A stretch of 64,000 bases of DNA, from the NCBI GenBank assembly GCA_030390025.1, contig CM059432.1, positions 73,286,001 to 73,350,000 on the forward strand. Reading direction: 5' to 3'. Source of the stretch: Squalus acanthias. Lineage: Eukaryota. A program made the translations under genes and the position numbers. Under the pieces are notes generated by a model, which had not been told where the DNA came from, ran no database searches, and saw only the letters and a list, made by a program, of their open reading frames with translations. This document shows positions 1 through 64,000 of this stretch, one piece after another (positions within the stretch are counted from its first letter, which is position 1; every line of letters starts with the position of its first letter).

Positions 1-1109
1 AAGTGTGAAATCCACTGGCAGAATGAAGGACAGCTGCCAGCTTCTAGGGGAAAAAAAATATATATCATATTTGGGTCAGTTATACCTCCACAGACAAGTC
101 CAAGAATCTGAGAGCTTGGAGAATTGGAAAACCAGTTACAGACATGCTTATAGGAAATGTTCGGCAATGAGTCCACGTTTTAAATTTTGCCACCTGTCCT
201 TTAAAGCTGCTACAGAGCTTTAAATTCTGCAGCAACTTAGGATTTCCTAGACTATGTCAAGCAACATCATATTAAAATAGCAAAGGTATTATTAAGGATA
301 AAAAAGCTTGCAACCTTGAAATTCCTTAGCCTTGTTTTATTTTCTTTAATTTGTTCTTGTCAGGTTATTGATGGTAACAAGACATCTGAAACATAGCCAT
401 ACGTGACCCAACCTCGAACACACACAAACCTTCAGGCTACCTACAATCAGATTTGTCTACTTTACTCTCCTATTGTCACCAACATTGCTCAACTTTCTAT
501 TTCTCAAGTATGCTCTAATCCTCAACTATTGATCCTTGAGGTTCTAATTGAGGATGCGACAAGCTCTAGTTATGGTTACTTAAAATCACGTCAATAAATA
601 CCCCCAATACCACACATAAGAGGACTAAACTATGAACGCTTCCAGCATAAAAACACTCTGGCTGAAAAATTCAGCTCCTTAGTGCCCGATTTTTCAGTGC
701 TATGGGTGCCGTTTTGTGACAAAAATGGGGTCCGCGCCACATGCACACAAATCTAGTGCATGCCACGCCAGATGCAATCTTGGTGAGGGCGTTAGCATCG
801 GCGCTGGAAGCTGCAATACTGATTTGATGCTAGCGCTGCCATTTTCATCCTTAACGCTGGAACTAACGCCCTGTGTTAACCTCCCACAGCTGAACATGCG
901 TTCAGCAGTAGCAAGAACCCCCTACCAGCGATATTTAAAGGGATCATCAACAACTCTAAGGCTAGTTGCTACTATTAATTTCTACTGGCTCTGTATAAGT
1001 TTGTGGAAATGTTTGTAGCTTTCTAGAGTTATTTAAAGTTGGTGAGGTGACAGCGAGTGGTGGTGCAAGTGGAGAAGCCTGGGTTCTGGTCAGACCATTG
1101 CTCCCAATC

Positions 1110-2257
1110 ATGGGGGCTCTAGTTGTCACCCTCCTTGGCCTGCAGCATGACAGGGTGATGGAGCAGAGGCAGCGAAGAAGAGGACAAGCTGCTCTCAGAG
1201 GGAGGAGGAGGAGGGAGAGAAGGGCTCTCAGCAGGAGACCTTACATACCTAGGCAATTCCCTCACCTCAGCCTGAGCCAGGAGCAGTGTGTGAGGCATCT
1301 GTGCTTATGAAGGATGTGCTCACAGAATCCTGCCACCTCTTCCAACCAGACCTGCAGCTCACACCAGGGAAAGGACAGTGCTGCCAGAGGCTGTAAAGAT
1401 GACCGTGGCCCTGATTTTCCTCACATCGGGATCCTTCCAGGCTGGAGCAGGCGACATCTGTAACATCTCCCAGTTCAGTGTCCACTGCTGCATCAGAGAG
1501 GTGACAGAAGCTCTTTACGTCAGGGGAGGGGACTTCATTTTCTTCTCTCTGACCAGAGAGAAGCAGGCAGAGCGCGCACGTGGCTTTGCCAGGATAGCGG
1601 GCTTCCTCATGGTGCGGGCGCCGCATCTAAATGCTGAGATGCACGGCAACCGCAAAGTTTACCACTCGCTGAATGTGCAGCTGGTGTGTGACCATGCTCA
1701 GCACATCATGATAGTAAATGCCCGGTATCCTGGCAGCAGTCATGATGTTTTTATTCTGCGCCAGACCGCTGTTCCCTCAGTCTTTGAACCACCACGACAA
1801 ACCAGAGGGTGGCTACTGGGCGACAAGGTCTATCCGCTGATCACCTGGCTCACGACTCTGCTCTACAAACCAACCAGATGTAGGCCGCATGCATACAATG
1901 AGAGAAATGCTGCCACGTGGAATCTGTTAGAGCAGACCATTGGCGTCCTCCAACAATGCTTACGCTGCCTGGACTGTGCTGGAGGAGCCCTGCAGTACTC
2001 AGAAGAGCACTTGTCAAGATACATCGTGGTCTACTTGCATGTTCCACAACCTCGCCATCACGAGGGCACAGCCCTTGCCACCAGGCATATGGTGACCAGC
2101 TGAGGAGAAGGACGAGGAGGAGGAAGCGGAAGAGGAGAAGGAGGAAGTGGAAGAGGAAGAAGCGGAAGAGAAGGAAGCGGAAGGGAGGAGGCAACCCAGA
2201 CAGCCCCTTTCTGTCTGAGCTGCTCATGATCGACTCATCCGACTGCAGTACCAGTGA
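1110..2257 (+). pseudogene. Harbinger DDE transposase (HARBI1-like), disrupted
   Basis: Motifs YHSLNVQLVCD, ARYPGSSHD, GWLLGDK, LEQTIGVL; frameshifts and stops; the GAIDCTH segment with the first catalytic Asp is deleted (reads GFLMVRAPH). Confidence 0.9.
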
Positions 2258-2426
2258 ACGCAACCCCAATTCCCCATTCGACAATAGTGCCACATCTTAC
2301 CTTCCCTCTGTTACTGACCATCACAGTGTCCTCTTGGCCACTATGCTGAAATAAAAGCCACCACAAAAGAAACATTCCAATCCAACTTTATACATAAATC
2401 CCTCCAATATAACCTAACAAAGTCAA

Positions 2427-4233
2427 CTAATCACCCTTGTGCATTCTCTTAGTGCCTGTCTTCAGTGTGCCTTTGCCTGTCCTAGTGCTCGTATGAAGTG
2501 CTACCCCAGTGGCTGCAGCATGGCTGGTGGAGGGATGATGACTTTCAGTGGGGGAGACTGCAGATGGCCTTGCTGGACGACCTCGAGCAGCTCTGAGCCT
2601 AGAAGGCCCGACTGTAGACTGCACCACCTCAGCATAGGTGGCAGAAGTCTGAGCTGTCTGGTTGACAGGCAACAGCAAGGGTACTGGTGGAGTGGCAGTG
2701 GTGGGAGGACGAATGCTGTCATCCTGAGAGAGGACAACAGCTTTGTGCTCCATGGAGCCACTGCCACTCCCCCGGGGCGGCACCTCAGCAATCTTAGTAA
2801 ACTGTTGGAGGACAGATTGCTGGACTGCTGTGACACCCTGCAAGCCCCTTTCAACACTGGTAAACCCAGTCACAATGGCAGCAGTCTGAGCTTGTGTGGC
2901 AGCAAGCTGAGCCTGCATGAGAGCAGTCTGAGCTTGGATGACAGAAATCTGAGCTTTCCCTGCAGCACTCAGATATTGGGTGGCTTCTGCTTGTGCTGCA
3001 ATGGAAGCTGAGACATCGGCCATCAGACTCTGCATCATGGTTGGGTCCACAAGTGCACTAATGGAGTTGGCCATCACTTCCATGCAGGAAATCATGAGCT
3101 CCAAGCTCCGTGCAAAGCCCTGTGCAAGGACTTTGGTGCTGGACTTCTCCATGCTCCTTGACATTGCACTCAGGCTTTCTGGCAGGCCTACCAATGCACC
3201 AAACATTTTGATGTGCATACACATCAGCCTTCTTCTGTAGGCCACCCTATCAAAGTCCTTATGTGAGTCCTCTGCAGCAGAACTCGTGTGTGACCTCACC
3301 CTCCGGGGAGCTGGCACCTGCGCTACCCTTTTCCCCTGCCCTGGCTGCAGCCCACTCGTGCCCGGTGACTCACCACGTGCAGATCCTGCCTCTAGATCTC
3401 TGAAAGGAGAAAGACACAAGGGTAAGGTTGTGGTAAGGGGAGGGTTGAAGCAAGAGGTACATGCTTACACCAACTGCAGCTTGTAAGTCAGAAGAGATTG
3501 TGGGATGAGGGGGAAGTGGGATGTGAGAAGGAGGATTAGGTATGAGGATACTGTCACCTTGGATTGCTTCAGCTCACGGGCTCAGCGATTGCCCTCCCAA
3601 GAATGGCCGGCACTGTCTCCTCCATGGGGGTATGATTATGCAGGCACACCTGTGCCCCTTTGGGTAGCCCTTGCTGGCTCCAATTGTGAGCCACCTTGTT
3701 CTGCAAGAGAAAGGGAAGTGTGTCAGTGAGTGTGGTGCAATGTGTTTGGGTGATATGCCTCTCATGGCTGAATAGCTGACAATGTGCGCAAGCTGTGCAC
3801 ACCAAGTGTGGGTGTGAGGCTTGCAGCAGTGGTAAGTGTGTGAGGGTGAGGTGAAACTATGAATGTGAGGTAAGAGTCATGTTTGGTAGCGATTGTTGGT
3901 AGGTGAGTGATGGGGGTGTGGTATATTGAGCAGTGTGTGAGGCTAGTGGTGCAGATGTTGGGATATGGCATTGGAAGATGAATTCACTGATCTAGACCAC
4001 TCGTGTGAGGTCATTAAACTTCTTCCTGCACTACAGCCAGGTCCTCGGGGCTATACTGCTGGCATTGACAGCTACGGCTATCTGTTCCCATTGCCATTTG
4101 CGATTTTGCCTGGAGGGCCTCCTGGCTCCATGTGGAAAGAGGACCTCTCTCCTCCTATCCACCTTCTGCACCAAGGCCTCCAGAGCTGTATCCAAGAACC
4201 TTGGTGCCCCCTCTCTGCCCAGTTGTGCCATCA
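2427..4233 (-). pseudogene. Harbinger Myb/SANT-like DNA-binding partner gene, 3 exons, disrupted
   Basis: Exon 1 APRFLDTALEALV..WEQIA..RTWL*CRKKFNDL (premature stop); exon 2 NKVAHN after acceptor near 3705; exon 3 ORF 2427-3400 homologous to 34050-34996. Confidence 0.85.
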
Positions 4234-4625
4234 TTAGTTGTTTCTCACTGTCTTCCCCAGCCAATTCAATGAGCTGCTGCAGGCAGAATGCACCTCCCCC
4301 TTAAGAGATGCAGACTGCCTTTAGATAGTGCAGGCTAGCTTTAAGTGGTGCTAGCCTCGCATGAACTTGGGCCTACTGCTAAGCATTCAGCTACTCAGCA
4401 GCGCGTTCAGTGCTGGGTTGAATGCTTCAGTCATGGAAATGAGCAGACAGCATGAAGTTCGTGTTCTGCCTGCATTCCTCTGAACGGGCGCGGGTTGACT
4501 GCACATCACGATCCCCATGCCTGTTTTCGGGAGCTAATTAATTTCTAGGCCTCCTTCTATTCCCACGCATTAGAGTTGCAGGTTTGCACTGTCGGGTTTG
4601 CCAAACCATGCTTTCACCCCATCAA

Positions 4626-4694
4626 ATTAGGGATGGGCAATAAATGCTGGCCTTGCCAGCAATGTCCACATCCCATGAATGAATATTAAAAAAA
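4626..4694 (+). mobile_element. Isolated 3' tail of the LINE family at 26550-31262 (or of its partner SINE)
   Basis: ATTAGGGATGGGCAATAAATGCTGGCCTTGCCAGC..CCACATCCCAT matches 31195-31250. Confidence 0.8.
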
Positions 4695-5808
4695 TGTTTC
4701 CCTATCATTTTCCCATCCGTTACCATGGACATTCATTTTCCCTGTTTACACTTTTCAGCTCTTTCCATTTTGTGGCAGGATTACAGCAGAAAAAATATTG
4801 AAACCTTGCAAGAATTTATGCTAAAGCACTATAATGCATTTTCAAAACTCAGTAGGTAAAATAAAACCCTAAAATCCTTTCTTAACTAAAGGCAACAAAA
4901 CTTAAATGCAGCAAAGTAAAAGGTGAGAAGCCTGCATGCGTTTGATAACAGGTGTCAAACCTTTATATCTTCTACAATATCTGCCGGAAACTGCTTATGA
5001 GACTTGTCTGTATTCATATTTCTTTTAATATACTTACAGACTTACTTGCATTTCTTATGCATTATTTATAGATTTCCTGTGTGTTGCGTAATATTAGGAT
5101 AACAAAGACAACCATCTCATCTTTGTGGCACACCAAGATTGTCAAAAATTTATTTTCACAGCAAACCTAACTGAAGTGCTCAAGACATCCAGGAACCTGA
5201 GTCATTTCTGTGTAAATAAAAAAATCAGCGCTAATATACAATGGCCCCCAAAAGTCCATGGGCCAACAATCCTAGCACTTCTGCCATGATTGCAACTGCT
5301 GGGAAACTCCACCGCTGACCCTGCTGAACTTTCCAGGGGTCGGGGAGAGGTTCCCTAATTTGCCAGCAAATTGCAGGTGACCATGCAACTAGGAGTGCAT
5401 CGATGACCTCTATCATATAAACCAGGCCCTAAAATCTTCCATAAGTGTCTGGACTGGTAGGAATCATATGAGGGTTCCTCCCCAAAGAAAAGGCATAGTC
5501 ATCTCCTTCAACCCCTTTTACAATGGGACCACTTCAAAAATTAAAAAGAATTGGTGTCAAATCTTACAGGTCCAAATCACAATCCCAGCCTGTACCCCCA
5601 GGTGGTCCCAACATCTGCTGCTGGGCCTCATCAGGCGCTTCTGCAGCAATCACATATCTGTTTTCTTTGAGGACTGAAGTGGGGAGACTCCACCCCCTGC
5701 TTCTTCCCCTTATGATGATGACCTTTTTAGGACAGGTGGAGGCTCTGTTCCTCAAGGCTATTCCAGAAAGTCTGTTGCATGGTCGAGATCCAGTGTAACC
5801 AAATCTAG

Positions 5809-5910
5809 TTTCCAGTTCTGACGAAGGGTCATCGACCTGAAACGTTAACTCTGTTTCTCTCTCCACAGATGCTGCCTGACCTGCTGAGTATTTCCAGCAT
5901 TTTCTGTTTT
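5809..5910 (+). mobile_element. 102-bp Penelope-like terminal-repeat insertion with 13-bp TSD
   Basis: TSD TAACCAAATCTAG at 5796-5808 and 5911-5923; near identical to the 3' end of the Penelope at 53604-53708. Confidence 0.9.
5814..5850 (+). ncRNA. Minimal type I hammerhead ribozyme
   Basis: AGTT-CTGACGA-AGGGTC(ATC)GACCT-GAAA-CGTT-AACT: conserved core, stem II, palindromic minimal stem III, stem I AGTT/AACT. Confidence 0.75.
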
Positions 5911-6261
5911 TAACCAAATCTAGATCCTGGCTGTTCCATGCTGTGGCATACTCTCACTGAGGTTACATCAGAAGTGCACAGATACAGCCACAGACTTTAA
6001 CAGAGTACCAAATTAGAATGGATTATTGACTACATATACCTAAAGTACTTTAATCATCATTACGGCATTGTGATACCAAATAATATCAAGGGTTTCTAAG
6101 AGATTTATGTGAGATTGCAGTACACTACAATTGTGACAAAATTTTCTATATTCATTGTAGTTCATGTATTGTGGGCTACATATGATCTATTATGAACCTG
6201 CAGTTTATTAAACAAAATTAATAGTTGAATCATTGAATACACCATTTGAGGTATCAATTTA

Positions 6262-6530
6262 AAAAGAAAAGAAAGACCTACATTTATATAGCGCCTTTCA
6301 CGACCACCGGACGTCCCAAAGTACTTTACAGCCAATGAAGTACTTTTGAAGTGTAGTCACTGTTGTAATGTGGGAAACGCAGCAGCCAATTTGCACGCAG
6401 CAAGCTCCCACAAACAGCAATGTGATAATGACCAGAAAATCTATGTGAGTGATGTTGATTGAGGGATAAATATTGGCCGGGACACCGGAGATAACTCCCC
6501 TGCTCTCCTTCGAAATAGTGCCACCTTTTA
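6262..6530 (-). mobile_element. DeuSINE (SacSINE1-like), 5'-truncated
   Basis: Deu-domain sequence GAGGGATAAATATTGGCC.GGACACC..CTCCCCTGCTCT and L2-type tail CATTTATATAGCGCCTTT. Confidence 0.8.
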
Positions 6531-9500
6531 CCTCACTCTCCTCACCCGTTTACTGAATTCAATATAATCTCATGGTACACTACCAAATTATTTCCAAAAT
6601 GATGAGTATTATGACACAGACCAGAGGTTTATAAACTAAAGCCACAAACAACTTTATTTACTATAACAACACGCAGAATATATATGGTAAATAGTAAAAG
6701 AACACTATACATATAACATTGCTGGGTTGATTACCTTTGTAAGTATGCCTTCTGATTTAGTTCAAGTGTTTCTGTAAATTATCAACCAAATTTCTTATTG
6801 GCAAATTTTATCTGTGTCTACTCTAGCACAAACTTCTTAGAGCAGAATAATTCATGGTATTTCCAGACCACCAGCTTTGACAAAACTTAACTGTTGTCTC
6901 AAAGCTCCTGCTTTTTAAGTCAAAATAGGATCAAAACTGAAACTTCTGGGCAACTTATTGATTTGATATGCTTGCTTTTTCATATCAAATCAAATAATAT
7001 GTCATGGAACTTTCTGATTAACATAGGAAGAACAATTTATACAATACGACATAAATATAAGTTACATATTTCACATACAAATGGAATATTGGTTGTTTCC
7101 TGAGGTACAAAAAAGTGCAATTATGGGTCAAATATGTAATTGAATCAAAGTCTTCAGAACGGGATATAACAGATCTTTGTTGTGCAAAAGTCTTGCTACT
7201 TAAATTAATAACATAATCTGCAAATTAAATCAATGCACCAATCTGATTTGAGAGCAAAGGCCTCTTTGAACATTAAGGTTAAAAAAACACAATGGAAACT
7301 TTGTCACAGGACAAAATTTAGTGACTTTTTTTGTCTTGACTAATTGTTTTTTTTAATAATTATTCAAGAAAATTTTTAATTAAAAGAAACATGGTTAAGA
7401 AATGTTACTGTAAATAAAATGAGTTTTGTATACAAGGATCATGAGCTCTGATTTCAACAGGTAGTGGGTTAGTTTACTGATTTTATAACCTGCTTACTGG
7501 CCTGGTAAAAAGCATACATTATAAGAAAATAAAAATAAATGACTGTTCATTGCACATTAAAAAGACATTGGCAAAAAAGAAAGCAACACGCTTGAACCTG
7601 ATGACCCCTAGGGAAAATGCGCTCATGCCTGTTAAAGTTCCACAGATCCTGAGGTTCACCCACTCCCCACCAGCACCATCAATACTACCATCGAAGATAA
7701 ACCTCTTCCATTTTCAAGAAGCTGACATTCTTGGACTATTTAATGTTCATTGAATTGTGCCTAAGGTTATGGTGATTTGCATTTGATATTATATTAAATT
7801 TGAACAAACCTGCTCCTCCCAGCCAGAGCCAATTCAAATTTGTTTAGATGTGACTGAATAATAATGTTTATAATGAGTTTTAACTTTGCATATAATTTAT
7901 CTTATTCTCTTTAAGTGACAGATAGCTTTTATGTGCATACAACTGCTTTAATTGGAAACTATTGAAAACTATTTGAAATGAAATTTACATTCTTTACATC
8001 CCTTTCACAAGATGCCATTGTGTCTTGGTTCATTTTGTTAATGAAAACTGCAAGTTTCTCCTAATCATTATTCAAGGATTTGCCAGGCAATCTTCAGAAA
8101 ATGACTTACATTTTTGGAGGAAATGGGAGTTTTTCTAAGCATGAGCACAAATGTTAAAGACTGCTTTTTTAATAATACTTGTTTTGTAGACAGTAAAAAA
8201 AACTGTTTATCTCCCTTTCTTTCTACATGAATATTGAAATCTATAAAACAGAAAAGGCATGCTGCCCACACCATGGGATCTTGCTCCTCTTTAATTTTCC
8301 TTAATTTGTGTAGCGAATAACAAAATACTCATAATGCAATTAGTGGATAATCAGGCTTGTAATTATGATAATTGCTGGAGACTTACATCAATCCTCCAGC
8401 AAAGTGATAGGATTTCAGGGGAGCTATTAAAACACAGAGAGGGAGTGGATAAATTGATGAATGGCTTAGTTAGGCTTATATTATTGGACAATGTCTTACA
8501 ATGTTTCCTCAAAGCAAAATGCCTCAAGGGGCGACTAAGAAAGTGAGGTTTATGAACCAGCGCACAAACATGTTTGATCTATTCTTGTCACGTAAACAAC
8601 ACTGGTGGACATCTTTATTTACTGTAATGAGCACCATAATACATAAAATTTGAAGGAATTGTACATAGAAACTGAAGCAATAGTGAGCTATTGTACGAAC
8701 AGGTTTCATTAATCTGTGGCCTCTTGTGAACAACAGCGAGACATTTGTTCAAACATTAACAGATACCGCAGGGAGAATAAGTAAGGAAGACAAACTAATA
8801 GAGATTAAGCACTCAATTGGAGCAGTGCTGATGGAAAGGATTTAGTTTCATGTGGTTAAAGACCCGCTTTAGTTGGGTAGTGGTTACTGTACAGGTGTAA
8901 TAATACATGCTGCAAATTTGATATGTGAATCGTGTAACATTCATCTACAATGATTGAAATAAGACAGTTGCATTTTCAATAGGCAAAGAAACTGCATTCA
9001 TCTTGAAAGGTCACAGGAAGCTGATGAGAAATGGCAGACACAGAGTCTGCTCTATTCATAATGTAATCAACCCTGCTTAAAAGGGCAACATCTGCCTGAT
9101 GTGGGATTTTGAACCCTCTTCTGCTGTCTCTAATTTAATACAACAATTTGGGTAGAAAGAACGTTCAGTGGAACAGTTTTGTTCTTCAGAACACGAACAA
9201 TGTTGATGAATTTGATGGCTGTGTTGGATCTCTAACTTTTTTGTACATCAACTTAATTATAAATTTTCACTGCAATTTGCAATCGAATTACCACGAGTTC
9301 AAATCTTGAGGTTCTGTGTTACAAACATCTGTTGCAAACTGGATTAATAAAACAAGAATTTATTCCATCTTTTACTTTGTAAATATCCAAGAAATAAAAT
9401 CAAAGAACAAATTCAGTAGAATCCAATTTTACCCAGATTTAAAAAAAACTGTGGCGTCTTTGTGCAGTGACACATGATTGCACATTCATGTGAGAAATTA

Positions 9501-9978
9501 TTCACAAAACATGAATAATTCAGGTCCCAGATGTTCTCTTTAGTGCACTTTAGCAGAGAAAGGAGTTTCTTTTCTCTAATTTTGTATGACATCATCGCAT
9601 CTGATTTTAACACATCTATCAGGTTATTTGTTGCAGAAAAGTACAAAATCATAGCATGGATTTCATACATAGACAAAATATACAATAAAAAATCTTGCAT
9701 GCAGTGTGTCACACCTTATCTGTGAATGTCATTGTTTAAATTAGAATATCATACTTTAAATGTGTACCTCACACTTTGATGGTTGACTGAAATAACCAGG
9801 ATCTGATCAGCTAACTATTCTGATTTGTTCAAATACCTGTTTGCTATCACTCAGGAATGAGGAACCAACTATAATAAAAATCAACCATTTAAGTAGTTCA
9901 CATATTTTTTTCAAAGTGACAGTGTTGCCTTCTGCTATATCCCACTAGATAATCCCAACAATTACATTTAAAACATGT

Positions 9979-10260
9979 GGGCCTAGAAATTGGAACCTTT
10001 AGCATCGGCCATTAAGGTCAGTTTTGAAGAAAAAATGGCGAGCGCCTCGCTTTCGGCCACTTCAGGCTGCGGAACGCGGCAGCCGCCATATTGGGCAGGT
10101 CGAAAGCGTTGCCGTTGCCTACACTCATGGCAAGTATTTAAATGACCAGGAGCGTAACGTCAATCGGCGTGCAATGCTGAATTGACGCACGTTGAGCGAT
10201 TTTGGAACTCGCCGCTCCTCTTACCGCCGTCTCCAAAGCCCGTGTGTGCAGCCGTTACCA
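9979..10260. mobile_element. Harbinger terminal fragment
   Basis: Begins GGGCCTAGAAATTGG, the same TIR type as 4551; CpG-rich subterminal sequence. Confidence 0.6.
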
Positions 10261-10912
10261 GCATGTAGAGCCGGGAGAAAGCAGTGGAGATCTATAGATC
10301 TCCGCCAAATTCTTCAATAACTCTGCAGAGTGTGTCCAGTCCAGTGAGATGGCTCATGGTGATTGCTGCAGAAACACATCAGCAGATCGAATGCCTGTTC
10401 TATACACGTTAAGATGCCAGCTCTCAATCGGAGCAGGTCAGCGAGTTCTGGCACGTAATGTGCACAGAACAGCATGTGGTTACAAACAGTCTGGGGGACT
10501 TGTACTGCATCTAAAGGCCTGATCCATTACTGTTGCTTCCAGTTGTGTCAGTAAACTGGAAATGAAATGATATTTGTACTTTGTAACTGTTTACTGTTAT
10601 TGTTACAAACGTCCATATTGAATATGCATCCTGTCCCTCTGAAATTACAGGTGTGAGCTTATTACATTTTCAATTAAAGGAGACCCAAAGACATTTTCCT
10701 GTTTCTGAAGGAATTTGTACATCTGCATTTACTGGTATCGATATTCAGGTGTTCAGGGTATCCAGTAAACTTTTCACATCTCTTGGTCTATTCAGGAAGG
10801 AATCATGGATCACTTGTGCCGGCTCTGACATCCAGTATTACAAACAAATCTCCCAATTCCAGTACACCATTGCGCTTTCAAAATGCTTATCCGAGTACTT
10901 TCTAGAGAGAAA

Positions 10913-11660
10913 GGGGGAAAAATTCGGTTGCTTTGTGCCTCCCGTTAGTGCCCTAAGAGGGCGCTAACGGGGCGTAAAGCAACTAGCGCCTGAGCGCGGC
11001 ACTGCCAACGCCTCCCGCGAAACTCAGCGGGAGGTTAGCGGCAGCGGTAACCGGTAGCGCCCTGTGGCGCTGCGCCGCCGGCGATTACATCATCGCCATG
11101 CACAGCGCCCCGCTCGCTGCCCCGGCCGCGATCTTCGGGAGCGCCCCCTGACTTACCGCCGGACGCTATGTTCAACGGGGTCAGGGGGGCCTACCTGCGG
11201 CTGGGGAGGCACTATTTAAAGGCGAGGTGCGGAGCGGCCATTTTTGTTGCTGGCCGCCTGCCAGCACCTGCCTCCGCTCCCGTCCCCTGGCCTCCTTACC
11301 CGCCCCCCCCGCAGTGTGCCGGCTGCGCTCCATGAGCCTGGCACTTCTCTTGGGTGCTGGGCTCTTTTGCCAGCACTCCCAATCCTCGGGGGCCCAGCTG
11401 GGCCCTGGGCCGTGCTGCGCAAGGCCCCTCCCCTTTAATAAGGGGAGGAAGGCAGGCAATACTGCGGCGCGATGTGCGGCAGCGCTATTCCCTCGCAGCG
11501 CCCCAAGAGGAGAGGCGGGGCGCTTCCAGTAGCGCCCCGCTTCCCTCTTGGGGCACTACCACTCAATTTCCATTGCGGGGCGCTAATTTTTCCGGGGCGC
11601 TAAAAGTAGTGCCCCAGCGAAGTTAGCACCCCAAAGGGGGCACAACTCAATTTTTAACCC
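10913..11660. mobile_element. Harbinger MITE, lineage B
   Basis: TIRs GGGGGAAAAATT and AATTTTTAACCC, TSD AAA, repeated TAGCGCC motifs; homologous to 43432-44120. Confidence 0.9.
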
Positions 11661-11744
11661 AAATACTCCTAAAAAGACTTACAGTGAAAAGCCTCTGTAA
11701 TAACCAAGGTATTCTATGTCTGTGTATTAAAAGAATAGAAACAA

Positions 11745-11900
11745 CAACAGAAAACGCTGGAAAAACTCAGCAGGCCAGGCAACATCCGTGGAGAGAGAAA
11801 CAGAGTTAACGTTTCAGGTCGAAACCCTTCGTCAGAACTGAGAAAAGAGCAGGAAATGAAACAGATAAAAATGCAAGGGGGAGGCTGGGGGGAGGGGGGG
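11745..11900 (-). mobile_element. Penelope-like terminal repeat with hammerhead ribozyme (about 11803-11840)
   Basis: Reverse complement reads CAGTTCTGACGAAGGGTTTCGACCTGAAACGTTAACTCTG. Confidence 0.8.
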
Positions 11901-11914
11901 ACCAGCAGACACGA

Positions 11915-12326
11915 TTTAATTAAAATTGCGTGGAGGCGGGATGGAGGCGGGCTTGTGCCCGCCCGCCAGTTTTCGCAATTTTAACCCCCCACATGCCTCC
12001 AACCCGCCTCCACGGGTCAATGAAAATTCTGCCCCTTGTGTCTTGCAGCAGTCATTTTCACAAGTGGTACATCGAGAAGCAGCAGGAAAGGATGGTTGAA
12101 AAACAAGGCTGCATGGGCCCTTTAAATGTAGCTGGCTGACAGACGTCAGCAGAGGCGAGCAGCAGACCCAAACCCACTGATTGGGCTGGGTGGAGCGCAC
12201 GGCGGCCTTAATCAGGCTACTTAAGTTAAAATCTTAATTCCTAGGAGGTTCACAGCGGCAGCGGGACCGGAACCCGCCGAACATCAAAGCCACCTCCAAC
12301 CCGCCTCCACTCAGAAAATCGCAGCC
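11915..12326. mobile_element. GC-rich non-autonomous DNA transposon fragments (Harbinger-like ends)
   Basis: Ends GAAAATTCTGCCCC (12034) and GAAAATCGCAGCC (12326); inverted GGAGGCGGG / CCCGCCTCC motifs. Confidence 0.5.
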
Positions 12327-13261
12327 TATGACTCTATGGTAAGGTCTGCCATTTCAAAGAGAATTTGGTGTAGCGCACAATTACATTACATTCAGAAAGA
12401 AGACAATGAAAATGTGGTCATTATTAATCCCATAGGTATGCACCTCTTTGAGGGCAAAGTAGAGAAAAAGCACAGCTTCCAGATCATAGGGAATAAAATC
12501 CACTTATGGACGTGCTTTTAGACCACTAAGGAAAAAAGACAATTGATAAAAATCTGAAATTGCAACAGTTTCAAAAATGAATTTTATAAATCATTTTTGT
12601 AAATGTCAAATAATAAATAGTGACGGGCAGAGGACATAGAGGTGCCACCCCACCCTCCCCCAGACCCGACCTGCTGGCTTTCTCAGTATTGGAGCTGGAA
12701 AATTTCCCACCTTGCCCCAACCGGCGAGCTGCAGGTGCTCCACTAACTTTGCACCCATTTCGGACAGAAGTCGAATTTGCTCCCCAGTATCAAAATTTGC
12801 ACATCACTAAAATAGGGAGCAGATTAACTGAAGAGGACTGTAAGCAATTTCAGGACAACTTAGGTTGGTAGATTGGGGAGATAGATCTAAGATATAAATT
12901 AATGTAAATAAATGTGCGATGGTGCAGTCTGAAAAGAATAATAATAAGAGAACATATACACTAATGGTCAATCTATAAAAGGAGTAGAAGAGCAGAGACA
13001 CTTATGGGTTAGATATACAAATATTTAAAAGTATGATAAAGCTGTAAAGAGGCAGAGTAGAAAATCAAAGCCGTAATGCTAAACCTAAAAAAATGGCTGG
13101 TCTGGCCACAGTTAAAATATTGTATCCAGTTTTGGGTGCCTTACTTTAGAAAAGATATCAAGGCCATGGAGAGGGTGCAGAATATATTCACCAAAATGAT
13201 ACCAGAAATGGGAGGCTTTAGGTATGAGGAGATACTAGAGCAAAAAATGTTAAGAGGAGAT

Positions 13262-13640
13262 CTACAACAACAACAACAACTTGTATTTATATAGCACCTT
13301 TAACGTAGTAAAATGTCCCAAGGTGCTTCACAGGAGCATTATCAAACAAGATTTGACACCGAGCCACATAAGGAGATATTAGGGCAGATGAAAGAGGTAG
13401 GTTTTAAGGAACGTCTTAAAGGAGGAAAGAGAGGTAGAGAGGCAGAGAGGTTTAGGGAGGGAATTCCAGAGCTTAGAGCCTCGGCAGCTGAAGGCACGGC
13501 CACCAGTGGTGGAGCGATTAAAATAGGGGATGAGCAAGAAGCCAGAATTGGAGGATGCAGATATTTTGGAAGGTTGTAGGGCTGGAGAAGGCTACAGAGA
13601 TATGGAGGGGTGAGGCCATGAAGGGTGTTCAAAATTATGA
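13262..13640 (-). mobile_element. L2 LINE 3' fragment
   Basis: (CAA)n tail, TTGTATTTATATAGCACCTTT; LHGLTPPYLCSLLQPY. Confidence 0.8.
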
Positions 13641-13829
13641 GCGGTTTGATAAGGTAAGCCAGAAATTTTTCTTCCACTGATCAGTGAATGAGTAACTAGA
13701 AAACATAAATTTAAGATGCTCATCCAAAGAATGAAGGAAGAGGTTAGGAGAATTTGTTTACACAGAGTTGTTAGGACATGGAATGCTATACCAGAAACAG
13801 TGATGGCAGCAGAATCCATAATAGCTTTT

Positions 13830-14065
13830 AACAACAACAACAACTTGTATTTATATAGCGCCTTTAACGTAGTAAAATGTCCCAAGGCACTTCACAGGAG
13901 TGTTATATGAGTAAAAAATTGCCACCTAGACACATAAGAAATTAGGCAGATGTCCAAAAGTTTGGTTAAAGAGGTAGGTTTTGAGGAACGTCTTAAAGGA
14001 GGAAAGAGAGGTAGAGAGGCGGAGAGGTTTAGGGAGGGAGTTCCAGAGCTAAGGGCCAAGGCAGC
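13830..14065 (-). mobile_element. L2 LINE 3' fragment
   Basis: Second copy of the same (CAA)n-tailed sequence as 13262-13500. Confidence 0.8.
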
Positions 14066-15523
14066 TCATAGCCAATAAATAACCAAAAACAGAAGTAATT
14101 CTGTATTTAACAGTGGAGCATACATTGACATCCACAAGGACCCAATATGAGGGTTTCTTAAAAAGGAAATGGATAAATATTTTGAAAAGAGAAGTTTAAA
14201 AGAAGCATAGGAAAAGGGCAGGAGAATGATACTAAGCTTTTGGAGCCAACATAGGCATGATGGGCCAAATGGTCTCCTTCTGTGACTGAAATTCAGTTGT
14301 GCCTGGAACTCAGATGGAGCAGGACTTCCACCTGCCTTCAGGAAGTGCACAGCTCTTTTGTTGCTGATCATACATGTCCGTACTCCAGCACAATGTTCCC
14401 TCTAAATTTTTTTTTCATGCACGGTCCCTTTAACTGACTGCGCGGCCCATTCAAATTTTTGCGCATGCGTGGCTCCTTCCATGTAGAAGCCGGTGAGCGG
14501 CCCATGCAGGACCTCCTGACCGTTAGCTCCAGCAATGCAAATACGTAAACAGCAAACTTACAACTGACACCCTTTTTCAATGGGCTTCACAGATAAATTG
14601 TTCCAACACAACTCACCAAATGATGCACTCCCCTCCCCCCACAGTTGAACTCCCAGCACCTGACCCAAATAAACTGGGAGCTTGCTATGAATAATTCATT
14701 AGGATTGAGTTGGAAAATCCCAACAGTTTGACCCAGTGAGAAGACAGCAGGCATTATGTTTTTCTTTTCCCATCTCAGCCTTGCTGGTATCTTGTACTGT
14801 GAAACCTGGCCTTCGCTCTAGCTTATTTTTATTCTGTTAAATATTTAGCACTGAAAGAAACAAGCGTAGAAAGTTTCAAGGAATACTGGTTGAGTCGCTA
14901 TTGTACTCCATAACGTAGTTATAGTGCATTTGTATTTTTCTTTTTACTGACTAGATTTGCCAGAAATATAAGCCATATATTCATTATGGAGTAAAAAGAA
15001 AATAAAAACCTTTAAATGCTGGAAATCTGAAATAAAAACAGAAAAATGCTGGAAATACACAACATATCCATTTCCACTGGAAAAGAGAAAATATGGGCTG
15101 ATGCTTTGGGTGTCAGAACTGTCTGTTGACGCATTCATCTATTTTGAATCTTTTCAAATGCTAGCAGACCTGCTGTACATTTCCAATACTTTTATTTCTT
15201 TTATTGTTGAAGTCAGCAGAGTTTGTACTTCTACATTATACTTATTATATGGGAACCATAAGCGTGATAGGAAGTATATTACAAGTGAGCCTGTTTAGAA
15301 TTCCCCTTGGAAATTTTCTGCTGGAAGACCACAATCCATTCTTGCGGGGTTCCATTTCCTCCTCCCCATCTTCCAGCACTCCAAAGGTCAATACTTGAAG
15401 CACTTCTCAAAAAGAGGTTTGCTTGGAGAAAATTCTGAAAATAAAATAGAGGAAGGCATGTTCCCTCCATAGCGAAGTCACAGTGAGGAGGCAGTACAGC
15501 AAATATAAACGGTTAAATCACAT

Positions 15524-16417
15524 GGGGTAAAAATTCACTTGGTTGCGCCTCCCGTTAGCGCCTTAAGAGGGCGCTAATGGGGCGCAAAGCCGCTAACGCC
15601 CGTGCGCAGCGATGTTTGCACCGCTCGAGAACTTAACTTGAGATTGTGCGGCGGCGCTAAAACTTACCGCTGCGACCACCTGCGCGCGCAGATTGTGACG
15701 TCATTCCATGGTGCAACGCCCTTGTGGCGCCCCGGAGCGGAAATTGAGTGGCGCCCCCTGCCTTACCGCCTGGCGCATCCAACGACCAGAAGACTGGAAC
15801 GCTATCAATCGCTGTGGGGCTGGGGGGGGGCGCTATTTAAAGGGGGCCTCTTCCTGTCTTTTATTGTTGGTGGCATTTTTGAACTACGCATTCTGAGAGA
15901 GAGAGGGAGAGACTTCTGGAGAGATTCAACGTTGTGGGAAGGAGTTTTGGGCACTGAGCAGCACTTTGCAGGTTCATTTTGATTTGCCATTCCTTGTATC
16001 AATTTAGCAGAGACTGTGGGAGCTGCACTCTGAGCTCTTTGCCTGGTACTCTCAATTGTTCTTTCCAGCACATTTGATGTGCAAGTCTCTCCAGGCCGAG
16101 ATTCAAGGCTGCAATGAACAGGATGTGGATGGAAAGCAAGATTAACCATCCCCTTTAAGAACTGGCCCGTGCCATTGTGTGTGTGTTCCATTGCTGACTG
16201 ACATTACATGAGCTTCGCCAGCGCTCTGAGTTAGCGCCTCGCTCCTTGGCCTTTGCGCCTTAAGACAGGTGTGCAGCGCCTGCTTTAGCGCTCCACTCAC
16301 CTCCCGGGGCGGTAAAAGTGAAGTTTCCTGTCAGTGCCGATAATTAGCGCCAGGCGCTAATATTTGCGTCCAGACGATATTTGCGCCCCAAATGGGGCGC
16401 GACCTAATTTCTACCCC
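15524..16417. mobile_element. Harbinger MITE, lineage A (894 bp)
   Basis: TIRs GGGGTAAAAATT and AATTTCTACCCC, TSD CAT; near identical to 40758-41650; ends homologous to 32796-36976. Confidence 0.95.
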
Positions 16418-17119
16418 CATGTGTTTAATTTTAGACTCCATAGAAGCCAAATGTTTCATCTTCCTTATGTCACCTTATCTCAATGGAACTTTGATGATCA
16501 AGGTGGATCTCCATGTAATCATTTTTAATACTTTCAAACAATATTGTGTATACACGCTTAATCAATTCGACCTATCCCTGGTTGCACAATAAGAAGTTTT
16601 CTAAAGAAGGTTAGAAAAAGAGTCTGTAGTTTTGCATTGGTTTAGCCATGCAAGTAGTGATAAGGGCCCCAATTTTAATGGGGGGTGGGGTGGGAGGAAT
16701 GATGCGCGTGAGCCCTGAAGTGGGTGACGCACCTGGACTCAACTGAGATGTTAAGGCCCAACTGATTTTAACGGTTGAGCCTTATTACCATAAATGTTCT
16801 CTGACTCACACCTGAACACAGCCAGATCTGCTCTCTGGCCAGTGGGCGGGAATTTGGGGACAGGAACGATCTCCGGCAATCGGGTAAGTGGTGAGAGTCT
16901 CTGGATGCAATCGCGGAGGGGTTGGGGGGGGCGGAGCCTGGGGCAATTGAGGCCCAAGGCTTTCTTGTGAGGTGCGCAGGAGCACTCCTGCTCCTCCTAG
17001 ACCACCAGGAAACCTGAAATAAAATGTAATAACTTACCTGCCTGGGCCTCTTCTGGCCCACGATCCACCTCCCAACAGATCTGGCCTGATGAGGAAACCG
17101 TCACTGCTCCCCAGCTCAG

Positions 17120-17482
17120 GATGTCCAAAAGCACTTTATAGCCAATGAATTACTTTGGAAGTGTCATCACTGTTGTAATGTAGGAAATGCAGCTGCCGAT
17201 TTGTGCACAGCAAGGTCCCACGAACAGCAATTAAATAATGACCAGTTAATTTGTTTTAGTGATTGGTTGAGAGATAAATATTGGCCAGGACACCAGGAGA
17301 ACTTCCCTGCTCTTTTTTGAATAATGGCATGGAATCTTTTGCGTCCACCTGAGAGAGCAGTCAGGGCCTCGGTTTAATGTCTCATCCGAAAGATAGAACT
17401 TCCGACAGTGTAGCACTCCCTCAGCACTGCACTGGAGTGTCAGCCTAGATTATGTGCTCAAATCTCTGGAGTGGGACTTGAA
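17120..17482 (-). mobile_element. DeuSINE (SacSINE1-like)
   Basis: Deu domain GGCCTCGGTTTAATGTCTCATCCGAAAGA..CACTGCACTGGAGTGTCAGCCTAG. Confidence 0.85.
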
Positions 17483-17624
17483 TGAGATCACGGACCCTTT
17501 CAGACAAAATGGATCAGGTACTGTTTAACTCAATAAACTTGGGTATATTACTGGAGTTGATATTATCGGTAATAAGTAATTTATGTGAAACAGGACATTC
17601 AATTTGATTCTGTTTATATGTTTT

Positions 17625-18160
17625 ACAACAACAATAACTTGCATTTTATACAGCACATTTAACATTGAAAAGTGTCCCAAGGTGCTTTGCAGAGGGAATA
17701 TTGACAAGAATGGACATGAGCCATGAGTTAGAAGGGATGACTGAAAGTTTGGCAAAAAGGATTATAAAGGTGGAGAGAGAAGAGAAGTAGGGAGGGGTTT
17801 AAGGAGGGAGTTCCAGAGACTAGAATTGAGGTGGATGAAAGCTGTGCCACCAATTGTGAGGTGAAGGAAAGGGAAATGCACAGATGGCCAAAGTTGATGG
17901 ACTATAGTGTGCAGGAGGGGATGTAAGGCTGGAGGAGGTTGCAATGGTAGGATGAGGTGATTTGAAGTCATGGATGGATTTGAAGATAAGGAAGAGAACT
18001 TCAAATTGAAGGCATTCGGAGGCAGAGAGCCAGTGTAAATCAGTGAGGATAGGGGTGATGTGCGAGTGGGGCAGTGCAGGACAGGAAACAGGCAGTTGAG
18101 TTTTGAATGAGTAGAATTTATGGATGGAGAAGGATGGGACACCAGCAAGGAAGACAGTGA
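17625..18160 (-). mobile_element. L2 LINE 3' fragment
   Basis: SHITPILTDLHWL and IGGTAF..LWNSL motifs; (CAA)n tail. Confidence 0.8.
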
Positions 18161-18961
18161 AGAAGTTGGTTGGGACTTTCCACTTTGGTGACAACCCAGA
18201 GTGAAATCGTCATATTAAGCTTTGCATCGATCCGACGTGACTGCCCCTGACCTCAGTGTATTTTCAAGGGTAGCTTAGTTACCATAGTTTTGGTGGGATG
18301 CTGCTGGGATATCCTGTATCAGGATGCCCTCTGGGTGGGGGGAAAATGGCTGCTGCAGGCCTCAGACACCTGCAGCAGCAGAGCGAGGCTAGCCGTCTGT
18401 GGGTCCAATTTAGAAAGATGTTTATAAATTTTCAGAGTAAGTGACTGCAGCCAATCACTTCATGATCGATTGCACGTGTTTAAGGGTCCATTTAACATTT
18501 ATATTCCCTCCCACACACCAAAGCAATGTTGGACACTGGTAGCATACTGACATACCTTGTGTCCAACGTTGCTATCATGGGAACTAGGATGCATGGTTTC
18601 ATCCCATGGTTACTGCATGCTTTAAATACACCCATCCATATTTGGGCAGGTATATTCAAAGGCTATCGTCCTTTCCAGCAAAAATATTCCATAAATGATA
18701 ACGACTGCCAGCCGAACAGCTCCCTTCCTGATTTTCCACATGCCACAATATGCCTGAAATTGACAGGGAGTATAAGATCCTGCCTACCGTGACTAGAGGT
18801 GACAAAAGCGTGAGTAAGGGTGAGGTAGCGGGGGTGGGGAGGGGGGCGGGGGTTGGGGGTTTGGGGGGTGAGGTCAGGGGGAGGTGGAGTACAGCAGTGT
18901 TGCAAAGGTGGAAGTCAGCTGTCCTGTTGGATAAGATGTGGGGTTTGAAATTCAACTCTAA

Positions 18962-19849
18962 GGGGGAGAAATTCGGTATCGCCCCGTTTGCGGGGCAATT
19001 ATCGGCCGGGCGCAAAGTTTAGCGCCTGGCGCTAATTATCGCCTCTGACAGCAAACTTGGCTTCTATCGCCCCTGGAGGTGATTGGAGCGCAAAATCAGG
19101 CGCTACACACCTCTCTTAAGGCGTTAACACCGAGGAGCGAGGCACTACCTCAGAGAGCTGGAGAAGCTCATGTGATGTCAGTTAGCAATGGAACACAGAC
19201 ACACTGGCGCCGGCCAGTTCTTAAAGGGGAGGGTCAATCTTGCTCTCCATCCACACCCTGCTCATTGCAGCCTTGAATCTCGGCCTGGAGAGACCTGTAC
19301 ATCAAATCTGCTGGAAAGAACAATGGAGAGTACCAGTGAAAGAGCTCTGAGTGCAGCCCCCACAGTCTCTTCTAAATCGATGCAAGGAAGGTCAAATCAA
19401 AATGAACCTGCAAAGTGCTGCTCAGTACCCAAAACTCCTTCACACAGCATTGAATCTCTCCAGAAGTCTCTCTCTCTCTCAGAATGTGTGGTGCAAAAAT
19501 GTCGCCAACAAAAAAAGGCAGGAAGCGGTCGCCTTTAAATAGCGCTCCCCAGTCCCTTCCGACTGCAAAACGTTCCCTTCAACCTGTCGTTGCTAGTGGT
19601 AGGCGGTAAGGCAGTGGGTGCCACTCAATATCTGGTCCGGGGCGCTACCAGGGCGTTGCACGCTCGACTGACGTCACGATCTGCAGGCGCAGGAGATCGT
19701 GGCGGTCGTGTTTAGCGCCGCCACAAAATGCCTGGTCAATTTCGCGAGCGGCGCAAACATCGACGCGCCCGGGCGCTAGTTGTTTTGCGCCCCATTAGCG
19801 CCCTCTTAGGGCACTAACGGGAGGCACAAAGCAACCGAATTTTTCCCCC
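18962..19849. mobile_element. Harbinger MITE, lineage A, diverged copy in the opposite orientation (888 bp)
   Basis: TIRs GGGGGAGAAATTCGGT and ACCGAATTTTTCCCCC; same internal junction as the 15524 and 40758 copies. Confidence 0.9.
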
Positions 19850-19981
19850 TTGGTCTATTTGGAAATGATTCTGAACTCTGCCGCTTTGCTCTAATTTTTT
19901 TTTACTTTAGAAGGATAGTTAGCTCTATGTAACCATCCAACTGAACACTCTACATGGTGACCTGCTCAAGTGAGAAACACT

Positions 19982-22477
19982 GGGGTTAACGTGGATAATC
20001 CCCAAAAACGGATGCAGGAATCACGATTAACCCACGCCCGTTCATTGCGATGCAGGCAGCACCTTAAATTTGTGCTACCTGCTTTTGTAAATGATTGCTG
20101 CGTGCAGCCAGTGCTACTCGCGCTGTTCATTGGCTGCATGCTTCAGCAGGGGGCCCGATATCGCCAGTGCCTAGCGCTACTTAAAGGCAGCTTGCACCTC
20201 TTAAAGGGGCGGTGCATTGTAGCTGGAACAGGTGGTGGGAGTTGTTTCAGAAGTGAATCTGTCCTGTGAAAGAGTGAAGGATGGCTGACCATGCGAGAGA
20301 GCGTGCAGCAAGGATCCCAGACACTGCATGGGAGGTCTTGGTGGAAGAGGTGGAAAGAAGAAGAGATGACTTGTATCCTCGAGAGGAGGCCCTCCAGACA
20401 CATGCTCAGGAGGCAGTGGGAAGAAATAGCAGAGGAGGTCATGGATACAGTGCTGGAAGAAGTTCAATGATCTTACATGAGTTGTCAAGGTCAATAAGTT
20501 AATCTTGAAATGGCACATCCGACCAACTGCACTGCTAGCCTCATCCACTGCTAAAATCACTACATCCCCATCACCCACCTACCAACAATCTCTATCAATC
20601 AGGGCTCAACCCTACTATTCATATACTTTACCTCATCCTCACACACTTAGCACTGTCGCAAGCCTCACACCCACAACTCACAGATCGCACACACTGGCAG
20701 CTATTCAGCCATGACAGCCACATCACCCAAACATATTGCAGGATACTCACTGACACGCTTCCCATTTTCTTGCAGGAGGAGGCGGTGCATAACAGGAGGC
20801 AGCAGGAAAGAATTGCAGGAGAACAAGCACGCCTGCATGTTTTAACCCCCATGGAGGAGACAGTGCTGGTCATCATGGAAAGGGGCATCGCTGAGGCCAT
20901 GGCCACTGGTGGCGCTGAAGCGATTGATGATGAGAGTATCAGCATATCTAATCCTCCTTCTCTCATCCCACTTCCCCATCCTCCTTCTCTCATCCCACTT
21001 CCCCCTCATCCTTCAATTTCCTCTGATTGGGAAGCTGTAGAAGGTGTAAGCAGGCACTTCTTACTTTCTCCTCTCCACTACCACAACCCAACCCTTGTCT
21101 TTTTTTCATTTCAGATACCCAAGAACTGGAACTTGCCCAGTTAGTGGAGGAAGGGGAGGAAGAAAGTGACAGTGGCTCCATGGAGTACGAACCTGCTGTC
21201 CTCTCTCAGGATGACAGCATTTGTTCTCCCACCACTGCCACACTGCCAGTGCCCTTGCTGTTGCCTGTCAGCCAGCCAGCCCAGACTGTTGCAGCCCAGG
21301 CCAAGATGGTGCAGTCTGAAGCCGGGTCTTCCAGGCCCAGAGCTGCTCGAGGTCACCCTCAAAGGCCATCTGAAGTGCTTCCTCCTCAGCTTCTTGCCTG
21401 ATAGGTGCTGGCAAGGACTGCTCCTTCATAATGGTAAGGTTGTGCAGCATGCAGCATACCACCACAAATCTTGAGACCTGCTCAGCTGAGTACTGCAGAG
21501 CTCCTCCAGAGTGGTGCAGGTGGCGGAAGCATTGCGTGAGGATGCCGATGGTGTGCTCTGTAATGTTCCTTGTGGCAGAATGGTTCTCATTGTAGGCCTG
21601 CTGTGCACTTGTGCCGTGGGTTCCGGATCGGGGTCATGAGCCATGTCATTAGTGGATAACCCTTGTCACCCAGTAGCCAACCTTTGACTTGCTGTGGTGG
21701 TTCAAATACAGCTGGCACAGAGGACTGTCACAGAATGAAGGAATTGTGACTACTGCCAGGATACCGGGCATTGGCCTGCATGATGCGCTGCCTGTGGTCG
21801 CACACCAGCTGCACATTGAGGGGGTGGAATCCATTTCCGTTCTGGAAAATGGCTGAGTTGACATGAGGCAGACGCAAAGCAATGTGAATACAGTCAATGG
21901 CACCCTGCACCATGAGGAAGCCTGCAATCCGAGCAAACCAAGCGGAAAACCTATCAGGTCACCCATGTCTGGAAGCAGCTTGTTTCAGCATAAGCCTTTA
22001 AATCACCAAAAAAGTACTTCAGCACCAGCCAGACCACTCCCTGTAGACTATTCAAACTGTAGACAAGTATAGAAAAGCTCCAAAAATGCCTAGATTTGCA
22101 CCAGCAGACAGAAGAAATAATCCAGCAACTAACCTGTAAGTAGTTCATGATCCCTTTAAGTAGCGCTGGTGGGGGGTCCTTGATGCCATTTAACATTTTG
22201 TTCAGCTGTGTGAGGTGAAGTAGGCTGCAGCGTGGAGCTCAAAAAGTGCAGCGCTGGCATCAAATCAGCGTTGCACACTGATTGATGTCATAATCTGTCT
22301 GCTCTTCATGCTGCTGGTGGTCGTTAGGTGAGCGTGCGCGCAAACCCCTTTACCAAGATGGCATCCGCTACACTTCCCGTTGGAAGTGCGCACATGCATC
22401 TTGGATTCCGTTTTCCACTGTTAGGAGGCCGTGTAGTGCCTAAAAAAAGGGTGTTACTGAGCCCAAATTAGCTACCC
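19982..22477. mobile_element. Decayed, internally deleted Harbinger (Myb remnants on + 20281-21375; transposase remnants on - about 21380-21960)
   Basis: MADHARERAARIPDTAWEVLVEEVERRRDDLYP; AVHNRRQQER; MVQGAIDCIHIAL..LNVQLVCDH..YPGSSH. Confidence 0.85.
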
Positions 22478-23244
22478 ATTATTCTTTTAGCTTAGAACAT
22501 AAAAGATAAAAGCCAAGTAGTGGGGAAGGGGATGGTATGAATTTGGGGCAGAATCTTGATAATTGGCTGTCTGCCCCATTTAAGCTTCTCAAGAAATCCA
22601 GATTCGGCGGCAGGGGGCAAGGTGTTTCTTCTACACAGCAAGAACTTTGGGGGCCGTTTGCAGTTGCTCCGAGGCTACCTGGGAATTCTGAAAGAAGTGG
22701 TCCGATATGCCAAACGGGACCTATGGTCACTGAGAGGAGGCAGTAGGTCCCATTCTGGGCTGAGCAAAGGTTCCAGGAGTGAGCAATGTAAAGGTAATCA
22801 AATCCAGAGGGATTGGGTTCCACTGCCTCTGTTGGTCAGGCACCCCACTGTACTGATACAGGCATGGGCACCCACACATATTATACAAATGATCCTTGCC
22901 TGGGATTTGGGATGTGATTTCCGACAGGTTAAAGTGGTAGGCAGAGGTTCTGCCCTGCTGTATTTCCACTGGTGCAACAGTACCTTGGAATTTGCTCTCT
23001 AAAACATTTGTCAGTCAATTTAACTGGAGAAGTCAGATCTTAAACTAATCAGAGCAGCCAGCCCAAGGGACAGCTTCACTGTTGTTGAAATTAATTTCAT
23101 AGCCAGATTAGGATCTGTATTCTTGGATTGTGTCCAACAAGGCAGAGAAACAGAGGTTTGTTGGGCTGGATTTTCCTTCTTATAACCGCCTGTTTTTCAG
23201 TGGTTTGGGGGCACTTAAAAGAGGAAAATGGGGCAGTGTAGTAA

Positions 23245-23612
23245 CAAGTGCACTAGTGAGTGGTTATGACATAGTGCCAGAGGTAGTGAATTCAAATCCC
23301 ACCATGGTTAATTATGAAACTGAACTCAATCATCTGGTGATTTGTGGACTGGCACCAGAAAAATGATGATGTACACTACTGCATAGTTACAAAAACCCAG
23401 TTGATTCACTAATGCTCTTCAGGGAATGGAACCTGCCGCCCTACCCTGTCTGGCCTAAATTCGACTCTAGTATACACTGGACAGTATGGGTTGACTGTTA
23501 ACACCCTTTGAAGTGGCCAAGTAAACGAGTCAGTTGCAAAAGCAATTGCTAGAAGAAGGCCCACCACCTTCTAAGGGTACCTTAGGATAGGTAATAAATT
23601 GGTCATGCTGAC
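23245..23612 (+). mobile_element. Old tRNA-derived SINE sharing its 3' tail with the LINE at 26550-31262
   Basis: B-box-like GAATTCAAATCCC; tail GAAGAAGGCCCACCACCTTCT..TTAGGATAGGTAATAAAT resembles 31160-31215. Confidence 0.6.
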
Positions 23613-23703
23613 AAAAAGAAAGAAAGACTTGCATTTATATAGCGCCTTTCAAGACCACCGGACGTCCCAAAGCGCTTTACAGCCAATGAAGTATTTTTTG
23701 AAG

Positions 23704-25080
23704 TAGAAACATAGAAACATAGAAAAATAGGAGCAGGAGTAGGCCATTCGGCCCTTCGAGCCTGCTACGCCATTCAATATGATCATGGCTGATCCTCTAT
23801 CTCAATACCATATTCTCTCCATACCACTTGATGCCTTTTGTGTCTAGAAATCTATCTATCTCCTTCTTAAATATATTCAGTGACTTGGCCTCCACAGCCT
23901 TCTGTGGTAGAGAATTCCACAGGTTCACCACCCTCTGAGTAAAGAAATTTCTCCTCATCTCAGTCCTAAATGTCCTAACCCGTATCCTGAGACTGTGACC
24001 CCTCGTTCTAGACCCCCCCAGCCAGGGGAAACATTCTTCCTGCATCCAGTCTGTCTAGCCCTGTCAGAATTTTATACGTTTCAATGGGATCCCCTCTCAT
24101 TCTTCTAAACTCTAGTGAATACAGGCCTAGTCGACCCAATCTCTCCTCATACGACAGTCCTGCCATCCCAGGAATCAGTCTGGTGAACCTTCGCTGCACT
24201 CCCTCTATGGCAGGTATATCTTTTCTTAGATAAGGAGACCAAAACTGCACACAGTACTCCAGGTGTGGTCTCACCAAGGCCCTGTATAACTGTAGTAAGA
24301 CATCCTTGCTCCTGTACTCAAATCCTCTTGCAATGAAGGCCAACATACTATTTGCCTTCCTAACTGCTTGCTGCACCTGCATGTTTGCTTTCAGTGACTG
24401 GTGTACAAGGACACCCAGGTCCCTCTGTACATCAGCATTTCCCAATCTATCACCATTTAAATAATACTCTGCCTTTCTGTTTTGCCTACTGAAGTGGATA
24501 ACTTCACATTTATCCACGTTATACTGCATCTGCCATGTGTTTGCCCACTCACTCAACTTGTCTAAATCGCCTTGAAGCCTCTTTGCATCCTTCTCACAAC
24601 TCACAATCCCACCTAGTTTTGTGTCGTCAGCAAACTTGGAAATATTACATTTGGTTCCCTTATCCAAATCATTGATATATATTGTGAATAGCTGGGGCCC
24701 AAGCACTGATCCCTGCGGTACCCCACTAGTCACCGCCTGCCACCCCGAAAAAGACCCATTTATGCCTACTCTCTGTTTCCTGTCTGTTAACCAATTTTCA
24801 ATCCATGCCAGTATATAACCCCCAATCCCATGTGCTTTAATTTTGCGCACTAACCTCTTATGTGGGACTTTATCAAAGGCCTTCTGAAAATCCAAATACA
24901 CCACATCCACTGGTTCTCCCTTATCTATTCTACCAGTTACATCCTCAAAAAACTCCAGTCGGTTTGTCAAACACGATTTCCCTTTCATAAATCCATGTTG
25001 ACTTTGTCTAATCCCGTTGATATTTTCTGTGTCCTGTTATCACATCCTTTATAATAGACTCTAGGATTTTCCCTACTACT
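23704..25080 (-). mobile_element. CR1 LINE, 5'-truncated (RT ORF 24008-24988)
   Basis: [23 protein letters not shown]; (TTTCTATG)n tail. Confidence 0.95.
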
Positions 25081-25418
25081 ACTACTGTGTAATAATGTAG
25101 GAAACACGACAGCCAATTTGTGCACAGCAAGCTCACACAAATAATGACCAGATAATCTGTTTTTTAGTGATGTTGATTGAGGGATAAATATTGGCCAGGA
25201 CACCGGGGATAATTCCCCTGCTCTTCTTCGGAATAGTGCCATGGGATCTTTTACATCTACCTGAGAAAGCAGACGGAGCCTTGATTTAACATCTCATCCG
25301 AACGACGGCACCTCCAACAGTGCAGCCCTCCCCCAGCACTGCACTGGAGTGTCAGCCTAGATTTTTGTGCTCACGTCTCTGGAGTGGGAATTGAACCCAC
25401 AACACGGTTCAACTCGAA

Positions 25419-25868
25419 GGGCAACACGGTGGCATAGTGGTTAGCACTGGTGCTGCACAGCGCCAGGGACCCGGGTTCGAATCTGACCTCAGGTAACTGT
25501 CTGTGTGGAGTTTGCACATTCTCCCCGTGTCTGCGTGGGTTTCCTCCGGGTGCTCCGGTTTCCTCCCACAGTCCAAAAATGTGCGGGTTAGGTTGATTTG
25601 GCTATGATAAATTGACCCTTAGTGTTAGGGGGGGATTAAGTATGTGGGGTTATGGGGATAGGATGGGATATGTTAGGGGGAATTAAATACGTGGGGTTAC
25701 GGGGATAGGGTGGGATAGGTGCAGGCTCGATGTGGGGATTCTGTGTGAGAAAGCAGGGACAGGGTACTGGATTTGGATGATCAGCCATGATCGTATTGAA
25801 TGGTGGAGCAGGCTCGACGGGCCGAATGGCCTACTCCTGCTCCTAGTTTCTATGTTTCTATGTTTCTA
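25419..25868 (+). mobile_element. HE1-type V-SINE with CR1-derived tail
   Basis: A box TGGCATAGTGG, B box GGTTCGAATC, V domain TGCGTGGGTTTCCTCCGGGTGCTCCGGTTTCCTCCCAC, CR1 tail; probable TSD ACAAC. Confidence 0.9.
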
Positions 25869-26084
25869 CAACCTTCTGTCTCAGAGGCAGGAGTGCTACC
25901 AACTGAGCCACGGCTGACGTTCCAAGAACAAATAAAAAAATACATTTCCAAGCAGTTTCTAGTGACCTTTTTCATATTAGTCAGGCAGCAGCTCACCATT
26001 GTATAAAGAAAGTCACTCATGCTTTCTTCATTTGAGCCTTGCCGTTTAATGCCTGCTTCATGGAACCTAGAAAACAAAGAGAGA

Positions 26085-26545
26085 GCAATCCAATTCTAAA
26101 GACTGACAGGGTTTCCACAGGTGAAAGAAGCAATTGACGGAACGCATGTGTCACTCAAAGCCCGATATGTCAACCTCCTCAATTTCATAAACAAGGAAGG
26201 ATTTGATTCAAATGACACGCAGCCAGAGTGTAATGCCAGTCACCTTATCCTGCACATTAATGCTGCTATCTGGGAAGATATCATAACGCTTTCATCATGC
26301 ACCAATCCATTATAACAGCTTGGATGACTCAAAACCACATATCAGGATGGTTGTTTGAGGATCAGGGTTATTCTCTACAGCCGTAGCTTATGACTTTAGT
26401 ACAGCATCTGCAGACAGAGGGGGAGAACAAATATACTGAGGCCCATGGCACTACAGGAACTGTGATAGAGAAGACCAATGGTATTCTGAACTCTCATTTC
26501 AGGTGTCATGATAAATCCGGTGGAGCCCCGCGGTACAGCCCATCC
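26085..26545 (+). pseudogene. Old Harbinger transposase fragment
   Basis: AIDGTHVSLKA, GWLFEDQGY, IEKTNGIL..FRC.DKSGGA. Confidence 0.75.
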
Positions 26546-26691
26546 AGGACTACATGAATGCTAAAAAGCGGAAGCAGCATGCTATAGACAGGGCTAAGCA
26601 ATCCCACAATTAACGGATCAGATCAAAGCTCTGCAGTCCTGCCACATCCAGTCGTGAATGGTGGTGGACCATGAACAACTAACGGGAGGAG

Positions 26692-29483
26692 TGTCGTAAG
26701 AATGAGCCTTACGCGTGGTGAACTTAAAGTAAGCTTTAATCAACTAAAAAGGTGCTACATACAAAAGAGGTCTTACTCTGGATCCAACTGATCAGTCCAG
26801 TATTTATCCTGGACTAATCACAGGAAGTGATGCAATAAAGTTCGAGTCACAGGAAGCAGTGTTGTGTTACCACATTCTCCCCCCCCCCCAAAAGATTAGG
26901 AGGCCGGGATGCTCCCTCCATTTCGTAGCCGCTGGACGAGGGAGAGCCGCACCCGTTTGGGTTCTCGTAGCGGTAGAGGGCCCCTAGCCCGTTTACCCGC
27001 CGTGGGCCGTGGACCAGAGTCCGAGTGATCCAGCCCGCTCTGTGAGGGGTCAGGACGATCCTGACTGTGTACTGGTGCCCGAACGGGTGTCGGGCAGGGC
27101 TGTGGCAGATCCGTTTCTGAGCGTACGGTACGGGGTGGATCGTGGCTGCGCGTGCGAGCCCCGATGGGCTCATAGTCAGTCTGCCCCAGGTCGGCACGCT
27201 GGAGTGAGGTACCAGCCGGCGTCAGATCCAGATCGTGATGAGAGGCACCTGGCGAGCCCAGAGATGTGCCTGGTACAATATCATCCCCTGGTGTCCCTCT
27301 ATGTTTCGGCGGGCAGGGAGCCAGATCCCGCAATGACACGGTAGATTCCCGACCGTCAGGATACCGAATATAGGCGTAGGTAGGGTTGACGTCAGTGAGC
27401 TCAACCTCATCTACCAGGGGGTCATTCTTAGACGCCCGGACATATCTTCGGAGTAGCACTGGTCCCGGTGCAGTCAGCCACGAAGGGAGAGATATCCCAT
27501 AGGATGAGCGACGCTGAAATCGGAAGAACCGTTCATGAGGCGTCGTATTTGTGGCGGTCGAAAGGAGGGACCGTGTGGAGTGTAATGCGTCTGGAAGTAC
27601 TGCTTCCCATTGCTGGTTGGGTAGGCCCCGAGATCTCAAAGCCAGACGTACCGCATTCCAGATGATAGCGTTATAACGCTCGACTTGCCCATTCCCGACC
27701 GGATGATAAGGCGTCGTTTTGCTGGCAGCAATACCCCGTTCCGAGAGATAGGCCTTGAGTTCTCCTGACATAAAAGAAGGGCCCCGATCCGAATGAACAT
27801 AGGATGCCATGCCACAGAAAGCAAATACCTGCTCAAGGCAGCTGATAACCGTGGTCGTCAGCATATTGGGGCAGGGAAAGGCAAACGGAAAACGGGAATA
27901 CTCATCGACCATGGTCAATAGATAAGTGTTGCGAGTTGAAGAGGGCAACGGCCCCTTAAAATCGATGCTAAGCCGTTGCATTGGCTGGGTCGCATGTATG
28001 AGTATACCACCCGAGGGGCGGAAAAACTGAGGTTTCAATTCCGCACAGACTCTGCAGTCCGAGCACATCTTCTTTACATCCCCGGTAGAGAATGGGAGAT
28101 TTCGGGACCGCACGAAGTGTAGCTTTAACTCTGCAACAATCTGTTCCCTAATGAAACTATCAGTGCTACCTGAGTCAATTAAGGCATCTAAAGTATGTCC
28201 ATTAATTGATGCTTTTGTAGCTGCATGGAATAGGTTCTGAGGACAAGCAGCTGTAATTGGTGTCGTTGCACAAAGAGTGGCTGAAACTCTAGGTGTGTTT
28301 CTTCGAGAGGAAACCCAAGAGGAAGCACGATAGATTTTAGCCGGAACATCTTGATAGGCCCTTACCGGGGCAGTTCGGTAGGACTTAGCTTGATAAGCCC
28401 TCGTAGAGGCTCTTGATAGGCAAACCTTTGCAAAATGACCCTTTTTGTTGCAATGACTGCAAAACGCATTGCGAGCAGGGCAGAATTTCCGAGGGTGAAA
28501 CTCATCACCACAAAAGAAGCATTTCTTAGATTGCCAAGAGGCTGCCACAGTGGGGTCATCATCCTCTTCATCAGTGACGTCATCACATTGATCGTCAGGG
28601 ATAAAGACCTCCCTAATAGAGTTCACCTGTGGCCTCTTAAATTGCCTGACTGTAGTTAAGGCAGTAGACCGAGGTCTGGGCACTGTATAAAGGTCTGCAT
28701 TTCTTTTTGCCAGATCTAGAGAGCAAGCCATGTCATAAGCTCTCTGAAGCTCAAGTGTCTTACTTTCCAGTAGACACTGGCGTATAAATGGGGAGGCAAG
28801 CCCGCAGATGAAAGCATCACGGATCATTTCTTCACGGTACAGCTCAGCTGAGGCCGCCTGAAAGTTACAGTCCATACTAAGTCTGCGAAGCTCTTGGAGG
28901 AATTTATCAATGGATTCCTCCGGCCCTTGTTGGGCTGTAGCTAGTAGATGTCTGGCATAGACCTCATTCGGTGTCTTAGTATATAGTCTCTTAAGCGTCC
29001 GAATTGCCTCCTCGTAACTGCCCCATTCCTCCACATACTGAAATAAATTCGGGGTGACACAGTTGATGAGTATCCGCAACTTTGAGTCATCATCAGCCTT
29101 GCAATATTCAAGAAAATTGTCAAACGTGCGATACCAGTGTTTCCACACCTTACCGGCTGCTGGGGTGTTTGGGTCCAAGTCAAGACGCGATGGTTTAAGG
29201 ATGTTTTCCATGATGGGTGATTCCCTGGATCCTTAGTTCCGAGTTCGTCCAAAAAGTTTGAGTGCGAAGTTTTTCAAAGTTGATTAAATTGTCGTAAGAA
29301 TGAGCCTTACGCGTGGTGAACTTAAAGTAAGCTTTAATCAACTAAAAAGGTGCTACATACAAAAGAGGTCTTACTCTATGCCTCTCCAGGATCCAACTGA
29401 TCAGTCCAGTATTTATCCTGGACTAATCACAGGAAGTGATGCAATAAAGTTCGAGTCACAGGAAGCTGTATTGTGTTACCACA
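26692..29483 (-). mobile_element. Ty3/Gypsy-type LTR retrotransposon with RT/RNaseH deleted
   Basis: TG..CA LTRs at 26692-26874 and 29290-29483 (two substitutions plus one 11-bp indel), TSD AGGAG, polypurine tract 26875-26889. Confidence 0.95.
26896..29211 (-). CDS. 771-aa Gag - partial protease - integrase fusion ORF
   Basis: Two CCHC knuckles, LIDSGS protease motif, then directly CxxC and a D,D,E core (SIDFKGP, HSDRG, GQVERYN); no RT motifs; no chromodomain. Confidence 0.85.
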   Translation of the reverse strand: MENILKPSRLDLDPNTPAAGKVWKHWYRTFDNFLEYCKADDDSKLRILINCVTPNLFQYVEEWGSYEEAIRTLKRLYTKTPNEVYARHLLATAQQGPEESIDKFLQELRRLSMDCNFQAASAELYREEMIRDAFICGLASPFIRQCLLESKTLELQRAYDMACSLDLAKRNADLYTVPRPRSTALTTVRQFKRPQVNSIREVFIPDDQCDDVTDEEDDDPTVAASWQSKKCFFCGDEFHPRKFCPARNAFCSHCNKKGHFAKVCLSRASTRAYQAKSYRTAPVRAYQDVPAKIYRASSWVSSRRNTPRVSATLCATTPITAACPQNLFHAATKASINGHTLDALIDSGSTDSFIREQIVAELKLHFVRSRNLPFSTGDVKKMCSDCRVCAELKPQFFRPSGGILIHATQPMQRLSIDFKGPLPSSTRNTYLLTMVDEYSRFPFAFPCPNMLTTTVISCLEQVFAFCGMASYVHSDRGPSFMSGELKAYLSERGIAASKTTPYHPVGNGQVERYNAIIWNAVRLALRSRGLPNQQWEAVLPDALHSTRSLLSTATNTTPHERFFRFQRRSSYGISLPSWLTAPGPVLLRRYVRASKNDPLVDEVELTDVNPTYAYIRYPDGRESTVSLRDLAPCPPKHRGTPGDDIVPGTSLGSPGASHHDLDLTPAGTSLQRADLGQTDYEPIGARTRSHDPPRTVRSETDLPQPCPTPVRAPVHSQDRPDPSQSGLDHSDSGPRPTAGKRARGPLPLREPKRVRLSLVQRLRNGGSIPAS

Positions 29484-31262
29484 AGGAGGAGGCTCCATGA
29501 ATATCCCCATCCTCAATGATGGTGGAGCCCAGCACGTGAGTGCAAAAGACAAGGCTGAAGCGTTTGCAACCATCTTCAGCCAGAGGTGCCGAGTGGGTGA
29601 TCCATATTAGCCTACTCCTGAGGTCCCCACCATTACAGAAGCCAGTCTTCAGCCAATTCGATTCACTCCACATGATATCAAGAAATGGCTGACTGCACTG
29701 GATACAGCAAAGGCTATGGGCCCCGACAACATCCCGGCTATCGTGCTGAAGACTTGTGCTCCAGAACTAGCCGCGCTTCTAGCCAAGCTGTTCCAGTACA
29801 GCTATAGCTCTGGCATCTATCCGACAATGTGGAAAACGGCCCAGGTATGTCCTGTCCACAAAAAGAAGGACAAATCTAATCCGGACAATTACCGCCCCAC
29901 CAATCTACACTCAATCATCAGCAAAGTGATGGAAGGTGTCATCGACAGTGCTATCAAGCGGCACTTACTCACCAACAACCTGCTCATTGATGTCCAGTTT
30001 GGGTTCCGCCAAGACCACTCGGCTCCCGACCTCATTACAGCCTTGGTCCAAACATGGACAAAGGAGCTGAATTCCAGAGGTGAGGTGAGAGTGACTGCCC
30101 TTGACATCAAGGCAGCATTTGACTGAGTGTGGCATCAAGGAGCCCTAGTAAAACTGAAGCCAATGGGAATCGGGGGGAAAACTCTCCACTGGCTGGAGTC
30201 ATACCTAGCACAAAGGAAGGTAGTTGTGGTGGTTGAAGGTCAATCATCACAGCCCCAGGACATCGTTGCAGGAGTTCCTCAGGGCAGTGTCCTAGGCCCA
30301 ACCATCTTCAGCAGCTTCATAAATGATCTGCCCTCCAACATAAGGTCAGAAATGGGGATGTTCGCTGATGACTGCACAGTGTTCAGCGCCATTCACAACT
30401 CCTCAGATAATGAAGCAGCCCATGTCCGCATGCAACTAGACCTGGACGACATTCAGGCTTGGGCTGATAAGTGGTAGGTAACATTCATGCCACAGAAGTG
30501 CCAGGCAATGACTATCTCCCACAAGCGAGAGTCTAACCACCTCCCTTTGACATTCAACGGTATTACCATCGCCGAATCCCCCACCATCAACATCCTGGGG
30601 GGTCACCATTGACCAGAAACGTAACTGGACCAGCCACATAAATACTGTGGCAACAAGAGCAGGTCAGAGGCTAGGTATTCTGTGGTGAGTGTCTCACCTC
30701 CTGACTCCCCAATGCCTTTCCACCATATACAAGGCACAAGTAAGGAGTGCGATGGAATACTCTCCACTTGCCTGGATGGGTGCAGCTCCAACAACACTCA
30801 AAAAGCTCGACACCATCCAGGACAAAGCAGCCCGCTTGATTGGCACCCCATTCACCACCTTAAACATTCACTCCCTCCACCACCAGCGTACCGTGGCTGC
30901 AGTGTGTACCATCTACAAGATGCACTGTAGCAACTCACCAAGGCTTCTTCAGCAGCACCTCCCAAACCCGCGACCTCTTCCACCTAGAAGGACAAGGCCA
31001 GCAGGTCCATGGGAACCACCTCCAAGTTCCCCTCTAAGTCACACATCATCCTGACTTGGAAGTATATCGCCGATCCTTCATCGTCACTGGGTCATAATCC
31101 TGGAACTCCCTACCTAACAGCACTGTGGGAGTACCTTCATCATACGGACTGCAGCGGTTCAAGAAGGCGGCTCACCACCACCTTCTCAAGGGCAATTAGG
31201 GATGGGCAATAAATGCTGGCCTTGCCAGCGATGCCCACATCCCATAAACAAATTAAAAAAAA

Positions 31263-31616
31263 ACATGCCTTAGAGGCGGTGCAACAAAAGTTCACTAGAT
31301 TGATCCCTGGGATGAGAGGGTTGTCCTATGAGGCGAGATTGTGTAGATTGGGCCTCTATTATCTGGAGTTTAGAAGAATGAGAGGTGATCTCATTGAAGC
31401 ATATAAGATTCTGAGGGGGTTTGACAGGGTAGATGCTGAGAGGTTGTTTCCCCTGGCTGGAGAGTCTAGAACTAGGGGGCATTGTCTCAGGATAATGGGG
31501 TCGGCCATTTAAGACTGAGATGAGGAGGAATTTCTTCACTCAGAGGGTTGTGAATCTTTGGAATTCTCTACCCCAATGGGCTGTGGATGCTGAGTCTTTG
31601 AGTATATTCAAGGCTG
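31263..31616 (+). mobile_element. CR1 fragment cut by an LTR
   Basis: ALEAVQQKFTRLIPGMRGLSYE; ends abruptly before the normal tail. Confidence 0.9.
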
Positions 31617-32795
31617 TGTAAGGGTTCGGACTGGTGCGAGGTGAGGCTTTCGTTGCCTGCACTATTGCTTGCTCTGGTCTCCGGCCAGACTTTTGCAATA
31701 AGCACCTGTGAGTGGTTCGACCGACTCGCCCTTACGGTTCTGACACCTGGACTTAGATGCAAGGAGCAGTAATGCAGAGAAAGACTCAAATAGACCTGGT
31801 TGAATAGCACGAAATGAATGCCTTTATTGCATGGTGTCCAAAATAATGAAATACATGTCATAGGTGCAGATCAAAGAGAGTACCAGTATACACACGTTTA
31901 TAAAACTTGGTCTATGGAAATGGGGAACACACGACACATCGTAAAAGGGGGAACACATTATACATTAACCTTAGGAACCACCCTCCCTTAATATGCCTAA
32001 ACTACGTCTGGATTTGTAGGATCAGGAAACATGCTCACCACTCGGCTCACTTCGGAAACTTAAAATGAGGCTCTCAGCTCGTTTCGCTGCAGCGCCTGGC
32101 TGTCACGTGGCTGTAAGGGCTTCTGCACCCGACTTGTTTACTCTCGCTGCCGCGAATGGGTCCACTTGAGACGGCCCCGGTAAAGTTCGTCGCGGATGGC
32201 TCGGGCTACCCGCTCAAAGAGCCGGAGGGTAAGCCAGACTCCCTGATGTCATGAAGTAGTTTGTGGAATTCAAACCGGGTCATGAAGTAGTCTGTAGAAT
32301 TCGAACTGGTGGACTCTGCCGTTTATCTTCGGGCGCGGTCGGGGTTTACTGACCGTAGCGCCACGTGGAATTTCTTCTCGTCTTTCTTCTCGTCACTCGG
32401 GCCTCGCTTGGCCGAGATTCTCTTCTTCCTCGCCACCGACGGCTGGTCGCTCGGGAACACACCGCTGTGTTGCCCTGATGGGTCCGGACACCGTTTACCG
32501 ACGATCGGGATGGTGTACCCTACTGCCTGCCGTGTCGAGGTGGCTCGTTCTGAGGTTCCGTTTCTGGCCGACACGGACCACGAACAACGAACTCGAACTT
32601 GACCTCCACCCAACACTCGAATAACCGACCAGCACAGCACCGCCGAAGGAACCAGCGCAAGAGAAGAGGCCGATTCCTCTTTTCTCCGTAACTGACCGTA
32701 ACTCGTCACTGTAACTGCTTCATCTCCAACTCGTAACTGTGTCTGTGTCTGTTTCAAAACTCACTCCCGATGAACATTTGCCCTCTATAGTTATA
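31617..32795 (-). mobile_element. Partial long LTR (U5/R side), copy A
   Basis: Terminal TGTAAGGG, minus-strand AATAAA near 31825, TATA-like TATAACTATA at 32786-32795; motifs shared with 62365-63875; 31617-31959 is an inverted copy of 36977-37332. Confidence 0.7.
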
Positions 32796-33153
32796 GGGGG
32801 AAAAATTCAGTCGCGCCCCGTTTGGGGCGCACATATCGTCCGGGCGCAAAAATTAGCGCCTGGCGCTAATTATCGCCACTGACTGGAAACTTCACTTTTA
32901 ACGCCCCTGGAGGTGATTGGAGCGCTAAATCAGGCGCTGCACACCTGTCTTAAGGCGCAAAGGCCGAGGAGTGAGGCGCTAACTCAGAGCGCGAGCGCAG
33001 CGCAGGTGCTGCCAGTTAGCGAGGGAACAGAGACACACTGGCGCCGGCCAGTTCTTAAAGGGGGGGGGCGATCTTGCTCCCCAGCCACACACTGCTCATT
33101 GCAGCCTTGAATCTCGGCCTGGAGAGACCTGTGAATCCATTTTGCAGCCAAGG

Positions 33154-34996
33154 ATGGAGAGGGTGAGAGAACGAGCTCAGCGCTTCACCGAGCGGGCCTT
33201 GGATGCTCTGGTTGGCGCGGTGGAGCGCCGAAGAGCAATACTGTACCCAGAGAGTGGCAGGAGGCCTTTGCCGCGCGACTACAGAAGAGTGTGGAGGGAG
33301 GTGGCTCAGCGCGTCTCCTCCAGGAGCATGGTGCCCAGGACCCATGTCCAATGCCGGAAAAAGTTCAACGACCTCACTCGGGTCGTCAGGGTGAGTGGCT
33401 TTTTTGCAATACCTCTCCATCCCTCCATCTCAACCTCACTCTATGGCCAGAGGGTCTTAAAACCACAATTAACAACACTCATCCAACACCTATGGCCCTT
33501 TCATGAAGCACACACACACATTCCATACTTTGCATACAGTAAGGGCTATTCACCTATGGGAGGCACATCAGGCAAGACCATGCTGTATACAGTAAGGGCT
33601 ATTCACCTATGGGAGGCACATCAGGCAAGACCATGGCTGTATACAGTAAGGGCTATTCACCTATGGGAGGCACATCAGGCAAGACCATGGCTGTATATTT
33701 ACTCAGACGCCGTCCTTTTTCTTGCAGGCCAAGCTGGCGCATAATAGGAGACAGCAGCAACGGACGGGTGGAGGGCGGCCTCAGCTGCAACCCCTCAGCG
33801 ATCTGGAGGAGCGCGTCCACAGGATTGTGGCAAGCCGGGTGATCGGTCCCGTCGCCACTGGAGACGCCGACCCCGTTCTGGACAGCAATGGTAAGGTCAT
33901 CACCTTTTTGTCCTCTGTCCTTCCACTTGTCCCTCACAACACCAGCCTTTGACACTTTCAATCCAACTTGCTAACTCGCTGCACTTATTCCTCCCTTACT
34001 GCCACCCTGTCCTCACGCTAAAGCCACTCTTGTACCTCCCTGCTTTCAGATGGTGATTCACCAGCTGAGGAGACGGGCCCTGAAGCTGCCAGTGGGAGTG
34101 AAGCTGCAGCCGAGGAGGAAGAGGAAGCCGGAGCATCAGTGCCACCCTCTCCCGAGGAAGCCCATGCCGACACTGGGAACACGCCTTCCCTGGAGGGGAG
34201 CAGGGGGGAAGGGTCTGATGAGGGTGAAGCTCCAGGACCCAGCGGGCTGCAGCAACGCGATGGGGGTAGGGAAGCTCGGGGGCCTTCTCCCCGGAGGGAG
34301 AGTATGCCAGCGAGTCCTGCTGCACTGGACGCAGAGGAGGAGCGGCTGATCGCGGAAATGAACACCCAGGCGGTGGGCATGCACACTGAGCTCATGGCTG
34401 CAGTGGGTAGGGTGCCCGAATGCATTGAAGTACTGGCAAGGAGTGTGGAGCACTTCGCTGCAGCGCAGGCGGATGCGACACTGAAGCTCAGTGCTGCAAT
34501 TCAATCTCAGACTGCTCTCATGCAGACTCAGATTGAGGCCACGCGAGTACTGTCTGCTGCCATCCTCGCTGGTTCGTTCACATTTCCCCGGGGCTCTCAC
34601 CGCGCCGCAGCAGGCCAGCAATCTGTGCTCCAGCAGTTTGCTCCGGATGCTGAGGTGCTGCCCCGTGGGAGTGCCAGTGTGCCGGTCGAGCAGGGAGTTG
34701 CTATCCTCGCTCAAGATGACAGCATTCCTGCTGCCACCACTGTCACTTCTCCACTGCAGTTGCCACCGCCTGTAGGACAGACTGCTGCCGCCCATGCAGA
34801 GTTGGTGCAGTCTGCAGCCGGGCCCTCCAGGCCCAGAGCTGGTCGAGGCCGTCCCTCAAGGGCATCTGCATTGTCAGGGCCTGACAGTCAGCAGCCTTCC
34901 ACCAGCCTTGCTGCAGCCACTGAGGTCCCATTGCGGAGGAGCAGTAGGGTAAGAAGGGGGGAAGGGCGCACGGGAAGGAGTTCACCCTCGATGTAG
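33154..34996 (+). CDS. Myb/SANT-like DNA-binding partner protein, 448 aa; exons 33154-33390, 33728-33890, 34050-34996
   Basis: GT-AG introns with matching phases (0 and 1) give one uninterrupted frame; RFTERALDALV..W.EVA..QCRKKFNDL motif, acidic linker, coiled-coil-like region. Confidence 0.85.
33534..33697 (+). repeat. Tandem repeat, 3 x 53-54 bp, in intron 1 of the Myb gene
   Basis: Unit ATACAGTAAGGGCTATTCACCTATGGGAGGCACATCAGGCAAGACCATG(G)CTGT starts at 33534, 33587 and 33641. Confidence 0.95.
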
Positions 34997-35307
34997 GAGG
35001 TGTGACAAAATGCTGGTCATTTTTTTATTAAAGGCCGAGGTTCGTGGTCAAACTTTTGTTGAGTGTTTTGCACATGATCTCCAGGTTGTGAGAACCAGTT
35101 ATGGTAATGACTGTTTTTTTGTGTTTATTTGTATGAGTTTGTCATGAAGAAATGACACACACAGAGTTTGTAAAATAAATAAGTTTTGGTACTCAAAATA
35201 TACATGTTTGGTGTTTGGAATCAGTGGTGCCTTGGCCGGCTTAGGGGTTGCGTGTTGGGATCATTCATGCTGTTCTCAATGGCAGAAGCCATTTCCACAG
35301 CAGGGGC

Positions 35308-35406
35308 CTAGAAGTGGCTTGCTATCAGCCGCTGACGGACGGCCCTTGCAGTTTCACCATTGTGGGCCGCCCTCACGCCTTGGTGCTGCTGCTGATCATC
35401 CTCCTC

Positions 35407-35437
<31 letters not shown>

Positions 35438-36468
35438 GGTGGTGCTCCAAGGCCTGGTGGCATTGGCTGGGTCCTGAGGATTGCCATGTTATGCAGCATG
35501 CAGCACACATCTACGATGCTGGAAACTCGCTCAGGCGAGTACTGCAGGGCTCCTCCAGAATGGTCGAGACAGCGGAACCGTTGCTTGAGCACGCCGATTG
35601 TGTGCTCCATGATGTTCCTGGTAGCTTGATGGCTCTCGTTGTACCGCAGCTCAGCAGGGGTGTTGGGCGTACGGAGTGGTGTCATCAGCCAGGTGCGCAG
35701 TGGATACCCCTTGTCCCCGAGAAGCCAACCAACTGGCTGATGCGGTGCCTCGAAAAGTTCTGCCACAGTAGTCTGGCACAGGATAAAAGCATCGTGGCAG
35801 CTGCCAGGATAGTGGGCATTGACAGCGAGTATCAGCTGTCTGTGGTCACAGACCAACTGAACATTCAAGGAATGGAACCCCTTTCTGTTCCGGAAATCCT
35901 CGGCATTCTCATGCGGAGCACGCAAAGCCACATGCGTGCAGTCAATGGCGCCCTGCACCATGGGGAAGCCCGCTATCCTCGCAAAGCCCAGAGCGCGGTC
36001 ACGCTGCTTGTCTGGGGTCATGGGGAAAGAGATGAACTCTCGTCTCCTTTTAAAGAGGGCATTTGTGACTTTCCTGATGCAGCAGTGCACCGCGAACTGG
36101 GAGATATTGGCGATGTCCCGAACAGCAGATTGAAATGAGCCAGTAGCATAAAAGTTCAGAGCCACTGTGACCTTCACTGCCACCGACAGAGACGTCCTGG
36201 ACCTCAGCTGAGGCTGCAGATCTGGCTGCAGCAGGTGGCAGAGCTCAGTGACCACCTCCTTGCTGAAGCGCAGCCTTCGCAAACACTGCTCCTCAGACAT
36301 ATGAATGTAGGAGAGCTGTTCACGATATACCCTGGGAGGGTAAGCTCTCCTGTACAGACGCCTGTTGGCCCTCCTCCGTCTGGCCATCATTGCCACTCTC
36401 TCTCTGCGTCTCTGTGTCCTCCGATTCAGCTGGCGCAGGACGACGCCCCCCATCAGTGCAGCCCCCAT
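35308..36468 (-). CDS. Harbinger DDE transposase (HARBI1-like), 386 aa, intact
   Basis: GAIDCTH, LGDKGY and IMEHTIG catalytic motifs; N-terminal HTH region; upstream TATTTAAA near 36660-36667. Confidence 0.92.
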
Positions 36469-36976
36469 ATCTCTAAGCAAGCAAAGTTATGAAGGCCAGA
36501 AACCAAAGTACCAGCGAAGTTAGGATGAGTAGCCAAAACTACCTGACACAGCGTTGGCTCAATGCAGAAGTCTCTCTTTCTCTCTCTCCGAATCTCTCTC
36601 TCTCTCAGAACGAGTGGTGCAAAAATGTCCACCACAGAGAAAGACAGGAAGAGGCCCCCTTTAAATAGCGCCCCCCCCAGCCCCACAGCGAATGATAGCG
36701 TTCCACTCTACCGGTCGTTGGATGCGCCAGGCGGTAAGGATGGGGGCGCCACTGAAATTCTGCTCCGGGGTGCCACAAGGGCGTTGCACTTTCGTATGAC
36801 GTCACAATCTGCGCGCGCAAGAGATCGCGGCGATAAAGTTTAGCGCCGCCGCTAAATGTCTAGTTAAGTTCCCGAGCGGCGCAAACATCGCTGCGCCCGG
36901 GCGCTAGCTGCTTTGCGCCCCATTAGCGCCCTCTTAAGGCGCTAACGGGAGGCGCAACCAACTGAATTTTTCCCCC

Positions 36977-37332
36977 AATGTGTTCCCCTTTCTACGATGT
37001 GCCGTGTGTTCTCCATTTCCACAGACCAAGTTTTATGAATGTATATATACTTGTACTATCGTTGATTTGCGCCTATGACATGTATTTCATGATTTTAGAC
37101 GCCATGCAATAAAGATTTCCATTTCGTACTATTCAACCGGGTCTATTTGAGTTTTTCTCTGCATTACTGCTCCCTGCACCTAAGTCCAGTGTTAGAACCG
37201 TAAGGGCGAGTGGGTCGAACCACTCACAGGTGCTTATTGCAAAAAGGCTGGCCGGAGACCAGAGCAAGCAATAGTATTAGGCAACGAAGGCCTAACCTCG
37301 CACCAGCACCGTCTGAGACACGCCCCCTTACA
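36977..37332 (+). mobile_element. Partial long LTR (3' end), copy B
   Basis: Contains AATAAA, ends CCCTTACA; inverted homolog of 31617-31959. Confidence 0.75.
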
Positions 37333-38640
37333 GGAGGTAGGTTGTAGTGAGTGAGGGGAGCAGAGAAATTGAGACGGCCGATGTCACACCGGCAGTTTGC
37401 AATGAAAAGATCTAGGGAGGTTAAGAGGCCAGAGGGAGGGGTCCAGGTAGAACGAGAATTCTGAAAATGGGAGAAAGGGTCAGCTGTGTGGGGGGAAGAC
37501 TCCTGGCCAAAGAAGTGGGCACGGAGGCGAAGGCGGCGGAAAAAGAGCTCAGCATCGTGCCGAGCTCGAAATTCATTGAGATGGGGGCGTAAGGGGATGA
37601 AGCTCAGGCCTTTGCTAAGGACTGATCGTTTGGGGTCAGAGAGGGGAAGGTCAGAGGGGATAGTGAAAACACAGCAGGGGCTGGGATTGGAAGAAGGGAT
37701 GGGGTCAGTGGAAAGTGAAGGGGAAGAAGGTTCCAGAGGGATGTTTGTGTCCAAGAGTTGTTGAAGCTTGCGATCCTTGACACCTGAAAGGAAGAAAAAA
37801 AGTTTTTTGTTAAAGTGCTGGATGAGGCGAAGGATGAAATGGAACTGCAGACCAGGACAGCTTTGCGATAGAGTGAGTCGGTGCTGCTGAAGAGAGAGGT
37901 CGAGAGTGTTCATGTGGCGTCGCATGGCATTCAGCGTGGATCTCAGGATATGGCGAGAGCAGTGGTTCGAGGAACGCTGAATATCTTGGAGATATCTGTA
38001 GTCCTGGGTGGTTCCAAAACACGAAGGGTGGAATTTCAGTTGGAATCCACGTGGAGTAAGTCAGAGCCAGAGACAGTTGCTGAGAAAAGATGTGTGGCTG
38101 TGAAAGCGAGTTTTGGTAGATACCTGATCAAACACGAGAAAGCAATGAAGATGAACAAGGTAAAAGAGACAAACGGAAATCCCGTCGGAGAGAGGAGCAG
38201 AACTTCTTCAAGGTGGGCATTCTTAGAAGAGAAGTGACAGTGAATTAAACACTAATACAAAAGCAAAATACTGTGGATGCTGGAAATCTGAAATAAAAAC
38301 AGAAAATGCTGGAAATACTCAGTAGGTGAGGCAACATCTGTGGAGAGAGAAACAGAGTTAATGTTTCAGGTCGATGACCCTTCGTCAGAACTGGAAAAAG
38401 CTGGAGATGGAACAGGTTTTTAAGCAAGTGTAGGGGTAGGGAAAGCGGGGAGGGGAGTAAAGAACAAAAGGGAAGGTCTGTGATAGGATAGAAGGCAGTA
38501 GAGATTAAGAGATATTAAGAGAGATTAAGAGGTGGTGCAAGGCAAAAGGAGATGGTATTGGGACAAGTTAAGAAACAAAAGATGGCTCTAGATGAAGTGT
38601 AAATGGCACTGGCAGAATGAGAGACAGCTGTCATGTGAGA
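37333..38640 (-). mobile_element. Penelope-like element, 5' half (terminal repeat about 38245-38640; ORF start near 38220)
   Basis: VLSKGLSFIP..ELFFRRLRLRAHF N-terminal motif; hammerhead core at about 38355-38392 with a stem III mutation. Confidence 0.85.
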
Positions 38641-39359
38641 GAGAGAAAAGCCTTTTTAATAACCATTTTAACGGCTCTGACAATAGAAAAGATTTATTTT
38701 CATTTATTTTCAAAATTTACATCAATATAATTGCTAAATTCCAATCAGAAGAAGTATCAAAAATATATTTTTTATATGCACAGTTAAAATTGTTACCATG
38801 CACCTGACATAATCAAATATTACTATTACAGCATGAAGGATTGTTGTGGTGTAGCAGATACAGCAGTTATTAAATGTTATTTATATTGGATAGTTTCTAT
38901 CGGTTCTCTGTGTTCACGGTGTTTCTACATATTGCTGCTGTCACTTAATAGTTTCTGTTCAGATAAGATGTGGTTAATTAGTGAAAGTTTTTGGAGCAGA
39001 AAATCCATGGGCCCAGTATTGTAAGTGCCAGGATGCGAGATCACTGGCACTGACTTCGCCAAAGATCATAGGGTCAAGTGGAGATCCCTTAAATTCAGTA
39101 CCCCCTATGGGTGCCTGTGCCACGAGGGGTAAATCTTGGGCCCTCGCCTGCAAAAGGAGGCCACATACCGCAGCATAGTGTGCCACTTCCAGCAGGATCA
39201 CCTCACTTCAGAAAGAAAGTAAAACTGCCCGTTGCGCAAGACAAAAAAAAATGTTCTCTTTGGGGTTTCCGGCTACAAGCTAGGTCTGGAACCCCAAATA
39301 GGCACCACTTCGATCATTCGACAGGCAAATATGCCTGGCCTTAATAGTGTACTGGCTAC

Positions 39360-39830
39360 CAATGATCTGCCCGATCTCTCTCTATTTCTCACCCATCTCC
39401 CCATATGCCATGACCATGTGATCCACCTCCTGTTCCCTTGACCTCATTCCCAGTAATCTGCTAACCACTCATTTTCATTTCTTGGCCCCCATGCTAGCTG
39501 CCACTGTAAATGGTTCCCTCTCCTCAGGTACTCTCCCTCTCTCTTCAAAACCACTGTCATCAACCCCCACCTTCAAAAAAGACCCTTGACATTTCTGTCT
39601 TTGGAAACTACTGCCCCATCTTCAATCGCCCTTTCCTCTCCAAATGTGTTATCAATCCCAAGTCCAAGCCCATCTTTCCCACAATTCCTTCTTTGAATCT
39701 CTCCAATCAGAGTTCTGCCCTGCCACAGCCACAAAATGGCCTTAATGAAAGTCACAAATGGCATCCTATGTTACTGTGACCATAGAGCATTATCCCTCCT
39801 TGTCCTCCTCGAGCTCTCTGCAGCCTTTTT
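39360..39830 (+). mobile_element. L2 LINE RT fragment
   Basis: PLDLIP, VNGSLSSG, NYCPIFNRPFLSK, degenerate QSGF region. Confidence 0.7.
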
Positions 39831-40075
39831 ATCCTCATGCTCCCCTTTCCATATCCGTCTCTTAACCTCTTTTCTTATTTTCTCATATTCTCTTTAGTTT
39901 TTTTTAAAATTTGTATGGTTCTTATAGTCCTATAGTTCTTCAATTTTAATTGGTTTCTAGCCTCCATTTAATCCCACTGTTGCTCCGAAGTCCTGTGTGC
40001 CAACTTCTCCTTCGTGAGTGTCCAAGTGGCACAGACCCAGAAGAGTTAGGAAGGTCTTCAGAAGCATGTAGACAT

Positions 40076-40757
40076 TAACAAACTTGAGGCTCATGGAATA
40101 GGTGGGTCAATGGCAGCTTGGATAAGGAATTGGCTTAAGGACAGAAAGCAGCGAGTTGTGGTAAATGGCTGTTTTTCAGACTGGAGGATCTGGAGGACTG
40201 GTAGACAGTGGTGTTCCCCAAGGGTCAGTGCTGGGGCCACTGCTTTTTTTGATATATATAAATGACCTGGATATTGGAATACAAGTAGAATTTCTAAATT
40301 TGCTGATGATGGGGATGGGGGATCTTAGCTACAAGGACAGGCTGGAGAATCTGGATTTGTTTTCATTAGAGCAAAGAATGAGGGGTGATTTGATAGAGCT
40401 GTACAAGATTATGATGGGTTTGGATAGGCTAGATGGGGAAAGGCTGTTCCCACTAGTTGATGATACAGGGACGAGGGGACACAGATTTAAGGTTTTGGGC
40501 AAGAGATACAGGGGGGATGTGAGGAAAAACTTTTTTACACAGCGAGTGGTGATGACCTGGAATTCGCTGCCGACGGAAGTGGTGGAAGCGGAGACACTCA
40601 ATGTTTTCAAGGGGAGACTGGATAGGCACTTGAGGGAAATAAACTTGTAGGGCTATGGTGATAGAGCGGGGGAATGGGACTGACTGGATTGTTCTACAGA
40701 GAGCCGGCACGGATTTGATGGGCCGAATGGCCTCCTTCGGTGCCGTTATGACTCTAT
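40076..40757 (+). mobile_element. CR1 fragment with an internal deletion; its tail is interrupted by a MITE
   Basis: [27 protein letters not shown]; (ACTCTATG)-type tail resumes at 41651. Confidence 0.9.
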
Positions 40758-41650
40758 GGGGTAAAAATTCACTTGGTTGCGCCTCCCGTTAGCGCCTTAA
40801 GAGGGCGCTAATGGGGCGCAAAGCCGCTAACGCCCGTGCGCAGCGATGTTTGCGCCGCTCGAGAACTTAACTTGAGATTGTGCGGCGGCGCTAAAACTTA
40901 CCGCTGCGACCACCTGCGCGCGCAGATTGCGACGTCATTCCATGGTGCAACGCCCTTGGGGCGCCCCGTAGCGGAAATTGAGTGGCGCCCCCTGCCTTAC
41001 CGCCTGGCGCTTCCAACGACCAGAAGACTGGAACGCTATCAATCGCTGTGGGGCTGGGGGGGGCGCTATTTAAAGGGGGCCTCTTCCGGTCTTTTATTGT
41101 TGGTGGCATTTTTGAAGTACGCATTCTGAGAGAGAGAGGGAGAGACTTCTGGAGAGATTCAACGTTCTGTGAAGGAGTTTTGGGTACTGAGCAGCACTTT
41201 GCAGGTTCATTTTGATTTGCCATTCCTTGTATCGATTTAGCAGAGAATGTGGGAGCTGCACTCTGAGCTCCTTGCCTGGTACTCTCCATTGTTCTTTCCA
41301 GCACATTTGATGTGCAAGTCTCTCCAGGCCGAGATTCAAGGCAGCAATGAACAGGATGTGGATGGAAAGCAAGATTAACCATCCCCTTTAAGAACTGGCC
41401 CGTGCCATTGTGTGTGTGTTCCATTGCTGACTGACATTACATGAGCTTCGCCAGCGCTCCGAGTTAGCGCCTCACTCCTTGGCCTTTGCGCCTTAAGAGA
41501 GGTGTGCAGCGCCTGCTTTAGTGCTCCACTCACCTCCCGGGGCGGTAAAAGTGAAGTTTCCTGTCAGTGCCGATAATTAGCGCCAGGCGCTAATATTTGC
41601 GTCCGGACGATATTTGCGCCCCAAATGGGGCACGACCTAATTTCTACCCC
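40758..41650. mobile_element. Harbinger MITE, lineage A (893 bp)
   Basis: Same TIRs as the 15524 copy, TSD TAT. Confidence 0.95.
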
Positions 41651-43431
41651 TATGACATTAGGACCCAGAAGAATTGAGGAAGTCAGAAGGGTGTGGCACA
41701 TGCTCATGCTGTGATTGGCTTGGAGCCAAATAATAAATCGAGACTAGGGGATTCATTTTATCTCCCAGAGGGATGTACTGGTTGTCCGCAGAGTGTCTCT
41801 AGAATCCCTTCCGATGTTTTGATTGTAAGTATATCTCTTCCTCATCTATATCTGTCTGCTCTGCATCAGTGGTGCAGTAGTCTATTTCCTCATTATCTTT
41901 TTTAATTCTAACTATACCTCGAGCTCTCAGTGACATCTTCCTTTGGGTTATCTAGAGGAAAAGATAATGAAGAGATGTTATAATATTATGTGGCTACAGT
42001 GACAGCTCCTCTGTAGCTTTTGAAGGTGTCTGATCATGTTTTTTCCTAGCGTGTGTTCCTAAATCATTATACAGACAAGCTGCAGATAGTCCAGGCAAAT
42101 GCACAGCTGCCACAGGTTGTTTTACATCTCTGTGCCCAACAGGTTTGGCCGCTTGGCTCCCCAGAATTTCCAAGGGTTCTTCCTCATGGCGGGTCAGATG
42201 TCTATTGTCAGGGGGATGCCCATCAGAACCTTCTAAATTGCATCTGAAAATCAAGGTTATCTTTGTCCTTCTCTGCACAGTAACAATGAAGTGGTCACTT
42301 TAAGTAGCAGCTGCAATCTTTAAAAGTTGCAGCTATGCATTATTTCCATCATCCACTAATAGTGAGCTCCTGCAGGCAGGCCCAATACGGTTTGGGAGAT
42401 CAATATAAATAGTTAATGATGCTGACCTTGGAAAATCACATGAGGTCAGTGCAATGCAATATTTGAAAGTAGTATTCTCACTGATCCATGGTTTCAGTGC
42501 TTTAGTGTCCACATTGGAAAATTCACACTCTAATGTTTAACTCAAACGCCTCTCCTAAGCACTCATATAAATTACTTCCTTATTTACTTCATATTTTGAA
42601 CAACCACTCAAGAAACTTATATATTCTTGTTAATATTTGTTATTTTACTGTTGATGTCAGGCCTTTCTATTCTGAATGCTGGCCTAGATTTTTTTTAAAT
42701 AATTTTTCTTTGCAATGGAGAAGCTGAGAGTGGATATTTTATTGTCAACTTAGTACATTTCAGAGCTCTGTGGTTTCAAATTTGAATACTGACCAAGGCT
42801 TTGGTCAGTGTGAGAAAATATTAGTTTGTTGTCTCTCAACCAGTTCTAGGTGGAACGGTTTTTCTGTGGTTTAACTGTTTATCTGCGCTCAGTACTACCT
42901 AAGCAATAGTTTCAAATGAACTTTACCCTTAAACTTGATAGTGGTTTTGCCTTTAGGAATCTGTAGAAAAAAAATATGGTCGTTCAGAGCCGATTCCATT
43001 TCCACAAATCAGCACTAATGAAGGTAGATCACAAGCATGGTGCATGTCTTTTTATAGCAGAAGAAAAGCATACAAGCTTAAAAGCAGGCCTTGTGCATCA
43101 AATTGGTAAAAAAAACCTTAGCTCACAGTGTGCTTAAATGTGTAGCCTTTCTCAGCTTAGAACTGAGTGGTAGGAGTGCCAGAATCCATCTATTTATTAA
43201 TGTGTGGTCAGTGTCAAATGTCTTAGGCTCCTCACTACATCGAACACTAAATTCCAGATTATTACTAGCAAAACTGTTGTGAAAGCATACCTCTTACTGA
43301 AAACAAAAAAACACCTGAAACAATACAGAAACTTTAAGATTTAGCTATATTTTTATTTAAGCAAAAATAAATAGTAGCAGAGAACAAACAAGAAGATCTG
43401 TCAGGTTGACCTGTATAAGATAGAACCTTAT

Positions 43432-44120
43432 GGGGGAAAAGTTGGGTTGCTTTGCGTCTCCCGTTAGTGCCCCGCGAAATTCAGGGGGAGGTTAGCGGCG
43501 GCGGTAGCCGGTAGCATCCTGCGGCGCTGCGCCTCCGGCGATGACGTCATCGCCATGCGCAGCGCCCCGCTCGCGCCCCGGCTGCAAACTTCGCTCGCGC
43601 ACCCTGACCTACCGCCGAACGCTATGTCCGACAGGGTCAGGGTGCCATGTTTACGGCCGGGGCGACGTAAATTAAAGGGCAGCTGCCGAGCGGCCATTTT
43701 TTTTTGGGCTGCCTACCAGCACCTGGCCCCTCTCGCCTCCTCCTGTGGGGTGCCGGCCACGATCGGTCAGCCCGGCACTCCTCTTGAGTGCCGGGCTCTT
43801 TTGCCGGCGCCCCGCTCCCCGGTGGTCCAGCAAGGCCCCTGTGCACGCTGCGCTAGGCCCCTTCCCTTTAATCAGGGGAGGGAGGCCTGTAGTACCACGG
43901 CGCTACGTGCCAACGCGTGTGGCGCTGCTGCACATAGCGCTGCGATAGTCAATGGGAGCGCCCCAAGAGGGAGGGGGAACGCTTCCAGTAGCGACCCGTT
44001 TCCTGCTTGGAGCGCTACCATTCCATTTTGGGCGTGGGAGCACTAACTTTTTCGGGGTGCTAAAAGTAGCGCCCTGGCGAAGGTAGCGCCCCAAAGTGGG
44101 AGCGACCCAATTTTTCCCCC
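43432..44120. mobile_element. Harbinger MITE, lineage B
   Basis: TIRs GGGGGAAAAGTTGGGT and ACCCAATTTTTCCCCC; homologous to 10913-11660. Confidence 0.9.
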
Positions 44121-44479
44121 AAAATGTATAACATTCTGATTGAATATCTTATTTGGGACAGTTTTTAGGCGTGCTAAAGAATTAAATGCTGGGCTATTCT
44201 ACTATTGCAGAATTCTAGCGCATTTTTGGTAGGGCCAGGCTATTTTGCATAATCAGGACAGGCTGCTTGGCCTACGTCAGGGGTTTTGCCAGATGCACAG
44301 AGGCCTGTCTCAGCATAATGCAGCAGGCAGCCCCTGGATCAACTGAGAAAGGTTAAGGCCAAGATATTTACAATAGATGCAGGGAGGGAGCGGAGCGGGT
44401 AGAGGTGGGGTGGGGGGGGCGGGGTGCAGATTAGCAGTCGAAACCCAGAAGAGCGAGTTTCTCTCAGGTCACAGAACCA

Positions 44480-45697
44480 TAGAATCATAGAAATTTACGG
44501 CACAGAGGTGGACATTCGGCCCATCCTGTCTGCGCCGGTCGAAAAAGAGCTATCCGGCCTAATCCCACTTTCCAGCACTTGGTCCATAGCCTTGCAGTTT
44601 ACAGCACTTCAAGTGCATATCCAAGTACTTTTGAAATGTGATGAGGGTTTCTGCCTCTATCATCCTTTCAGGCAGTGAGTTCCAGACACTCACCACCCTC
44701 TGGGTGAAAAAAGTTCTCCTCAACTCCCCTCTAATCCTTCTACCAATTACTTTAAATCTATGCCCCCTGGTTATTGACCTTTCTGCTAAGGGAAATAGAT
44801 CCTTCCTATCCACTCTATCAAGGCCCCTCATAATTTTATACATCTCAATTAAGTCTCCCCTCAGCCTCCTCTGTTCCAAAGAAAACAACCCCAGCCTATC
44901 CAATCCTTCCTTATAGCTAAAATTCTCCATTCCTGGCAACATCCTCGTAAATCTCCTCTGTACCCTCACTAGTGCAATCACATCTTTCCTGTAATGTGGT
45001 GACCAGAACTGTACGTAGTACTCTAGCTGTGGCCTAACTAGTGTTTTATACAGTTCTAGTAGAACCTCTCTGCTCTTATATTCTATGCCTCAGCTAATAA
45101 AGGAAAGTATCCCGTATGCCTTCATAACCACATTATCTACCTGTCCTGCTACCTTCAGGGATCTGTGGACATGCACTCCAAGGTCCCTCTGTTCCTCTAC
45201 GTTTCTCAGTATCCTACGATTTATTGTGTATTCCCCGGCCTTGTTAGCCCTCCCCAAATGCATTACCTTACACTTCTCCAGATTGAATTCCATTTGCTAC
45301 TTTTCTGCCCACCTGACTAGTCCATTGATATCTTCCTGCAGTCTACAGCTTTCTTCCTCACTATCAACCATACGTCCAATTTTTGTATCATCTGCAAACA
45401 TCTTAATCATGCCTCCTACATTGAAGTCTAAATCATTGATATATACCACAAAAAGCAAGGGACCTAGTACTGACCTCTGTGGAACCCCACTGGAAACAAC
45501 CTTCCAGTCACGAAAACACCCATCGATTATTACCCTTTGCGTCCTGCCACTGAGCTAATTTTGGATCCAACTTGCCACTTTCCCTTGGATCCCATGGGCT
45601 TTTACTTTTTTGACCAACCTGCCATGTGGGACCTTGTCAAAGGCTTTGCTAAAATCTATGTAGAATACATCAACTGTGCTACCCTCATCGACCCTCC
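44480..45697 (-). mobile_element. CR1 LINE 3' portion
   Basis: RT C-terminal ORFs 44559-44981 and 45090-45293; (ATTCTATG)-type tail. Confidence 0.9.
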
Positions 45698-48600
45698 TGT
45701 TTGCCACACCCCCAAGTTTGGTGTCATCGGCAAATTTAGAAATTCTACTCTGTATTCCAATATCCAGGTCATTTATATATATCAAAAAAAGCAGTGGCCC
45801 CAGCACTGACCCTTGGGGAACACCACTGTCTACCATCCTCCAGTCTGAAAAACAGCCATTTACCACAATTCGCTGTTTTCTGTCCTTAAGCCAATTCCTT
45901 ATCCAAGCTGCCATCTATTCCATGAGCCTCAATTTTGTTAACCAGCCTTCTATGTGGTACTTTGTCAAACGCCTTCCAAAAATCAATGTAGACAACATCC
46001 ATTGCATTCCCTTCATCAATCTTCTCTGTTACTTCATCAAAAAATTCAATTAGATTAGTCAAACATGATCTGCCTTTTACAAATCCGTGTTGGCTCTCCT
46101 TAATTAGCTTAAAACTCTCCATGCGCCTGTTAATTTTTTTCTTGATTATTATTTCTAAAACTTTACCCACCACTGATGTTAAACTAACTGGCCCTGTAGG
46201 ATTTTCCTTTCTTGAACAATGGTGTCACATTTGTCACTTTCCAATCCTCAGGCACCTCCCTCGCAGCTAGGGAAGATTGGAAAATTATGGCAAGCCCTTC
46301 CGCTATCTCCTCCCCCAATTCCCTTAGCAACCTGGGATGCAAGCTATCTGGACCAGGTGACTTGTCCACTCTAAGCATACCCAGCCTTTCTAGTGCATCT
46401 TGTCTGTCAATTTTCACCCCTTCCATTGCTTCTAACTTTTCCACTTCTACTGATATTTTGTCAGCATCCACCTCCTTCGTAAACACCAATACAAAGTACT
46501 CAGTGAGTATTCTAACCTTGCCCTGCGCCTCTAAGCATATATTGGCCCAGAAATTCCGTTCGCAGCCCTCCCGCGGGCCATTACCTTCTTTGTCTCTAAT
46601 AGGCCCGACCCTGCCTCTTACTACCCGCTTACTGTTTACATGCCGGTAGAAGATTTTTGGGTTCCCTTTTATGTTAACCGCTATTCTACTGTCATATTCT
46701 CTCTTTGCCAATCTTATTTTCATCTTCACTTCCCCTCTCAACTTATTGTATTTGGTCTGGTTCTCCTTTGAAGAATTCACCTGACATGCATCATACACCC
46801 TCTTCTTTTGTTTCATCATCTTCTCTATCTCCCTCGTCATCCAAGGAGCCCTTGCTTTGGTTCCCTTACCCTTCCCTCTTGTTGGAATGTACCTAGCCTG
46901 TACTTGGAACATCTCCTTAAAAATCACCCATTGTTCTGTTACAGTTTTTCCTGTCAGTCTTTGGTTCCATTTTACCCTGGCTAGATCCTTTCGCATCCCA
47001 TTGAAGTTAGCCCTATTCCAGTTTAGAAGTTCCACTGTAGATTGTTCCTTGCTCCTCCCCATTGCTAATCTAAATTTTATGATACGATGATCACTCGTAC
47101 CCAAGCGTTCTCCCACAGACACTTGGTCGACCTGGCCCACCTCATTCCCCAGCACCAGATCCAGCAATGCCTCCTTCCTAGTTGGAACATACTGGTCAAA
47201 GAAATTCTCCTGAACACATTTCAGAAATTCCTCCCCCTCCTTACCCTTTACCTTAGCATTATCCCAATCGATATTTGGGTAATTAAAGTCCCCCAATATC
47301 ATCACTCTATAGCTCTTGCATATCTCTGCGATTTCCCTGCAGATTTACTCCTCTACCTCCCTCTCACATTTTGGAGGCCAATAGAATACCCCCCATAGTT
47401 TGATCATTCCCTTTTTGCTCCTCAACTCTAACCAAATGGATTCTGTCCTTGTCCCCTCAAGAACATCCTCCCTTTCCAACACTACAATGTCTTCCTTAAT
47501 CAGCACTGCCACCCCACCTCCCTTTTTTCTTCCCTATCTTTTCTGAACACCTTGTACCCTTGAATATTAAGTGCCCAGTCCTCACCGTTTTCAAGCTACA
47601 TTTCTGTTATCGCCACAACATCATATTGCCACACAGCTAATTCTGTTTGTAGCTCACCAACCTTATTCACCACACTTTGTGCGTTTACGTACATGCTTTC
47701 TAAACCCATTTTTGAAATTTTCGTAGTCTTTCTTAGCCTGCTCCTATCTAATATGGTACTACTTCCGCCTCGAGTACTACTTTCTTATCTAGTACTATGC
47801 AACACACTCCCTCTTTTATGCACCTTATTCCTCTTTTCTACTCCTATATGCTGATGCCCATCCTCCTGCCAAGCTAGTTTAAACTCTCCCCAACAGTACT
47901 AGCAAAACTCCCCATAAGAATATTGGTCCCGGCTCTGTTGTGGTGTAACCCGTCTGGCTTGGACAGGTCCCACCTTCCCCAGAAACGGTCCCAATGCCTC
48001 AGGAATCTAAAGGCCTCCCTCCTGCACCATCTCTCCAGCCACGCATTCATCTGTTCTATCCTCCTATTCCTGTACTCAATAGCACGTGGCACCGGGAATA
48101 ATCCGGAGATTACTACCTTTGAGGTCTTGCTTTTTAATCTCTCTCCTAGCTCCCTGCAGGACCTCATCCCTCTTTCTGCCTATGTCGCTGGTATCGATAT
48201 GGACGATGACCTCTGGCTGTTCACCCTCCCCCCTCAGAGTGTCCTACAACCGCTCAGTGACATCCTTGACCCTGGCACCAGGGAGGCAACATACCATCCT
48301 GGAGTCACGTCTGTGGCCTGTCTGCTCCCGTAACTATTGAATCCCCTACCACTATTGCTTTTCCATTCTTTTTTCTCCCCCCCTGTGCAGCTGAGGCACC
48401 CATGGTGCTATGGACTTGACTCTGGCTGCACTCCCCAGAGGAACCATCGACCTCACCAGTACTCAGAACAGAATACTGGTTGGAGAGCGAGATGCACACT
48501 GGGAACTCCTGCACTACCTGCCTGGTCCTCCTCTTCTGTCTGGTGGTTACCCATTCCCCCTCTGCCTGCATACTCTTAAGCTGCGGGGTGGCCACCTCTA

Positions 48601-49390
48601 GAAACGTGCTATCCATGTAACTCTCAGCCACGCAGATGCACCGCAGTGACTCCAGCCGTCGCTCAAGCTCTGAAACATGGATCTCGAGCTGCTGTAGCTG
48701 GTGACACTTCCTGCACATGTGGTTGTCCAGGCTACGCAAAGCGTCCAGGACTTCCCACATGGTACAGGATGTGCACTCCATGGGACTGAGCTGCCCTGCC
48801 ATGCCTCTATTTAATAGACTAAGAACTAACTTAACAGAAATAAACTTAAAACTTATAAAAAACACTCACCGGCTACTCACCAATCAGCTCCTTCCCTTTG
48901 TGCCGACGTCCCTTTTTCTACTCTGACGTCACTCTTTCAGATTCTGCCTCTGTTGAGTTGCTGCCTCTCTCGCTCTGCTCCCGCTCTGTTCTCGCCCAGG
49001 TCCGCTGTCTCCATCCAAATAAGTCTAGACTTATTTTATTTATTTAATTAGTTAAAGTCTTTAATCAACGATTATTTGTAGTTATATTAATTAGTTTAAC
49101 TAGTTAAGCTATAAATTTAATACAATATGTTATAGTTTCCCGATCCTAGTTTAAACCACTGTCCTAGGTTAGAGAGAAAAAAACCTTAATACTCACCAGC
49201 CAACTGTCCTGTGATGTCACAACTTGTTCTTTGGACTCCTGGATTTTTTTCCTCTGTTCTGGTTCCCGGTTAGGTCCACTCCTCCTCGGCTGCTCGCAGT
49301 GATTTCAGGCCCCTCTCCGACTGTGCTCTTTATTTACTGGCCTGTGCTCCGGTTCCTGGCTAGGTCTGCTCCTCCTCGGCTGCTCGCATG
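45698..49390 (-). mobile_element. CR1 LINE 5' portion: 5'UTR, ORF1 (zinc finger/coiled coil plus SGNH esterase) and ORF2 endonuclease-RT, decayed
   Basis: CTSCTMWE..CRKC, IVVGDSIV, PDGLH (ORF1); ILGDFNYP, SDH, KSPGPD, FADD (ORF2). Confidence 0.9.
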
Positions 49391-49789
49391 CTTGGTTGCC
49401 GGGTGGCAACTTGCCTTTTCAGTTGCTTGTTGGTGAATGGGAAGACATGAATTGACAGGGACCAAAGGGGGGATGTGCAATGGGTGGGTGGTTGTTTACA
49501 GGACAGCTTTGTGTCAGTGGGATTGGGGGGATGGGGGTGTGGCGGGGGGAGAGTGGCCGTTGGATGTGTTTGTTATATCAGTCCAGTGGTGGTGACTAAC
49601 TTAAACTTACAGCTATAATGGAGTCCCTGGCATTCCGGGCAGCATTGTGAGTGGCTGATGCTGCATTGGAGTTGCCATCTTCCACCTCCTCAGATTCATC
49701 TGCAGACGATGTGTGCCCAGTGCTTTGTTCCTCCTGCAGCTCCAATCCTCACTGCTGCACAATGTTGTGCAGAGCACAGCACACCACGA

Positions 49790-50727
49790 TCATTCTGGAG
49801 ATCCTGGCTGGTGACTACTGAAGGGCACCTCCAGATTGGTCCAGGCACCTGAAGCTCATCTTGAGCATGCCGATAGCTTGCTCAATGCCACATCTGGTAA
49901 TGTGTGGCCACCAGGTCCAGCAGGGAGTAGGTCTTCTTCTAGAAGGCTTCAGATGTCTGCCACCATCTGATGTGACAATCTGAGCCTCTGGAAGCAACGC
50001 CTCAATTAAAAAACTCTCATCCTTGTTTTCAAATCCCTCCATGGCCTCACCCCTCCCTATCTCTGTAATCTCCTCCAGCCCTCTAATCCCCCAAGATCTC
50101 TGCACTCTGCCAATTCTGGTCTCTTGAACATCCCCGATTTGAATTGCTCCACCATTGGTGGCCGTGCCTTTAGCTGCTTAAGTCCTAAGTTCTGGAATTC
50201 CCTCCCTAAATCTCTCCGCCTCTCTACTTCTCTTTCCTCCTTTAAGACGCTCATTAAAACCTACATCTTTAACCAAGCTTTTGGTCAACTGCCTAACATC
50301 TCCTTATAAGCTCAGTGTCAAAATTTTGTTTTTTGATAACGCTCCTGTGAAGCGCCTTGGGATGTTTTATTACGTTAAAGGCTCTATAAAATGTAAGTTG
50401 TTGTTGTTCTTCCGAGAGGTCAAAGAAGCTGATCTTCTCCCTTTAGGAACCATTGGTTAGGCCGTGGTAGATCATGGAATAATGAGCGGAGCATGCTGCA
50501 CCCAGTGACAGCAGGATCCTAAATAGGCATTAGGTCCCTGATTATCATATTTAACGGAGTCTAACGCCTGTTTCAGGCAGGCGCCCCGGACACTCGGAAA
50601 TTACCGTCTGTCAGTTCGGCAGCTGATGTACTTCTGGGGTGAATTGGGCACAGGAAATTCCCGGAAATTTGATCCCATATGCATTTTGCGCCCAAAAACA
50701 GATGCGACGGGGACCAATTACTCCTCA
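49790..50727 (-). mobile_element. Decayed Harbinger remnant (transposase piece 49790-49905, terminus near 50727) with an L2 insert
   Basis: IEQAIGMLKMSFRCLDQSGGALQ; terminal CCAATTACTCCTC. Confidence 0.6.
49985..50410 (+). mobile_element. L2 LINE 3' fragment
   Basis: IGGRAFSCLSPKFWNSLP; (TTG)n tail. Confidence 0.85.
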
Positions 50728-50837
50728 CTTGACATTGGATGGATGATCATAGACAGGAGGTGTTGGCCGGTGGCTTTACATATAGAAAGGTTGATGTTAG
50801 TCTGTAATGTACAATAAACACTTCACTGTGTTGGACA

Positions 50838-52170
50838 GGGCTGGGAAGTTCCACTGTGGAGTTATTTTGGGGAAGGGGTGAAACAGGCGCTAAGTGGGCG
50901 CTGTGCTAATAAGATGCGCCTGTTTAAAAGTCTGGATTTAGCCCGCAATTTAGGTGTTAATTGCTGATTACCATGATTTAAATGTGCCTGCAGGCGCTAC
51001 AACAGAGGCCTGCACATTTAGCATTCAGGCGTTGATTCGGAGCAATTTTCCTGGTGCAGTATTTAACGCCTCCATGCACGCACTTCCACTGAAGTTGTGG
51101 AGTGCGCTGGCTGACAGACGGCTCAGGGACCGAGGGAGAGGGCCCACCGGTTCTCAGAGGTGGCACTGGAGGTCCTGGTGGAGGAGATACAGCGGAGGAG
51201 AGATGTCCTGTACTCGCGGGGGGAAAGAGGCCACAGAGGCAACTAATACAGTGGATGTGGGAGGAGATGGCTAAAGATGTCACAGCCAGGAGCACTGTCC
51301 AAAGGACATAGATTTTAGGGGAATCAAAGGATATGGAGATCGGGCAGGAAAGTGGAGTTGAGGTCGATGATCAGCCATGATCTTATTGAATGGCGGAGCA
51401 GGCTCGAGGGGCCGCATGGCCTACTCCTGCTCTTACTTCTTATGTTCTTATGTTCTTATACACACACCCCACAGAATGGCATCCTTCACAGGTACCACTC
51501 ATGCCTCAGACATATATCACAACTCTTCAACCCACAAACACATCTGTCAATACACTTATTCACAATCACCACTTTTTCTCTTGCAGGACAAGGTAGCACA
51601 TAACAGGCGCCAGCAGCACCTGACCGGGAGCGGGGAAGCACGACTCCATGAGATCACTCCCCTTGGTAATCGGGAGGGGATGGCAGACGCCATGGCCACA
51701 GGCAGAGCAGGGGACATATCGCCTAGAGGTACGTGGCCACTCCAGCTTCCTTACATATCCGCAACTACAGCAACAACACAAAAGCAAAATACTGCGGATG
51801 CTGGAAATCTGAAATAAAAACAGAAAATGCTGGAAATGCTCAGCAGGTCAGGCAGCATCTGTGGAGAGAGAAACAGAGTTAACGTTTCAGGTTGATGAGT
51901 TCTGACGAAAGTTCATTGACCTGAAACGTTAACTCTGTTGCTCTCTCCACAGGTACTGCCCCCAACTATTCCTGATCCCTAATTCCCCCAAGACTATCCT
52001 CACTCTCAAGCTCCATATGGTCTCATCACACACATCCTCCTATAGTGGCCACACGCGCTGCACCCTAACCCTTCTAGCTTTATCATTGCAGGCTTCCAGG
52101 AGCAAGATCCGCCTCACCCCCCTAGTGGAAGAGGAGGAGGAGGAGGAAAGCGAGGAGGAAGGCATTGCAT
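50838..52170 (+). mobile_element. Decayed Harbinger Myb-gene end, interrupted by a CR1 tail (51310-51456) and a Penelope hairpin (51775-51960)
   Basis: Exon-2-like DKVAHNRRQQHLTGSGEARLHEITPL after TTTCTCTTGCAG; acidic exon 3 start. Confidence 0.7.
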
Positions 52171-53708
52171 CACCTCCAGTGTCATCCCAGCACCTAACAC
52201 ATCTCCCCCCCCTTTCAACATTCCGAAAAGACCGTTCTGTCCATGACACCCGATATAGACGGGTTGGTCAGATGGGCAGAACAGTGGCAAATGGAATTTA
52301 ACCCTGAAAAGTGTGAGGTGATGCATTTTGGGAGGACTAACAAGGCAAGGGAATACACAATGAATGGTAGGATTCTAGGAAGGACAGAGGATCAGAGGGA
52401 CCTTGGTGTGCATGTACATAGATCCCTGAAGGCAGCAGGACAGGTAGATAAGGTGGTTAAAAAGGCATATGGGATACTTGCCTTCATTACCGGAGGCATA
52501 GAATATAAGAGCAGGGAGGTTATGATGGAGCTTTACAAAGCGCTAGTTAGGCCACAGCTGGAATACTGTGTGCAGTCCTGGTCGCCACACTATAGGAAGG
52601 ATGTGATTGCATTGGAGAGGGTGCAGAGGAGATTCACCAGGATGTTACCTGGGCTGGAGCGCTTCAGCTATGAAGAGAGACTGGACAGGCTGGGGTTGTT
52701 TTTCTTAGAGCAGAGAAGGCTGAGGGGGGACCTGATTGAGGTGTACAAAATTATGAGGGGCATAGATAGAGTAGATAGAAAGGAACTTTTCCCCTTAGTA
52801 GAGGGGTCAATAACCAGGGGGCATAGTTTCAAGGTAAGGGGCAGGAGGTTTAGAGGCGATTTGAGGAAAAACTTTTTCACCCAGAGGGTGGTTGGAATCT
52901 GGAACTCACTGCCTGAAAGGGTGGTAGAGGCAGGAACCCTCACAACATTCAAGAAGCATTTAGATGAGCACTTGAAACGCCATAGCATACAAGGCTACGG
53001 ACCAAGTGCTGGAAAATGGGATTAGAATAGATAGGTCTTGATGGCCAGCGCGGACACGATGGGCCGAAGGGCCTCTTTCTGTGCTGTATAAATCTATGAC
53101 TCTATGACCCTCGATTACCCCGAACACCCACTCCCCTTCCCATGGCACCTTCCTGTGTAAGTGCAGGAGATGCAACAACTGCCCTTTTACCTCCTCTCTT
53201 CCCACCGGCCAGAACCCCAAACACTCCTTCCAGGTGAAACAGAGAGATACTTGTACTTCTTTCAATTTAGTATACTGTATTTGCTCTACATTGGGGAGAC
53301 CAAATGCAGATTGGGTGATCACTTTGCAGAACATCTCCGTTCAGTCTACAAGCATGAGATGTGAACCCAAGCTTTTGGTCGCCTGTCATTTTAATTCTCC
53401 GGACCACTCCCTCTCTGACCCCTCTGTCCTCGGCCTCCTACACTGTTCCAAAGAAGCTCAATGTAAGCTCGAGGAACAGCACCTCATTGTCATTTAGTAT
53501 CTACTGCCTTCCACCCTATCACAGACCTTCTCTTTTATTCTTTCCTCCCCTCCCCTCTTTCCTTGCCTCTGTACTTGCTTAAAACCTGTTACATCTGTAA
53601 CATTTTCCAGTTCTGACGAAGGGTCATCGACCTGAAACGTTAACTCTGTTTCTCTCTCCACAGATGCTGCCTGACCTGCTGAGTATTTCCAGCATTGCCT
53701 GTTTTTAT
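52171..53708 (+). mobile_element. Penelope-like element 3' part (GIY-YIG remnant plus terminal repeat with hammerhead at about 53609-53645), split by CR1
   Basis: TCTSFNLVYCI, LYIGETKCRLGDHFAEHLRS; CTGACGA..GAAACGTT. Confidence 0.85.
52252..53105 (+). mobile_element. CR1 3' fragment with open frame
   Basis: ORF 52243-53025 WAEQWQMEFNPEKC..; (ACTCTATG) tail. Confidence 0.92.
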
Positions 53709-53919
53709 TTAAGTAAGGAACAGTGCTTGGCTCAGTCAGTTGACTGTGAGCTAATCTGATTGCATGTCTCCTGAATGTTTTGCACCACTTTACAAGATTG
53801 TCTAATACAGGAGAACCTGGCAAAGGCAGCCAAAGAAGTGTCAAGAGCACAACACAGAGGCAGAGAAGAAGATGCCACAATTTCACAGAGTCTGATCTGC
53901 AAACCGTCCTCGATGAAAT

Positions 53920-56900
53920 AGAACAAGTGGAGCAAATGTCAGTAGGTGAACATTTAGGGAACAGTGATCATAGTATCATAAGGTTTAGATTAGCTATGGA
54001 AAAGGACAGGGAGCAACCTAGAGTAAAAATGTTTAACTGGGGGAAGGCCAATTTCAGTGGGATGAGAATGGATCTGGCCCGGGTAAACTGGAATCAAAGA
54101 TTGGCAGGCAAAACTGTAATGGAACAATGGGCAGCCTTTAAAGAGGAAATAGTTCAGGGACAGTTGAGGTACATTCCCACTCGGGGGAAAGGCAGGACAA
54201 CTAAAGTCAGCGCTCCCTGGATGACGAAAGAGATAGAGAATATGATGAAGCAGAAAAAGAGTTCGTATGAAAGATGTCAGGTTGCAAATACATCTGAGAA
54301 TCATGCTATATATAGAAAGGTCAGAGGAGAAGTGAAAAAGAAAATAAGAGGAGCAAAGAGAGGGTATGAGAATAGAATGGCAGCCAACATAAAAGATTAT
54401 CCAAAAGTCTTCTATAGGCATATAAATAGTAAAAGAGTTGTAAGAGGAGGGATGGGGCCGATTAGGAACCAAAAAGGAGACCTATGCATGGAGGCAGAGG
54501 GCATGGCTGAGGTACAAAATGAATACTTTGCATCTGTCTTCACCAAGGAAGAGGATGCTGCCATAGATGTAGTGAAGGAGGAGGTAGTGGAGATACTTGA
54601 TAGGATAAAAATTGATAAAGAGGTATTAGAAAGGCTGGCTGTACTTAAAGTAGATAAATCACCAGAAGTAGATGGGATGCATCCTAGGATGCTGAGAGAA
54701 TTGAGGGCGGAAATCGCGGAGGTACTGGCCATAATATTCCAATCCTCCTTAGATACGGGGCTGGTGCCAGAGGACTGGAGAATTGCAAATGTTACACCAT
54801 TGTTCAAAAAAAGGGTGTAAAGATAAACCCAGCAACTACAGGCCAGTCAGTTTGACCTCGGTAGTGGAGAAGCTTTTAGAAACAGTAATCAGGGACAAAA
54901 TTAACAGTCACTTGGCTAGGTGTGGATTAATTAAGGAAAGCCAGCATGGATTTGTTAAAGGCAAATCATGTTTAACCAACTTGATTGAGTTCTTTGATGA
55001 GGTAACAGAGAGGGTTGATGAGGGTAATGCGATTGACGTAGTGTACATGGATTTCCAAAAGGCGTTCGACAAAGTGCCACATAATAGGCTTGCCAGCAAA
55101 GTTGAAGCCCATGGAATGAAAGGGACTGTGGCAGCATGGATACAGAATTAGCTAAGTGATAGGAAACAGAGAGTAGTGGTGAATGGTTGTTTTTTAGACT
55201 GGAGGAAGGTATACAGTGGTGTTCCCCAGGGGTCGGTTCAAGGACCACTGCTTTTCTTGATATATATTAATGACTTGGACTTGGGTGTACAAGGCACAAT
55301 TTCAAAATTTGCAGATGACACAAAACTTGGAAGTATAGTGAACAGTGAGGAGGAGAGTGATTGACTTCAGGAAGACATAGACAGGCTGGTGAAATAGGTG
55401 GACACGTGGCAGATGAAATTTAACGCAGAAACGTGTGAAGTATACATTTTGGTAGAAAGAATGAGGAGAGGACATATAAACAAAATGGTACAATCCTAAA
55501 GGGGGTGCACGAACAGAGAGACCCGGGGGTATGTGTGCACAAATCGTTGAAGGTGGCAGGGCAGATTGAGAAAGCAGTTAAAAAGGCTTACGGAATCCTG
55601 GGCGTCATAAATAGGGGTATAGAGTACATAAGAACATAAGAAATAGGTGCAGGAGTAGGCCATTTGGCCCCTCGAGCCTGCTCCACCATTCAATAAGATC
55701 ATGGCTGGTCTGATCTTGGCCTCAATTCCACTTTCCTGCCTGTTCCCCATAACCCTTGATTCCCCTGTAGTTCAAAAATCTGTCTATCTCAGCCTTGAAT
55801 ATATTCAATGACTCAGCCTCCACAGCTCTCTGGGGTAGAGAATTCCAAAGATTCACGACCCTTTGAGAGAAGAAATTCCTCCTCATCTTCGTCTTAAATG
55901 GGCAACCCCTTATCCTGAAACTCTGACCCCTAGTTCTAGATTCCCCCACAAGGGGAAACATCCTCTCAGCATCTACCCTGTCAAGCCCCCTCAGAATCTT
56001 ATATATTTCAATAAGATCTCATTCGTCTAAATTCCAATGAGTATCGGCCTAACCTGCTCAACCTTTCCTCATAAGACAACTCCTTCATCCCAGGAATCAA
56101 CCTAGTGAACCTTCTCTGAACTGCCTCCAAAGCAAGTATATCCCTTCTTAAATAAGGAGACCAAAACTGTACGCAGTACTCTAGGTGTGATCGCACCAAC
56201 GCCCTGTACAGTTGTAGCAAGACTTCCCTACTTTTATACTCCATCCCCCTTGCAATAAAGGCCAACATTCCATTTGCCTTCCTAATTACTTGCTGTACCT
56301 GCATGCTAACTTTTTGTGTTTCATGTACGAGGACACCCAGATCCCTCTGTAACGCAGCATTATGTAGTCTCTTTCCATTTAAATAATATTTTCTTTTCTA
56401 TTCTTCCTACCAAAGTGGATAACCTCACATTATACTCCATCTGCCAAATTTTTGCCCACTCACTTAACCTATCTATATCCCTTTGCAGACTCTTTGTGTC
56501 CTCCGCACAACTTGCTTTCCCACATATCTTTGTATCATCAGCAAATTTGGCTACATCCAAGTCATTAATATAGATTGTAAATAGTTGAGGCCCCAGCACT
56601 GATCCCTGTGGCACCCCACTAGTTACAGTTTGCCAACCTGAAAATGTCCCATTTATCCCGACTCTCTGTTTTCTGTTAGTTAGCCAATCCTCTATCCATG
56701 CTAATATATTACCCCCAACACCATGAGCTCTTACCTTGTGCAGTAACCTTTTATGTGGCAGCTTATCAAATGCCTTTTGGAAATCCAAATATACTACATC
56801 TACTGGTTCCCCTTTATCCACCCTGCTCATTACACCCTCAAAGAACTCTAATAAATTTGACAAATACGATTTCCCTTTCATAAAACCATGTTGACTCTGC

Positions 56901-57715
56901 TTGATTGTATTATGATTTTCTAAATGTCCTGCTACTACTTCCTTAATAATGGATTCCCACATTTTCCCAATGACAGTTGTTAGGCTAACTGGCCTATAGT
57001 TTCCTGCTTTCTGTCTCCCTCCTTTCTTGACTATGGGCGTTATATTTGCGGTTTTCCAATCCACTGAGACCTTTCCAGAGTCTAGGGAATTTTGGAAGAT
57101 TACAACCAATGCATCCACAAAAGAATGGAAATTATGATGAACCTGTATAAAACACTGGTTCGGCCCCAACTGGAGTACTGTGTCCAATTCTGGGCACCAC
57201 ACTTTAGGAAGGATGTGAAGGCCTTAGAGAGGGTGCAGAAAGGATTTACGAGAATGATTCCTGGAATGAGGGATTTCAGTTACATTGATAGACTGGAGAA
57301 GCTGGGGTTGTTTTCCTTGGAGCAGAGAAGATTGAGAGGAGATTTGATAGAGGTGTTCAAAATCATGAGTGGTCTGGACAGAGTAGATAGAGAAAAACTG
57401 TTCCCATTGGCCGAAGGGTCGAGAACCAGAGGACACAGATTTAAGGTGATTGGCAAAAGAACCAAAGGCGACGTAAGAAAAAACTTTTTTACGCAGTGAG
57501 TGGTTAAGATCTGGAATGCACTGCCTGAAAGGGTGGTGGAGGCAGACTCAATATTATCTTTCAAAAGGGAGTTGGATTAGTATCTGAAGGAAACAAATTT
57601 GCAGGGCTACAGGGAAAAGGTGGGGGAGTGGGACTAGCTGAGAGCTGGCACGGGCTCGACGGGCCGAATGGCCTTCTTCTGTGCTGTAACCATTCTATGA
57701 TTTCTATGATTCTAT
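53920..57715 (+). mobile_element. CR1 LINE ORF2 region split by an oppositely oriented CR1 (pieces 53920-55626 and 57118-57715)
   Basis: Reading resumes across the insert (IEY | KRMEIMM); SDH, KSP, GVPQG, FADD. Confidence 0.9.
55627..57117 (-). mobile_element. CR1 LINE, 5'-truncated, nested
   Basis: ORFs 56360-57202 and 56008-56304; (TTCTTATG)n tail. Confidence 0.9.
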
Positions 57716-58651
57716 AACGCAGGAGAGAGAATGTGGGGTGTCCATGGCAGGAAACCTACCAAAAAATGTCATTAATGCCATGTGGAGGTAGGTGGCACTG
57801 TCCACGACTGTAGACCAGTGCCACAAAAAGTTAAATGACGGACCAGGAAAATTAACATATCAGCCACTCTCCGTTTTCTTCTTTGGACAGCCTGGGCACC
57901 AGCACACTTTACCCCCTCTAAAACTAACAGTGGTGCACAATTTACTCTGGTGACGGGGGTCACTAACTCAGAATCTTGCACTATTGCTACCCATCTCCCT
58001 TCACAGCAAATCACTTACAAGCATAACCGTAAAACCCTTCCTTCCACTTTATTTTAACAGGATAGTACCAGCACATCTCTTACTTTAGCTTTCCCTTGTC
58101 ACTTGACACACGCTCCTCAATTGTTAGCCACTCCCTGATTTACTTAAGCTTGTTGCAGGAGGAAGATGATGATGAGGAGAAAGAACAGGAAAACAACGGC
58201 TTCCTTGTGAACAATGATGATGTTGAAGAAGGCAGGGAGGATGATGATGAAGAGCGATGAAAGCCACCCACTAGTTTCTGCAGAGACCTCTGGTACCATG
58301 TTCCTCTGTCCTAACCTCCTTCAACTCATCCCTAGGATCTCTTGCTTTATCACTTCCTTACACCAGCTCAGATACTTTCACTCCGATGGGTGGGTAGGGG
58401 GTGCAGAAATTAGAGACTGATGGTTAGGAAGTGACACCAGGTGATACACAGAGCATGAGGGAGCTGGAGGAGTGGGGAGTGGTGAAGATGTGCCATCGTC
58501 TTAGTGCAGGCTGAGGACAAATCTGCGCATGGCTTTGGAGTCGTGGGATCCAGAAGTTATGGGTACTCACGTGAAAAGAAGTCTGTTCAAGAAACATCAT
58601 ACATATCTACTTCAAGGGGAAGCTAGGTAAGGAGAATCATAGCACCATAGC

Positions 58652-59845
58652 ACCTTTCAGAAGGCTTTCAATAAGGTCCCGCATAAGAGATTAGCGTGCA
58701 AAGTTAAAGCACATGGGATTGGGGGTAAGGTGCTGACTTGGATAGAAAACTGGTTGGCAGACAGGAAGCAAAGAGTTGGAATACACGGGTCTTTTTCCGA
58801 GTGGCAGGCAGTGACTAGTGGGGTACTGCAGGGATCGGTGCTAGGACCCCAGTTGTTCACAATATATATTAATGATCTAGACGCGGGAACTAGATGTAAT
58901 ATCTCCAAGTTCGCAGACAACACAAAGCTGGGTGGGCGTGTGTGCTGTGAGGAGGATGCAGAAAAACTCCAGTATGATTTGGACAGGTTGGGTTATTGGG
59001 CAGATGCATGGCAGATGCAATATAATGTGGATAAATGCGAGGTTATCCACTTTGGTGGCAAAAACAGGAAGGCAGATTATTATCTGAACGGCAATAGATT
59101 GGGAAAAGGGGAAGTGCAACGAGACCTGGGTGTCCTTGTGCACCAGTCGCAGAAGGTAAGCATGCAGGTACAGCAGGCGGTTAAAAGGCAAATGGTATGT
59201 TGGCCTTCATAGTGAGAGGATTTGAGTACAGGAGCAAGGATGTCTTGCTGCAGTTGTACAGGGCCTTGGTGAGACCACACCTTGAGTACTGTGTGCAGTT
59301 TTGGTCGCCTTATCTGAGGAAGGATGTTCTTGCCATGGAGGGAGTGCAGTGAAGATTCACCAGACTGATACCTGGGATGGCAGGAATGACATATGAAGAG
59401 AGATTGGGTCGACTGGGCTTGTATTCGCTAGAGTTTAGAAGAATGAGAGGGGATCTCATTGAAACTTATAAAATTCTAACAGGACTAGACAGACTAGATG
59501 CAGGAAGGCTGTTCCCGATGGTGGGGAGTCCAAAACCAGGGGTCACAGTCTAAGGATAAGGGATAAGCCATTTAGGACTGAGATGAGGAGGAATTTCTTC
59601 ACCCAGAGAGTGGTGAACCTGTGGAATTCTCTGCCACAGAAGGCAGTTGAGGCCAATTCATTAAATATATTCAAGAAGGAGTTAGATATATTTCTTAAGG
59701 CTAAGGGGATCAAGGGATATGGGGAGAAAGTAGGGACAGGGTACTGAATTTGGATGATCAGCCATGATCGCATTGAATGGCGGAGCAGGCTCGAGGGGCC
59801 GAATGGCCTACTCCTGCTCCTATCTTCTATGTTTCTATGTTTCTA
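58652..59845 (+). mobile_element. CR1 LINE, 5'-truncated
   Basis: ORF 58730-59212; (TTTCTATG) tail. Confidence 0.9.
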
Positions 59846-61280
59846 TACAGCACAGAAGGAGGCCATTTGCCCATCGTGCCTTTCAAAGAGCTATCCAATT
59901 AGCCCTACTCCGCTGCTCTTTCCTTATAGCCCTGTGAATTTTTTCCCTTCGTTGTTCACAAGGAAGCCGTTGTTTTCCTGTTCTTGCTCCTCCTCATCAT
60001 TTTCCTTCGGCAACAAGCTTAAGTAAATCAGCATCACTAAAAAAAATCATCTGGTCATTATCACATTGCTGTTTCTGGGAGCTTGTTGTGCACAAATTGG
60101 CTGCCGCGTTTCCTACCTTACAACAGTGACTACACTTCAAAAGTACTTCATTGGCTGTAAAGCGCTTTGGGACATCCGGTGGTCATGAAAGGCACTATAT
60201 AAATGTAAATCTTTCTTTTTTTTCAAGTATTTATCCAATTCCCTTATAAAAATTACTATTGAATCTGCTTTCACCATCCTTTCAGGCAGTACATTCCTGA
60301 TCATAACAACTCGCTGCGTAAAAAAATGTTTCCTCATGTCGCCTCTGGTTCTTTTGCCAATCACCTTAAATTTGTGTCCTTTGGTTACTGACCCTTCTGC
60401 CTTGGGAAACAGGTTCTCCTTATTTACTCTATCAAAACCGTTCATGATTTTGAACACCTCTGTAAAATCTCCTCTTAACCTTCTCTGCTCTAAGGAGAAC
60501 AATCCCAGCTTCTCCAATCTCTCCACATAACTGAAGACCCTCATCCCAGGTACCATTCTATGAAAATCTCTTCTGCATCCTTTCTAAGGCCTTGACAACC
60601 TTCCGAAAGTGTGGTGCCTAGAAGTGAACACAATACTCCAGCTGAAGCCTAACCAGTGTTTTATAAAGGTTTAGCATTACTTCCTTGCTTTTGTATTCTA
60701 TGCCTCAATTAATAAAGTCAAGGATCCCATATGCTTTTTGAATAGCCTTCTCTATTTGTCCTGCCACCTTCAAAGATTTGTGTACATACACCCAGGTCTC
60801 TCTGTTCCTGCACCCCCTTTAAAATTGCACCATTTTATTTATATTGCCTCTCCTCATTCTTCCTACCAAAATGTATCACTTAACACTTCATCTGCCATGT
60901 GTCTGCCCATTTCATCAGTCTGTCTATGTCCTCCTGAGGTCTGTTACTATCCTCGATATTGTTTACTACATTTCCAATTTTTGTGCTATCTGCAAACTTT
61001 GAAATTATGCCTTGTATACCCAAGTCCAGGTCATTAATATATATCAAAAAGAGCAGTGGTCCTAATACTGAGTGCTGGGGAACACCACTATATACTTCCC
61101 TCCAGTCTGAAAATATGACCATTCACTACTACTCTCTGCTTTCTGTCCCTTAGCCAATTTTGTATCCATGTTGCCACTGTCTCTTTAATCCCATTGGCTT
61201 TAACTTTGCTAACAAGTCTATTATGTGGTACTTTACCAAATGCCTTTTGAAAGTTCATATACACAACATCAACCCTCTCC
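59846..61280 (-). mobile_element. CR1 3' part, interrupted at 59951-60220
   Basis: ORFs 60137-60556, 60880-61122 and 61088-61282. Confidence 0.85.
60030..60220 (+). mobile_element. DeuSINE 3' fragment
   Basis: Reverse complement of the 6270-6460 type sequence. Confidence 0.8.
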
Positions 61281-61788
61281 ATTACTTTGCAGGCAAATTA
61301 CAGAAAGATGCAAGTACTATAGAGTAGTGATAATGGGGGACTTCAATTATCCTAATATAGACTGGGATAGTAGCAGTGTCAAAGGCAAAGAGGGGGAGAA
61401 CTTTGTGGATCAGTGTGCTTCCAGCTCAACGGGGAAGGAAGCAGTGCTGGATTTAGTTCTGGGGAATGAAGTGGGGCAAGTGGAGCATGTTTCAGTGGGG
61501 AGCATTTGGGGAACAGTGATCAGAATATCATCAGGTTTAGAATAGTTATAGAAAAGGATAAGGAACAATCAAACGTAAAAATCGTTAACTGGAGGAGGGC
61601 TAATTTTAGTCAGTTAAACAAGGATCTGGCGCAGGTGGATTGGAATCAAAAATTGGTAGCCAAAACAGTAATTGAACAATGGGAGGCCATTAAAGTGGAA
61701 ATAGTTTGTGTATAGTGTAGAGATATTGCCTTGAGGGGGAAAGGAAGGGTATCCAAAGCTAGAGCCTCCTGGATGACTAAAGATAAAT
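61281..61788 (+). mobile_element. CR1 endonuclease-region fragment, inverted relative to the adjacent CR1
   Basis: VVIMGDFNYPNIDW, LDLVLGNEVGQV. Confidence 0.85.
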
Positions 61789-64000
61789 GGGGCTATTTCC
61801 CCCGCTGTAGTTTAGGTGGTAAAGAGTCTCCAAGGTGGCTAAGATGGGGTCTTGAGCCACACCTGGTTAGCCCGCCTTTAGCGCAAGATGCCATCTTGGT
61901 AAAAGAGTTTAAGCGCGTACTAAGAACGGCTGCTTTGAGGATGATTAAGTCTCTGATTACCAATTAAATGGGCTACTAACGCTCATTGAAGAGGCTACAT
62001 GCTGTTTTTCTGGAAGGCAGTGCAATTACCAACCTCTCCAAACAGCGACCAGCTGAACAGGAGTAAAGAGGTCGATGGTGAGGATTGCGAGCACTACTTA
62101 AAGCCATGCTCAGCTTTCACTGTTCGCTTGCTGATTGAGATCGACTGACTGTACGGTGTTTGAAGAGGACTTTTGATACACATCGGAAGACTTTCTGGGA
62201 CATTTTGTCAAGACTTCACCAACACTGTATCAACATCTGTTCTGGAAATTATCTGAGGACTTCACCTGAAGAGAGTGAGTGCTGTACTATTGTAACTAAT
62301 TGGAGACCTTATAGGAGTCACCAGGAGAAAGGAAGTGGTTGGTCATGGGGATCATGCTAGGGGTTGTAGGGGGTGGTGGTTTGTGTCAGCTTCACCTCTG
62401 ACTTCTGAGCGGTTCGAATCGCTCCCACTCCCTTGGTTCTCGACCTTGGACTTATTTGGGGGTTGTGATAAAAGGTGCAGCAGACAACTGAGTTTGGTGA
62501 AAAGAACTTCAATCTTTATTAAAAGGTAAAACACAAATAATAACACTCTTAATACTCCAAAGGTGGGGAACACTTTGTTACAAGTGAGGGAAATGACAGT
62601 AGAACAATACTTCACCCCTCCCAACCCCACTTTACTAGCTAAGTTAGGCTTTGAAGGATCAGGGATAATGCTCACCAATCCTTTGACAGTTGGGCTAAAT
62701 CGCGGTTTTGGGGTTCACTCTATATGTCGGTTGGTGTCTGCCATACCCCATACGCGGTAGAGGACTTCAACTGCGTATCTGGTCAGTCTTCGCGAGTCCG
62801 CTGATGCGGTAGGATGTCGTTTTGGATTTATCTGGTGAGTACCCAATTTCTTTGGTTTAGCAGTAGGGTTTAGAGTCTTTGGGAAAATCTTACCCAGGGG
62901 TAAGTCAGGAGTAGATTGTAGAGTGGAAACTTTGCGGTTCTTCGGGGTTTTCTTCCCTTGAGTTGGTCTTTGTTGGTCGCGGTGGCCTGCTATTACCCGG
63001 TCAGTTGGGGGTAATATGCGGTTGTTGGTTTCTTGAGGTCTTTGGTTTCCGCGATGGTTTTAGGCCTTGTCTAGTGTGTTGGTTGACCTCGTGGAGCTGT
63101 CGGTGACTTGTTGCTGCTTGTTGCTCCGGGTGACTGTGTTGGGACTGTTGTTGGAGGTCCGTCGAGGTGGTATCTTCACGAGCTGGACTCAGGTGTGTCT
63201 GAGTGGTGAGCGATGCCGACTCGCTTCCAGCTCGGCTTGTCTTCTTCCTTGTTTCTTCTTCTTCTGATGACCACCCTGAACTGCTTAACGGGCCTTCAAT
63301 TATACTGAATTGAAGTGGCCTTATCTACCCGCCAAATCTGCTCAGTTCATTGTCTGATTTTGGCAGGCCTGTTACCAGTAACTGCTCTGTAAGTGTCAAA
63401 TGGCTTTTGGGATGGCTTGCATCCTGTCGATCTCCTTGGTTGATCACTGGTTATTGATTTCGTGTTTGGTTTTCTAGGCTGGACTCGGTCTTTCTATAGA
63501 ATGGGGTCTGAGTGGGTTTTATTATGCATGTTTCTGATGGGTCCTGTGATCAGTTTTGATGGGGCCTGTATTTTGGGTGGGACTGTCTTCTCCCAGGGTC
63601 TATTGTTCAAATGTTAATGTCTGCTGGGGCTTGAGTGGGGTCATCCTGGTTCCCCAGGCAGTGTAATTAACTGCAATAGCCAAACTGCTTTTACAGAGGT
63701 CGAGCCCACCTCCTTGTCCCTTTACAGGCCCAGACATGTTTTTAAAATGCCAAAACTTGGTTTTTGGTCTTAAATTCCTTATGTTAGGCCCAAATGCATT
63801 TTTATCACTCTGAGGTAGTTCCAAAGTCCTTTTTCCTTAGGTTTTTGGGGATCTGCAAATTTTGGAAACCTTACAGGGTTCCCCTTGGTCAGGAGGAGGA
63901 GATGAGGCCAGGCAGGGCAACACCAGCTGCTGGAGGAGAGAGGGAGAGGTGGGCAATGAGGGCTCCAGATACATGGTGACTTGCTGCATGCACCACAATC
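61789..64000 (+). mobile_element. Harbinger left end and start of transposase gene, interrupted by a solo LTR; runs off the window
   Basis: GGGG terminus, CAAGATGCCATCTTGG subterminal motif, TACTTAAAG box; rejoined frame MGIMLGVPLGQEEEMR resembles the N-terminus at 1110. Confidence 0.6.
62365..63875 (-). mobile_element. Solo LTR, 1511 bp
   Basis: TGTAGG..CCTTACA termini, 4-bp TSD GGGT (62361-62364 and 63876-63879), minus-strand AATAAA near 62515-62520 and TATA-like near 63300. Confidence 0.85.

Follow-up and report, generated by a model that had tools for sequence, protein, structure and literature searches.

The closest described system is Tf1, which primes reverse transcription with the first 11 bases of its own RNA following a cut by RNase H (available sections of PMC7175516); Tj1 is used as a self-priming comparison element (accessible part of PMC4600332). 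The Tf1 primer region has been described as a pretzel of three duplexes, and self-priming as common in the Tf1/sushi group (accessible text of bioRxiv 10.1101/2022.12.06.519325). Complementarity between LTR and primer-binding site led to the same prediction for plant Tcn1 chromoviruses and for the Copia TAR elements Houba and Osr-1 (available sections of PMC6317226), so that self-priming outside Tf1/sushi is not unprecedented. Self-priming is nevertheless regarded as characteristic of the Tf1/sushi chromoviruses, the predicted plant Copia case being an addition.

In the window, that is, the whole stretch of 64,000 nucleotides that was analysed, a minus-strand LTR element runs from 29483 to 26692 and is flanked on both sides by the 5-bp target-site duplication CTCCT. 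Its features are, in the 5' to 3' direction of the element:

29484..29488, minus strand: target-site duplication CTCCT, upstream copy
29290..29483, minus strand: 5' LTR, 194 bp, TG..CA, the CA ending at 29290
29410..29417, minus strand: TATA-like GATAAATA, 74 nt 5' of the LTR arm, putative function
29333..29343, minus strand: LTR arm AGTTGATTAAA, predicted 3' part of the primer
29338-29333, minus strand: poly(A)-type hexamer ATTAAA, the last 6 bases of the LTR arm
between 29333 and 29332, minus strand: predicted cut
29320..29332, minus strand: proximal hairpin GCTTA/TAAGT, beginning at base 1 past the LTR arm
29293..29311, minus strand: distal hairpin CGTAAG/CTTACG
29289, minus strand: spacer A between the 5' LTR and the primer-binding position
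29278..29288, minus strand: primer-binding position TTTAATCAACT, complementary to the LTR arm
26896..29211, minus strand: lone ORF with Gag, a partial protease and an in-frame fusion to integrase, without RT and RNase H
28420..28521, minus strand: two CX2CX4HX4C zinc knuckles, from the translation
28118..28123, minus strand: junction of an internal deletion of ~1.64 kb, with 6-base microhomology
26875..26889, minus strand: polypurine tract, a G run and AGAA, directly before the 3' LTR
26692..26874, minus strand: 3' LTR, 183 bp
26687..26691, minus strand: target-site duplication CTCCT, downstream copy

The letters and coordinates bore out the core of the original prediction. No TGG-type tRNA site follows the 5' LTR, and one base after it stands TTTAATCAACT (29288-29278), the exact reverse complement of AGTTGATTAAA (29343-29333), with the noted ATTAAA in place inside the LTR 11-mer; the helix of the window family stops exactly at 29343. 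The expected number of chance matches of the 11-mer within the LTR, at four offsets, is 0.0005. Folding of the 74-nt region gave a z-score of −3.14, with 1 of 200 shuffles as good. The CGTAAG/CTTACG hairpin that had been noted in the loop (29311-29293) is present and part of the minimum-energy fold, but it is not conserved clade-wide. The two CCHC knuckles were recovered from the translation, and the reported lack of a chromodomain held for the window copy, a full-length copy and all 16 relatives, none of which gave a Chromo or SH3_Tf2-1 match. Since a tRNA site is missing and the post-LTR site pairs with the element's own LTR, own-RNA priming is likely: from the sequence, we assign a probability of about 0.7 to the reading that the element's own RNA, and not a tRNA, serves as the primer of reverse transcription.

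The window copy itself lost RT and RNase H through the in-frame deletion of ~1.64 kb, as seen by comparison with four full-length genomic copies, and half of its protease remains. Its RT may have been supplied in trans, or may have been lost during copying. The 3' LTR differs from the 5' LTR by an 11-base deletion and 2 substitutions; the 11 bases absent from it correspond to the 29387-29377 region of the 5' LTR, ~30-40 bases past the TATA-like motif.

Comparison across families was based on 80 metagenome loci, taken from 142 confirmed by Gag alignment retrieval, and three host families, 83 loci altogether. Five loci with less than 70 nt of upstream sequence were left out, and the remaining 78 fell into 40 families at 80% gag DNA identity. 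Each family was represented by its best member, and for most families the LTR end was set at the CA that scored highest. In 36 of the 40 families and 60 of the 78 loci, the site and the LTR form a Watson-Crick helix of 9-18 bp (median 14); the failing families were L057, L058, L104 and L118, and 18 loci stayed below 9 bp. The 3' arm began 1 base past the CA in 33 of the 36 families, and in the other three 1 base past a second CA, two bases further. Paired LTRs confirmed the CA as the LTR end in L046, L048/L052/L053/L080, L049/L062, L059, L094 and the window family. Helix position 11, counted from the inner end, was Watson-Crick paired in all 36 families and pairing decayed beyond it. G-U pairs were absent before position 14, and the base pair flanking the inner helix end was mismatched throughout (GA in 27 families, AA in 7, CA and GG in 1 each). 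As positions 1-9 are Watson-Crick by the selection rule, the free data are the pass rate of 36/40 and the positions from 10 onwards.

The first 11-mers of these 36 families comprised 30 distinct sequences. When the site of one family was set against the LTR of another, the helix averaged 5.5 bp and the family's own value was reached in 11 of 1,260 pairs; shuffled LTRs reached 9 bp in 27 of 7,200 cases. The two arms, whose covariation across related families had been proposed as a check, thus covary in 36 of 40 families, and the pairing is real, clade-wide and covarying. A chance inverted repeat in AT-rich LTR ends, to which the AT-richness of the arms and their common hexamer might have pointed, is refuted by this covariation and by the shuffle and cross-family controls, and we rejected it as having practically no probability left.

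Some loci showed particular arrangements. L083, L092 and L107 have a 15-bp arm ending in TGAAGA or TCAAAA, and neither AATAAA nor ATTAAA is present in the stretch that begins 60 bases ahead of the arm end and closes with the LTR. In L121, the LTR end and the post-LTR site are duplicated 56 bases downstream.

None of the 30 distinct clade sites was of the tRNA 3'-end type (TGG), and the best tRNA match was 6 bases, in a set of 52 distinct host tRNA sequences with 5 clear isotypes from which the tRNA of the control family was absent. That control, a young TGG-bearing Gypsy family of the same genome, gave 3-5 bp in all 17 junctions found (18 loci), and two fungal chromovirus-group contigs gave 9 and 10 bp in the pairing test. 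Priming by a tRNA half or another host small RNA, with the LTR match being secondary, would agree with the occurrence of TTTAATCAACT in several families and with the half-tRNA priming known in Copia (accessible part of PMC6317226). However, the 30 site sequences each follow their own LTR, whereas the tRNA-type site of the control family is fixed while its LTR varies. Together with the short best match in this host tRNA set of 5 clear isotypes, this makes priming by a host small RNA very unlikely.

The TGG-bearing host family (L165-L184, ~1,270 aa), which from its motifs we take to be CsRN1-like, has a variable R region and a CAGT..hexamer layout similar to that of the clade under study. The host yielded no chromovirus control: a search for DUF4939 that carried no positive-control signal gave 0 matches, SH3_Tf2-1 gave weak matches only, and the best chromoviral RT match was 36-39%.

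Full-length copies in the host genome are ~4.4 kb long and carry one ORF. With TG..CA LTRs, a target-site duplication, a polypurine tract and the order Gag-PR-RT-RH-IN in these copies, the family is of the Ty3/Gypsy type, the window copy lacking RT-RH. In the 3.7-Gb genome there are 1,941 exact occurrences of a 32-base LTR-end junction, and Gag identity was 98-100% in the best 150 of 5,775 candidates. By these values the family is both abundant and very young, and has therefore replicated with its present primer-binding site. Both 11-mers are kept in thirty near-identical copies, which is uninformative on covariation. At one helix position, 8 variants of the site and 6 variants of the 5'-LTR arm were compared among copies of the family, and compensation was seen for none of them. 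Such uncompensated variants are probably for the most part post-insertion changes, yet they lend no support.

Further observations concern the copies and relatives of this family. L224 and L225 represent one element in which both LTRs carry the same arm change while the post-LTR site is unchanged; the pattern fits progeny LTR arms derived from the 3' LTR of the parent, and an RT error fits too. Three LTR-end junctions at G000:C1:566510, 570757 and 575004 are spaced by 4,247 bases, which is the element length minus one LTR and corresponds to an LTR-sharing head-to-tail tandem array. In a common subfamily (L032:4477-4557, also L031 and L033), a second polypurine tract with the first 37-47 LTR bases sits ~70 bases before the true 3' LTR, and the ORF of L032 terminates at this extra piece. 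Among the 120 homologs listed, identity was 47-89% and the named sources were Palaemon, Trichuris, Caligus, Clavelina, Actinostola and Armadillidium; one was labelled as a bacterial MAG and is probably a contamination. Scans of viral contigs with the clade alignments found no relatives of the clade, and the ESM Atlas returned generic Gag clusters only.

The 5' copy of the LTR arm lies 24-72 nt from the post-LTR site, with a mean pair probability of 0.76-0.98. The loop as a whole had a median folding z-score of −0.3, with 4 of 36 families below −1.5, and the distal hairpin CGTAAG/CTTACG was found again in sister family L036 but not clade-wide; on loop folding, a distal U5 hairpin was rejected as a clade feature. 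At the proximal end, a stem of at least 4 bp starting from the first base past the arm was present in 28 of 36 families, against a null of 7.7 +/- 2.3 and with 0 of 1,000 shuffles as high. This stem is mostly RCCT..AGGY, is GCTTA/TAAGT in the window copy, and adjoins the predicted cut. When the start was moved 3, 6 or 9 bases further into the loop, stems were found in 16 of 36 families, so the excess of the proximal hairpin is smaller than the shuffle null suggests. The two side duplexes of the Tf1 pretzel were not enriched over shuffles in a simple longest-helix test of the 36 families (p 0.29 and 0.92) and were likewise rejected as a clade feature.

The original prediction had also placed the RNA start at 29343, the outer end of the arm, and here it found no support. 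Pairing extends upstream of helix position 11, with 31 of 35 families paired at position 12 (10.4 expected cross-family) and 27 of 35 at position 13 (14.5 expected). Among the 30 families with enough upstream sequence, 9 TATA-like motifs were present; all lie 71-117 nt before position 11, two sister families carrying TATAAATA, at −90 and −92, and none was found at 25-35 nt. In favour of a start at 29343 are the lack of such a motif in 21 of the 30 families, the stop of the window family's helix at exactly this base, and AGT at position 11 in 18 of 36 families; the strict mammalian initiator YYANWYY is present there in 0 of 36. The upstream pairing and motifs suggest that the RNA probably starts upstream of the arm, by 40-90 nt if transcription relies on the TATA-like boxes, in which case the primer may exceed its paired part.

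The extended pairing would be natural, too, if the upstream bases were in the priming RNA, as in self-priming by the 3' copy of R, either through pairing between the two ends of the RNA or in trans, from a second genome or a short R transcript, with trimming to the hexamer. The arm sequences are identical in both LTRs, and the DNA therefore cannot separate priming by the 5' copy from priming by the 3' copy. However, an upstream start site explains the extended pairing equally well, and the 5' copy is close by and predicted to pair with high probability. Use of the 3' copy would, we infer, also consume the acceptor of the first strand transfer. Overall, we consider priming by the 3' copy unlikely.

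In 27 of the 36 families the last six bases of the arm are AATAAA or ATTAAA, and the TATA-like boxes at 71-117 nt would place this signal deep within R, a position in which masking is important. The helix is possible only at the 5' end, since its other strand is located beyond the LTR. All this would be expected if the helix served only to mask the poly(A) signal of the 5' LTR and something else primed. Masking alone, however, leaves the element without a primer site while the partner fills the sole primer-binding place, and it requires neither a constant spacing of one base to the LTR end nor pairing that is strictly Watson-Crick. Moreover, pairing is kept in the 9 of 36 families whose arm ends otherwise (TGAAGA in L083, for example, and also L107), and the TGG-bearing control family has its hexamer at a similar position without any comparable helix. 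We regard masking without priming as decidedly unlikely. The original prediction had offered self-priming and masking as alternatives; probably both apply, masking of the 5' poly(A) signal being likely as a side function.

For self-priming by the 5' copy, the following course can be proposed. In the full-length RNA, the LTR arm would fold onto the post-LTR site, and the poly(A) signal of the 5' LTR would at first be buried in the helix. The RNA would then be cut just 3' of the hexamer, where the helix meets the small conserved hairpin (between UUAAA and GCUU), by a nuclease that, if Tf1 is a guide, would be the RNase H of the element. The new 3'-OH would be extended over the spacer A into U5 as minus-strand synthesis, and the primer-binding site would be rewritten when the primer is copied into the plus strand, which would explain both the strict Watson-Crick pairing and the concerted change of the arms. 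The structure is compact, at 66 nt, and predicts the cut site exactly, so the proposal is directly testable by sequencing. More tentatively, and with less than even odds, self-priming may have originated independently in a pan-animal Gypsy clade, with the internal poly(A)-signal arm of R as the primer end, a cut at the hairpin junction, and one RNA switch that both blocks premature 3'-end formation in the 5' LTR and makes the primer.

Trees on RT+RH+IN were calculated with 24 and then 10 rows of the clade and with 13 and then 10 chromovirus-group proteins of fungal, protist, fish and amphibian origin; Tf1, Tf2 and sushi-ichi were outside the tree, and outgroup sampling was thin. The clade was monophyletic on a long stem and separate from the chromoviruses, both groups at 100/100. 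Under LG+G4, joining the clade with vertebrate chromoviruses was rejected (p-AU 1.5e-5), as was joining it with other chromoviruses (2.8e-4), whereas a position as sister to all chromoviruses was not (0.108). The best placement was beside Mag-like copies, at 87/88 only and with a long-branch warning. Host elements L123-L127, with an RT 22-25% identical to that of the clade, were used as outgroup only; from the spacing of RT and integrase we take them to be retrovirus-like, and the tree labels Mag-like, CsRN1-like and retrovirus-like are our assumption from motifs. A chromodomain was found in the controls L163 and P0130 and in 0 of 16 relatives. With nesting among chromoviruses rejected (AU p<0.001) and no chromodomain, the clade is not a member of Tf1/sushi.

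The suggestion of tRNA-independent priming in a Gypsy lineage outside Tf1/sushi is thus supported by the signature and the placement, while its novelty is reduced by the precedent in plant Copia TAR. No description of self-priming in an animal non-chromovirus Gypsy clade was found in the titles, opening abstract lines and text passages covered by full-text searches, including the available sections of PMC5006619, PMC6934838, PMC3601003, PMC5341516, PMC6238403, PMC3670739 and PMC2774666, a scope outside which subscription papers, Repbase reports and bioRxiv supplements lie. The clade may already have a name; its peptide words were not found in five supplementary text files covering the Cigr-1, Tor2 and MolGy series (part of the material of PMC6238403). 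If the self-priming reading is true, tRNA-free priming is common in animals and either arose again or predates the chromoviruses: shrimp, copepod, woodlouse, nematode, ascidian and anemone are the sources of the named relatives, and a vertebrate genome contains about two thousand copies of recent origin. Elements of the clade would presumably escape silencing by tRNA fragments at the primer-binding site, and annotation tools that require a tRNA primer-binding site miss or misjudge such elements.

Among other known systems, the Mag-like host families are a weak sister group in both trees (87/88), and two CCHC knuckles are a Mag trait. The CsRN1-like host family has a compact single ORF and a short LTR, as in the clade, but carries a TGG site that does not pair with the LTR; the RT of both groups is only ~30-36% identical to that of the clade. 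In retroviral occlusion hairpins of the 5' LTR poly(A) signal, such as that of HIV-1, the hexamer is held in a 5'-end helix, whereas in the clade the hexamer has its partner beyond the LTR, at the primer position, and a tRNA site is lacking. TAR, as described in the accessible part of PMC6317226, is a predicted case of self-priming outside Tf1/sushi, but is Copia and from plants, while the present clade is animal Gypsy; Tcn1, in the same text, groups with Tf1/sushi and the clade does not.

With Tf1 and Tf2 of Schizosaccharomyces pombe, Tj1, Tosmo1-3 and Tf1/sushi elements, the clade shares the Ty3/Gypsy domain order and the lack of a tRNA site, and as in Tf1/sushi its post-LTR site is complementary to a stretch of the LTR, with an 11-bp core as in Tf1 (available sections of PMC7175516 and PMC4600332). 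Unlike Tf1/sushi, it has no chromodomain or SH3_Tf2-1 and stands apart in the tree, and unlike the two fungal control contigs its arm overlaps the poly(A) hexamer. In contrast to Tf1, the loop is only 24-72 nt, the pretzel side duplexes are not enriched, a small hairpin adjoins the predicted cut and the arm, judging from the upstream motifs and pairing, is probably not at the extreme 5' end of the RNA. The clade probably works like Tf1 in outline, but it differs in design and is not a member of Tf1/sushi.

Follow-up and report, generated by a model that had tools for sequence, protein, structure and literature searches.

A well-formed two-gene Harbinger transposon in Squalus acanthias, probably an ageing and rearranged copy

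We analysed a 64,000-nucleotide stretch of Squalus acanthias DNA (the window), which holds a full-length Harbinger-type element (the long element) with a DDE transposase gene and a Myb/SANT partner gene, together with five related MITEs (Table 1). The left and right TIRs of the long element match at 16/16 positions. With as many as 3 mismatches allowed, the TIR pattern occurs 11 times in the window, where 0.85 would be expected; none of 100 shuffles reached 11. The GGCGCWA-type motif is concentrated near the termini: the two terminal 260-bp segments contain 12 copies and the 3661-bp interior contains 1 (shuffle control: mean 0.5, maximum 5 in 500 shuffles), and these subterminal copies are candidate Myb binding sites. 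The CpG observed/expected ratio is 0.59 in the long element versus 0.29-0.30 in two decayed copies. The Rfam search of the window gave no matches, nor did metagenomes scanned with the TIR pattern and with the protein.

The DDE transposase, the Myb/SANT second ORF and the TIRs that define the Harbinger superfamily in the broad sense (PMC9179366) are all present in the long element; a duplication of 3 bp at the target site (TSD) is described there as generally present in this superfamily. The TIR length of 16 bp is below the usual 25-50 bp quoted, and inside the 5-1042 range given in PMC4482050. We conclude that the long element is a real, well-formed two-gene Harbinger.

Table 1. Features of the long element and of the related MITEs (positions in the window).
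Feature	Positions	Strand	Details
Full-length two-ORF Harbinger-type element	32796..36976		4181 bp; genes convergent; flanks ATA / AAT
Left TIR	32796..32811	+	16 bp
Left subterminal region	32812..33055		5 copies of GGCGCWA-type motif
Myb/SANT partner exon 1	33154..33390	+	aa 1-79, trihelix domain; Myb_DNA-bind_5 E 1.6e-10
Intron 1	33391..33727	+	337 nt, GT..AG; 54-bp tandem triplication at 33534-33697, 99% matches
Myb partner exon 2	33728..33890	+	joined frame, collinear homolog
Intron 2	33891..34049	+	159 nt, GT..AG
Myb partner exon 3 to stop	34050..34996	+	acidic linker, helical region, low-complexity tail
Overlapping 3' regions, polyadenylation-like hexamers (predicted)	35024..35179		hexamers: + 35027, 35174; - 35024, 35124
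DDE transposase	35308..36468	-	386 aa; D176, D252, E288; Asp320
Right subterminal region	36717..36960		7 copies of GGCGCWA-type motif
Right TIR	36961..36976	-	16 bp, same as left
More distant MITE	10913..11660	-	748 bp, TSD AAA
MITE	15524..16417	-	894 bp, TSD CAT; ends 87-90% identical to long element
MITE	18962..19849	+	888 bp, without TSD (TAA / TTG); ends 83-84% identical to long element
MITE	40758..41650	-	893 bp, TSD TAT; inside CR1 3' end; ends 83-89% identical to long element
More distant MITE	43432..44120	-	689 bp, without TSD (TAT / AAA)

The transposase matched DDE_Tnp_4 in Pfam (E 4e-40), its D176, D252 and E288 sit in their expected motifs, and its structure was predicted with pLDDT 89. 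No relative with a solved structure was found by sequence, and none by fold at E <=0.001, the fold search giving weak DDE transposase and integrase matches only. The closest named relatives are from sharks and rays, the best of them reaching 71% across 79% of the query, which fits a shark host. The all-protein search, whose entries are unnamed, returned no full-length relative nearer than these matches and thus nothing to suggest that a non-shark donor with an almost identical element exists. A quick tree, built from 54 of the 120 homologs, placed the transposase among many sawshark paralogs. With conservation of at least 80% among the 120 homologs as the cut-off, the transposase retains 91/91 columns, and it exceeds all of the 54 near-complete homologs, which miss 2-22 of those 91 columns.

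The three exons of the Myb/SANT partner, when joined, encode 448 aa with zero internal stops. A sawshark protein model (377 aa) is collinear with the product across both junctions over residues 5-335 (37% identity over 365 columns, E 5e-71), and a decayed copy in the window retains both acceptors at equivalent places. Intron 2 is skipped in three contigs of X13 and in one of X18, two RNA-like runs classed as RNA by guess only, and in 0/2 DNA runs (X1, X6). The public-run contigs were placed at 90% likeness, and because of this the splicing of intron 2 is shown for the family and not for the specific copy. No joint of intron 1 is among the 15 listed of 65; a contig from X13 (33250-33496) runs unspliced through its donor. 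The sequence-only reading had described perfect 16-bp TIRs, a 386-aa transposase with three catalytic motifs and a 448-aa three-exon Myb/SANT partner with joining phases, and the analysis bears out all of these; of the two introns that it predicted, both RNA-like runs show the splicing of intron 2, at the family level and with the RNA status guessed.

In characterised Harbinger systems, the Myb-like protein is reported to bind the element ends and the N-terminal part of the transposase and to bring the transposase into the nucleus, both proteins being needed (PMC9179366, PMC9392472) and sufficient for transposition (PMC9179366). The predicted complex of the transposase and partner described here had a score of 0.12; the two proteins presumably bind each other.

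The Harbinger family of the long element is repeated very abundantly and includes many close copies; it is near-identical across several labelled organisms, which may reflect close kinship, slow evolution or transfer. The evidence on the family was drawn from the window and four public runs. Of the 24 listed runs, 9 contain at least half of the words sampled from the 5.5-kb stretch; these 9 carry five organism labels and belong to four studies, one of which is possibly the source of the window itself. In run X1, 39,443 contigs were placed on the 5.5 kb, and 7,069 of these reach >=99%, a depth that does not equal the copy number.

The copy in the window carries changes of its own. Of the 27 variant rows within the element, among the 40 listed of 290, 14 differ from at least 90% of the X1 depth. 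Ten of the at least 14 copy-specific sites are coding, with 9 replacements and 1 silent change, therefore the displayed coding differences give no sign of selection. These "private" changes could represent a minor subfamily or assembly errors, because the listed rows are few, the runs are perhaps from other individuals or species, and the contigs lose rare variants.

A radical replacement is at residue 320 of the transposase, Asp in the window and Val in all depth of all four runs. Among 103 homologs this column is Val in 74, Ile in 14 and Asp in 1 (96% hydrophobic), and it is the sole charged site of this transposase among 71 strongly hydrophobic columns. Asp320 lies mid-helix (312-331) in a high-confidence region of the predicted structure. 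Charged residues in strongly hydrophobic columns likewise occur, at least one each, in 17/61 scored homologs. Judging from the alignment and the structural model, Asp320 is probably damaging to the transposase and would harm its folding. Additionally, Arg117 replaces Gly in the predicted helix-turn-helix region, where 110 homologs include 2 with Arg.

The divergence of the long element from its family has a floor of ~0.3% in the displayed rows and comes to ~1% from the best word share of 0.74, an estimate which assumes that missing words are changes and includes flanks and sampling loss. In simulated neutral decay, frames, starts, splice sites and the DDE residues stayed intact in 76% of copies at 0.3% divergence, 63% at 0.5% and 41% at 1%; with an assumed indel rate, the same simulation gave 47%, 28% and 8%, respectively. 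Because many simulated neutral copies stay open at 0.3-1%, the open frames are weak evidence of activity. The mutation rate reported for epaulette shark is 7e-10 per base per generation (PMC10587355), and with this rate from another species the age of the long element would be, as a rough estimate, ~5-14 million generations at 0.3-1%. With shark mutation this slow, a transposon whose two genes still read open can have an age of millions of generations, and 'intact' is a weak sign of 'active'. Judged by an intact TSD and near-zero distance to sister copies, the long element does not have the appearance of a fresh insertion. As regards insertion polymorphism among individuals, none of the joints and contig pieces listed lies at a junction of the long element.

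The triplets that flank the long element do not form a 3-bp TSD. We compared the 12 half-sites of the six elements and detected A seven bases out in 11/12, then C/G in 11/12 and A/T in 10/12, with A/T in the middle of the triplet in 12/12. In total, 44/48 scored positions follow the pattern versus a null mean of 22, a significance that is optimistic because the pattern was derived from the same 12 sites. The superfamily is known to favour an extended target, reported as 15 bp in vertebrates (PMC2836001). The left flank of the long element agrees at 4/4 positions in register versus 1/3 if 2 bp were lost, and both flanks are in-register halves of the site preferred by the family. Two substitutions within three TSD bases are unlikely at ~1% divergence. 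Since the TSD is absent yet both flanks are in-register half-sites, the flanks probably derive from two insertion sites, one half from each, brought together when copies recombined. Further to the left, a CR1 fragment is interrupted at 31612 and neither side contains its 176-bp tail, which fits a recombined setting of the long element.

Two other arrangements were considered for the locus. A reading of the host as a single solo LTR (32116-37332) that carries a 1-bp duplication was dropped, as contigs cross 32116 and the in-register half-site fits better, and a local inversion with the MITE at 43432 fits only 1/2 flank triplets. The ORF at 37335-38060, presumably Penelope-like from its appearance, had no Pfam match and weak leads only in Atlas.

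A TWA duplication was detected in 0/6 elements, and the TSDs that are present are CAT, TAT and AAA. None of these three clean TSDs fits CWG, C|TNA|G or ANT, the duplications of the NuwaI, NuwaII and Pangu groups, on either strand, in what is a small sample. The TSD of zebrafish Harbinger3_DR is reportedly CWG, and the TSDs of the shark MITEs are unlike it. The long element falls outside the narrow TWA-based PIF/Harbinger group of the PHIS scheme as described in PMC4482050. The absence of a TSD at the long element and two MITEs would reflect later loss.

The closest pair among the MITEs is formed by those at 15524 and 40758, with 22 differences in 894 columns. The MITE TIRs differ from the TIR of the long element at 1-4 of 16 positions, and the MITEs keep most of the GGCGCWA-type copies, often at an equal distance from the end. 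The ends of the two distant MITEs are less like the long element than those of the three ~890-bp MITEs (83-90%). Because the ends are 83-90% identical at best, the MITEs are taken as deletion derivatives of sister subfamilies. Cross-mobilisation is plausible, and related PIF/Harbinger elements, Ping and Pong, are reported to cross-mobilise (PMC2836001). A specific helper role for the nearby MITEs is unsupported, because the genome is full of relatives and nothing links the MITEs to the long element.

The long element is, in our judgement, probably a complete but ageing, rearranged shark Harbinger copy, neither demonstrated as a source of activity nor a specific MITE helper; it is probably not active itself. 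In the mechanism that we propose for the family, which is established for the superfamily, the spliced Myb/SANT protein would bind the repeated motifs near the ends, import the DDE transposase and deliver it to the TIRs in the nucleus. The protein pair would insert at a palindromic site, ~A-S-W-N-[3 bp]-N-W-S-T, with the middle 3 bp duplicated, and internally deleted sister copies would be mobilised in trans. The long element has most likely been stationary for a long time, gathering amino-acid changes, one of them probably damaging (Asp320), and its two flanks, which probably come from separate insertion sites, would have been fused by recombination between copies. More tentatively, the family, perhaps not this copy, might still be transposing in living sharks, as a transcribed and spliced Harbinger of very high copy number that several species share almost unchanged, with a ~11-15-bp target preference and young MITEs, a possibility that we would not assume.

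The sequence-only reading had called the element potentially active and a possible helper of related MITEs with clean TSDs. Two intact ORFs uphold potential activity only in the loose published sense, while the missing TSD, the absence of Asp320 from all four runs and the divergence of ~0.3-1% speak against it. Clean TSDs were confirmed for 3/5 MITEs (CAT, TAT, AAA) and not for the other 2/5 (TAA / TTG, TAT / AAA). The helper claim was not sustained, given MITE ends that are 83-90% identical at best and variant TIRs.

The same data could be read as a working autonomous copy of a young minor subfamily, in which the differences are tolerated and the element moves itself and the MITEs. The perfect TIRs and the 91/91 conserved transposase columns agree with this, as do the right-end motif positions common to the long element and the two youngest MITEs, the spliced family RNA and the reported Ping/Pong precedent of cross-mobilisation (PMC2836001). 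We nevertheless regard it as unlikely, considering that Asp320 occurs in none of the four runs, that the TSD is missing, that 9 replacements stand against 1 silent change among the displayed copy-specific coding differences, and that the MITE TIRs differ at 1-4/16 positions. If the same oddities were assembly artefacts (a collapsed or mis-joined high-copy repeat, base errors), a clean young insertion could lie at the true locus. In line with this are the extreme repetitiveness of the family, the lack of a junction-spanning piece of the long element among the 32 contig pieces listed, and its outer flanks, which come from different cut repeats. However, two MITEs of less than 1 kb likewise show in-register, non-duplicated flanks, which points to a biological process, and the differences are scattered over both genes and the non-coding parts, so that artefacts are a quite improbable explanation.

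It is very improbable that the locus is a domesticated gene pair like HARBI1/NAIF1, held open by host selection. Such a pair would agree with the two open frames, the very well conserved transposase and the homologs named 'putative nuclease HARBI1' in databases, but the long element has perfect TIRs, MITE relatives and repeat-level depth, silent changes are not in excess, and the quick tree places it among sawshark paralogs with no cross-species short-branch clade. HARBI1 and NAIF1/MSANTD represent the same two protein types, described as domesticated at conserved positions (PMC9392472), whereas the long element is a TIR-bounded repeat.

Among the described systems, zebrafish Harbinger3_DR / Harbinger3N_DR was rebuilt from consensus and is active in human cells (Sinzelle et al. 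2008, as cited in PMC2836001 and PMC9392472). As described in these sources, Harbinger3_DR resembles the long element in its DDE transposase and Myb-like partner, short TIRs, non-autonomous derivatives and extended target preference; it is a consensus reconstruction with shown activity, whereas the long element is a natural copy. Harbinger-Snek of sea kraits is a natural vertebrate Harbinger with two intact ORFs and short non-autonomous variants, like the long element, with 269 fully intact copies reported in L. colubrina and 1 in L. laticaudata (PMC8437027). The single intact L. laticaudata copy has RNA over both ORFs, and the activity of Harbinger-Snek was inferred (PMC8437027). Harbinger-Snek is reported to have entered the snake lineage by horizontal transfer, while relatives of the shark element are spread through sharks and rays. 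The description of the locus as a two-component Harbinger and a naturally intact vertebrate copy is thus sound as regards both open frames, and not novel as regards intactness, since intact copies are already known (PMC8437027); the long element adds a shark member of a known superfamily.

Large expansions with many subfamilies and non-autonomous elements are described for coelacanth LatiHarb1 and the newt Harbingers (PMC3787270, PMC5741667), with Myb and transposase groups expressed in newt (PMC5741667); these belong to other lineages than the shark family described here. Han et al. reported 214 PIF/Harbinger families, 88 of them termed potentially active from two intact ORFs, and the PHIS scheme of PIF/Harbinger, NuwaI, NuwaII and Pangu with a mean length of ~4.1 kb, including painted-turtle Harbinger-1_CPB (4103 bp, both ORFs) (PMC4482050). 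The PHIS groups, as characterised in that paper, are like the long element in having two ORFs and a similar length, while the TSDs found here fit none of TWA, CWG, C|TNA|G and ANT consistently.

For cartilaginous fishes, the whale shark and grey reef shark papers name the Harbinger superfamily in one line (PMC8455134, PMC12498223), and a 2022 survey reported no Harbinger in elephant shark and asked that further cartilaginous fishes be examined (PMC9179366). In the open literature searched, no shark Harbinger turned up that had been described at the family level or tested for activity. The shark locus supplies a complete gene model in which one intron has RNA support, together with the family's target preference and related MITEs, and an activity assay can be designed from these. 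If the family is live, it would be a naturally working two-component DNA transposon in a cartilaginous fish, from a lineage whose mutation rate is among the lowest measured in vertebrates.

Four decayed Harbinger bodies, two-gene or partial, were detected in the window, and their protein identity to the transposase of the long element is 37-69%, in pieces. The 64 kb appears to record several waves of the Harbinger superfamily. Contigs of X1, a public DNA sequencing run, join the left end of the long element to its right end (33063 to 36662) and are probably additional MITE-type deletion derivatives, nearer to the long element than the MITEs of the window.

The palindromic target preference, approximately A-S-W-N-[NWN]-N-W-S-T, is common to the flanks of the long element (32796) and the five MITEs (10913, 15524, 18962, 40758, and 43432). 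The flanks are in register without duplication at three of these six elements, a possible sign that copies often recombine with one another.

In the quick transposase tree (54 of 120 homologs), several short-branch "HARBI1-like" clades with good support unite distant sharks and rays, mostly with one protein per species. These clades look like candidate additional domesticated Harbinger transposase genes in elasmobranchs. The sawshark protein model P0010 (523 aa) carries a Myb domain and a Harbinger transposase within one chain, which may be either a genuine fusion or an annotation artefact.

Features of the window and members of the HARBI1-like clades (P-numbers, homologous proteins)
Feature	Position or members	Scope
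Decayed Harbinger body	660-4496	window
Decayed Harbinger body	20029-22275	window
Decayed Harbinger body	25946-26554	window
Decayed Harbinger body	49623-51673	window
LTR retrotransposon-like element	26692-29483	window
340-bp repeat, inverted copies	31617-31959; 36977-37332	window
54-bp array	33534-33697	Myb gene, intron 1
GT..AG stretch, 70 nt	36473-36542 (-)	long element
TATA-like words	near 36665 (-); near 33055 (+)	long element
HARBI1-like clade	P0007/P0014/P0015/P0017/P0019/P0026/P0104	quick tree
HARBI1-like clade	P0023/P0024/P0067	quick tree
HARBI1-like clade	P0040/P0044	quick tree
HARBI1-like clade	P0009/P0012	quick tree
HARBI1-like clade	P0004/P0005	quick tree

The terminal repeats of the LTR retrotransposon-like element are 93% identical, and its 778-codon open frame encodes protease and integrase domains; the domain search of this frame gave no reverse transcriptase match. 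The element appears to be internally deleted.

Inside the long element, the 54-bp unit of the Myb gene is repeated 3.1 times (99%), apparently a tandem duplication of recent date. The GT..AG stretch, with a branch-like motif, lies immediately upstream of the transposase start and is possibly a 5' UTR intron of that gene.

The 340-bp repeat, starting with TGTAAGGG, is present in two inverted copies (89%), and the match ends exactly at the Harbinger target triplet in both. The MITE at 40758-41650 is inserted within the 3' end of a CR1 LINE, a region of short repeats.
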